Of a DNA stretch of 64,000 nucleotides, positions 1 through 64,000 are shown piece after piece. A program made the translations under genes and the position numbers. Positions within the stretch are counted from its first letter, which is position 1. Every line of letters begins with the position of its first letter. The notes under the pieces were generated by a model, which ran no database searches, had not been told where the DNA came from, and saw only the letters and a program-made list of their open reading frames with translations. The stretch comes from Lytechinus pictus (Eukaryota): positions 31,064,001 to 31,128,000 of the forward strand of contig NC_087245.1 of assembly GCF_037042905.1 (NCBI RefSeq), written 5' to 3'.

Positions 1-107
1 GATTTAGAGTCAGCATTGAGGAGAGGTTTTAAACTTGACTTTATATGCTTTAAGCAAAATGTCACGGATCTCTAGCTATCCCCCAAATCTTAGTCAACTC
101 AACTCAC

Positions 108-212
108 CAGCAAGTTTGGCTCCACCATCTGAAGTTGGTTTGTCCCACTTGAGGTCAACGGACTCCCTGCCAACGTCTGATGCAGTTGGAACACCAGGGG
201 CAGAAGGAGGGT
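108..212 (-). CDS. Exon, FN3 N-terminal half (PPSAPGVPTASDVGRESVDLKWDKPTSDGGAKLA)
   Basis: tag acceptor, gtgagt donor, FN3 motif. Confidence 0.9.
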
Positions 213-3200
213 CTAAATGAACAAAAAGGAAAAGAAAAAGAAAATAAATATATTGATACAGTATTTTTTTATGATCCGAGCTGCTTTGATAATGATAATA
301 ATAATATAGTTTACATTTCTATAGCCCCTTATCCATAAGAAACAAAGCTTTTTGAGATGCTATACCTAGTCAGCATAGGAGATCAAAATATAAATGCAAA
401 TCACCAGGCAGTGACAGTATAGTAAGTCCAGGGCAAAAGCAATTTTTGTGTAAGAATGTATAGTTCAAGTCTTATTGCATACAATGAACTAATAATAAAT
501 TTAACATACAAGAAAATGCATGCCATAAGTTCATGAGATTAAATGAGAAAGTAATTTCTAGTGGGGAAAAAATGTCATTCTACTTTCCTTTTTAGATGCT
601 AAATGGCATATAAACAGGTGCAGATCCATCGTTTGCACAAGTTTTACAGTATCTTGAGAAATTTCTTAACAATCTAACAATTTAATCTAAATTTACTCAG
701 GAGCGGCAATGTTGAAAGAAATGCATAGTTCATATTATCTCTGTCATATCCGTAACTTACTATACACAAGCATAAACCACATTTCACTAAGCAATTAATT
801 CATCCCCCTCTAAAAAAAAAAATTTGTTTGCACCACTGCCTTTAGTTTAAACAATTTCAAGGCCACTTACTAATGACAGCTTTGGGTTCAACACCAAGTA
901 GGGTTCGGCTTGGAGAACTCTTTCCAGCCTTGTTCTTAGCAAAGACCCTGAATTCATACTCTGCAGTGTCACGGAGGTTGCTGACTGGAAGGGTTGTCTC
1001 CTTGACGTTGTAGTCATTGACCTGCAGAGGGTGCAAAGTTGAAAAGAATTAGAACTGTTCATGTAGTGATCCAGGATCATGACCATCATCATCATTATCA
1101 CCATCATCAATACCATCATCACCAACACCATCAGTACCACCATTACCACCAATGCCATCATCATCATCATCATCACCATCACCATCATCATCATCATCAC
1201 TACCATTATCTTTACCATCATCAATACCATCATCACCAACACCATCACTAACACTATTACCATCACCGCCATTATTATCATCATCATCGTTATCATCATC
1301 ATCATCACCACCATTATCATCATCATCACCATCATCACTTTGTCACCACCATCACTACCATTATCTATACCATCATCAATACCATCATTACCACCACCAT
1401 CACCACCACCACCATCACCATCATCAACTAGGCCACCATCACCATCACCACCACTGCAATCGCCACCACAACCACCACCACCATACCTTCTCCTCTACTG
1501 ATCACATCTTACCGGTATCCAGTCTCCATCCCTCTCCTTCTTCTCAACGATGTAACCGATGATGGGGGATCCACCATCAGCCTCCGGAGCTGTCCAGGAG
1601 AGCCTGACGAAACCACGATCAACTTCATCAGCAGTGGGCTTGCCTGGAGCTTCAGGTGGGTCTATGATCAACAGTCAAATAAAAGAATTACTATTAAACT
1701 TCTTAAAGACAATTTTACCACCATTTACTACATTTAATTCTTTTAAAAAATCACTTCACATTACTTTATATAGTCTGCATAAGACATAATAGAAATAAAC
1801 CTATTCTCCATTAAGAAACAAATTGCCATGCATAAACGTATAGCCCAATATTCCTGGTAATAAGCAGAACTTTAGATATGATAATTTGACTTCTTTGAAC
1901 TTTCAAATCTAATGCTATAAAAATGCCATTTGTTTATAAAAAAATCTAGTCTTAGTCAGATCGTACAGCGGGCTTTACATGACCACAATAATTGATAAAA
2001 ATATCTAGACAAAAAGTAAACACTTTCACTTGAAATCATGTTACCAAATGGATCTTTGATGGTGACGGGTTGAGATCCCTCTAGAGGCGGACCAACACCG
2101 TACTGATTCTCGGCCATCACACGGAACTTGAGAACAGAGCCCTCATCCAGGTTGACCACGTCGTAGGAGGTGGTCCGGACGTAGGTAGACACCTTGGTCC
2201 ATGCTGACCGTCCTGCAGCCTGCTTCTCGATCACGTAGTTTGTAACGCGGCTGCCTCCGTCGTCCTGTGGCGGTTTCCATGACAGCCTGCAGAAGTCTGC
2301 AGTGACGTCAGTGGCCGCCAGCGGGCCCTCGGGGGCAGACGGTTTGTCTGAGGGGAGGGGAGAAGGATTGGAATAGAACGGTTTGAATAAATGGTTTGTA
2401 CGATGTGTGTTGCATGATACATGAGAAGCCTAATCGTGTTGACAAAGTAATTAATGGTAATCTGTCAAATTATTTATCTATTGATAACTGATTTTTATTT
2501 AAAGTCCACAAAGACGTTTAGCATGTCAAAATCAATATCTTTTTATAACTGACTTTCATTAAAAGACAACAAAGATTACTCTAGGGGTCATTTGGTTGCC
2601 ATGGGTACTGTCTTACCAAGAGATATCTATGAACAAAAATATGATTTTCATTGTTTCAAGTGAAACTGTGCTAGATTTCGATCATGAAAGTTCATCTGTG
2701 TTGGTAAAAGATAACGATTTTGTTGAACTTTGGTTCACAACACAAAAAACAGAAAATAACGAAGAGTTACCTCGAAATTTTCGGCTGCTAACTGCAACCT
2801 TCGTCAGTGATGTGACCCGATTTGACCTTAGTGACGTAATGATTGTAAGTAGTATTGGATCAATTACTTATAACTGTACCAAGCATCTTGCCTACATTCT
2901 GTCACCTTTAGTTGGTCAGACTTGTCACCATGAAACTGATTCTCAATCTTTTGCTGAATGTATTAAGAATGCGCGTGTTGAGGAAGACGAGGAACTGAGA
3001 TCATATGACGTGACAGCTCTTTTCACTTCAGTTCCTATTGACAAGGCCCTGAAGATTATCCAATCCAAACTTCAGAGCGTGAACACTTGGAAAGATAGGA
3101 CTCGCTTATCAGTGGACCACATTGTGAAACTGTTGGATGTTTGCCTGCGATGTACTTATTTTGTTCACAATGGCATATATTATCAGCAGATCCATGGAGC

Positions 3201-6200
3201 AGCGATGGGATCGCCAATTTCCCCCATTGTTTGTAATCTGTACATGGAACATTTTGAACAATTAGCTCTTGAGTCAGCATCTCATCCTCCAATATGGTGG
3301 TTTCGATATGTTGATGATACACACACTAAACTCAAGAAAGAATTCTCGCAGGAATTTACTGATCATCTGAACTTGATTGATCCGGACATTCAATTCACCA
3401 CTGAAGGTGAGGAAGGATGGTCGCTGGCATTTCTTGACACTTTGACGGTTATTCAACCAGACGGCAACTTGGATATCAAAGTTTACCGTAAACCTACGCA
3501 CACCGACCAATACCTGAACTTTTCCTCTAATCACCCACTTGAACATAAGCTTGGTGTGATCAAGACTCTTTTCCATCGAGCGGAAGCGGTTATCACAGAT
3601 CCAGTCACTGTTTCTGATGAAAAAGCGCACGTTAAACGGGCTCTCTCCAAGTGCGGCTATCCTAGTTGGGTCTTCAACAAGATTGATAACTCAGCTAAAG
3701 GAAAGTCTCCGCCTAGAAAGGACAACCCCAAGCCACCCAAAGGACAGATTGTACTTCCGTACGTTAAAGGATTATCGGAAGCCCTTCGTAGGAATTTCAG
3801 TCAATTTGGCATTAGGGTGTGCTACAAACCAACAAGGACCCTTAGACAGTACTTGGTTGCGCCGAAAGATAAGACAGAGAAGAAGGATATCACCGGTCCT
3901 ATTTATTTGATTCCTTGTCAAGGACAGACGACTAAGGGTTTATGTCAGGAATCTTATATAGAAGAAACAGAACGTTCCCTTAGGACAAGATTCCTTAAAC
4001 ATCGACGCCCTAGCTCCACTTCCTCCGAGGTATCTCAGCACATCCACATCGAATCCCCTGGCCATCGTGTTGACATCAACAGGGTACAAGTGCTGGACAG
4101 GGAGCCGCGGTACTTCGAGAGAGGTGTGAAAGAGGCCATCTACATCCAGGCGTTCAGACCTTCTCTCAACAGAGACGGGGGGCGATATCATCGACCATTA
4201 CGTCACTAAGGTCAAATCGGGTCACATCGCTGACGAAGGTTGCAGTTAGCAGCCGAAAATTTCGAGGTAACTCTTCGTTATTTTCTGTTTTTTGTGTTGT
4301 GAACCAAAGTTCAACAAAATCGTTGTGCTAGATTTATTCATTTTCCATTTTTACCATGAGTTTATAGTAGCTTTTAGCCTTAGCATTGAACTCCCTTCAC
4401 CATTGTATTTAAGAATCCTTTCGATATGGTGTAAGTCAAGCTTGAAATAAAATTACATTACTCTCTTAGCGTAGAAAAATTTGAATGTCTGAACAACTCA
4501 CCTACTACAATGATGCGAACAGTGGCTGTGTCGGTTCCCTTCTCATTGTTGAATGTGACTGCGTATGTTCCAGCATCGCCGCGTTCGGCCTCACTATTGA
4601 CCATGATGGTGCTAAGCTCAGTATCCTACACGTTCAAAAGTAAAGTAGGAACACATAAATATGAAAAAAACATTGTAGTGTTATTGATTACCACACCAAT
4701 ATAAAAGGGAAGTAGGATTTTCATCTGTCAAATTCTTTAGCAATGAAAATATTGGACAAGGGTCATGTGTCTTGCATTTATTCATATAATTATCAGTCAC
4801 AAATAATTATGCATTATCAATTGACAGAGGCCAATTTTCTACTTGCTTTCTATATATCATAGCCAAATACACTTAATTAAACTGAACTGAATAAGCCTTT
4901 TTGATTAATTTTCAGCTTATCTCAACTCAATAATGACAACCCCTGTGTCTAATTATCAATAGATACCTGAGCATGACTTATTATTGTGTATTATTTGCCA
5001 ACATATGAATTTTTAAGAAACAGTCTTTTACATTCCAGGTGATGCTCATTGCACGTACTGTGCCTAACTGCTTTGATAACCAACCAAAGTATCAAGTACA
5101 GTAGGATAAAAGATCATTAAAAAATTCCAGGGTTACTATCTGAGATCACTGGCCAAATTTATTAGATTGCATTACAATTTACTTTGGACTTTCCATAGAT
5201 TTTTTTTTATTCCAGAGTTGTTTTTATTTTAATACCCCGGCTAATGCCCAGGTAACAATATCCAAGTTCTTTGCAAGCATACAAAGACATTATAATCATA
5301 ATGTGATACGGGCTATAAGAGAAATGTTTTATATTATTATTATTTTTAATATAGAAATCTTTTGGGTTTCGAGGGCAAAGATACTTTAATACATAGAGAA
5401 GAAAGTGGAATGAACATACAAACACATTGCAGACAAAAAATCTAGGCAAAAAACACATTAACGAAAATAAGAAATTGAGACAAGTGCCAGACCTCGAAGG
5501 TTATCCTACGGGTTGGTTCCACAGTGATGCCATTCTTGTCGCTTCGGGACCACGTGATGTTGGGTGGTGGCGAACTCTCAAAGGAGATCTCCACACGGAA
5601 CTTCTCTCCTGCAACGGCGATGATCTCGCGGTTGCGGCAAGAGGAATCAACCTTGGGCTTGACTAAAAAAAGAAATGGCAATAAATCATTGCTAGAACAC
5701 ACATTTTAAATGACCGATCAACAGAACTAGTAAATAGTACCAGTCATTAGCAAACTTGCCATTTAGCTACAGTAAATGACGGGTTATGTGATACATTTTA
5801 GTCAATCATTAAGAGCCATACCACTATTCTATAAACAGAGGTGTATATTTGCATACATGTACATAAATTGGTCCACATTTCCTGCTCAAATTTAATGGAT
5901 TGTAGAGTGACACTATTATAGGCGTTTTCATGTCGAGATATGTCTATAAAGCATAGTGCTTTCAATACAGATATAAAGATAAAATGAGCAAGATTAGATA
6001 TATAATATTATTATAGGCATTATGGAACAAGCAATTTTTATTTATTTTGCCTATGCTGAAATGAAGAATCGGTGAAGAAAAGATATTTTGTTGGTGGCCT
6101 TAAAATGAACTGTTTTGTTTCTTATATTTTCATTGACCATAACTTAACCAAAGATGAACATTTATTGTGATCATAAATTATGTTGTAAATATATTTGTTT

Positions 6201-9200
6201 TCTATTATTGCTCGTTGACAAGTAGCATCCAATATTATATTATTTGTACTGATCTTTCATATCACCTTTGGATGTTTTTCATGTATATTTATGTTTATGT
6301 ATTTTATGTTATGCAAGGTCCTCCTAGTATAACAGTACAGTATTGTAACTACTGATGGGGCTACCCTGTTAAATAAAGACAAAATAAATAAATTCATACA
6401 GCGTGATGAGGCTCAACTTCTGTTAATAAAGGTGATCAAAGAATTGTTCAACCTTAACGGAAAAAGGCAATATAAGGGGAATATAATCAAATTTCTTATT
6501 GTGAAAGGATGAAAAGTAGGCAGCATTTTATTACCTGGTGGTGGTCTGGCTGTAATGGCATCAGAAGCATCGCTGGGCTTGCCTGGGCCAGCTTCGTTGA
6601 CTGCCTTCACTCGGAACTCATAGCTGGTACCTATACACATTCATCAGATGTAGTTATAGAAATTTGTTGATCCCAATATTATTGACTGATCGATTCATTT
6701 ATCATGTTAAACAAAACACAAAATATCCACATTAAAAAAAAACTGAAAATTGAGGTAATGGCATTACTCCTTGTTAACATGATTATATGGATCTTTTCCC
6801 CTAAGATATTGATGAGAGTAGAGAAATAGCTGGTCTGTAATATTTGATAAGATGAAGACTGGAATGGGGTGCTAATCCATGAATGCAATGGAAAGCGGCA
6901 TAAAAAAATCTTAAAACAGGAACACTATAAATGCTTTGTTTATTAATTAATTATTATATATATTCATGGTTTATTTATTCCAAAAACAATACGCATTTGG
7001 CAGCCAATGGCTGAAAAGAAATGTGTTTACAAATGGTTTACATATATATAAAAAAGAAAATACAAATTAAAAATAGTACATGTATTAGACCTCGTAGACT
7101 TATTATTATCATTAACATCCCCTTTGGTGAAAAGTTGACTTTTGGAGTCAGTTGCTCCTTTTAGAAAGTCTATGGGGAATAAAATAATTCAGCTGTCAAA
7201 GGATGAGAGTAAAGCATTTTATAATACGGCGACACAGATGTCTCTACGCCTGCATCGCCTCCTCATCACATCTGGGTCATTTTTCTCTCTCTGTCCCTAC
7301 AATTCTCTTATACCTTCTGCAAGCTTGAAAGCCGTGAAGCTCGTATCCTTGACCGGTGCCCTTGTGGCCACTGACCAATCGCCGGTATCGGCCTTGCGCT
7401 TCTCGACGATGTAACCGACGATGGGGTCGCCACCGTCGCTCGAAGGCCTCTTCCACTGGATCGAGATCGTGGTCGCGGTCGTTGTGGTCACCTCTGGCTG
7501 TGATGGCATGCCAGGTGGATCTGGAATGAATAAAAGTAAAGAAAACTTTGAAAGCCGCCATTTTCTTTTCTAATTGTCTTTCATTAATAGCTTTGTGTGT
7601 ATACAGACAAAGATTGATCTCGTGGATACACTGCTACACCTCCACTTTTTTATCTTTTCTCACCAGGCAAAAAAAATTATTTTTAATTTTCAGGGGCTAC
7701 TTTCACAACTACCTGAATCTGCAACATTGGTGATGATGGTATTGATGATGGTAAAGATAATGGTAGTGATGATGATGGTGATGGTGATGATGATGATGAT
7801 GATGGTGATGGCAACAAATGGAGATTTTCTATGGCTTCTTTTTTAGTTACCAGGGCTTTTTTGAGCATGTCGGGGGCTAAATCGTCCTCGGCCCTCGTAA
7901 AATTTTTCTGTTTTTCACTACTGCAGCCCCTGCTGAGGCCTGTTTCATAAAACTTGTTATGCAATAACAGTTAAAAGCTACTGAAATTATTGGATTTGAT
8001 TGGCTGATGGTAAACTTGTTATAGAAATTGTGAATTTGCTCCTAGAACACGTCCTTATGAAATGGAACCCAGGTCTTCACTGATAGTTCTACCTTTAAAT
8101 ATGCACCTACTACAATGAAACTTCTTTTCTTGGCTAATAACTACTATTGCTGTTACAACTTCTACCATTCAACGACATTGACCTCATTACTACTATTACT
8201 GCCTCTACCCTAACTTTGTTAACTACTTCTTCTTTGAAGTAACATGCCACTTCTGCTGCTGTTACTTGTACTAATTCTACTATCACTCTTGTACTAAATC
8301 TACTATCACTGTTTCTACTAGTAAATGTAACTCCAGCTGCTATTTGTTCTAAAATCAATGACAGTGACAATCGTGTTCCAATAACACCCAAACACCGAAG
8401 TCCATTTGGGAGCAAATGTAGACATTATTTAGAACATGGTATGCGATGTACAGGAACTGCATATTAATAATAATGATATTCAGTTCTTTTATAGCGCATA
8501 ACACATAGCTACGCATGTCCCTATGCACTTGGATGGAATTGAGGAATATTATTACTACATGTACATGTATTATCTCCCTTTGTGACGCTTTCGATTGCGG
8601 ACTCACCGAACGGATTCTTGGCGACGATGGTCTCGCTCATGATCGGCTTGCTCACACCGTATTGGTTCTCGGCCGACACCCTGAACTGGTACTCTCCCCC
8701 CTCCTTCAAGTTCTTGACCTTGAAGTGCGGGGAGGGCACAAAGCTACTGACTTTACTCCAGGCCCCGGTGTCCGGGTCGCGCTTCTCCACAACATAGTTC
8801 TCTACGTCCTCTGGGCCGTTAACCGGTTGTTTCCAGGACAGCGTGACGCTGTCCGGGGTGATGTCGCTAGCCTGGACCGGGCCCTGGGGTAAGTCAGGCT
8901 CCGCTGTTCGGAAGAGAAGGGGGAAAATGAAAGATCATCATTAAATGAATTAAATTAAATTCTTAATACATGACTTAGTTTTTCTGAATACCTATATCGT
9001 GCACATGCAAATTTGAATTAATGGGAAAATTCTATTGTTACCGTATATTTAATTTCTGGCTTACACCTACAGTAGGATCACAAATTTGATCTGACAAAAG
9101 ATCAATTCTATTGTTGAAGGATTTCAACTCATATGCCTTACATGTACATGTATATATTTTGATTAACTTACAGGAAAGTTTGAGGCATAGCTTTATCAAT

Positions 9201-12200
9201 ATGCCTCTCTTTCATGACAATAGACTGTACCCTACATTTTTTAATTCTCTTTTCAAAGTGTACTGAAAAGTTCTATATACATTTACATGAAGTTTTGACT
9301 GGTTGCCATTACTAAGAATAAAACTAACAACTAAACTACAGGCATAGATAGCCGAAGTCCAAATGGAATTTGCTTATATCTAACATATCAAGGCCAGATA
9401 CAAAACTTGGTAGGCTATGATAGATACAAACAAGAAGAAGAAATTATTTAATCTAGTCATTTGAATTTGCTGCAATAAGCTGTACAAAGTCGATTATTAC
9501 TGCATATCACAAATGGAACATGACACTACCCAGAGTTTAATTTCTCATTACTAACTATACAAGAAATTCAAAGACACTAGGGAATTCTACGTACCAAGAA
9601 CGGTAACTTTGACGCGTGCGGTGTCAGAACCGGAGGCGTTCTTGACGCTGATGGTGTAGCGGCCGGCGTCCTGGCGCTGGGCACTGTCCACGGTCATCTT
9701 GGTGTAGGTCCTGGCGGTCTTGATGATGACACGTCCAGTCTCCTTGACCGGCGAGCTTCCGATCTCCCAGGTGGCAGTGGGGGCCGGGAAGCCGGTCAGG
9801 GGAAGGTTGATCTCAAACTTCTCACCTCCCTTTACCTTGATGTCCTCCAGGTTGCCGATATCGAGCTTGGGACGTTCTGCGAAAGAGAAGTCCCGGGATC
9901 GAACATGGTTAGGCATCTTTTTTAAAAACCTGTGCCATGTCTTTTAGCTGGAAACCTGCTACAAAGGTGGTATGTACGTCTTTTCATTGCAGCTTTTCCA
10001 CATTTCCCCATTACTTTGTTTATCTTGAAATGTAGTGATTGGTAATGAAATGTCGCTTTCAGGATTCCTGCAGGAAAGCTGTGGCCCTGACTTTTGACAG
10101 GATGCCTTATACTGAATCTGGGGAGTGTTTCATCAACATTTTTGTCGGACAAGTTGTCAGATCTGACAACTTTCCTTGATTTTGATTGGCTGAGGAGCAC
10201 AGGTCCAGTGGTAACTGTCGGATAAAACAGGACTTATTGGTTAAAATTTCCAACAAGTCCTTTCATGAAACGCTCCCCTAATTTGTGTTTCTCCTCTGAT
10301 TGACCCCCTCACAATACCAACAAAGGAATGACTGAAGACAATGCCAAAAGTATGTACTGCTGATTGGTCAAGATTCATGAATATTGATGTCACAATATCC
10401 ATCAATGACAAGTCTCAGAATTGTTACCAAAATACACCTTAAACTACTGACAGTACTATGCTATACTTGCTCCAGAGCATATTTGACAAAGCAACTGACA
10501 ATCACTTTTACTAGTAAGATTTTTTATTTTAAACTGTTTGCTGTGCTCTGTACAAGGTAATCTAAGGATTTTAAAGAGATGCTATTAACATGCATTCAAG
10601 TAACGGTCACCACTGATTTTAAATTAAAGTCTTGTCACTTGCGTCTATCTGACTAAATACCAAATCTTCTTTTAAAAGGGTGATTTATAGATCGATCAAG
10701 GAGATGACAAAGACGGCCACTCAGAAATAACTGAAATGATGGAATTAATTGTAAACCTGGCTTATCCTCGATGATGGTTGATGGAGTGGGGGCGCTTGGT
10801 TTGCCTGGGCATTCTTCATTGTTGGCCCTGACACGGAACTCAAGCTCCTCTCCCTCAATGAGGTCTGGGACCTCTGCAGACTCTTCCTTGGGAGACACCT
10901 CAAGACACTGTCAAAGACAAATGAGAATGGCCAATCAGAATCATTGTTGCATGTACACTTGTTCAAAATATTGAACAGGAACCAATCAAAATCATTGCTG
11001 TATGCACATTTTATTCAAAATGTTGACGATGAACCAATCAGAATCAGCATTTCATATTTGCAATCCACCACAAACTATTTTCTTTTACCAGGGCTCAGGT
11101 CACCTACATGTCTCTCAACAATGGTAGGAACATAAACATGTGGTATGGAGATCTTTTTAAAAATTAGAAACTTAGTCACTTGGGAAAAATGGAAAGATAT
11201 GTAAACTGGGTTTTTTGAGCAATCAATATGAGCATTTATGTACTTATGCACATATTTCAATAGGAACGGAACTCTAGTCGAGTCAGATGTGAAATATGGT
11301 GAAATGTGAAAGATTAAAATGGGAAGAAGAAATGATTAAACTGTCTTATCTTGTAGAGACTGCGCAAAATCACTAAAAAGGCTGTCAATGTGCAGACCAT
11401 CATGCAGACCCTGTTACTACACATCTTTAATACTTAAAGTTTATCAGTGTTTTAAACTTGGCAAGGAACACCCTCTCTCTCTCTCTCTAAATACATGTAT
11501 ACAACACCAATAAATGTTGTCATCATGATATTATTCCAATAGTGCTGTGAAACCATGACAAGGTGAAATCAACTTCTGAGGAGTCACAGCTCTAGAATGA
11601 TCTGCGTAGCATTCCTTGCAGAAAGCATGATAGCAACATGCACACAGAAGTACCTTAGCAATAACCTCTGCAATGAATTAGGAACTAGGAAGATATGTTA
11701 ATGTCAAGTCCATCTTCAGTCTTAAGTTAGGTCTACTTACTGGAGCCCAATCTCCCTTGGGACCTGGTCCAGTCTTCCTCTTCTCGATGGTGTATCCCTT
11801 GATAGGTGCTCCACCGTCAGACACGGGCTTGGACCAGGAGATGGTTGCGGAATCCTTGGTCACCTTCTCCAGGGTTGGTCTTCCTGGAGCGTCGGCAGGA
11901 ACTGGTGAAGAAACAGGGATGGAGAAGAGTTTTAGGAAACTTGACAAAAAAGTCTGTAGTGCGTCAAATCACAGGAATTCTGCTATAAAGGTGCTATGCA
12001 TCTTTCCTGCATTCTCCAAAACCTGATGTGAGGATGGGCAATGGATAGCTGCTTGCAGGATTCCTGTGGGATTCCTGCAGGTAAGACATGACCCTGACAT
12101 TTGTCAAAGTGCCTTATCGAGGCACTGAATCTTCAAATCATGGAGTTGTTGTCACCTTTCATCAAGGGAAATACTTCATGTTAGAGTAAATTATGCATAA

Positions 12201-15200
12201 CTTTTCATACTAATAGTAAAGTTCCTCCTACAAAATATCTTCAAATGCAAGATACTTGCTTCAAGAAGTGCGGAAGGCTCTACTGAAATTAGGAAATTCT
12301 AAAAGAATACCTTTAAGATATGTAATGTGCATTACACATGTATCGATAATGGCCTTTCAGTAGGAATCAAAGAATTTTTTTTTAATGAAGGTTTGACCAG
12401 AATACCTTAAAAGATCAAACAATTGAATAACCACTACTGATTTTCTCTGTATTTTCTTACGGATTGGATCCTTGGCGACAGCAGCTTCAGACGAGCGGCT
12501 GGGCTTGCCCTCTCCTGCATCGTTCTCGGCGACAACTCTGAACTGGTATTCTAGGCCTTCCCTGAGGTTGGGGACTGTAGAGACTGTATCTCTGATGGGG
12601 AAGGAGTTGGCGCGTTGCCACTCTCTGGCGTCCGTTGGGCGGAACTCAACGAAGTACCCTGTGACAGGGCTGCCGCCATCATGATCGGGAGGTGCCCAGG
12701 AGAGGTCTGCGCTGTTGCGGGTCATGCCATCGATCTTTGGTGCAGGAGGTGCATCAGGCTCATCTATGTGAAAGACAAGAAGGAAAATAAATTTACTACA
12801 TAATAGCTGCCACCCTGCACAATCCTTCAAGAACCAATCTTAGAAATTAAATTTCTGTGTGGTACATGTTTATCTGCTAGCACGTAGCAAAATATGTTAC
12901 AGGAGTGTGATGAAAAGTTATGAAAATTAATGAGTGGAAGTAAGAAATTTTATGCAGATAACAATACAGCTTGCGTATAAATATGAGTAGCATCTCAGAA
13001 AAATATCAGTCTACAAGATTGATGCAATAGATCTTTCAGAGCAAAGAATGGTCCGATCCTTACCAAACGGCAACTTGACCTTGACTGTGCGTCCTTCTAG
13101 AGGTTCACTGGTGCCGTACTGGTTGATGGCACAGATACGGAATACATAGTCATTCTGGTAGGTGAGGTCCTTTACCACACAGCTGGTAGTGGGTGCACTG
13201 GATGTGACGCGGGTCCAGATATCGTTCTTGGGGCTGCGGCGCTCCACAGAGTAGCCAGAGACGGCGCTGTTGCCATCCTGCTCTGGAGCCTTCCAGGACA
13301 GACGGACTGATTCCTTGGTGAACTCGGAGTACTCGATGGGGCCTTGAGGTGCAGTGGGACGGTCTAGTATATGAAGAAAAATGACACAAAGTACAGATAA
13401 GGTGTCTAAACTCAATCAAGAATTCAGTCTAGAAAAGTACTGTATAATCTTACCTATATACTAAGAAAAAATTGAACCTTTATCAAATGTAATACCTCAA
13501 CAAGAAATCTTAAGGTCTTATGCCTTAAGTGCCTTTAAAAAGGAACACTCACATCAAGAAGTCTAAAGAAAATTAGCTCACCCAAGACGACGACACTGAC
13601 TGAATAGCTGTCTGATCCACGGCTGTTGTCCAGCTTGATCAGGTAAGAACCCTGATCACCACGCTCAGCGCTGGAGCAGACCAGGTTGGAGCTGGACTCG
13701 GTGGTATCCACGTTGAAACGGTCCAATGGTTTCATCTCCTTGTTGTCCTTCAGCCACTCAACCTCGGGGGCTGGAGCACCAACGAATGGGACATTGATGT
13801 CGAAGCGGGTTCCAGCCTTGACACGGAGATCACCAAGCCCAAAGCCACTGGTGTCGATCTTTGGCGCCTCTGCAGGATGGGAGAAAGGAGATTTTATCTT
13901 TATTAGAACCAACTAGGAGATTGTCCAAAATGTACACTGTGAATTAGCAGGAGAGCAATGAGTTGACCCTAGAGGGAGAATAACTTGATCTTCATCCCAT
14001 ATTTTCATATTCTTCAATACTTGAGAATATCCACTTGCCTTCTTCTCATAAGAATAAACAAACATTAAAGTTACATATTGCAAAGGATTTCAAATTTCCA
14101 TGTTAACTACTGTAGGTCACACTGCATAAGGAGGATTAGCATTTCTACATTAGAAACACCTCTGCAAGTAACCACTAACTTACAATATGTCTCAGGTTTC
14201 TACAGACATGACCACCCCCCCCCCCCACAAAAAAGGGAAAGTGGGTGGCATTGAAACACACTAACTAAACATAAACCTGACAAGATAAACAATCAGTACA
14301 GGCCTCCTGTGAAAACATTGCTTAAGCCTTGTCCACTTCATGGTAATTTATAGCTATGTTGCTTTTGACAGCAGGTGCCCTAGAATGACAAAGCAGGGGC
14401 CTGTTTCATAAATAGTTGCTATGGTAACTTTGCCATTAGAATCGAGGTTCCGATAGTAGTTATGATAATGGCAAAGTTAAAAGAGTAAGTCTTCATGAAA
14501 CAGGCCCCCTGGAGGTTTTAAAGTTAGGATGGTGACTAACCATACTGAGCTTTGGCAACATGGTGGTCAGACTCTGGACTCGGGGTTCCAAGGCCAGCCC
14601 TGTTCTCTGCAAACACCCTGAAGAGGTACTCCCTGCCAGTGATGAGGTTCGTCACGGTGAAGGAGGTTGCCTTGACTGCCTCGCGGGTCGCCTTCACCCA
14701 GCGGGTGCTGCGAGACTCCCTCCTCTCGACAATATATCCGCTGATCTTGTCTCCTCCGTCGGACGATGGGGCGTCCCATTCAAGGTCTGCAGTGGTCTTG
14801 TCGTAGGTTGGGATGCGAGGTTTGCCAGGAGAGGCTGGAGCCTCTGTAAATGTTGAAACAAGAAAATTTGACATTATAAGGACAGTGTGAATTCAATAAT
14901 TAAAATACAAAAATCACGGATAAAGTGTATAAAAAGGAAGTCTTTCCAAATATGGAAAGAATTGTACAGTCAAATATCCAACAAGCCCATTTCTATTGCT
15001 CCTTTATTAACTGCAATATACTGTCAATTATGTATTCATTCATATGGTGACTGGTTGGAATACTCCCCAGGGAGTGGAAGATAAGCATACATCATGTGCG
15101 GGAATGACTGATTGAAACCGATGACCAGGGGAAATAATAAATTGGTTAGCCCTTAGATACTGTACTTTTACGTATAATGTTTGTTTTGAGCCCCTTATAA

Positions 15201-18200
15201 ATTTCCAGATTATCATTATTGTTGTTACTATTATACCATATTGTGAACAAAAACTAGTAAGAGTCAATAACTCTGATAAATTTTTTGAATTCCTGGATAA
15301 CATGTCAGATACAGGATCATGACCAACACTTACCATATGGATTCTTTGCCTTGACCTGTTCAGATTCCAGGGGCTCGCTGGTGAATCCTGCTGAGTTCTC
15401 AGCACGGACCCTGAACTTGTAGGTGGTTCCCTGGTTGAGCTTGGTGGCTGTACCCTTAGGTTCCTGGCAGAAGCCAGTTACCTTGGACCAGTAGTCATCA
15501 TTGGCCTCGGCCTTCTCGATAATGTAATTCAGGATATCACTGCCACCATCATCTTCGGGTGGCTGCCATGCCAGCGAACATTTATCAGCATAGACTTCAG
15601 AAATCTCGAGAGGTCCACGTGGAGGACTTGGGCGGTCTGTGGTGGAATGGTACAAAAGAAATTTGGATTAGTGATGACAATGGTACAATGGGCACAGCTT
15701 CCTCAGATTAACTGCAAACATCTGATTTCCTGTGATCCTTTAATGAAGCAAATACAGTATGCAGGAATAGCAAGTGGAGATCATTTTCAACAATTTCGTT
15801 TTCAGGGATTTATCCATGATATCAAGTTTGTATTCCAACTTCAAAGTTCAACAAGAAAATCAACTTCTCTAAAGCAAAACGAGCTGAAGGGTGAATTTCT
15901 GTATACTAACAGTGAGTTATATGTACAGGTAAAGTTTTCACTTTATAACGTTTGCAATACCTTCAGGAAACGTTTGACCTTACCTTGCACGACGACACTG
16001 CAGCTTGTCTTGACATCACCAGATTCATTGGTCAGCTTGAGCTCATAAGTTCCGGTGTCCGACCTCTCGGCCATCTTGACCTTGATCTCGGTCAGTTCCT
16101 CCTCGTTAGTGAGTTTCAGATGGTCTGAACCAGTGACCTTGTTCCCGTTAAGGGTCCAGCTGATCTCTGGGGTTGGAGCGCCCTCAAAGTTGACCAAAAG
16201 GAGGAATTCCTGGCCTGCCTTAATCTTGACGTCACGCAGCTTGTCTCCCTTGAGTTCGGGGCGAGCTGGAAAGCAGTGAACAAAATTTCACTTACTAAAA
16301 TGATAATCTACAATTTCTCAATTCAGTTACCACAGAAATGAATGCTCGAAAGATGGAGAGCAATCAATGCCACTATGGAAATAATAGATTGTTACTTTAA
16401 TTCTGCATCAAGCCTTTAATTGTACTTGAATGGCAGATTTCAATATTTCTTCAAACAGTCATAAATAGTATGCTGCAAAGTACAAGGACAATTCATTCAA
16501 TGTTACACCTCTGCCAACGTTCCACAAAATTTCTGCAAATTGTAGGCTATGCTAGATCGTGAGGACTCACGGGATTGATATAAGAGCAACACACTCACCA
16601 AACTTTGGTTTCGTCTTCTGAGGTGCCGAGCACTCGCTAAACTTGCCGGTGCCTGCCTTGTTGACTGCTGCTACCCTGAACTCCAGTTCCTTGTTGGTTG
16701 GAAGGTTGTTCACCTTGTACTTGGTGCCCTTGACAGGGCTGACGGTGACCTCCTGCCAGCGGCCAGTTCCGCCTGCCTCTCGCTTCTCCACGACGTAACC
16801 TTCGATGGGTGCGCCGCCGTCCTTCTTGGGCTTGGCCCACTCGAGCTCGACGAAGTCCCTGTCGTAGTCGACGACTTCTGGGACACCAGGTGCACTAGGC
16901 TCGTCTGTGAATGAAAAGTGATTCACGTGTGAGATTAAGAGATATAATCTTCAGAGTACAATAAGCAATGAATACACAGGAAGGTTACAAGCCATCAGAA
17001 AATTGTTAATGACTAACTTATGATAAGTGACGAATGATTCCTGCAAGTCTCATAATTGTTTCCCTTAAAGGCATACGCATGCGCAGTTTGGCTATAACGC
17101 AAGGCAATGCCCCACATGAATGATGTGACAGTATTTGTAACTTCTGCATGAACATGTCCTGCCTATAATAATAATAGGCATTTATATAGCACCATTTATC
17201 TAGAAATATTCTATTCCAAGGCGCACAAGAAACGAAAGAATGAGAAAGTTTGGATGAGAGTCAAATAGCCAATAACTAATACCGTTAGAAAAGATAAGAC
17301 TTCAGTTTAGATTTGAAGGCTCCAGTGATGGTATAATTCTTAAATTCAACAGCAAATTATTCCAGAGAGGTGCTGAGGCAGAGAAAGCTCGCACACCATA
17401 TGCTACACGTGTCTTGGGAGTCTCAAGAAGTTGCTGGTGTGATGATCTTAGGCTACGAGCTGGTGTATAAGGCATGACAAGGTCTTGTAGATATTTCGGT
17501 GCCATACCATATAACATTTTCCAAGTGAGAAGAAGTATTTCAAATTCTATACGCTTCCGGATTGGCAACCGATGTAACTTTTGGAGAATTGGTGAAATGT
17601 GTTGATATTTTGATGTACCAGTTAAAACCCTGGCAGCTGTATTCTGAGCATACTGAAGTTTATTGACATTGCGTGAGGTTATATTAAAATGCGTAAACCT
17701 CGCATGAATATGACGTTCTCTATGCCCTGCATTGTCACAAATTCGAATCGTGCCAATGCAGGAACCAAAAATCATGCAAGTGTCAGAGCAGCAATAGTCG
17801 GCTTCCCACATTACTTCCTTACCAACCTGCCTGGAGAATCAACTTTGAAGGTAAAATAATGAACGACTATTCTTTGGGTATTTCATTTAAACTCTGCACT
17901 TTCAGGACAGTATTTCATTCTGATCTTCATTCTACAGCTCTCGCTAGTCTTCATGTTACAATAGTAATGAGGAGATCTGGGGAACGTTTCACAAAGATTA
18001 GAAAGACTTTCAGTCATGCTTAAATGCCAATGTGCGCACGATATGTAACGCAGAAGTGCATGATCTTACCAATGTGGTAGTGCCTTTTGTACTGCATGAA
18101 GTGCGACTCAAAGCCACACTTAAATCTTTGTGAAACCCCCACCTGGTTATTATGATAATGCAATTTAAGCGAAAATTTATAATAATAGGGAAAAAGTCCA

Positions 18201-21200
18201 AAAGCACCGCAAATCATTTTGAAATGTCACACTAAAAATAGGCGAGGCTGAAGAAGATGAGTTGACAAATGAATGAAAAGTTGAGAATGGAAATGTCTTG
18301 TGAATCATCTAATTGTCTAATAAAAGAAAGAAAAGATCCGATCCAACATACCATAAGGGTTCTTGGCAATGACAGACTTGGAAGCTTCAAGCCACTTGCT
18401 GACTCCTTCAGAGTTCTCTGCTGCCACACGGAACATGTACTCTGTGCCTTCAACAAGACGGGTAACCTAAAAGAAAAAGCACATGAAATACAAGAACTGT
18501 TGATTGTCTACCATCCATTTGCTGTACCAATCAATATATTCAACCAGAAGTAGATATATGTGCAGGTGACTCTGTCTTGTCTCTAGAGACCACAAAATCC
18601 GTTTGACTTTTGCGAAATATGACTAAAAAGACATTATAAACACATGTTTTGCCTACTGTGGTCTGAAATAATACTTCCAAGTTATAGTAAATGTACAGTG
18701 TAGGTGATTATTCAACTTGTAGAAGGACGACTTATGCAGAGTCTACTGTACTTATCAAAAGATTCTTGTCCTGGACATTTGTTCTTGGCCAATCGGATAT
18801 CCCCATTACAGAAGCTTATAACAGCTAGAGCACCACGTACCTTGAGAGTGGTGTCCCTGGTCGTGTCGTTGATGACAGACCATCCTGATCGTCGGACGTC
18901 ACGCTTCTCAACGATGTAGTTGGCGAGGGGGATTCCACCGTCATCTTCGGGTGGGTTCCAGTTGAGAGTAAGGTACTCTGAGAAGACGTCGGTGATCTCC
19001 AGTGGAGCTTTAGGCTGCATCGGCTTGTCTGGATGGAAAAAGAATGTTAAAATCCATGGTCATTTTCTGTATCGGACATGGTGGCTCAATGGTAGAGCGC
19101 TCACCTCATGAGGTTGTGGTCATGAGGTCATGGGTTTGATCCCTGGTCAAGTCACTACAAAGACTTAAAAAATGGGACCTTCTGCCTTCTTACCAGGCGC
19201 CAAATATTTTAGAAAGGACAAGGGAAACGATAGCTTTGTGTTATGCAGGTAAAGTGTTTATCCTAAGTAAATAAGAATTATTATTTCAAAATTACCAAGG
19301 ATACAGATACCATTCATCAGTTACAAGTTGTAGAGAAAATGGTGGAGAATTTGAGTCCACACTTCTACATGTATGTCATGCTAGGTTTCACCTTACATGT
19401 ACTTCTTCAATATACATGGTAAAGACGAGTTATAATTTTGGTATGATTGTTAGACTTTTTTGTCCGACATCCATTTGGTCTTGCACAACTTAGTCTATAT
19501 CTATAAAGATGAACTTTTATAAACCACTTTTCATTTGAAAATATAAAAAGTAACAAGTATACAAAGCTGAAATTAGACCAACCGGGCATTAGACTAAATG
19601 AGAATTTAGTCTAGCACAAAGATGAACTTTTATAAACCACTTTCACTTTTCATTCCAAAACATAAGAATTAATAAGTACACAAAGTGCAAAATTAGATCA
19701 ACTGGACATTAGACTACTTTGGTATTCATTCAATTGTAGTGTAGTGTAGACCAAGCAGCAATTAGACCAAATGGATTTAGCCCATATGGTATTAGACTAT
19801 CTGGTAAGTAGACAAACTGCTTGTTGGCCTGGTGAATATATAACTGCAATTAGACCAAATTGGGTTTGGCCCAAGTGGTATTAGACTATCTGGGAAGTAG
19901 ACCAACTGCTTGTTGGCCTGGTGAACATAAACTGCAATTAGACCAAATTGATTGTAGACCAAATTGGGTTTGGCCCAAGTGGTATTGGACTATCTGAAAA
20001 GAAGGCCAACAAATCAAGTGCATAAAAACTAATTGAAATGCAGTGGTGTTTCACCAACTATTTGGAAGGATCTTCCTTACCTATGACGGTGACCTGTGCA
20101 GTGGCGGTCTCGGTACCGTAGGGGTTCTGGACAGTGACAGTGTAACCACCCGAGTCTCCGCGGGTTGCTCCCCATGTAGACAATTCAGTCTCGACTGGGG
20201 TGCTTCGCATCTGAAAATGAAATGCAAGACGTATTTTCATTGGAGATCTTGGTTAGGTGGTAATTACCGTCAATGTATAACTTGAAATAAACCCAGGGTG
20301 ACGAAAAGCAATGAGGTGTTGGCAGAGGACATGAGTGCCATTTGATAAATTTGAATCATGAACCTCAATCAAATACTTACCCACTAGACAAGGAAATCTA
20401 TGTGCTTATCAACCACGTAAAGCAAATATACATGGCAAAGAAAATGTTTCAAACAAACAAAAGGAAAATGTATTACAGAATGAAAAGTAGGAAAAATATC
20501 CCCAGGGCAGATCCTCTTTCCTTAAAAAAAACACAAATTTTCCCACATTCCTATCAAGAAAGTGACAAACTGTCCCTGCTTGCCACCAAAAAGAAGCGAG
20601 AGATATTAGTACCTTGACTCTTTCATCTCCAACGAGTTCTTTGGAGCTGTGAGACCACTTGGCTGTCGGGTAGGGGGTTCCTGAGAACTTGAGGTTGAGC
20701 TTGAAGGTCTGTCCCGCCTTCACAGTCTGGTCACGCATATTCTTCAGCTCAAGTTTGGGTGGGACTGAGAGGGTAAAAAAAAAAAAGTATTTATAATTTG
20801 AATGTAGAATTCCTGAAAAAAGTAACCTATGATCTGACTTTAATTTTATACTGATATGACTTAAAGCTTAGTTGAGACTGCAAATTTATCATTTGAGTGT
20901 TCCTGCAAATAATTGTCAAGCTTGGGTAGTAATACAAAGATAAATAACAAGAATGTCTCATTAGAATGTTAGATTTCTAGCAAATAGTTTTGATGCTTGT
21001 AAAGAAATTGATGGCTTCAACTTTGGTAGATATAGATAACACAGTTTTCATGACCTAAAACTGACATGAATAATTTGTTTAAAAATGTCCTCTCTCCTTT
21101 ATCCTCAGATGAATACAGATGTTTTGAATATTTTCTCATAATATAAACAAATAGAAAACGATCTTATTTGAGATTCAGAGTATCAATACAAAAATATAGA

Positions 21201-24200
21201 TATTCTGCATATTATTAGTTCATAGTAATGGCCAAATCAGCTAAAAGTCATAGCTGCTATTAAAAATACAATTGCTGTGGCATCACAATGAATATGAAGT
21301 TCTGGGCAGCGTTTCATCAACATTTTGTCCGACAAGTTGTCAGACCTGACAACTTTCCTTGATTGTGATTGGCTGAGAAGCACTGTTACTATGGTAACTG
21401 TCTGATGAAATGGGACTTGTTGGATAAAACATCCCACAAGCCTTTTCATAAAACGCTTCCTAGAATTCGCTTTATATCTATATTATAGATGAAATAACCA
21501 TAAATTTACACTCAAGCGTTCATACTCCCAAATCAGATCGTAGACAATCTTAAATTGTGCGATGACCTTAAGACTTACTTTCAGGATCCTTTGCGGTGAT
21601 TGATCCTGTATTGTTGGATGGCTGACTGAGACCAGCCTCGTTCTCAGCCACAACTCGGAGATCATAGTCTTCGCCTTCTTCAGCGGGTACCTATGCAAAA
21701 AAGAATACCATTGTGATCCATATATAAGAAAAAATAACATTATAATGCATATAAGAAAATACCATTTTACTTCATATAAGAATAAAAAATAATACCATTA
21801 TAATCCAGATATAAGAAAGAAGAATAGTATTATAATGCATATGTGAAAAAAAAATCATTATAATGCACTTAAGAAAAATAAAATACTATTATAATGCATA
21901 TAAAAAATAATTAGATTATAATGGTTTTCGTTAGGCTGCCGTCCCCTACAGCCGTCGTACGGGAAGTCGAAAACAGCTGTGTTATCTAATTCTATTCAAA
22001 CCACCCATATGTAGCTGGTACAAAAAAAGTTAAAACGGCTGTTTTTTACTCGCCATACAGCGGGAAATGTGACAACACCATAAAGGTTTGAATGTATATA
22101 ATCTAGTATGGCCCACTTACAGTAAACTTGGTTCCCCTGATGGGTGATTTGTTGACCCTCTCCCACTTGCCAGTGTCTGGGTTGAGCTTCTCAACATGGT
22201 ATCCCTGGACAGGACTGCCTCCATCCTGCTTGGGTTTGGTCCATTCAAGAGGGATCTTATCCTTGGTGATGTCACCAACGACAAGATCTCCTGGTGAAGA
22301 GGCAGGATCTGTACAGAAAAAGAAAATGTTTGTTGTATCAACACTGACAATTTTTTTCTGTATCAAATCCAATTTATTTATTTTATGCAATATAATTATT
22401 TGAAAAGTGAGATATGTTACAAACAATTTTTTTTTAATTAAGTTTGAGATTTATAATCCAATTCATTTATCTTATGCAATATAATAATTTGAAAAGTGAG
22501 ATATGTTGCAAAAACTGTTTTTTAAGTTTGGGAGTTATAATCCAATTAATTTATCTTATGCAATATAATAATTTGAAAAGTGAGATATGTTGCAAAAACT
22601 ATTCATTTATTTGGAGTTATATGGAATATTTAGTTCTTGGAAATTGGACATGTGTGGTTTCAATCCAATTTTTTTATTTGTATATTTTATAGAATATATG
22701 ATAATATTTGAAGAAGAAAAAATGAAGGGGGATGTTTGGTTGTTATATGGAAGCTTTAGTTATTGGAAATGTACAAATGTTTGTGGTTTCAATTCATTTT
22801 ATGCAATATATGATATCATTTAAAAAGGAAAAAGATATTAAAAAAATGGACAGAATGTGAGTTACAGGGAAGGAACAAACCATGGAAAAATTAAACATAT
22901 TCATGTTTAGATTCTCTATAAGAATAAAATCACAGGTTAATTTATCATCTGTGTTATTAACAATTATGTCAAAAGGTATATTTCAAAATTAGCTATTCAT
23001 AATCTTCAGTCAATGAGAGACCAAACAGTATTGGTCAGTTTGCTCCATGTTGAAAGGTTTGAAGCAGTACTCACCAATGGGTTCCCTTGCAAGAGCAGCT
23101 TTGCTCGGCTTGCTAGGCTCACTGGTTCCGACCTTGTTGATGGCTGAAACCCTGAACTGGTATTCGGATCCCTGGGTAAGACCTTCAAAGGAAAACAAGA
23201 AGATAAGGAAAATTCAAAATCATTCATTGAAACATTGAAGCAGGTTATTTGGGGGATTTGTGCTCAATCTGTCTTACCTGCTAACATTGAAACCAGACAG
23301 ATGGGCGCATCTCCTGAACTTAAACCATGGTCTAACTCGGCGCTAAAATTATGGGAAGCCGAAAATATCATAATCTTGTTTACGTTGATTGATTCTTATG
23401 TTTATCAAAATCTTTCTTCATGCATTAATGGGACAGTGAACAATTTTTATTATTATTCTCACATAGTTCTGAATGATTGGAGAGCCAAATAAGCTGATAA
23501 ATTTAAGCTCTTCTGTCAGAATCTTGTGTCACAATTGGCTATCCATAGTTAGACCATTAGTTTAGTCGAGAGTTTAAATCAAACCCAGATTCAGAATACG
23601 GACTATGATGAATTTACAAAATAGCAACATACCATTAGAGATTTTAGCACAAAGCAAAAGAAAGAGAGAAAAAAAAGAATGTAAACAAGTTAGAGAGTGG
23701 AAAACAGAAAGTTTGAAGAAATAGGCAGTTGGCGAAGACAGGATTAAAGAATGGACAGTGCAACTCACCAGTTACGGTGTGCTTGGTCTTGTTGATGTCA
23801 TCCTTGGTGGCCTTGGACCACCTGTTGCTTGAGGTCTCCTTCTTCTCCAAGAAGTAGCCGGTGATGGGACGTCCTCCGTCAAATCCTGGCTTGGACCACT
23901 CCAGAGAGATGCAACCGTTGGCGGTGGCTATGACTTTGGGTGCGTCAGGGGCATCAGGAGGTTCTGGAACCAAGAGGAGAAATATTGTTTGTATCATTGT
24001 TAAAATTGAATCAGAGGTAAGGTGCTTGTACCTTGAATGAGGTCCAGGCTCTGGTTTGGTGGGTGTTTCAACATCATCAATAATATCACAAATACCATGA
24101 AGAATCACCAATAAAGAGAATATCCCCTTTCAAGAATATTACTTATCAAGATCACTACCATTACCAAGAACATTACCAACACCATCAGGAAAACCACCAA

Positions 24201-27200
24201 TGCCGTTACAAAGAATATCAGCGATACAATAAAGAATATCCCAATACCATCAAGGATACCTCCAACAACATCAAGAATACCACCAACACCATCAACAATC
24301 ATCAACACCATCAAGATCAAGAATACCACTAACACCATCAAAAATACCAAGAAACCATCAAGAATATCAACAACACCATCAAGGACATCACCAAGACCAT
24401 CAAGAATATCACCACCACCATCAAGAATATCACCAAAGCCATCAGGAATATAACCACTGCCATCAAGAATATCACCACCATCCAAAATATTTTTAACACC
24501 ACCCTAAGGAATATCACAAACACCGTCAAAAATAATATCAGCGATACCATCAAGAACATCACCACCATCATCTAACATCAAAGACACCCACGCATACACT
24601 GTGACCACCAGATGATTATCCCTTACCTGATGGTTCCTTGCACAGCTGTGGTTTGTCGGTCTGGGTTGGTTTGCTGGCTCCCACAGAATTCACTGCAGAA
24701 ACCTGGAAGAGGTACTCCTTACCCTCGGTGAGACCGGTGACTTGGTAGGTCTTGTCACGCACCCTGCTTTCAGCCACCTGTAAACACCAGGAATACCGTG
24801 TATACATGTAACTTGTCATATTGGTCTTATGATTGGCCCTGCCTCAGTACATCAAAGTTTTTTTCTCACAATTTTGTTTTATTTCTAGTGATAAATATAT
24901 TGATAACCATCTATTTGTTAACTAATAGCTTTGTTGGGTTTTTTAAGTCAAAAGACGCTTCTAATCTCTGAATGCACTTTGCCCCCATTCCACAGAGGGG
25001 AGACATTTGAAAGACCAAAAATTTGCAAGGTCTTGCAGCATTCTCCAAGATAACTGAAATTTGTCATCTCTGTGGAATGGCTTAAAAAGACCCCTCAAAG
25101 AACTCTGAAAGACCGCTGTAAGAATGTTTTGAACCGTTTCAAAAAGTTTTGGAGATCATGGAGACCACGAAGACCACTGAAAGATTCATCAGGAATCGTG
25201 AAAGACCTCAGAGATCTTTGGAAGTTTGTTGAAAGACCCTTGAAAGATCAAACAAGTTTCATGGTCTTACAGCAGTCTTTCAGAGGTCTTGCTTTCTGTG
25301 GAATGTGGGTTTTACCCATGAAAACCTTAATTGATTTGTGAATAATGTAAGCTCTAAAACATATATTTAAAAAGTAAAAAATCCTCCTACCACCCAAAAC
25401 CTGATTAAACAATTACATCAGGAGCCCGTTTCATTAAGACTTTAATAACAAATGCACAATTTTCATATCATAATCTCAATCAGCCAATCAGATTGAAGGA
25501 TTTCAGTAGCTGTTAACTGTTATTGCAAATAAATATTACAACATTATTTTATGAAACCGGACCCAGACATATAAGCAAAGTCAACAGCAGCCAATTCCTT
25601 GTCGGCTTTTACAAACAAAAATAATTTTCAAAACCTTGACATGTAATCACGTGAGGAGGAATTGAATTCTTGCAACAAGAGAAGAAGTTCTTTGTGACTC
25701 GCTTACCTCCCAGTTGGTAGCCCTCTTCTCTTTGTATTCCATCACGTAGTGAGAGACTGGAGAGTCGCCATCATCCTTGGGGGCCTCCCAAGTAAGGGTG
25801 ACAGTTTCCTCGTTGTACGCTGTCACCTTGACATCAGTAGGGGATCCAGGAAGGTCTGTAAGGAAGGTCAGAGGTCAAGGACAAAGGTCACAGATGTATA
25901 AACGTCAAGGCAATGAGCTAACATGAGAGAATATTGATTAGAAGGGGACAAAGGCTAAAGAAGTGAAGACATAAGGGCCTTACTGTGAAAAACATTAGAT
26001 TCACGCCAGCTTTTAGTAAATATTCACTTTGGTTTTCAATACTTCTTTATTACATTTATAATTTTTGTATTTATTTTATAGCCTCAAAAAGCATGATTTT
26101 ATAATAATCAACATTCTCATCAAACTGTGAATTGATTAATTTATGCTCATACTTTTGATTTTATAAGTATCAAAAGTGAAAATTGTAGTAAAATTGGAAT
26201 TGACAGTCAGGAGCACCACAGCTGGACAGGGACTTTTGGTTACAAGTTTGCTATACACAATACATTAAACATGATAATACCAACTGAACTAACCTACTAT
26301 ACTGACCCTTTCCAGATAAGAGGTACAAGAACAATAATACTGAACAAAAAATCTGAATATCCAAAATAATAACTGAAATATTCAAATTTCAAGAAAAAAG
26401 GATAAAAGGGAAGGGCGGTTGTTGTACTTACCAATAATCTTGACTTTGGCCGAGGCCTTCTGGCTTCCGTGCTTGTTGCTGATGTTGACACTGTACTCGG
26501 AGGAGTCGCTCCTTGCACACTTCATGATCACCAACGTGGCGTCGTTGGGAGTGGAGATGATCTGGATGCGGTCACCCTCCGAGAGTTTGGTGGTGCCCTT
26601 GGACCATTCCACTGTTGGGGCGGGGGAGCCAGAGATCTCCAGGTAGAGTTCCACCTGCTCGCCGGCGTTGGCCGTCACGTCCTTGAGGGTATCTGTCTTC
26701 AGACTTGGCTTCTCTGTTGTGGGGGAATCAGAGAGAATTATCATAAGTGATTTTTCACCACAATTTTCAGTTGAGAGGGATTTCAATATGAGCCCTAAGG
26801 ACTTCAATATCAGCTCCAAAAAAAAATGCAGTAATCATTTCAAACCACCACATACTAAAGTTGTACGATAAATTTCCATTGATCATTGGTGCATTTCATC
26901 CCATTTCTTTTTTTTTGTAATGGAAAGTGTACAAGACGTGCCATATAATATTAATATTGTGGACAATAGTGAGCCTGATAATATGAAAGGCAGAAAGACG
27001 AGGTGCCAAGAGTGAATATTAGCAAAATGCTAAAATCTGCAATCTTTGATTTTGATTCTCAGTAAATAATTAAAGTGCAAAGTTTGAGGCATGCATATTA
27101 CAACGCCTATAAATATCAGTAAAAAATATTAAGCCATTATTAAAGCTTGTAATTTTCTAAGAAAAATCACTGAATTGCACATTAACCAGAAAAATAGGTA

Positions 27201-30200
27201 ATTGTAGGCCTATCATCTTTCTCAGAATGTAAAATTTACAAGTATGATAATTTGCATCTTCTGGAGCCATCTTATGTGTAATCATTAGAATTTACTCAGT
27301 GACAAGCTCCTTCACATGGAAAAAGTTAAATATAAGCTAGATATGAATATTTAGGTAGTTTATCCCCAAAAAATGAAGACTAGTGCTAATAATTCATTTT
27401 TGTCAGTGTTTTATATTTTAAATGCACAAGGTAAACCCAAGTCATTTTTAGCCTCTTCCTTTCTTACATGTTGATTCATAGGAACAGGTAGATGTTTCAT
27501 AAAGCTGTTCATCAAATTCCACACAACTTTACAAACAAATGGATTGTTCTTAGGTGCTAGGTCAGCTACGTAGGAATATATCATTTTTCACAAGAAAATA
27601 TCACTAGTGGAGCGTAAAGTCTTTCATAACTTATGAGCAGCTTTATGAAACAGCCACCCGATTGAGATTTTAAAGCAATTAAGAGCTCTCACAAGACAAG
27701 CTACAGCATAAAAGATCAAAGATAAAAACTGCCATTTCAACAAGCTTACTTATTATTGGAAAGCATATTAAAAATGCATTATTTACGTGTAAGCACATAC
27801 AATTACTTTGTCACAATAAGTATTAGACAGCCAATGAAACCGCTGAAGCATTAATCAAGAACATTTTGATAACAGCCTACTAATTAGCACATATTCTCAC
27901 TTTTCTCTTCATTTAAAACAAAATTTGATTTAATGCAATATCTAAACAGCATTATCTTTTATCTAGGTGAATGGAGCCAGCGACAAAGTCTTTTTTTAAA
28001 GCTTGCCATCAAAAGCAGAATAATGCACCAAAAGCTGAGACATTTTTTTTTTCCAGCACACAGGAAAATAGGGTGCTTCGCAAACTTGATTTCCCTTCTC
28101 TATAAAGCTTGGGCTATACCAATTAATTAAATGAAATTACTGGAAACAGATGTTATTTCATACAGGCTTTCATTTATATCATGATATTAAATATTATTCA
28201 CATTTCAGGTATCTTGTACACTCAAAAGCAAATGAGTACAAGCAAATTGTGCACAAATGGTTTAGATTACCATAAACATGATTATATTGTTGAAACTTAA
28301 AGAAACAAGTTGATTTCACCTTTTACAAATACATGTATGGAATAAATCACATGTAACAAGAGGCATATATATGAGAGAAAATATCTCCTCAAATTCAGAG
28401 TTTTCTCTGTGTGACAACTGGCATTTAAATGTCAACACAGCAAGACAAGTACCATACAGAAGTACTTCCTCAACAATTGACACATGATGCCACTTTAGTA
28501 CATGAAACATCTTCTGTTGACATAGCAGACATACAATTAAAAAATATATATCATTTTATCACAGCGAAACAACAAAATCTGGTATTAGAACCTGGCAAAA
28601 ATGCTCCCATATTTTGGTGCATTTTCTGCTTGGCATGTTGCGAGCCAAAAGGTATTCACAAATCTAGCCCTGAACAGATGCAGACAAAGTTTTGAAGTTT
28701 TTATAATTTGTCAAAGCTTTAAATTCTTTCTCATGTTACATATTTTTACTAGGGGAGATTCATTGAATGAACATACATGTAGATGAAGAGAGAAATCCAT
28801 TAAATATATATTCCTCAGTGTGTACATTTTCCATCAAAAAATTATTTTTCATCAAAAAAGTATTGTGAATATTCCATGTTGGACAGAACCTATATGATAA
28901 AATATTCCCTGGCAATCATTGTGATTTCATATTTATGAAAAAAAAATTATTTTTAAAACATAACTTCTTCAAATAATTTACAAAAAATAAAAACTGTACA
29001 AAGCACTGTTTTATCATTTATAATTATTCTAATAAGAATATAAATGAGAAATGCAAATTGTATGTTATTCTAAGGTCTCCATCTGCACTGGTAGGGTCAT
29101 GTCAACTTTCTGTCACCCAACACATCAAGCCGCATTGTACAACAAAATGAGCTTCCTTCATACGACTACATTCTTCCATACCTCAAAGAGATACAAGTTA
29201 ATAGTAACGTCATTTTTTTCTCTAAATCGGACTGAAAGGATGCTGTTTAAGGAACTAGCCAAAGAAACAATTCTGTAGATCATGATATTTTTCTTTTCCT
29301 CTGAGTAATATGGACAAATCCTTTTAAGAATGTTTTTGTATTTGAAAAAACAATTAATGAATTTTGTTTTCTCTCCAACCAGGGTTTAAAAAGTGCATCA
29401 TGGAATGATTAGCCAATATGGACAAATCCTTACAAGAAGAAAGATTATTTTAGAATAGATCAAGCAGATGTCATGCATCTCCAATTTATAGCTTATCAAA
29501 CTAAAAATAGCATGGTAATTTGCATTCAAGCCAGTTTGGTTAAAATTTTGTTTGAGGAAGGAAAAGAACAGTGGGGCGAGGAAGGAAGCTCAAGGATCAC
29601 ATTTTTTAAATGACCATGAGCTTATAGTAAATAGAATAGATCCTAATACAACTATTCAACTATTTAACTTTTACATAAAACGTCTGAAATCAACTTCTGC
29701 ATTAAGATTTTAGATCCTATAGCTTGCCAAATATTTGTTGTAGTTTTATTGGCAGAAAAGGGTTTTGAATTTTCTCTAACTCACTTTCAAGGAACAATAA
29801 TTGGTTGTATAACCCCCCCCCCCAAAAAAAAAAAACCAACATTTTTTCAGGACTTTTAATCACATCTTAAGAGTTTTCTTAATTATCTTGTTTGTTGTAA
29901 ATATGTATCTCTCCTTTATATTCATTTTTTTTCTTCCTCTCTGTTCTTTAATTGACGTATAAACCAATTTTTGTAAAATGTCATACATAAAAAATAAACA
30001 TGTGTTTATTCTACATTCTTACATTTATCATCTTTTAATCCAGCTAGAATTCAGCTATTCTACCTATATTTTTCAATAGTGATACATACATTTTGCAATA
30101 CAAAGACATTTTCCATGTAAATTAGCTATTATTTAGGTCACAACACTTTCACTTGGCTATAATACCAACACCAGCAATTTTCCAATCACTCTGCTTTTAA

Positions 30201-33200
30201 TGAATTCTTGAAAATATTACACTCAGCAGTGATATTAGAAAAAGAAAGACAACCTTTGCTAATCTAGGAACAGAAACATTGAAAAGATGTCAACATCACA
30301 GAAAAAATAACACAAGAACATTTGTACTTGTTAAGGAAGGCAGTACCATCGACTTACCTGGCTTAGCTGAGGTTTTATTGTTTTGAAATATGAGTAATTA
30401 AGAGATATGCAGGTTAATGGGAAAAGATTCTAGAGCAAGGCTATTGTTTTCTTTAATCACATTCATAGGGACATTTCGTAACCATATTTGAAATCAAAAG
30501 TACATACAGTATATAGAATGGAAGATAGACATGCATTAAAGGGACCAATCACTTTAGAAATATGAATTTCAAGTTCCACTCCTTTTTAATATTTTTCTCA
30601 TTTAAAAAAAAATCTAAATAAGATAATTTTAAATGCTCTGTACTGTACCCCCAAGGCATGTATTCCCAACCACAGTGTATTTTTTCCCTTCAATTTAGAT
30701 TCCTATTTCGGTTGCTTTTCTAAATCAAATTTTGATATATTTCTTTCCATCATTTTGACATTTCACTTTTGTAATTTTTTTCATATTCTTTTTTTTTTGT
30801 AGGACTTCATTATAAATCTGAAGTGATTTGTTCCTTTACGAAGTTACGATAACAAGTTTCATTGTGATTATCATGAAACAGGCCTATTCTGGAAGGGTTA
30901 ATACTGCAGAAGAAGTGACTTTGATAAGTCATACTTTCTCATTATCGAGAGAGCATGCTATCTAACTTTGCTCTTCTACTACAAGATCTACAGGTTCTTA
31001 CAAATGGGATTACTAGTAGGAGTGGGCTATTATATACATGGGTCAAAAATACTTTTTTGTAATTTCAATATGACAACTTTTTTTTTTTATTCCTTGTAAT
31101 GTATCTCAACATGAAATGACAATATTTTTTGTCTCGGGTCCGAGAAAAAAGTGTGCCGGGCCAAAATCCAAAATGGCCGCCAAAACCCCCCAAAATCACA
31201 ATTTTGGCCACAACTTTTTTATTTGGTGGTCAATTTCTCTGGTTTTGGTGTCTATTCATATGTTTTGGGGGCAGGCGATTTGTTTTTCCTATAATTACTA
31301 CTTTTAAACCATTATTTGTAGAGTTAAAAGGTAATTATACCTAAATTTTCCCATTTTTTTAGCCTTTTTTCAGCCAAAAAGTAGGTTTTATCATCCTGGG
31401 GTTCTGGGATATTAGATGGTACGAGGTCAACAATAGCAAGCAGCTTCATATAGCTATATTGCTTTTATTCCTCCACTTTGGGTTTTACGGACATACTGCA
31501 CTGCATAAATGCGTTGGCCACCATGACAGATAACAAGGCTTGTATAAACTATAGTGTCATAGAAATGAGCTCTCAGGTTTAGAATTAGATGCCTCAGAAA
31601 TTGAAGATATGTTTTGTCTCAGAAATTGAGGACATGTTTTGTCAAATATGCTAATTCAGGGGGCGGAGAGAGGTAATTTACACTGTAGCTATTCTGGGCC
31701 CCGTTGCATACAAATTTACCATTATGTTAACTTAACTTAATGGTAACTTGCATGCAATCCTTTATTCTGATTGGCTGTTGATCAGCGTTACCATGATACT
31801 AGTAGTTACCTGACCCCATAAACATAGGCCAGTTAGACACCAGAACCAGGTTAAAAAAAAGCCTCCAAATGAAGAAGATATGGCTAAAAATGTGATGTAC
31901 GTATATATACATAAATGTGATATTTACAGTAAGTGTAAGTTACGTTGCTGGTTTCACCATGTACATCAGCTGACAAGGAATCAAATTCACAATCTAATTC
32001 TAAACCTTTGAAGCTCATTTCTATGACACTATAGTTTATATACAGGCCTTGTCATATGCCATGGTGGTCAATGCATGGATATATGCAGTGTAGTATGTAC
32101 AGTGCATTGTACAGTGCATTGTACACCGTATGGCCCCTATGGGTAAATGACATTTTCTTTTATTTGATAAGATATATTTCACAAATATCCGTAAAACCCA
32201 AAGTGGAGGAATAAAAGCAATATAGCTATATGAAGCTGCTTGCAATTGTTGACCTCGTACCATCTAATATCCAAGAACCCCAGGATGATAAAACCTTCTT
32301 TTTGGCTGAAAAAAGGCTACAAAAATGGGAAAATTTAGGTATAATTACCTTTTAAGTCTGCAAATAATGGTTTAAAAGTAGTTATTATAGGAAAAACAAA
32401 TTGCCTGCCCCCAAAACATATGAATAGACACCAAAACCAGAGAAATTGACCACCAAATAAAAAAGTTGTGGCCAAAACTGTGATTTTGGGGGGTTTTGGC
32501 GGCCATTTTGGATTTTGGCCGGGCATACTTTTTTTTCGGACCCGAGACAAAAAATATTGTCATTTCATGTTGAGATAAGGTAAAAAGAACACAAAAAAAC
32601 TGTTCCCACAGTAAAACCAAAAATCACCCATTTATAGCCCACTCCTATTACTAGAAGAAAAAAAAGTAAAAAACTATTCTGTAAATCTACTGTCAAAGTA
32701 TTTCATGCTGGTATTCTTCAGATAAAACCACCAACAAGGGGGGGGACATTTCAGTAAGTTTTTTTGGTGATTTTTCCTGACTAATTTACTCTTAGCCAAT
32801 CAGATGCAAGGATTTCAGTAGCTTATAACATCTGTCAGTGAATATCACTGACAAAAACTCTACATTAAACACTCTCACTGTCAGAGGAACTATTCCAATC
32901 ACCTTTAAAGTGGTCTCAGTTTTAAATCTGACGTATATGAAGGAGTGTGATGTCATCTATACTGTCTATGGTGCCTAGGCTAATCTACATGGTGCTTCTA
33001 CAACCATACATTCCTCATGCAAGCACATTCCACATTGTGCCACATGCACTGTGCAACCTAACATTTTTCGCTGTATTTTGGAATTTCGATTTCATCTAAT
33101 GTATTCACAATTTCAAATAATGATCAATCTTTGGGAAATTACCTCTCAAAATTTCATTATTCTGTAAACGAAGTTTTATTTTATTCTTTCTCATATAATC

Positions 33201-36200
33201 CATCTCCATCTCACACAATCTAATGATAGTATACTCTCCAACAATTATCAACTTAGCAAGGATCCAATAAGATCTATATTTTGGAAACTTTTATAAAAAT
33301 ATGAAAGTGAAATTAAATGAATTCTTCCATAAATGTACTTGTACAAAATGAAAAAAAAATGGAGTGCTATAATTGACACTTAAAAGTAAAACAGTAAACT
33401 TTCTATTCTGATGTCATGCACAGGCATAGGGAAAGACTCAACGGTGTAAAATGGTAGAGTCTGGTACAAATTCGATTTGAATAAATATCGACCCTTGTAC
33501 CAAAGCAAGCACTTGTCAGCACTTTTAAAGTTTACAGAATTTTAATGTGCATTGAATCCATTTTCAATGCATTCTTTTACTGACGAACATTTAAATTAAA
33601 ATACATATATTTTCAAAAAAACTAATTTTTATCCCAAGTATGATCAAGGTGATCATAGAATGATACACCCACACTTGTTACTTTGGGCAATTTTGCAAAT
33701 TATGTACGTCTGATCCCTATATTCCTGAAATATTGATCTCTATTTTCTAGTTCATATATAAAGTGATCATGCTCTCAGATTATCATGGTTTGAGCAGTTC
33801 TTTGAATTAAAGTATAGTACAGTACATAGGGTCAGACATAAAAAAAGGTTTAATGTAATTGCCCATCTTGAAAATTTTTGAGCAGCAGAGGAAGCAGTTT
33901 AGGGAGAAGACTAACAGCGAGAAAACCTAAAAATTTGTAATTGCCGACTGGTGCCCACTTTGGCAGGATGTGGTCTGATACAGGATTACTTTCAGTATAA
34001 TTACATGGTGCTTCCACACTCATTCAGTGCTTGAACAAGGAAAGAAGGTAAAAGAAGAGAGACCTACCCTGGATCTTGAGGCTGGTGTAGGTGGCGTTGG
34101 CCTCGTCCATGGCGCAGGCGTAGCGACCCTTGTCCTCGGGCTGGACATCGTGGATGATAAGCTTCCTGGTGTTGCCGTCGGAGATGACCTCGAACTTGTC
34201 CGATGGTTCCAGAGGTAAGTTGTCCTTGAACCAGAAGACCTCGGCCTCGGGAGCCGTGACCTGGGTCAGGAGCTCGAAGTCCTCGCCAGCGAAGACCTCG
34301 GACATTGGGTCGAGCTTGGCCGACATGCTGGGTGCCTCTGTCAAAGGTGAAAGGTCAAGGTCAAAGATGCGAATATTAGATTTGAGTTTGACATTGTAGA
34401 AAAAGTTTCAATGTTAATGACAAATACTGCACAATATCTATCCATTCATAAAAGTAATATAAGGAAGAAGCAATGGTTAGGATGTTTAACAAAATCACTG
34501 GAGGGAAAATGATGCTTGGAACAATATTCCAATCTTATCTTATTCTTTAAAGAATGAGAATTTTCATACTTAATTTGACAAGTCTACGGAAGACAGTGGA
34601 AGACATGCTTTCAGAAATATATAAAAATCTTGTTTCGGAAAAAAATTGACAAAAATTAGGTTCATGATGGAAATGGTTTGTAAAATCAGGCGCAAATTAG
34701 TTGTCTAAAGCTGAAAATCAAACATTTAATCCTGGACTCACCGATAACAGCTACGTTTCCTGTGGACTCCAGCTTGCCAAACTTGCAAGTGTATTTGCCC
34801 TTGTCTTCGAATTCGGCCTTGTCAAAGATGAGTTTCCTGACGCCCATCTCCACATCAGGTCTGATGCGATCATTGCCGGTGAATGGCTTACCGTCCTTGG
34901 TCCATTCAACCTGTGCAGAAAGTACAGGACAAAGCAAGGTGATGAAACAGACTGATCACAATGCAACACATTTTCTGATTTTTGTCTCTCTTTTTTAAAT
35001 TTATTTATTCATTTGTAGTTTTATTTATACAGGGTGGCATTGTCAGTTTCAAAACTACTTTCCACAACGGCCCTGCCATAAAATACAATGTGCTATAATC
35101 AATATAATTGAATCAGTAATATTTACATAATCAATAGCACAAATTGAATATTCACTTATATACATATCTATATAAATATGGAACCCAAAAGAATTGAACA
35201 AGACTAACAAACACAAAAATATACATTAAAATCTAAACAATGAATCAATTCATTTCAAAATAAACGAAACCCTCAAAAACATACCCAATGAACGATTTTG
35301 AAAAAAAGTAAACAAATAATATGAAGTTCGTCCCAATCCAATAATTAAGATAAAATTAATATCATACAATCACACATTTTTGTTAAACCAGGCTTTGAAA
35401 TGACTATTTTCCTTCATTTATTGTGATTATTATTATTATTACTTTATTTTATATTTACAGTGAACTCTCCCAAGTGACTTATTGTTGGTTTTTGGGGGTG
35501 GCTGCTAGAACATTTCATAAATTATTTCTTCTTTTAATACCTTGGCTTCTGCATCAGTGATCTCACATTCCAGGACTCCAGTGCGCTTCTCAACGATGCT
35601 GATATCCTTAAGCTCTTGAAGGAACTTGGGTTTGGCTAAAAACACAAAACAAACAAACAATACAACATTATACAAAAAATTCTTCATCTTTTTTCATGCA
35701 TTTTTTGTATCACTAAAAATACTATGAGATGGCGAGATGGCGAGAAAGCTCAAATGGTATAGAAGGGTTTTTTTTATTCTGGGAATACGGTTCAATTCCC
35801 ACTTGGTGCATCTGTCATTTATCCTACTAAACAGGCCCCTTGTAGAGGACCTGAAGCCTTCAGTCCTCTGGTTGCTTGATTACAAGCATTCATGTCTTCT
35901 TAGCAAGTAGGTAAAAACATGACCGTCAATCACAACCACCAAGATGTTGAATGTTGACAGAAAACTCCCAAATTCAATGTTAAGAACTTCAACATGTATA
36001 TCTTCAGTCTAAAGTATCACAAAATATACTTATATAGGCTCCAAGATGAAGTAAAATCTTCTCAGAAATTGAATTTTTCTATGGTATTTTTCACTATGGT
36101 AAATTTGCCATTCTAGCAACTAACATGGTAACGAGGCTCATTAGCCAATCACAATCAAGGTAACCATGGGAGTTACATTATTGAAAAAAATTACAATAGT

Positions 36201-39200
36201 ACAAAAAGTCTTTTTTAAAACAGGGACCAGATACAATAAAAGAATGCTCGAGGCTACCCACCCTTGACGAGCAGACCAGCACAGCACTCCTGCCTGTCGA
36301 CCTTGAGAATGACCTCTCCCTGGTCCTCGGCTGTCACTTTCTTGACAACGAGGGAGTGCTTGCGACCAAGCTTCTTGATCTCGTACTTGGGAATGTCCTT
36401 GGCGGTGATCTTCTTGCCGTCCTTGAACCAGGTGATCTCAAACTTGTCGCCGCTGAGCTCGGCCGTGTACTTGGCGTCGGCGCCCTCGTCCACCTCCACC
36501 GTCTTGATCAACGTGATGAAGTCAATCTTTGGCTTGGAAGCTGTGGACAAGGAAAGCAGTAAAGCGCATCTAGAAAGGGACCGACTGGATCTATAAACCC
36601 CACATGCCAATGACCCTGATTAAATACTTCAAATTATCAACATGATTTTTTACATTTATTTATTCCTTTGATGCATTTTTGTTTGATTTAATTTCTGTTC
36701 ATTTAATTGGAGACACAAAAGGCAATAAATGAAATATTACAAAATACTAACATAATTTGAATTCATTCTTTTTATGCATTTTCAATTTGAGTTGATATCA
36801 TTTCATTTGAGACCCAAAAAAAAAAAAAAATTTAGAATGTTCATGTAAATGACTTCATCTTCTTTAGATATGAACATACTGGGCCCTCTAACACAAACCT
36901 TTGTGATTAATCTTACAATCTATTTCATGAATTGATTACACATACTGATTAATGCAATCAATTGCTCAAAAATAACCCTGTCATCAATCTTATCAATCAT
37001 GAGGAAATAGGTATCAATTTTCTCTATTGATTACACATACTGATCAAAGCAATCAATCGCTGAAAACTGCCCTATAATCAATCTTATCAATCATGTTGAA
37101 ATGGGTATCAAATTTTTTTCCATTGATTGCACAAAGTGATTAATGTAATCAATTGCTAAAAACGGCCCTATGAACAATCATATCAATCATTCAGCTTTGT
37201 GTCAATAGGCCTTGCTATTGAAGTCTAGTATACAGAAATATGAGAGCAAACAATATATTTTCTTCTAAATGAATTTTTACATCTATATCCCTTTCTCTGC
37301 CATTCATTAAACTCTTCATCTTGTCACATAACGTCCTATTACAAATCCAACCATTTTTGTCCCGGTCAATATTGCATGTGATAATAAAATATTTTGGTCA
37401 TAATAAAAATAAGCCACAAAATATCCTTAAAATGAAAATAAATGAGAGCTTACGTGTCATTTCTCTATTATATGACATTCTATCAAAACAACCAAGACTA
37501 ATATCCCCATTTTTATCACAAACATTATGCTAAATAAATGTGCATTCTTTTGGAGGTTGCTGCCAAAAAAGTTGCATTGCAGCAATAAAAATGTATTATG
37601 ATTGATATTATAAAGATAAATAAATGATCATTTGAGTTCTCAAAGATATTTTTAAATAAACATTGAAACATAATCTAACAAAGATGTTTAAAGTTTTATC
37701 ATAAAAACGTCACCATACATATCTATATTACCCGTTGATGATGAACTCATACAATATCATTTCATCTGTAATACATTATGCAAGACGAAAGAGTATTTTG
37801 ATTTCTCATGCTATATAGCTATTCAAAGCAAAGCAGAGTGCGAAAGCTTATACCATCCGTACATTATATACCTGACAATAAGCATAAATCATTCGCTATT
37901 AATTTAGCTGCTTCCATATAGATTTGTTTGCTTTTTATATGATAAGCATCTGTTTTGTATCCTCAAAATTAGCACTTTCAGTACGAAAATATATAATCAT
38001 GATGCAGTGAAATTTGATCCATGCATTGACCCTTTATATACCGGTATGTCAAAAAAAAACATCATCTTTCTTAGATCCGATGTTGTATGATATTGTAAAT
38101 GAACAAGTCCAATCACAGTGGACTTGTAAGTATAGTCTGCAATTTCAAACCTTATTTTATTTTGTATTCAGGATTTAAAATATCTTTATAAGAATATCAA
38201 TTTTGTTATCATCGTTTTAGTAGCATTCTCAAATCTTTTAAGTGCCCCAAGTCTTGCCAATCAACTTGTATTGAGTTAGATCATTTGTATCAAAATGTGA
38301 TACCCAATACATGATCAAATCTGCAATCTATATCTTCTAAGTTCATAATGAAATTACTGTTTGTTTACTTTTTTTTTACTACTTCTTCCAAATTCATGAT
38401 TCTTCCGATTCATTTCTTCCAAATGAATAACATTCCAAATCCTTCACTAGAGCACATACACTGTGTATATCTACATGTAGTGGGCTTTTGATATCTATTT
38501 ACTTGCACAGCGGTGACTTGCTTGCAGAATACATGTACCTCATTCCTATCTCGCCCGTGCCTATCTTACTAGTTTTATTTCTTGTTGTGTGGTGAGCTTT
38601 TGGTGTATCGATCCAAGGAGATTTTGTGCAAATAAGAAAAAATACCTGTGGGATAAACATGTGATTAAGGAATTGGGGGACATTCGTGTGTCACCAAGGG
38701 AACTTTGGACAAGTACATTCCAGGAATGTGTTGCGTTTACCAGGAATATCTTGCATAACCCATGCAAAATGCATTCCAATTGGACTTGAAACGATTAACA
38801 AGAATACATGTACATGAAGCATTGCAATGTGGGGGGGGGGGGCATTCTGATGGACGGGAAATTCGTAAGACTTTATTAGAATTGCTTGACAGAAGGGTTT
38901 AAACCTTTGAAAATTTCTGAACGTGATGGCTACTTGTGAGGAATTCAAGAGATTTGGAGTATGATTGCAGATAAAATTGCAAGGTTTTTTTTTCCTTTCT
39001 CTATTAAAATGATCAATAAAATTGTATAACTTTCGAATTATTGTTAAATATAGCAAAATATTGACTTTATTCATTCACATATCTGTTCTGACATAGCAAC
39101 AGGGCTATCTAAATTTGAAGTTGTTCAGAAAGAGTCAGGTCTAAACTTGGTCCCTTCATTTCAATTCTGGAAGAGCTTTATGACACATCAACTGTTACAT

Positions 39201-42200
39201 GGCTTTATTGGTAAATCATTTCTCAAGCGAATCGACATACCCCTAACAAGTGAGCACATTCGTGGGATATTTCAGGTGATGACGATTTTCAAATATCATC
39301 AATCGTAATAAAAATCTTGAAACAAGACAGAATATGGAAATGATTTACCTTAATAAACATAAACAGAATATGTGTCATATCAACTCTTCGGACACTGCCC
39401 AACTGACAAACGAACTACGAACAGCTTTTGGAAGAAAGTCATTAATAGCTTCAAATGCATGTCATTGTGTATAAAACATCTCCAGATGAGATATTCTACA
39501 GAATAAAACAAAAATATCAACATCAATGATTCACGATGATGTTGGTTATTTTAGTGTAGAATTTTGTTCTGCTTGAAATTCTGTACGTGCTGATGTTTTG
39601 AATTTTCTTCCAATATTCTGTAAACAGGTCGATTGTGGAGTTGTAGGCAGTGAGTGGCCCTCCTCAGTCCCATATCATTGATTGAGGTGTTATTGTTTAG
39701 TAGCCTACCGTCCTTGGGCATGAGTCCTTGCTTCTGTAGTTTCCTGTACTCCGGCTCACTCATCTGTGCCAAACACACATGCTCTGAAGGGGTTCAGGCG
39801 GAATAAAGACATGTCAGGGCTTGAAAAGGGTGGGGGAGGGGAACGAAAGGGGGGTGGGGCCAGGATCGTTCCAGGGCCACGGCTTGGATTGGATCAAGCC
39901 ATTGTTATGTCAGAGGGGTGTGTTGTACAAGAGCAAAACGGGTGTATCCATTTGGCACACTGTCAAGGCTGCACAGAACAAGGTAACATAAGGATGAACA
40001 GATCCAAAACAAACTTTGTCATTTTTTTAAAATAAATAAATATGAATAATACAAGATTTATATAGCACAAGTATCCACCTTGTTAGGTGCTCAAGGCACT
40101 CCTATATGACCCGGCTAAGCTAGTCTACCAATTCCAGTGCTCACAGCTTCTAGTATGGTTCTAGTATAATTTATAAACAAAAGTATTTTAAAAACCTTTT
40201 GGACTGAAAAAAAAACATTCATCAGTATTGCTTGATATTTTTTTCTATTGATCAATAAGGTTTCTATCAAAATAGTTACATTAAAAGAATTTTGAAAAAT
40301 ATCTTTTATGCTAGTTTTGTAACAATACCTATTCAATGATTTATCAACAAATGGTTGAGCCAAGTTCCCCTTGCACAACACTTATTTTCCTCTAACTTAC
40401 AATGGATTGAATTGGTAAAATGTTAATTTTAGTTAGCTATTGAAATTATTTTGACATGCAATCATGCGATAGAAGATATGTAATAGTATGGATAGCATGC
40501 TTATATAACAATCTTAAAGAAAGTGAAACTAATTATTTCATTTTGTACTCGTTGCAGAAATTTTCCCGAGAAGAATATTTTAATTATTGAATAATGCTTG
40601 GCTTCCATAGAGGTTTATTTACACAAGTTGCCTGCAGCTTCTAAAATTCAGTTTTTATACATGCTAACATCTTTTGGCAAAAACTTCCTCTTTCAATAAT
40701 GGAATTGACTTTAAAATTACTTAATGGAAATTAATTGAATATCTGGAATGTATTAATTATAACCAAAAATAATCTGATATCTGACACTGATGAAACTATT
40801 TGATTTGGCGATCCAAATACAATCATGCAATTAATTCTGTATCATCTGATATTTCAATGTTACTTTTGAATGTTGCTTTTATCTTATTGCAAAATAAAGT
40901 TTACATTGAATTGAATGATGACTTTTGTCCTTTCCCCATAATAGTCACTGTGAGTTTGCTTTTAAAATATTATTATGAAAAATTAATAGCCCCCCCCCCC
41001 CCCCTCAAATGACTGTTTTTTAATCATGAATTATGGTATGTTTTGATTGGTTAGTAGTTGTCATGGATTAAAAGAAATAACATGAATACTACAAACATGC
41101 ATCTGATGCTATAACAAACAGCATACTACGAGTAGACTACACAAAGTGATCTAGTCAATGTATATTGTGGTGTGTTTATACTGTCATGAGTACACCAGTA
41201 AAAATTAAAGTCACTCATACCCTTCGAGCGAAAGTTTGATAATCTATCTTAAAAACTCTGCAGTTTAATTGTATACTGCTTGTTAGTGATTTCTTTTTAG
41301 CTGTAAGCCTGAAATTGCAACTTCTCAAGAAATAGGTTGGCATATAAAAGCGATAAAAGTAAATCTGGCAGAAAAATGTTTGAAATTGCTCTTTTACATT
41401 TACTTTTACTTTTGCAAAAAGAGCTTCCAAGGTTCAATATAGTAAGTTGTAATTTGACACCAACAGAAGGAAAAGAAATAACCAAAACTCATAAAATGAT
41501 GTGTGTTTTTTTTCATGCTAATAATGCTGTAATTTTTGTCTATAGCATTTCCTAATGTTATTAATTTTAATGTTATTATTTTTACTAACTAATCGCATTG
41601 GCATCAAAGGGTATGAGTGTTTATTTATTTTTACTGCTCATTGATGTACTAAATGCATTAAGCTGTATGAAGAATAATGCCTATTTTCTTCAATAAATAA
41701 CTATATCTAATGTGAGTTGATGATATGAATTCATATGATGCGTATAAATAATTGTTCATAATTGATTCAGATAAAGTTTATTCCAACATGCATGCTAATG
41801 ATAAGTTTAGAATAAGCTGAAGAAGTGCTATGCTGTTTCAGTATACTAGAATTAGAGCCAACTACTTCTATTATTGCATAAATCTTCTTAAGCAAAGAGA
41901 GATAATAATGATGAAAATTATTAATATTATCATAGAGAAAATTATGTATGATAAACAGAAGAATATAAACTTCAGAAGTGATTATTCAAACATTTGAAAA
42001 AAGGAAAGAAATTGTTAAATTAAGGAAAGCAATAAATTATACAAATTACAAAAGTCTTGTATTAAAAGAGTTTTAAAGAAAACAAATCTTTAGAGGTTGT
42101 TTATCAAAATATATAAACATTAAATAAGAATATTCATAAGTTAATAAAAGCAAATAAAATAAATTCACAATAAAAATCAATAAATTAACAAAACTATTCA

Positions 42201-45200
42201 TTCATATATTATAGCATTAAGAATTCACTGTAAAATTAAGAAGATTCTTACAAGTATAATAACAAAACTATTCAATAAAATTATAATTTAGGTATGAATA
42301 TTCATGATTTATTAATGTCCATCAATGATGTAATATTGTTCTTTCACTATGAAATATGTAACTGTTTTGAAAACAACTATGGATATATCACAATAGACAT
42401 AAAACAACTCTGCACAATATCAAATGAGCATTTCGCATTCGTCTTGCATACTCAAAAGAATCGGGATATATACAAAAAACAAAAGAAAATAGACACATTC
42501 CAAAATAAACCATATGAACTTTGATACAGGTCATCATTTCTCCCTGGCTGTGTTTGAACAAATCCAGAAAAGTGATTTCGCAATGAAATGGAAATAATGC
42601 AAGTTGGGAGAACTGGTCATTTGGAGGGGAAAAAATGTCTTTTATTTGTTGACATTCAGTTGGATGATGAAAGATGGAATAAGCATGTACATGTAATTGG
42701 TGAGAATTTTTCTTTTTCTTACTCACATACAGTGACCTGTGACCCAATTTTGAAGCATTCACGAAGGAAGCTGTGTTGGAAGCCAAATTCACAATTTGAC
42801 TCGAAAGTATACATAAAAGTGTGAGCGTATTGAGCATGAGGGTCTAGCCATATCAACTAGACTGTCAACTGATTTTCACGGCTAAACCCCGGAACAATGC
42901 ACTCATACTTACTATCGATGGTCACTTTGCATTTGGTTTCGGTCCCGTCATCGAACTTGACCTTGTACTCGCCCTTGTCGCCGGGGCCGATGTCGTAGAC
43001 CGTGAGCTCGATCTCGCCCTTGGCGGCCTTCATGCGGCACTTCTTGCTGGGGGCGATCTCCTTGCCATCTTTGAACCACTTGGGCTTGGTGCCCTCAAAC
43101 TTGGCCTCGCACATAAGTTTCATGCGGCCCTCCTTCTCGTTGACCTTGACATCCTTCAAGGGCATGACAATCTGGACAGGCTACAGATTAAACACATTAT
43201 CAAGTGATGAAGAATGAATATCTCAAATAAAGGATTGGAAAATGCTTATATTTTTTCAATTTAGTTTCGTCATTATGTTGAAAATTACAAGATACTGAAT
43301 ACACACGATGGCCTTTGACACAATAAAAAGAAAAATGAAATTAATAATAGGTTGAAGAAACGGTAGAGGATGTGCTGAATGTCCAAGGCATTTATTATGG
43401 TGAATCCTTACAATTTCTTTGGAATATATTCAAGTGAGAATGAAACAAAATGATATGAATTAAACTGAATATCTTTATTACTGGTCTGTGTTAGGAAACA
43501 TGGTCATTATTACTGATGTGTTACTGCTTTAAAACATTTCCATTGCTTTAATCATACAGAAAAAAAAAATGTTACCTTAGCCTTCAGTCCAGGGGTCTCT
43601 TTCAAGTCACCCCAGTCCGGTTCCGCGACCTTGGATTCCCTTCTTTCGACCTCCCTAAAGAGATGTCAGAACAAAGTGAAAATACTGAAGACCCTATACA
43701 ATAAATATACAATATTATATCAATAGAAAGCTGTAACGATGCTCATATATATAGTTTGCTGTAGTTAGTAGTCTACAGTGCTGATACTGTTGTTGTTGTT
43801 GTTGATGTTGTAAGTGTGAACTATAATAGTTTTGATGTTGTTGGTGACAATGTTATATTTTTTTTTTCTTTCTTAAATGTTATATTTGATGGCTATAGTT
43901 TTGATGATATAGTATACAAATATATCAGGCTTTGAGAAAGTATAGTGGGAATTATTTATCCGAGGATGGACTGGCAATAACTATTTTTCCCGAGGGGAAA
44001 ATAGTTACATTGCCAGTCCAACCAAGGATTAATAATTCCCACTATGCTTTCGAAAGAAACGCCTGATATATTTGTTTTATATCCCTCTTAAACTTTGTGG
44101 ACCTAGTCCTTGCTTATTTTTAACCAATCTCGACCAAATCTAACGTTGCCGGACCTAGCCTTCCTCTCTAACGTTAGGCCTGTCGAGCTAATTGCTAGAC
44201 AGTTCATGGGTAGGCTGCGCGCGGCTTCTACCCGACAGCACTTAATGAGAGGTCCGCTGCGCTGCGTTGGCCGTTGCTAGCTGCAGACTGCAGTGGCACT
44301 CAAAATGAATAGGCCTACCGGTACGCGCAGTTAAAATGTATGCTCTAAAAAATTAGTATCGGATCTTGACTCACCTTGTTAGGTATGTTTAGTCCATATT
44401 AAAGGATCCTGTATGAAAGGCCGTCGGAATTAAATTTTCTGCATTGTAATCTAGACCCAATTCCACACTGTTTTTCAGATTGTCGGAACGTTAATTTGGG
44501 CGAGAGCTTGTATTTTACTTTATTTACTTTTTGCGGATGATCGATTTATATCTGGGTCAAGTCAAGGAGCAAGCGCAATTTAAAGCTGAGAGAAAATATC
44601 GAGCATGAGCATGCGCAGTTATGCCCATGAAAGTATATCGAAAAATATACGGAGCTACAAGAAAACTATACGGAGCTAATTGCAGCGATGTGTTTTCCTA
44701 TTGAAATTATACTTTGTCACATGATCATGAATTGACCAAACATTTATTTAAAATGCTCATGAATATTCATAAGAGGGATATAATTGCTAATGTTGTACAT
44801 GTACATGTAGACAATGGTGTTGATGTTGTTGTTAACAAATGTGTAGTTGTAGACAATAATGCTGATGTTATAGTTGCCAATGTTAGTTTTTAGATTATAG
44901 TGTTAATGCTGTTACTGTCATGTTGATGCTATAGTTGTCAATGTTATTTAATAGACTATAGTGTTTAATGGTGTCAAGATCAATATTATAGCTATAGACT
45001 AATGTTGGTGCAGTTGTTGTCAATGTTATACATGTAGGCGTAGACTATAGTGATGATGATGTTGCACATGTTGTACGTGTAGACTATGTATTATCTGCAG
45101 AATAGTGCTGAAACTGTTGGTTCCAATGTTGTAGCTGTAGCTGTAACTGCAGACTATAGCCTACTGTTAATATTGCTGTTGTTATTGTTGTAACTGCAGA

Positions 45201-48200
45201 CTAAAGTGTTGATGGTGTTGCTGCTTATGTTGTAGCTGATATTGTATCTGTTGACATAGTAACTGATATTGTATACATTTCATAATAACAAATAATATTT
45301 AATGTTAGGTGCTTCAGGCGCTCCTATATTACCCTGGCTAAGCTAGTCAACCAAATCCGATATTCTCACAGTTTTTTTCCTGCCAGTACCCATTTACCTC
45401 ACCTGGGTTGAGTGCAGCACAATGTGGGTAAATTTCTTGCTGAAGGAAAACACGCCACAGCTGGAAATCAAACCCACATCCCTGTATTTTTTCATCTATT
45501 CTCACCTGTGTTTGAGAAGAGCCCTAAAGTCCAGTTCATCAGATTGTGCTTTCTCTGTAACAGGGATTCAATGAAATTCATAACATGTAAGTTTCAAGTT
45601 TTTTTGCAAACGCATTTCATTTTAAAAGAGAGACAGAAAAAGCTGTCGAACAGAGAGAAAAAGTAAAGACCATGTACTGCAAAATTAGCATATGGCATGG
45701 CCAAGGTATGTCCCATATGTTCAGAGTACCCTTAAACATTGTAAGCAAGTGTTGGTCTTGGCCCCGTCTTACAAAGACTGTCGATTGATCCGATCAACCT
45801 CAAATATATGGAAATCCATCAATGTCATAATTTTTTCTACAGGAAATTTGCACGATGTCCTTTGCAAACAAAGTAAAGCACACTGAATCATCAAGAAAAC
45901 GATGCATGTATGACTATACATCATAAGTATAGAATAATTTGAACAAACAAGCATTTTCGATTTTGATATTGCTGGCTTTCGATTGTTGTGGTTGCTCGGA
46001 TCAATCACAACTCTCAATATTTAACCCACTATTTATGCCTTTGAAAACGAACCAATGTGCATCAGGAAAGTCGACTTGGGTCACGTTTCATAAAGAATTG
46101 TTGTAATAACTAATTAACAATTATTTTTATAACAAATTCAATATCAGCCAATAAAATTGAACGATTTCAATAGCTTTTAACTGTCATTGCACATTTGTTA
46201 TTAAAACAGGTTTAATAAAAGGCCCTAGAAATTCCTCTTTCCAAGTAATCAGGTAAAAACTCTGATGAACAAGAATTATATGATTAACCATCTATATTGT
46301 TGAAAATGCAAAGATTTGAAATGGACATTTTAAAAATGAAAATTTAAATATGATATTTGTTTACTTTAAGCTCTAATTGAGCTAACAGAAAACACAAATT
46401 AAAGCCATGGTCACCAACTTATGGGGCGATATACCTTGGCCTTGCCCACATGTAGAAAAACAAACAATTATTCCAATTGAACAAATTAAAGTAACTTACA
46501 AATTTAATACATTAATCCACTGAAAAACAATCCAAAATCTATTTTGTTTAGAACATCTTTGAATATTACACAAGAAAATATAGCAGTGGGGAGCAAGAAA
46601 AAATTGTCCATATTGTTTGGCAATATTTTCTGAGCCCCCCTCCAAAAAAAAAATCTACTTTGCAAGAAATATAACAAGATCTTGCCAAATGAAGATTTGA
46701 CAAGCAAATAAAAAAGGAAAAATAGGGGATTATTTTTAACCCATAAGGAGGTATTTCCTTATATTATTTCAACAGATCATCCAGACAGATTTGCCACTGT
46801 CATATCACATAACCTTTTCTCACAATCCAATCAAATATCAGAGGGAATCCAAGTTTGTCAGGTAAAAGAAAACAAATCCGACAAATCTGGAAATCAGGAC
46901 ATGGTTTAACCAAAGAGCCTTTGCAAATAGCCATCTTTTTCTATCATCAATTCATCATGATATGCCCGGAAGATTTCTTGTTATAATCTATTATGAATGT
47001 AAATTGCATAACTTATAAATATTCATACAAATTGCGACATGTATTTAAGAATAACAATTTCTGTCATGATCGAGATAAACAGATAATTTGAGAAGTGATT
47101 GCACAAATTAATTATGTCACAATTATTCATTGTCACATCATTGACATATATGTCACAATTATATATGTCACACAGTTGAAAATAAGTTTACAAACAATTA
47201 CTTCATACATGTAGGGCATCTCATAACAAATCGGTGGTAAGAATGACTTTCATTGCAAAGGCCTTTGTGAAACGAGATTCTGTTCATGGCCCTATTTTCA
47301 CAAAACTTTTACAATACAAGATACTGGGAAGTTTATTGCTTAATTCATTGTGCTGATATTCGTCATTTTGTTCATAATACAGGGGAAAATCCAATCGTGA
47401 AATGGTGTTCAAGTTGTCGCAAGAAATGTGAGGATGGTGTATCATACCAAATCTTGAAACTACCTTGAAATTTTTACTCGGAAATGTAGATTTATTTCTG
47501 TTTTTCATCATTCTTTATTTGTCTGATTTTGCTAAACAATTTTAATCTAATTATTGTATACTTATAGTTAGGGTGTTTTTCTTTTAATTACAACAGAATA
47601 CAACAATCTATTATCAATAAATATGTTTTCATTCTTAAGAAGATTTTTTTCCTGTATTTGTCAAACTATAAGTTTGCTACATGTATAATCATTGAAACAT
47701 ACTTGTTTTACATGTAGATCCCCCCAAAATGACTGTGTGCTGGAGAGTTTATGCTTAACTTTCTAGGTATGTGCGATGGTAGGCACAATTCTGTTGTATT
47801 TCTTTCATATGGTTGGCCTATATTCTTTATACCATTACTTGGAAAAAATATCAGATTCGTTTCTATCCCTCATGTTTCTTTGGCTGCATTTCTGGAAATA
47901 AAAACATTTCCAGCTGTGTAGCCAAAATGTTTGAATGTGGAATTTTTCTATGACTATTAAAACAGACGGCCAAAACCAGAGGGAAGTTAAAATCAACTCA
48001 TCTTAAAGAATATAAACAATGCTTATATTTGCAGTCGCATTCAATGAATTTCATTGAATTTTATCTAATTATATGTCAGTAAAAAGAAGATGCTGATTTG
48101 GGCACAAGCTTGAATTTTTAGCATTTTTCAATATATTTCTTTAGTAGGAAGACCGTTTGGATATAATGTATTACAATTGTACAAAAAAATCAACATGGTA

Positions 48201-51200
48201 TAAAAGGGGTATGGTGAGCGAAATTAATTGATCAAATTGATTTGTTTAGGTTCAGTCTTCAATTTGTAGTAACTGAAAATAACCAATGTATAAATGTCAG
48301 GGAATTTCAAATTCAGGTATGGCTAGAAAGAAAATTAAAATTCTGAATGACTAATAAAAAAATTAGTTCCTACTGCAAGGATTATACAACGAACACAAGA
48401 CATATCCTTTGAAATGCAAAATATAAGTGTGGATTTATGTCGGAAATATTTTTTTTAATGAGAATCTTCCTTGAAATCTGATGCACAAATATCTCTATAT
48501 ATAGTAAATATATGTATGTTTTGAGAATGTTCTAATATAATATTTTGTAATATACATTTCAAAAATATTTCACAAAGTGCAGATTATTATCCAGATACTG
48601 GACAAAAAAAAATGTTGATGATAAAATTGGATTAAAATGTCATCATTTTTATCAAGAAACAGTTTTTACAACAATCATGGAAATATAACTTTATCTTTTT
48701 ATATGATAAATACAGTTCATCCAAAGGGGCGGATCCATTCACTTCAATCTCTATTTTAAACACACTCGATAGTCCCATTCATTCTTGCATAAATTTGCAT
48801 GAATTTGCAAAAACGTTATATCTATAAAAAAAAAACAATGATATATCAAAGCATTAAGAGAAAATCCGAGCAAAACTTGCATTTCCGAAAGATGCCAAAG
48901 TCAAATGAGGGAATGGGGGGAAATGGAGAGGGGAAATTGCTCAATTCCAGCTTTTAAGTCCTTGGTGCAAAAAAAGACGCTTTCAGAGTGCTTTCAAACC
49001 GTTCTTGCTTTTGATCTGGGTTGAGCATGCTTAAAATAGTAATTGAAGCAAGGGATAAAGTCTGATAGTAGCTGAGCAAAATAGGAGAGACATGTAAAAC
49101 CAAGGCATTTTATAATAAAACAAAGAAATGTATCTGGTCATGTAGTGTTTTCTTATCATTCTTTTCTATTCAATTTAATTCAATTCAATACTCTTAAGCC
49201 CCCATCACACTTATTCCAAATCAAGCAGAATTGGCCTGAATGAAAGGACTATTGTTTGACCACCAGTTGGTCATTTAAATCTACTTTAAACACCATTAAA
49301 AAATACCCCTCAAATGTTTTGAACATGACCAAAACCTTCGGGACAGCCAAAAGAAATGACAAAAATATTTCGAATGCACTCAGAATGCAGTCGGAATATT
49401 TAGAATGCGCCTAGAATGTCCAAAAATGTAGCACGAATTATCAATCTGAATCCATTGCAGTTCATTTTGACTAGTGTATGATGATTCACCTGGTCAATTT
49501 ACTGAATTTCAACTCCAGTTTGGTGAATTCATAAGTTCTTCCCAAAAATTCTTAGATTTTTTAAATATTTTTTTCGTCCAACTTCTGCTTGATTCCTGCT
49601 GATTCCGAATAAGTTTGATGGGGGCTTTACTTTAATTAAAGATTAAATAACAAAAATAACAGTGTTTGTATTTTCCTGCTTAATGCAAGCTCTTAGCTAT
49701 TATTCCCTACATCTTGGACATTTCCAGAAGAAACTTAGCCAATTACTTTAGACCTCAGTTAACTCTTTTTGCATTAAAGTGAGATCATCCTACATGTAAT
49801 TACGAGTATCTTCGGGCTTAAACTTGGACCACCAAATTGCAAGAAAATGTGCAGACATGACTTGAATAGGGGATAACTACTCCGCTTAATCAGCCAATCA
49901 AACGCAATAATTTTAATAAAGACATGTCTAGAATTGAATAGGTATGAACAAGACCTCAATGCAATTCAAACCAAGGTTTTACATGTACGTGTCTCTCTCT
50001 CATAAAAAAAATGTAAACTACAATCTTTATTCATTTTATAAAAATATATGAGGGGTTTTTTTTAGGAGATACAAAATTAAGAATAATCCACCTTGAGATC
50101 AACATAATTTACATAAATAGATTAAAGTTAAGAATTTGAATTAGATAAGCAAATTTTAAAAAGATTAATCAAAACCGAATGAAAAATAACGAATTCATTG
50201 CATTTTTATGCTCTACAGCAATTTGTGAAACACATTTTTGTTTTCCATTTAATTATATGAAATCATTCCTTTATTTCACAGATGTACATGTACTTTGGTT
50301 TAATATGTTCCTTGTATAAAAACAATTAATAATGAAATATTCAAAATAAATTTTGTAAAACATAAGAAAAGGAAATGGGATATAAAATGCCATCATTAGC
50401 TCATGTATTAGGAAATAGCATCTCTTATATTTCTTTAATGAAGGAATGTACAATAAAAATGGTGGAGCTCGTATTTTTCCTCTATTTTTTTTTGTTATTT
50501 CATGCAATGTTTAATTTTACTCTATTTACAAATCAGGTTCTCAGAGTGAATTTTTCTTGTAAGGTAAAGGTCCAAAGAAACATTTCATATAAGTATCGAT
50601 CATTTGTATTTTTTTTTCTAAAAGTGCTAAAATTCAGGGTGGGTTATGCAAGATCATTGTTTTGAATTTATACTATAAGAACACTTTTCAGTAGTCTTTA
50701 TTGCTTTGAGGCAAGATACATCATTCATGAATAAACAATATTGAAATTTAGGATTTTGGATGAAATAATCGATAAGTTGCGTAAACATAAAATGAACATG
50801 ATATTATCATTTTCATTCTGTAATTGATGTCTCAAAACTCTAACTGATGTGGGTTGTTATCATTATGAAAATTTTTATCATAAAAATAAAATTGAAATGC
50901 TACGATGAATGATCTATTCCTTAATAATTCAATTTTCAACAGTAATGTAACAGATCTCAACACCTAAATTCATTTAGACATAATTGTAGTTTGCTAGATA
51001 AACACAGGAAGTCTAGACAACCTCATTTTTGCATCTTGTCGAGGGAAAACAATAAACACTACTGAAAAGTGCAAGCAATTTATCAACTGACAATGAACGC
51101 CCGACTGGGGGGCACTGTTGCGATTCAAAACAACAATCCATATACCTCTGTTGCCTGCAGGCAGGGTGTGGTAGTGGTGGTGGTGGTAGTGGTTAAAAGT

Positions 51201-54200
51201 TGGGTGGTTGATGCATCGAAGGGCATAGAACAGGCGGGGCAAGTATCAGGGGAGAGGGTGGAGAGAGAGAGAGAGAAAGAGAGACAGGAACTCGGCAGTC
51301 AGTCATCTTGCACTTCATGGTGAGGGAAAATTGAAACTTGAAAAGAAAGTCATCAAGATGAAAATCTTGAGAATTATCATTCTTTTATCTCGGTGCGAGT
51401 GTGGATGAAGTGCAGATGAAAGGATGGAATGAGTGATGAGAGTACAGGTCATCAATCGCATTCAATGGAAAAGGAAAGGAGATGATGTGGAGAAATGAAC
51501 GTGAGATGAGAGAATGCAAGATGGATCTTCGGATGATGACGGTGAGGCATGAAAGGATGAATACCCCGGTAATGAGGATGAAACCTACTACCGTATCTGA
51601 TCATAACCTCTATAAGTGCCCCCCCCCCCATGTCAATACAAACCCATCTTTTTCTCAAAATAAAAACTAACTTGTCAAATCTTTAAACACATGTTAACCC
51701 ATAATTGAACCTTCTCACTTCTGTCTAACTATTCCTTTAATATTTTCATACCATTATCACAGAGATCCCAAGTGATCTAGGTAAATAATAATTCCATACT
51801 ATTACAATTATGATTACTAAAAGTTACATGTATGACTAATTTTTTAGCCTTTTCTAGATAATGATCTTCAAAAGAATTCTAGAAGTCGTCTGATAATCAT
51901 TCTTCCTTTCTCTTTTAAGCACTTTTGATTATTTTAGGAAAATGGATTTTGTGTAAAGAGGTGCAGATGCCGGTAGAAGTTGTTTGTTTAACAAGATATC
52001 ATATTCAATATTACCAACAATTATACTTCTGTTTTTCCTGATCCAAACTTTATTAAGACCAGTAGATCTTGAATAACTGATTAGGTAAAAAAATTGATTT
52101 CTTGGAGTAAAGCTGTCACGATCTTAAGTTTATCAAGAGCAAATCTAAATAACAGATTTGATTACTATTTTTTTTTTTTTGGAGTAAAATTTTTTTGACA
52201 CTGTAATTATAAATGAAAGAGACACACGTTTTATCAGCATTGCCATATGAGATATATTTTTTTTCAGTTGAGCAATACTGAAGTAAATTCCTTGCTTACA
52301 ACTTAAGAAATTAAGCTTTAATAAATCGATAAAAACAATGTTTTTCAATCTCTTTCTCAATTGCTTAATGAATGTTTTCTCGAACTAAGCCAGATAACAA
52401 AACATATCCCAAACATGATACACCCAGTCAATGGGAAGAATGAAATTAAATTGCCAGTTTTAATCAAAGACACAATTTCAAACGGCTTGGTGCTTTAATG
52501 TTAAGGAGTTTTGATTTGTTTTGTTTGAACAGTTACATACACCTGAACAAATATCTTAAGCGTTACAAAACAAAACTTTTATTTACTGCTATTCTTTCAT
52601 GATCTGGAAAGTTCTTCATAAAAACCGTTATCAGTGAATTTCACTGACTAATTTACTCTCAGCCAATCAGATGCAAGGATTTCAGTAGCTTATAACAAGC
52701 CTAAAGGTTTTGTTTCATGAAATGCTACCCAATTTCATTTCCAATGTCTCTGCATAAATGAATTAAAGGTAAAGTCCATCCCAGAAAAATGTTTATTTGA
52801 ACAAATAGAGGAAATTCAATCAATCTTATTTTACATCCTATTTTGATGAAATTTTCAGTGTTATGCTTGTTGGATTTTTCTCTTTTTATTCAAATCAACT
52901 TTTTGTTGGGGTGGACTTGTCCTTTAAAGAGATTGAAATTCATGTTAGGATTTCTGTCTGTTAAAATCCTTAATGAAACTTGATTTGACAAAGCGCAAAG
53001 TGCAATGACAGATGTGCTGAAGGAGATATGAAATTGAAGATAAATGGAAATGGGAAAGTGTGAAATGGAATTATGTGTGCTTGTGCTGGTGCAAATAATT
53101 CATTTAAAAATAAATTACTAATTATTTTGAAGAAGAAAAAAACTTTAACAAGTATACATCAATTCTATAGTCATAATATACAGATAATAATCAACAATTT
53201 GAATGTATATCTTCCTCATAAAGATAAATATTGTGTCAAAACTGAATACAGGTTGTTAGAAATATTGATTACAATTTTTGACTTCCACTTCAAATACTTG
53301 AAAAAACTTGTAACTTTCGTATTTACTGAGACAAAAACTCTTGTTAGGTACATGTACATCTACATTTACACTAGCATGTATGTTGAACTGCATCCTATAT
53401 GGCATGTAAAAATGGGTCCATCTCACAAAGATTTGCAATTGATCCAATTGATTTCAACTATGGAAAGCCAATGATCCCAACATCTAGAATAGATACATCC
53501 ATTCAAAGTGTTGTTGCGCATGACGCATCAGTGTTATTGGTATCAATAGATCTCCATAATTGAAATTGATTGGATCAATCGCAACTCCTTGTAAGACAGG
53601 GCCCTGATGTATGTGGAAAAAAAAAATGTATGAGGATGTGTTTACACAGTAAGGATTTACACAATGAAATAATAAACCAATGTATGATGATAGTGGATAT
53701 TGGATCAAAAAAACAAATCAATGGGAAATGAATATGTATGAATGAATGAATGAATGGATGGAGAAACATCGGCATGGAATATACTGACACGATGTAGTTT
53801 CTATGAAGCTAATCTCACTAAGCCAGCCATTTTTTATAACGTAAACAAATCAAATGCTTATTCCTCTGCTCAGTGCCTGTTACTAACCATTCTAAACGCC
53901 AATCACAGAATTTCACTTTGTTTATTGATATTTTTTTCTTTGTAAAAGGTGACTAAAATCATTCATACTTAGGCACTGCATAAAGTCATATGCATTAAAT
54001 TTGATTACAGAACAAAACTGACCATTTTGAACAATCCAATAACTTCTCCAAATTTTGATAGATAGTCTGTAATACAATTTGGCTCTCAACAAAAATAAAT
54101 ATAAAATCTTCCTGCTTCATTTTTAAGTTTTAATTCTTGAAGAATTCTTTGGACCATCTTCAAGGCAAAGCTGGAATTATTTTGTCACCCTCTAATAGTA

Positions 54201-57200
54201 TTTTTCAGTAAATCAAAATTAACAAAATTATAATCTATCATTCAGAATGAAAACCCAATTTTGTTCATGGCAAATGATTTATTTTATTTTCATATCAAAG
54301 ATAAGTTATTGGATTGTATCTTTGATGTTTATGAACCCGCGCTTTACAACAGCACCAAAAAAAAATCCAGTAAATCACCATAATTTTTCCCTCCACTTCA
54401 AGCTTCGTGATCTACAAAATCTACGATGTCTGCAAAGCTGCACTTTGAAACCCCCGAGTCACTATTCGCTACATCTGTGACACAACTGGCACGTTACTCA
54501 CCAATGTTTATATGACATTACATTCTCTCATAGCGGTTTGATAATTTACAGATTGGGGCAACTGGCTTATCAAAATGGGCACAATGGTCATAAAAATGAA
54601 ATCATGGTGTCCTGGAAAAACTCAGGTTTAATTAATTTCAATATGGTGGTGGAGAATAGTTGTTTTACACTTTCTTGTTAAATAAAGACAGCATTTGCAT
54701 CACGTGTGTCACTCAAGTTAGACATACATACTAGGGAGGATTAAGAATCTGACTTCAAAAAAATTAAGGAGGCACTTTGCTCTTAATTTTGCAAAATTCA
54801 CTCTTGCAAAAAGGGATAGTCACTTGTTTAATTGACAAAGAAGCTAAACGAGAAGACAATAAAAGCTATAAGAATTGTATCTAGAACAGTAGAGTAGCCA
54901 CAAAAACAGCTTAATGTATAAAGGCTACACAACATGTTTACAACACATTGACATTTGACAACGAATAAGTTCAAAAGAAATTTTTGTTCAAATTCTAGAT
55001 TTTTTCTAAACAATAATTTCAAGCTGACACCACAGATGCAAAAAGATGTCTTTTAACAAGAAAATGAACGTAAATGTTGACCTTAAGATTTAAGAGTCTT
55101 CAAGGTTTCTGACCAACCATTCCTCCACCATCACATTAGAAAGAATCACTTTGAAAGCATTGTACCTTCTCCTTCTTCATCCTCTTCCCCTTCGACTGAG
55201 AGATGGTGGTCAATCGTCGGAATGCAAATGATAAAAAGATGACATCAGGGCCGCCTCGCAAAATAATTAAACTTGGGATTGATAAGACAAAACTTGGGGG
55301 TGGAGAAAGAATAAAAGGGGGGGTGGAAACTCTTTTTCTTTTGCATTTCCGTTTTGCTAGTTTTTGGTGCCACATTGTGCTGGTAATAAAGTGCCATGGT
55401 TGCCGAAGCCGGGCGGCATGAGCAATGTGCTGGTGAGACGTGATCACAAGGGGTTCGACGGGTAGGATCGGAGGTCTGATGGGATGGGAGGAGGTGAAAT
55501 CATAGTAAATGAGTACGGGAAAATGAGGAGAGGGCGGGAAAGGGATGATGGGTAACTGTTATTAGGGGCAAGACCGGTATTAAGTGATGCCACATTTGCC
55601 TTGTTCAAAAGAAACAAAACGTTGCCATTCTCTGAAAGCCCTTGTAATCCTTGGGATGGGTTGGGTCATACGTCAACCGAGTTGCGATACAAAATTTGCA
55701 GGATGCAACATAACCTTTAAAGCATCGGAGTGCAGAAATCGCTTTTAATCGTAATCCACTCAAAGGGTGGATTTTTTGCGTGTGTGATGTATACAGGTAT
55801 GTGTATGGGTGACATTAGAATGGTGTTTTGGGGACAGACAAGTACATTCTGACATGATTTTAATGAATGTGATCACAAGAGGTGATATGGCATATATACA
55901 AAAATGGTAGTTGAACAGAGATGAAAGATTATAACTTGTATAAAATTACAAACAAATCACATCAAAGATTTGATACAAAAAGGTTTGATTCTAAAATATG
56001 ACGGACATTTTGGTGTGTGCGTTAATGTATTTACCAACATGTTCTATGGCCAAATATAGTTCACAAAGATTTTACTTTGATTGCTATGGTTATAAATTCT
56101 GTATTTCAAAGGTGTAGGTTTATTCATTAAATATTCTTTAATCTGTAAGAATGACATAGTTCTTTGGACAGCTTTCAGATATTTAACTATCCCTGATCAA
56201 GTCCCAAGCTCTTTTTAACAGATAATTATTTTTTCATTAATTTGCCTAACATTACTTTGTGAAAGTAAAAGTAGATAAAATAAAGGAATATTTCTGCTCT
56301 GCGTAATGCTTCATTACATTTCGATCACAGCAATTCCACAAAGCCAGGGTCAGAAAAAAGCTTAGAGAGAAAGATCTCCTTTAAATGAAAAAATACCAGC
56401 AAAGTAGAAGTCAAAAGCATGGAGAAAAAAAAGAGCAACATCAACACCAACACATTTTAAAATATTAATTCCATCAACTCAAATACTATCAGTTATTATC
56501 TATAAGTGACAGGACAAACTCTCAAAACAACAAGAAAAGCTGAGTGTTATTAAAGAAAATAAACAGACTTCAAATCAAATGGCTCCCTCTCTTGGTTAAC
56601 TCCACTTCCGTCCCGACTGAATGTCTACACACTGGATACTTAACAATATTAGAATGATGATTTTGTTATTTTCACAGGGGTTATTATTATTTTTGTGACG
56701 AGTATACTCTTCCAAGCAACTGTGTAGCAACGATGAAGGGTAATTGCGTGTAACTGGTGTTTGGGGTGATCATTGTTAGGTTTTGACATTATTTAAAAAA
56801 AGCACAAATTGAATTGAGAATGATGTTGTGAGAGTACCGGTATACGTTATATGAATGATACACATGTATATCTGTGCACAATGGCGCATTTCAAGAAGAA
56901 TATAAATTGGATGTGTGTATATATAATATGAAAAGAGATTATATAAAGGGATTACTTAATCTGGTGACAACCAATCAGAGAGGGTGCAGAAATTAATTCA
57001 CACTCAAGGCCACACAATCAGATTTATTATCAGCTATAAACAACAATATTAAAACATCAAAAGACATGTATAGATATATATCAAAATTATTTTTAAAAAA
57101 GTTGTAATAATTAGCATCTTTACATATCCTCTGATGGACTATCAAAACATACATCTATAATTATTTCAAAACTTGAGTTAAAATTCATTCATTGTTTCCA

Positions 57201-60200
57201 GTTTTATTATTCCACTGCCAGACGATTCATCAACAGCCTTTGATGACATAATACCATTTAATTTTCAATTGCATTTTATATATTTGAACAAATGGTGTAA
57301 AGAGATATTGTTGTTTTGTTTCATTTTTAAAGAATCATTTACATATGAACTAAAATTTCTCAACTCAAGTTAACCATTTAGCAACAAGTAAACTCGATGT
57401 ACATACTTTGTTAACCTGAATCAATAACACATTTATATAGAAATCTGAAACTCCAAATGATTACAAGTAACATATGCTTTCATTCTTCAATATTCTTCAA
57501 ACTTTACCATTCCTCTAAATAGGCAAAACAAGACAGGCTATAGATAAGAGAATAATTGTGTATGCTGTAATTCAGTGAGGAAATTACCCCTAATTGAAAA
57601 ATATGATAATCTAGATCAAATTATTGAATCATCTGAAATAATGACTTTGCAGTTGTTGGTTTTTGTCGCAAAATATTGATTATTGAATTACTCTGCAAGA
57701 GTTTGGACACTTTAAGGAAAATAGTCTCCAAACTAGTTGCTCCTGAATGAAATTATGATATATGATGCCTTGAAAAAAATATTTATTATGCATACAAATA
57801 GAACAATAATAAAGTCAAAGTTTTGACAGATGATGTGTGCCATACAGAAGAGTTAATTTAGACAAATTTTCAGAGTAATTTTTGATAATTTTATTGAATA
57901 TGTTTAGCATTTCAATAAAACTTTATTCCATTGAAGAAATCCTGATAAGTTTAGTATCATCTACTACATGTATATTTTGTAATCCAAACCTTTATTAGAT
58001 ATCAAAAAGATTATGAAAAACAAATTGATAAAAGCCTACAAACAGCTATGTCAAACATGAATTGTCAAACATGTCCTTTATACTAGGATGAAATAATTTT
58101 CTTTGAAAACCTACAAATTTGTTATGATGGAATTTTTTTCCCTAATGCAAAATATTAAAACTTTCAAAATGTCTTTTACGTCCTATACAGCATCAATTTA
58201 ATCTTCAAAGCTTGAATTGAATCTGAATTCTCTAATTCATATTGGTCAAATTCAGGATCTATGAATTCCAATAAGCCTAAGGATTGACTTTGAATCTTAG
58301 GCTATTCTGGTATGTCATCTTGAAATGATCAAAATCATTTGCTGTAAAATTATTTTTTCACCTTCTTTCCAAATGATGATGGCAAGATGGCCTTTTCATA
58401 TAATCAAGGTCAAAATTTTAACTCTTGCAAGCCCTCTATATAACAGAAAGAACTCAAATAACAGAACATTTTGAAATAATTTGGGAAGCAACTCGTTGAT
58501 AGATGTGTAAGTTTTCTAAACCCTAGAACATTGCACATGTATTGTTTTTTTATTATCAAACAGCTGTTTCTACAGACACAAATTGAAGTAATTGAACACA
58601 ATTTAAAACGTATTTTCTAAAATCAACGTTTATTTTCTCAAGTTAACACCTACTGTATTACAGCCTTTGAGAAAACAGGCCAGAGAGATCCAAAGATCTG
58701 CATCACCATCACACTGCCTCGAATCTGACGTGTTTCTAATAAATGAAAATAAAACCATTTCACAGCAACACCTATGTGGACTACTCCAGATGTGTGGGTG
58801 CATAATCGTGTGTTATAATTTCTTCACGTGTTTTTCCTCAACTCAACCAACACTGCAAACCTCACTATTTCAAAAGAATTCAATAATCTGATTCCGGTAT
58901 CAGCAAATTCAAACTATTCCCCAAACCACTCCCTTGGAATTATCCTTTTCCTTCACGACGCTCCAGCATCGAGGGAGGGAGGGAGCGCGGAGGTAGGCTT
59001 CGGGCGAGCCGAAGGGGAGAGGGTGAAAATAAAAGAAGTGACTTTTGGGAGAGCCGAAGGGGAGGAGAAGATGAAAGAGAATAGGTAAACTGAGGGAGGA
59101 GCTGGTGGTGCCCAGTACTTACGTGTGACCATTAGGGAGAAGACACGCTCGTCCTTGCCGTGCTCGTTCTCGAGCTTGCAGGAGAACTTTCCAGAGTCCA
59201 TCGAGTCGGCATTCTTTATCGCCAGAGAGTGGACCCTCGTCTTTTCATTGTACTTCACCTGCAATTGGAAAAGCATGGTTTGATAAATGTATCAAGAATA
59301 TGATCATAACCATAACCAGAACAACGTTTGGTATCTCATGAACAATTGTACATTATAAAATACACATTCATTCGTTCATTGCATTTAGTTTTGGATAAAT
59401 CCCGCTGTTTCAATTGCTGTATAAATAAAATATTCTTTGAAAATATAAAGGGAGTCATTTTATCCAAGCAATTCTTCCTCATTACCAAATGCCCCAAAAT
59501 ACATGCCCGTAGGTAGTTTCTCCAAAGGTGCCATCAACACATAAATCTTTAAAACCTTAATCTCCTTCCTCTATACTTATTATTTGTGCTTTTTATATGG
59601 TTCCATGACATTTGCTCCGGCGACAATCGCTCCGCACTAAATTCCACACACTATATAAATGACCAACTTCAACCCTTGGTTTAACACTACACCCTACCCT
59701 AAACCTAACATAAAACACTACTGCAACCCTAACCCTGCAGCTTAGATGAAATTAAAGGTCAAGTCCACCCTATAAAAATGTTGATTTGAATCGATTAGGG
59801 AAAAATCAAACAAGCATAACGCTGAAAATTTCATCAAATCGGATGTAAAATAAGAAAGTTAGGACATTTTTAAGTTTCGCTTATTTTTCACAGAACAGTT
59901 ATATGCACAACTCAATGACATGCAAATGAGAGAGTCGATGATGTCCATCACTCACTATTTCTTTTGTTTCTTATTGTTTGAAATATAGAATATTTCAATT
60001 TTTACAGATTTGACAATGAGGACCAACTTGACTGATTCATAAAATGTTAAGGCGAAGGTAATTCCACATGTTCAGGGAGGAATGAAACTTTGTTTCAAGG
60101 ACAATGAGAAAATGGGAATATATCATACTTCATATAATGAAATACAAAAGAAATAGTGAGTGAGTGATGTCATCAGCTCCCTCATTTGCACACTGAACAG

Positions 60201-61261
60201 GATGTGCATATAACTGTTTTGTGAAATTAAGTGAAACTTAAAAATATCATTATTAACTTTCTTATTTTACAACCGATTTTGATGAAATTTTCAGTGTTGG
60301 ATTTTTCTGTTTTTATTCAAGTCAACTCTTTGTTGGGGTGGACTTGTCCTTTAAGCCTGGAGCAAATTTCGTGTCACCATTTATACATCTGTAGAAAATT
60401 TATATACTGCCAATTATCTAACTGTCATGGTTGCAATAAATATCTAAATGAATAAAAAAAAAATCATAAATAAACACTTACAGCATATCTTCCCTTCATT
60501 CCATCTTTGATCTCGTTCTTTCCTTTGAACCACTTGACTGATGGGGTAGGTTCACCAGCAACCATGGCTTCAAATTTCACATTCTGACCTGTATGGTATA
60601 AAGGAAAACATCATGTTCATGAAAGGCTACATACATATATTTGGATCCTCCTGAAAATTTTCTACAGTATTTGACCTGTCTATTAAGGCCAAATGGGAGA
60701 CAATAATTACAGGCAACGAAACACAGGTTTTCACTACAGACAGGTAGAGGCTCAGACGGGTTTGACTGTATTAAATATACATGCAGCTATTACAGAGTAT
60801 ATGCATTAGGGAACTCTTGATTTTACAACCTAGCCCATGATGTACATTCAGTTTTACCTTTACCGATTTCTCCTCTAGCTCCATACGCAGTTAGAATGAG
60901 AAAGACGGTAACAATGGGGCCTGGGCACTTTTAAATGGGGGGGGGGGGGAAATGACCCCATATTTATATTAATTTCTTCTTTGAATATAAAACAAAGAGT
61001 ATTACTTAGGTTCATGACCAAGCTATCTCTATCTCTCTCTCTCTTCCTTTGTCAATCTTTCATTCTACATTTTTCTTTATGCATCACATGATCTAATCAT
61101 TAGAGGGTCAACCACGCCCCCTTCCTATAGTGCACCCCCCCCTTTTGATCCTATACACTATTCATCCATGTTCTTACCTTCGGGAGTGGAGCATTTACTG
61201 GGTGTCTCAACAAAGTACGGTGAGATATCAACTGGACCCTTGTCCTTCTTCTTTCTCTTTC
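108..61261 (-). CDS. Partial multi-exon gene: giant Ig/FN3 sarcomeric protein (twitchin/projectin/titin-like; N-terminal part reminiscent of IGFN1/MyBP-C); both ends lie outside the window
   Basis: About 40 GC-richer exons with GT-AG ends that splice in frame. Repeated FN3 signatures (P..PG.P...W..P..DGG..I.GY.VEK...W...L..G..Y.FRV.A.N..G), I-set Ig signatures (G.P.P...W.K, D.G.Y) and a DFRALLKHR...PDWGDLK linker. Confidence 0.95.
871..1021 (-). CDS. Exon, FN3 C-terminal half (VNDYNVKETTLPVSNLRDTAEYEFRVFAKNKAGKSSPS...)
   Basis: cag/gtaagt, YEFRV.A.N.AG motif. Confidence 0.9.
1065..1490. repeat. Degenerate (CAT/CAC)n trinucleotide microsatellite
   Basis: Directly visible; source of spurious poly-H/I/S/M ORFs. 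Confidence 0.95.
1513..1661 (-). CDS. Exon, FN3 N-terminal half (DPPEAPGKPTADEVDRGFVRLSWTAPEADGGSPIIGYIVEKK...)
   Basis: tag/gtaag, FN3 motif. Confidence 0.9.
2045..2347 (-). CDS. Exon, complete FN3 domain (DKPSAPEGPL...KDPF)
   Basis: cag/gtaac, phase 1-1; overlaps ORF 1956..2234. Confidence 0.92.
2842..4209 (+). pseudogene. 5'-truncated PLE ORF: reverse transcriptase plus GIY-YIG endonuclease
   Basis: RT motifs SYDVTALFTSVP, QIHGAAMGSPISP, RYVDD, FLD, VYRKPT; endonuclease motifs GPIYLIPC...C..SYIEET.R...KEAIYI...LNRDGG. ORF part 2596-2841 is host flank plus inverted pLTR. Confidence 0.88.
4221..4271 (+). ncRNA. Minimal type I hammerhead ribozyme motif in the PLE pLTR (inverted copy at 2766-2816, minus strand)
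   Basis: CUGACGA(A) core, stem II GGUUGC-aguua-GCAGCC, GAAA, palindromic AAUU stem III, imperfect stem I gucacaucg/cgagguaac. Confidence 0.7.
4502..4625 (-). CDS. Exon, Ig C-terminal half (DTELSTIMVNSEAERGDAGTYAVTFNNEKGTDTATVRIIVV)
   Basis: tag/gtgagt, D.G.Y motif. Confidence 0.9.
5493..5662 (-). CDS. Exon, Ig N-terminal half (VKPKVDSSCRNREIIAVAGEKFRVEISFESSPPPNITWS...ITFE)
   Basis: tag acceptor, weak gtctgg donor, phase fits the next exon. Confidence 0.85.
6535..6630 (-). CDS. Exon, FN3 C-terminal part (GTSYEFRVKAVNEAGPGKPS...)
   Basis: tag/gtaat. Confidence 0.9.
7314..7520 (-). CDS. Exon, FN3 N-terminal part (DPPGMPSQPEV...FKLAE)
   Basis: cag/gtata. Confidence 0.9.
7727..7812. repeat. 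Short (GAT/GGT)n tract, an inverted copy of part of the 1065-1490 microsatellite
   Basis: Shares the variant units ctaccattatctttaccatcatcaataccatc in reverse complement. Confidence 0.8.
8607..8903 (-). CDS. Exon, complete FN3 (EPDLPQGPVQASDITPDSV...AKNPF)
   Basis: cag/gtgagt, phase 1-1. Confidence 0.92.
9595..9876 (-). CDS. Exon, complete Ig (ERPKLDIGNLEDIKVKGGEKF...VKVTVL)
   Basis: cag/gtacgt; ORF 9587..9916. Confidence 0.92.
10119..10278. mobile_element. Short MITE, TIR ggggagygtttcat...atgaaacgctcccc; close relative at about 21302-21460
   Basis: Terminal inverted repeats; shared internal sequence (gacaagttgtcaga...gattggctgag). Confidence 0.7.
10757..10907 (-). CDS. Exon, FN3 C-terminal half (CLEVSPKEESAEVPDLIEGEELEFRVRANNEECPG...)
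   Basis: cag/gtttac. Confidence 0.87.
11741..11901 (-). CDS. Exon, FN3 N-terminal half (PADAPGRPTLEKVTKDSATISWSKPVSDGGAPIKGY...)
   Basis: cag/gtaagt. Confidence 0.9.
12461..12763 (-). CDS. Exon, complete FN3 (DEPDAPPAPKIDGM...AKDPI)
   Basis: tag/gtaag. Confidence 0.92.
13064..13363 (-). CDS. Exon, complete FN3 (DRPTAPQGPIEYSEF...KLPF)
   Basis: tag/gtaag. Confidence 0.92.
13582..13869 (-). CDS. Exon, complete Ig (EAPKIDTSGFGLGDLRVKAG...SVVVL)
   Basis: cag/gtgag. Confidence 0.92.
14396..14508. mobile_element. Short MITE, TIR ggggcctgtttcat...atgaaacaggcccc (Harbinger-like ends); relatives at about 7936-8072, 25420-25566, 46078-46225, 52604-52730, 61451-61598
   Basis: Perfect 14-bp TIR; the relatives share a recurring agccaatca core. 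Confidence 0.7.
14541..14843 (-). CDS. Exon, complete FN3 (EAPASPGKPRIPTYDKT...AKAQY)
   Basis: cag/gttagt. Confidence 0.92.
15334..15636 (-). CDS. Exon, complete FN3 (DRPSPPRGPLEISEVYAD...AKNPY)
   Basis: cag/gtaagt. Confidence 0.92.
15984..16265 (-). CDS. Exon, complete Ig (ARPELKGDKLRDVKIKAGQEF...SVVVQ)
   Basis: cag/gtaag. Confidence 0.92.
16599..16904 (-). CDS. Exon, complete FN3 (DEPSAPGVPEVVDYDRDF...KPKF)
   Basis: cag/gtgagt. Confidence 0.92.
17165..17670 (-). mobile_element. 5'-truncated non-LTR retrotransposon (L2/CR1-group) 3' end
   Basis: KLQYAQNTAARVL...HISPILQKLH.LPI..RI...APKYL...RSLRS...RAFS..AP.WN.L resembles the ORF2 C-terminus of this group; (TTA)n tail near 17165-17176. 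Confidence 0.8.
18352..18466 (-). CDS. Exon, FN3 C-terminal part (VTRLVEGTEYMFRVAAENSEGVS...AKNPY)
   Basis: tag/gtatgt. Confidence 0.9.
18841..19028 (-). CDS. Exon, FN3 N-terminal part (DKPMQPKAPLEITDVFSE...DTTLK)
   Basis: cag/gtacgt. Confidence 0.9.
19074..19285 (+). mobile_element. Degenerate tRNA-derived SINE
   Basis: A-box tggctcaatggtagagc and B-box-like ggtttgatccc followed by a non-tRNA body. Confidence 0.6.
19758..20000. repeat. Tandem repeat, about 85-bp unit x3 (gcaattagaccaaat...)
   Basis: Visible repeated units. Confidence 0.75.
20081..20210 (-). CDS. Exon, Ig C-terminal half (MRSTPVETELSTWGATRGDSGGYTVTVQNPYG...)
   Basis: cag/gtaag. Confidence 0.9.
20613..20764 (-). CDS. Exon, Ig N-terminal half (PPKLELKNMRDQTVKAGQTFKLNLKFSGTPYPTAKW...)
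   Basis: cag/gtact. Confidence 0.9.
21579..21690 (-). CDS. Exon, FN3 C-terminal part (VPAEEGEDYDLRVVAENEAGLSQPS...KDPE)
   Basis: tag/gtaagt. Confidence 0.88.
22121..22308 (-). CDS. Exon, FN3 N-terminal part (DPASSPGDLVVGDITKD...GTKFT)
   Basis: cag/gtaagt. Confidence 0.9.
22365..22610. repeat. AT-rich tandem repeat, about 85-90-bp unit x3
   Basis: Repeated tatgcaatataat...tttgaaaagtgagatatgtt. Confidence 0.8.
23075..23182 (-). CDS. Exon, FN3 C-terminal part (GLTQGSEYQFRVSAINKVGTSEPS...)
   Basis: aag/gtgagt. Confidence 0.88.
23769..23963 (-). CDS. Exon, FN3 N-terminal part (EPPDAPDAPKVIATANGCISLEWSKPGFDGGRPITGY...)
   Basis: cag/gtgagt. Confidence 0.9.
24070..24585. repeat. Degenerate minisatellite, about 21-bp unit (accatcaagaatatcaccacc)
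   Basis: Visible periodicity. Confidence 0.85.
24627..24777 (-). CDS. Exon, FN3 C-terminal half (VAESRVRDKTYQVTGLTEGKEYLFQVSAVNSVG...)
   Basis: cag/gtaag. Confidence 0.9.
24982..25309. mobile_element. MITE, TIR ccc.cattccacaga...tctgtggaatg.ggg with internal gaaagacc repeats
   Basis: Terminal inverted repeat visible. Confidence 0.65.
25707..25855 (-). CDS. Exon, N-terminal half of the first FN3 (DLPGSPTDVKVTAYNEETVTLTWEAPKDDGDSPVSHY...)
   Basis: cag/gtaag; absent from the ORF track. Confidence 0.9.
26432..26713 (-). CDS. Exon, complete Ig (EKPSLKTDTLKDVTANAGEQV...KVKII)
   Basis: cag/gtaagt. Confidence 0.92.
30358..30366 (-). CDS. Candidate 9-nt microexon (A-K-P)
   Basis: ctcag|CTAAGCCAG|gtaagtc, phase 1-1 like its flanking exons; weak pyrimidine tract. 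Confidence 0.45.
31017..32647. mobile_element. Foldback-type non-autonomous DNA transposon, TIR taggagtgggctat, 7-bp TSD ttactag
   Basis: Long inverted arms about 31100-31490 / 32188-32575 and 31535-31590 / 31995-32055; TSD at 31010-31016 and 32648-32654. Confidence 0.85.
34068..34337 (-). CDS. Exon, complete Ig (EAPSMSAKLDPMSEVFAGEDFEL...LKIQ)
   Basis: cag/gtagg. Confidence 0.92.
34742..34910 (-). CDS. Exon, Ig C-terminal part (VEWTKDGKPF...DKGKYTCKFG...)
   Basis: cag/gtgagt. Confidence 0.9.
35541..35635 (-). CDS. Exon, Ig N-terminal part (AKPKFLQELKDISIVEKRTGVLECEITDAEAK)
   Basis: tag/gtatt. Confidence 0.88.
36262..36540 (-). CDS. Exon, complete Ig (SKPKIDFITLIKTVEVDEGADAKY...LLVK)
   Basis: cag/gtgggt. 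Confidence 0.9.
36900..37200. repeat. Tandem repeat, about 95-bp unit x3 (attgattacacatactgat...)
   Basis: Visible repeated units. Confidence 0.7.
39709..39763 (-). CDS. Candidate 55-nt cassette exon MSEPEYRKLQKQGLMPKD (phase 0-1)
   Basis: gcacag|ATG...GAC G|gtaggc; GC-richer than flanks; C/T-rich upstream tract. Confidence 0.6.
41221..41243 (-). CDS. Candidate 23-nt microexon (N)YQTFARR (phase 1-0)
   Basis: gatag|ATTATCAAACTTTCGCTCGAAGG|gtatga; phase complements the 55-nt exon. Confidence 0.55.
42913..43180 (-). CDS. Exon, complete Ig (PVQIVMPLKDVKVNEKEGRMKLMCE...KVTID)
   Basis: tag/gtaagt, phase 0-1. Confidence 0.92.
43576..43654 (-). CDS. Linker exon EVERRESKVAEPDWGDLKETPGLKAK (phase 2-0)
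   Basis: tag/gtaac; DWG.LK motif. Confidence 0.85.
43916..44783. mobile_element. Non-autonomous DNA element: about 160-bp terminal palindrome (43916-44075) plus 14-bp inverted repeat ttatatccctctta (44077-44090 / 44770-44783)
   Basis: Inverted repeats directly visible; interrupts a degenerate GTT/GAT-rich tract. Confidence 0.65.
45305..45485 (-). mobile_element. SINE fragment; a related 3' piece lies at about 40045-40150
   Basis: Both loci share ttaggtgct..aggc.ctcctatat.accc.ggctaagctagtc. Confidence 0.55.
45506..45554 (-). CDS. Linker exon EKAQSDELDFRALLKHR (phase 1-2)
   Basis: cag/gtgag; DFRxLLK motif; phase joins the 43654 exon. Confidence 0.88.
49197..49626. mobile_element. MITE with an imperfect TIR of about 35 bp (agcccccatca.acttattc..aatca), Harbinger-like
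   Basis: TIRs visible, TTA-type flanks. Confidence 0.75.
51146..51154 (-). CDS. Candidate 9-nt microexon GCAACAGAG (phase 1-1; x-N-R)
   Basis: ccctgcctgcag|GCAACAGAG|gtatat, preceded by a long C/U-rich tract. Confidence 0.45.
52767..52923. mobile_element. Internally deleted copy of the TTAA-flanked MITE at 59756-60350
   Basis: ttaa|aggtaaagtcca...tggacttgtcct|ttaa. Confidence 0.75.
55166..55195 (-). CDS. Candidate 30-nt acidic microexon (L)EGEEDEEGE (phase 1-1)
   Basis: ctctcag|TCGAAGGGGAAGAGGATGAAGAAGGAGAAG|gtacaa; purine-rich, frame-preserving. Confidence 0.6.
59123..59258 (-). CDS. Exon, Ig C-terminal half (VKYNEKTRVHSLAIKNADSMDSGKFSCKLENEHGKDERVFSLMVT)
   Basis: cag/gtaagt, phase 0-1. 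Confidence 0.9.
59756..60350. mobile_element. Kolobok-like MITE (AGG...CCT ends, TTAA TSD) nested in an older TIR element (about 59598-60380)
   Basis: ttaa|aggtcaagtccacc...ggtggacttgtcct|ttaa; outer inverted repeat atttgctcc / ggagcaaat. Confidence 0.75.
60482..60588 (-). CDS. Exon, Ig middle (GQNVKFEAMVAGEPTPSVKWFKGKNEIKDGMKGRYA)
   Basis: cag/gtaagt. Confidence 0.9.
61178..61261 (-). CDS. Exon, basic stretch plus Ig start (KRKKKDKGPVDISPYFVETPSKCSTPE)
   Basis: cag/gtaag, phase 1-1. Confidence 0.85.
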
Positions 61262-64000
61262 CTGTAGAACAGAGGCAGTATAGGAACACGTTAGAAAATA
61301 TTCACAAGGATATACAGGGAGATTATTTGGAATTTAAGGAGATGGAACATCCACCCCACCCCCCCCTTCCCAAAATATTTCAGAAGTAAACAATGTAAAA
61401 CAGTTGAATTGAATTCAAAGCTGTATGTACGAACTACACTATAGAGACCAGGGGCCCGTTGCAGAAAAGAGTTGCGATCAAATGCAACTTAAAAAATCTT
61501 GCGCAACTTGACTTTCAGCCAATAAAGCACCCGTATTCGTGACTTTCGCTTGATATTTTGACTTGCTTTGAAATGCAACTCTTTCGGCAACAGGCCCCAG
61601 GAAAGTGGCCTTTATAAGCTGGTGATTTCTTTCAACAGGTTTACTGGAAGACATTGTGTTTCAATGGTGGAATATCATTAAAGGGAATCAAACTGAGTGG
61701 TCTTTATAGGCAGTTGATTGCTAAAGCAGGTACAGTATTACTGTAATATAAATTCAAAATATTAAAAAAAATTAACAAAAAAAAGGAGAATTCAAAGCAT
61801 CATGGTATATGTCCCTACTGAAATATCTTTATGGACCTAAAATGTGAGAAATGTATTCCCAATTATAAAAGTGAATACATAATTCAAATATTTATTGTAA
61901 GATTTTGCAGTGTAATTGATTGATTGTTCCTTTTATAATTACAAGCTTTCAAATGAGATGAATTGAAGAAATATTAGATCTAGACTATATCACCTCTGGA
62001 CTGTGGAAGAATATTCTTTCTTTTTTTTGCCATTGTGATATCTTGCATTAGCATTACAAAGGAGGGAGGAGGTATAAATGGAAATGTGTGACATTTATTT
62101 TGTTAGAATCAAAATGCATCTAACAGGGGGAGTTCTTACACTGTGCTGTGCTACAAGCAAAACCTAAATAAATGGAATATAATGTGTGCAGAAATTCAAT
62201 ACCATTGATAGATTCAACTAGAATTATTTTATACTATACCATGTGTCATTCAATAAAAGCATAATATCAACACTAATAGAAATAGTGAAAATGAACAAAA
62301 GAAATATCAGCACAGCAATCAAGACATGCAAAGCAAACTTAAAAGCAAAATACAACAAGTATTACACCTTGAAAACAACTTATATGGATCCACGAACAAG
62401 TCACTTATATATAGAAAGATAATCATTTCCTGTACAGAAACTGTTTTGATTACATAATCTTCCAGATTTCAGTGAATGAGAAAATATACAGTTTCAACAT
62501 ACTGATGAATATGACTAAAAATAAAAAAATGTCAATAAAGAAGTGATAAAATCAAGTTACTGAAAGTTTCATTATCATTGATTTCGAAGTGTTGTTTTTA
62601 AACACTTTGATCATTTTCTTGAATTTTAAACCAGATAACAAAAATAATATGACAAGGGAATGGAAATAAAGGAAATACTGAATAATTATTTTTGTAGCTT
62701 GAAAACTATGGCAAACTTGTGAATCAATGTTTTTTTTTATGTTTAATCATGATCAAAAACAAAATAAAGTCTTATTTCATTACTTGGATATTCATCACTT
62801 TACCATTATACTATTGGTAAATCACGAGCTAAAACTTAAGAAATTTGGCAACAACAATTAAAACAATTTTTCTTCCATCTGTTCTATTTTTGCTTGTTTG
62901 GATAGAGGTTTCGAGGGGTTGTCGTTTTGGGTTTGTTTTGTTTTGGGGAGGGGATGTACTAGCATGACTAATGGCCAATTTTCCTTTCAATAGCTATTCA
63001 GTGGTGGCATATCACTATAGACTAAAGTACACAAATCTGTGCTGGAAAATGGTGCTTAATAATTATAAAAGCACAAAACAATAATATGTCAAACCGAATC
63101 TACACGGCTCTATACTCTAGAGTGGAATGTATCTCCTGGGCCCTGTAACATGAAGCTTAGCGATTGATCATTGGGCTGATTTCTATGATTGATGGCACTG
63201 ATTATTGTATGTGATTGATCATATAATTCAGCACAACGATCAATCACTAAGCTTTGTGATACCGGGCCCCATAGATTTTGAACATGTTATCATTCTGTGT
63301 CTTTACTTCTCAGCAAAAATGGTGTGAAGTGCCTTGCATGAGCGAAACACGAGTTCTAACTACATGTACTTTCAACCTGAACTAATGCAAGCTCCTCATC
63401 TTCAGATGAGGAAATAAAAATTACGAAAATGCACTGTTCTGTTAAAAAGAATGGTCATTGTATTGTAATCCAATTAGGGCAACGATGGCAACTTGGTTTT
63501 CTTAAGATAGGGGAGGCTAGGTCTAATTGACCATATACTACCCTGTCACAGACATGCTGGAAAATTGCTACATCTGAATGTGTATCTAATTATTATTGTT
63601 TTAAGTGGCAACTTAAATGCATTAATGACCAAGTCCAAATTATGTTCACTTCCAAGGTGTTAATGAAAGGCTTTTATTAAGTCTGTTTTAATGAAATGAT
63701 CTCTGTACATGCTTCTAAATGTATTATTCTAATTTGAGATTGCAGTAAAATTTAGAGGTGGTATGTTGTGACCATAAGCTTGGACCTGGACTAAAGTAAA
63801 TCTACCAAGTGTCATTTTCATAAACTTTTTTCCCCCTTTCATGCAGCTTTAAGGCAAAAAATCTATGGCAAATTATTCAGCAAGCATGGGATCGCTACAA
63901 CAAAGGAAATTGCGTTGTGCAATGAAAATGGTGAAAATTGTGAAGAGTGCTGGGGAATATCGCTGAGACAAAGGACATTGCTTTGTGAAAAGAAAAGGGT

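Follow-up and report, generated by a model that had tools for sequence, protein, structure and literature searches.

In Dscam1 and a small number of other genes, RNA pairing over long distances is already established as a way to mask splice sites. ADAR usually acts on imperfect duplexes between exon and intron, about 30 bp long and with A-C mismatches, as in the editing-complementary sequences of the GluA2 Q/R site, ADAR2 auto-editing and Drosophila synaptotagmin, which may lie kilobases away and are mostly downstream of the exon. In the twitchin/projectin family, linker phosphorylation releases catch in mollusc twitchin, and insect projectin has an alternatively spliced PEVK region. We know of no function for the inserts of echinoderm twitchin, and no RNA-structure control of twitchin/projectin-family exons was found in the literature searched.

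In the Drosophila Dscam1 balancer, as set out in the accessible parts of the reports, the Ubs6.1-Dbs6.40 pairing acts over ~10 kb to mask the acceptor and repress exon 6.1 (PMC8791459); a single target at an exon boundary is contested by several intronic elements, and covariation and mutations support the pairing (PMC8791459, PMC12962786). The partners lie downstream, within a duplicated cluster of 48 exons and alongside docking/selector pairs. In docking site-selector systems (Dscam exon 6, 14-3-3zeta, Mhc, ATE1), a donor-proximal element pairs over kilobases with intronic selectors, each variant exon having its own, and the pairing activates the exon; in a further group (tau exon 10, SMN2 exon 7, Nmnat, PHF20L1, PLP1), local hairpins or mostly intron-intron structures hide splice signals or loop out a cassette exon (both in the available portion of PMC10790352). 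The mussel (Mytilus) twitchin has a D1 phosphorylation site in the linker between Ig7 and Ig8 (PMC12040844, accessible part).

The locus described here, in the twitchin-like gene of the sea urchin Lytechinus pictus, belongs to the same protein family as the mussel gene and has optional exons, termed A and B, in the same linker. As in the Dscam1 balancer, a distant intronic element is predicted to cover an intron-exon boundary and acceptor, here over 3.8 kb, and more than one element would compete for the target. Unlike the balancer, the elements form a tandem, donor-proximal pair upstream of the target and cover a whole single, non-duplicated microexon including its donor; the twitchin pairing is a prediction, and no exon cluster or selector set, the context in which the balancer works, was found at the locus. 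The preliminary description of this DNA called the arrangement docking/selector-like. Donor-proximal placement is indeed shared with those systems, and the neighboring optional exons A and B do not occur together in the 15 echinoid models compared, but the label does not fit because the partner is exon A itself, a single target with two upstream copies, B is not a tandem duplicate of A and no convincing selector for B was found. In contrast to the blocking and loop-out cases, the distant element is predicted to pair over the entire length of the exon. The predicted duplex has the size of an ADAR substrate, whereas its intronic strand lies upstream of the exon.

Gene structure and optional microexons

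The window, which is the whole 64,000-nt stretch of DNA analyzed and whose coordinates are used throughout, carries exons of the muscle gene on its minus strand. The first 4792 of the 4984 residues of the L. pictus twitchin-like protein P0260 match residue for residue over 89 exons in the window and its flanks, and Ig, Fn3 and kinase Pfam hits on the representative of its protein cluster place it in the twitchin/projectin family. The exons concerned are:

59123..59258, minus strand: upstream exon U, encoding the latter half of the seventh Ig domain and ending in phase 1 (letter-for-letter spliced mapping of P0260)
55166..55195, minus strand: microexon A, 30 nt, phase 1-1, L-EGEEDEEGE-E, purine-rich and acidic (L. 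pictus models)
51146..51154, minus strand: microexon B, 9 nt, phase 1-1, giving R-N-R-E when A is skipped, with CAG and GT flanks
45506..45554, minus strand: downstream exon C, KAQSDELDFRALLKH (P0260 mapping)
43576..43654, minus strand: exon of the RRES motif in the Ig7-Ig8 linker (P0260 mapping)

Exon U is joined by splicing to exon 60482-60588 in an RNA-type sequencing run. Among the pieces listed from four sequencing runs compared with 55040-59300, one of which gave no reads, there was no splice junction over exon A. The inserts encoded by A or B sit 20 residues ahead of the RRES motif, whose serine may be the equivalent of the mussel D1 serine.

The use of these exons was compared in 15 echinoid models, six from L. 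pictus and nine from other sea urchins; three Amphiura models, which have no long insert and show no difference at this position, were excluded. The exon C peptide is found in 15/15. Microexon A has canonical CAG and GT flanks and preserves the frame, and its position with the preceding AG (55166-55197), as first described, proved correct, with 55166-55195 spliced into all six L. pictus models. It is absent from the models of L. variegatus (5), S. purpuratus (2) and D. antillarum (1). The nine models of other sea urchins contain a basic microexon B of 9-12 nt in six cases (5/5 L. variegatus models, and a 12-nt version in S. purpuratus X2), no insert in two and a different 10-residue insert in one (Diadema setosum); B is found in 0/6 L. 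pictus models. A and B occur together in 0/15 echinoid models and both are skipped in 2/15, and no single species shows A-only and B-only models. Sea star and crinoid models include pairs with and without an exon at the position of A. Use of an exon at this position is thus optional among the echinoid, asteroid and crinoid models, and across species exon A behaves as an alternative microexon, with all six L. pictus models including it. The acidic 30-nt A and the basic 9-nt B have no evident common sequence and are not duplicates.

Two antisense copies of microexon A lie beyond the exon U donor

The intron that follows exon U contains, near its start, two antisense copies of exon A and a weaker third segment:

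59051..59087, minus strand: E1, antisense copy over the acceptor AG, the entire exon A and the donor G|GUA (29 identities in 37 columns)
59006..59041, minus strand: E2, second antisense copy (26 identities in 33 columns)
59084..59116, minus strand: E0, weaker segment just beyond the donor, with predicted co-linear pairing to intron sequence 30-60 nt downstream of exon A
55105..55135, minus strand: purine-rich intron segment downstream of exon A, predicted partner of E0
58998..59014, minus strand: local 6-bp hairpin occupying the acceptor-binding core of E2 (predicted pair probability 0.80-0.88)

E1 and E2 stand in tandem, spaced 45 nt apart, 42-116 nt beyond the donor (59122) and ~3.8 kb from exon A. 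The preliminary description had put them at 59007-59038 and 59052-59081, about 40-115 nt past the donor of exon 59123-59258, with a local hairpin at 58998-59014; our analysis agrees on each point, and the placement next to the constitutive upstream exon is that of a docking element. The 14-nt core over the acceptor is identical in the two copies, and the remaining halves differ. The 812-Mb genome has exactly two copies of this core, both of them here, and the region has a single BLAST match, which rules out a transposon or dispersed repeat. E0 pairs at -24.8 kcal/mol, with pair probabilities of 0.74-0.95 in co-folds; alone it is not significant, being equaled by 362/3000 shuffles.

Strength of the pairing

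The imperfect duplexes of E1 and E2 with exon A, of about 30 predicted pairs, have energies of about -42 to -46 kcal/mol that vary with the window edges (individually -41.9 and -44.9, or -42.9 and -43.0 with other edges); E2 reaches -43.0 when E1 is masked. They lead the next-best minus-strand partner of exon A within 204 kb (-36.0) by 7-8 kcal/mol. With both elements masked, the best partner in the upstream intron has -28.8 and that in the downstream intron -31.8 kcal/mol. Dinucleotide-shuffled elements were as strong in 8/3000 and 3/3000 trials, and the shuffled exon in 2/3000 and 1/3000; against both whole flanking introns, 1/177 shuffled exons was as strong. Exon A ranks top among 178 exon-edge windows of the gene, with a ratio of 0.64 against a mean of 0.41 (sd 0.046). 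A more demanding control used composition-matched purine-rich 36-mers, with a partner sought within 4 kb: 4/156 had a best/perfect energy ratio of at least 0.61 and 7/156 reached -44 kcal/mol. The expectation that the duplex would exceed shuffled controls was therefore borne out, but about 3-4% of the matched real windows have a partner just as strong and the pairing is only moderately rare. Judged by the second-best partner, exon A is first of 157 matched windows, with the closest control near (0.59 vs 0.57).

The pairing also competes with local structure. A 12-bp E1 helix (59063-59052 with 55197-55186) over the AG and exon start has a predicted probability of 0.91-0.97. Net gains after local folding are -20.8, -29.1 and -35.3 kcal/mol depending on segment size, with the loop penalty not counted, and by these models the duplex appears thermodynamically plausible. 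Control means for the largest gain were -12.0 and -11.6, and two co-folds of the donor block came near it, with an unrelated repeat (-33.3) and with the G run at 51600-51780 (-32.6). In the predicted local fold the E1 core is largely unpaired. By itself, exon A is predicted to fold back on the pyrimidine tract upstream of it, concealing the AG (probability 0.94-0.98); in the predicted E1 duplex most of this tract is released. Local folds of the donor block (z -0.43), the A region (-0.99) and the B acceptor region (+0.57) do not differ significantly from shuffles.

Substitutions and conservation

The two alignments hold seven substitutions of G-U type, two of A-C type and one transversion, with one of them shared. 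This is the pattern that the preliminary description took as a sign of selection on the duplex. The pattern is real, but it is not significant: a simulated inverted copy under neutral or AT-biased decay gives the same asymmetry with P = 0.20-0.48, and the energies with P 0.08-0.34, so the asymmetry is discarded as evidence of selection.

A contig of a close relative allowed a comparison; a metagenome scan yielded no orthologous DNA. All five indels in the piece 58771-59300 lie at or below 58973 and none in E0-E2 (P about 0.06, post hoc). There are 28 substitutions in 58818-59300, whose individual positions were not located; the share of 58818-59104, estimated by subtraction, is ~17 in 287 nt. 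This rate of 5.9% for the element block is not under the 4.6% of other intron pieces; in the block that precedes exon A the rate is just 0.8%. The conserved part is:

55196..55415, minus strand: acceptor of exon A and the strongly conserved stretch of intron preceding it (close-relative contig)

The interval 55176-55415 has 2 substitutions in 238 nt against 52 in 1122 nt of six other intron pieces (P = 0.001), and exon A positions 55176-55195 are unchanged. Taken together, the conservation data neither prove nor exclude use of the pairing.

Candidate protein-binding motifs

Three further features lie upstream of A or B:

55361..55560, minus strand: tract rich in YCAY ahead of A, with possible Nova-type sites (11 YCAY in 200 nt, 99th percentile of 204 kb)
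51371..51570, minus strand: dense YCAY tract upstream of B (19 per 200 nt, 99.8th percentile)
51248..51260, minus strand: 13-mer common to E2 (59013-59025), ~100 nt upstream of B

The 13-mer has only these two minus-strand copies within 204 kb, and may recur by chance because of its low complexity.

A proposed antisense mask and its alternatives

We favor, with a probability of about 0.4, a long-range duplex that masks microexon A and promotes its skipping in the manner of the Dscam1 balancer rather than of a docking/selector pair. E1 and E2 would be transcribed first and retained in the intron just beyond the exon U donor. Once exon A has been transcribed, 3.8 kb further on, E1 would pair over its acceptor AG, purine-rich body and donor, with E2 as a reserve copy held by its own hairpin and the E0 helix adding a loop-out of the exon. 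Exon definition would then be blocked and U spliced to B or C. Exon A would be included where proteins or kinetics win, either through a factor that occupies the C/U-rich elements or through SR-type proteins that occupy the GAA-rich exon, and the outcome would be a choice of acidic insert (A), basic insert (B) or none ahead of the RRES motif. Duplex formation in vivo, repression by the duplex, its relief and the effect on the protein are steps that we infer. This reading is favored because no other sequence within 204 kb pairs with A as strongly as E1 and E2; because A is the top exon-edge window and first by second-best partner; because the E1 match runs from the acceptor AG to the donor GGUA, with the elements within 116 nt of the upstream donor; because the core over the acceptor is identical in copies whose other halves differ; because a net gain survives local folding and E0-E2 are free of indels in the close relative; and because the target exon is genuine and sits where inclusion is optional. 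This reading is weakened by the matched windows that equal it, by the nonsignificant asymmetry and E0, by the background-level substitution and by co-fold controls that approach -35.3. All six L. pictus models include A, so a mask would not be dominant in the RNA behind those models. The fuller proposal, that a tandem intronic antisense pair covers the entire acidic microexon and that its release decides between A and B beside a D1-like motif, is rather unlikely as a whole; if true, it would mean that RNA structure controls two microexons of an echinoderm muscle protein that are unrelated, non-duplicated and opposite in charge.

A serious alternative, to which we give somewhat less than even odds, is that there is no functional duplex: a C/U-rich donor-proximal tract, acting as a PTB, PCBP or Nova type silencer or enhancer, or a decayed inverted copy, was doubled by a 45-nt tandem duplication, any match to the G/A-rich exon arose incidentally, and proteins bound at the YCAY and pyrimidine tracts control A and B. 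Equally good partners in 4/156 matched windows, a neutral decay that reproduces both asymmetry and energies, the background substitution rate of the element block, the YCAY clusters and the recurrence of the E2 13-mer upstream of B, as a protein motif might recur, all fit this account. A match that ends at the splice sites of the exon and adjoins the upstream donor is unexpected by chance or random inversion, however, and the genome-unique core shared by both copies, the elements free of indels and the 1/177 composition-keeping shuffles also count against this account.

If a duplex does form, it could have another role. As an ADAR editing-complementary sequence it would direct A-to-I editing at A-C mismatches, namely at nt 11 of the exon, facing E1 (synonymous), or at nt 16, facing E2 (Asp to Gly), or else at the acceptor A, with loss of the splice site. 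Each alignment does have one A-C mismatch, sea urchin has ADAR1 and ADAR2, and editing can create or remove splice sites (PMC3391646, accessible part); we nevertheless consider this improbable, since the mismatch positions are soft, the alignments having gap freedom, and the site in the better context for ADAR is the synonymous one. There is likewise a slim chance that the duplex is an RNA bridge promoting inclusion, which would hold A near the upstream donor, displace its local fold to free branch point and pyrimidine tract, and then be unwound by a helicase. The fold-back of lone exon A, the tract freed by E1 and the inclusion of A in every L. pictus model agree with a bridge, but that local fold is no better than shuffles, E1 would span both splice sites and form its strongest helix over the AG, and the bridges described in the available portion of PMC10790352 pair elements other than the regulated exon.

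Significance

In the literature searched, in which subscription papers were sparsely covered, no example of long-range masking came up that concerned an entire microexon, nor one in twitchin, nor one in any echinoderm, and no paper dealt with this locus or an equivalent structure. If true, the antisense mask would be a compact natural analogue of an exon-skipping antisense oligonucleotide, available in a sea urchin that is kept in the laboratory, and would link the charge of the twitchin linker to RNA structure. If the elements are chance, the result shrinks to two optional linker microexons of opposite charge, with B missing from the six L. pictus models.

Other pairings in the region

A search for a selector at B gave only the G run at 51606-51640, which pairs with 58965-58995 (-36.6 kcal/mol) and is locally paired in the whole-region fold, and the candidate was rejected; co-folding the donor block with the B region gained just -2.8 kcal/mol. 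Between 45400 and 59300 there are many more strong long-range pairs, which resemble inverted repeat copies.

Gene and exon order

Spliced mapping of the L. pictus twitchin-like protein P0260 shows that the minus strand of the window (contig positions 31064001-31128000) encodes a twitchin: 4792 of 4984 amino acids in 89 exons (window plus flanks) match residue for residue, and the mapping ends only at the edge of the flanking sequence used. A count of Ig domains on the mapped protein places the microexon region in the linker that joins domains seven and eight. The exon order is as follows.

59258-59123 (-), upstream exon U
55195-55166 (-), microexon A, acidic and purine-rich, 30 nt
51154-51146 (-), microexon B, basic, 9 nt
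45554-45506 (-), exon C
43654-43576 (-), RRES exon
43180-42913 (-), Ig8

In mussel twitchin, according to an excerpted account (PMC12040844), the Ig7-Ig8 linker carries the D1 phosphorylation site, and catch is released when PKA phosphorylates this site; we infer that RRES is the D1 counterpart. Further optional exons separate the six L. pictus models, at 39709-39783 (-) and at three positions beyond the window (57, 27, and 162 nt). In L. variegatus (proteins P0265 and P0255/P0261/P0266/P0268), a near-identical twitchin-like model exists under a separate name, its longest contig having the same length; it is either a duplication or an assembly artefact. Translations revealed reverse-transcriptase-like open frames within twitchin introns, at 2563-4206 (+), apparently Penelope-like, and 17305-17838 (-); they are retroelement remnants.

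Microexons A and B across echinoderms

Microexon A is a real exon, present in all six L. pictus models. Microexon B, which the preliminary description did not mention, has canonical flanks in the window, is missing from all six and is opposite in charge to A; its three residues replace A in all five L. variegatus models. One S. purpuratus model lacks either insert and another has a 12-nt B-like insert, the D. antillarum model has neither A nor B, and the D. setosum model has a 10-residue insert unlike A in sequence. A and B occur together in 0 of 15 echinoid models, a count that excludes three Amphiura rows, which gave no match in the insert comparison, lack a long insert and show no difference here. 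Among 23 other models, this position shows include/skip pairs in three species: Asterias rubens (15 aa skipped in one of three models), Acanthaster planci (14 aa, one of five), and Antedon mediterranea (6 aa, one of eight). The evidence for inclusion and skipping is from database models, not reads, and the include/skip pairs are from species other than L. pictus; no splice joint over A was seen in the sequence runs compared on 55040-59300 (raw RNA run, 0 matching reads).

Complementarity of intronic elements with microexon A

The coordinates and sequences of elements and exon in the preliminary description agree with the window. Two antisense copies of A, E1 (59051-59087) and E2 (59006-59041), form a 45-nt tandem pair just past the U donor, and their common 14-nt core is found at only these two places in the genome. 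Among 12792 minus-strand windows they are the best two partners of A (-46.0 and -44.7 kcal/mol; next, -35.1), and a scan of 204 kb again puts them first, ahead of a partner at -36.0. The E1 alignment begins at the acceptor AG and reaches the donor GGUA, with 29 of 37 columns identical, and that of E2 has 26 of 33. Equal duplex energy was reached by 1-8 of 3000 shuffles per element, and 1 of 177 was as good in the test against both whole introns; A holds the first and second ranks among the 178 exon-edge windows of the gene. In co-folds, E1 is the predicted partner of A, the E2 core is kept in its own hairpin, and E0 (59084-59116), a weaker segment, would continue the structure co-linearly into the intron downstream of A. 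Pairing is predicted to yield a net -20.8 or -29.1 kcal/mol, which would not be cancelled by the loop penalty for 3.8 kb, about 9 kcal/mol. The complementarity is real and unusual; a function for it is putative.

A predicted 8-bp helix over the U donor (59117-59124 with 55068-55075, (-)), which lies in line with those of E0 and E1, has a co-fold probability of 0.96 and was noted post hoc.

Proposed masking of microexon A and alternative readings

We propose, at a probability of roughly 40%, that the duplex masks A and causes skipping. The strongest helix would lie over the acceptor AG and then extend along the GAA-rich exon, typical of an SR enhancer, to the donor, blocking exon definition; such cover of AG, exon body, and donor favors masking and skipping. 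Inclusion of A in the L. pictus models means that the mask has to be conditional. Proteins bound to the C/U-rich elements could act as the switch, as could SR proteins on A or Nova-type factors on the YCAY clusters that precede A and B. YCAY is the NOVA motif in the excerpted source (PMC10790352). Dense YCAY clusters lie upstream of both microexons, at 51371-51570 (before B; ranked third by density among the 200-nt windows of 204 kb) and 55361-55560 (before A), both (-).

The main rival, in which protein-binding or neutral tracts match A incidentally, is a serious possibility. Genomes are richer in purine/pyrimidine tracts than shuffled sequence, and of 156 other composition-matched 36-mers (604 kb), four equal A in the ratio of their best partner, while seven reach -44 kcal/mol within 4 kb. 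The window of A itself, shifted one base, scored 0.59, a value that five others reach; A ranks first of 157 only when its second copy is counted, and the two tandem copies are not independent of each other. Of 89 co-fold controls, two came close to the real value of -35.3 kcal/mol, with -33.3 and -32.6. The strand asymmetry of the elements amounts to -6.1 and -6.4 kcal/mol, and an inverted copy left to decay neutrally in simulations matches it (P = 0.20-0.48). The preliminary description had read the G-U asymmetry as a sign of selection; its chief argument for selection therefore fails. That the duplex instead guides editing seems unlikely, and an activating bridge is equally improbable. In our judgement, the duplex probably has some function.

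A docking/selector-like switch had also been suggested; the E1/E2 system falls outside that class because its partner is exonic, there is no selector set, and the exons are not duplicates. Relative to the published cases compared, as described in excerpts of PMC8791459, PMC10790352, and PMC12962786, a donor-proximal tandem pair lying upstream and cover of an entire microexon are peculiar to this locus; background on mussel twitchin and on sea urchin editing came from PMC12040844 and PMC3391646. No publication on the locus was found in a literature search of incomplete coverage.

Conservation in a close relative

Four of 20 sequence runs were compared on 55040-59300 at 93% likeness. In DNA run X4 of organism B, a close relative, the piece 55176-55415 has two substitutions in 238 nt, compared with 52 in 1122 nt for six other intron pieces (P = 0.001), and the acceptor and first 20 nt of A are free of substitutions. 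The low rate relative to the other pieces shows that A is under selection in organism B. Over 58771-59300 there are 29 substitutions, with a position given for one of them, and eight gap letters; five indels at or below 58973 explain all eight, so that E0-E2 are indel-free (P ~0.06, post hoc). Of the 28 substitutions within 58818-59300, 11 can be assigned to 59105-59300 from another run. The estimate for the other 287 nt is about 17, a rate of 5.9% for the whole element block, not just the ~95 pairing positions. This rate is not lower than a background itself biased low by the likeness filter.

Other pairings and repeats

An intron segment 1.3 kb upstream of exon C (46864-46897) pairs with the C acceptor and first 30 nt (45523-45557, (-)) at -32.6 to -34.7 kcal/mol, fourth of 178 by ratio and with a single genome match; the pairing could be fortuitous or could mark another element that covers an exon. 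A G run (51606-51640, (-)) lying upstream of the B region pairs locally with 51195-51257 or with C-rich 58965-58995, a possible competing structure of low complexity. Within these introns, the long-range pairs of highest strength are formed by MITE-like short inverted-repeat copies at 52761-52927, 59750-60354, 53421-53596, and 45755-45815.
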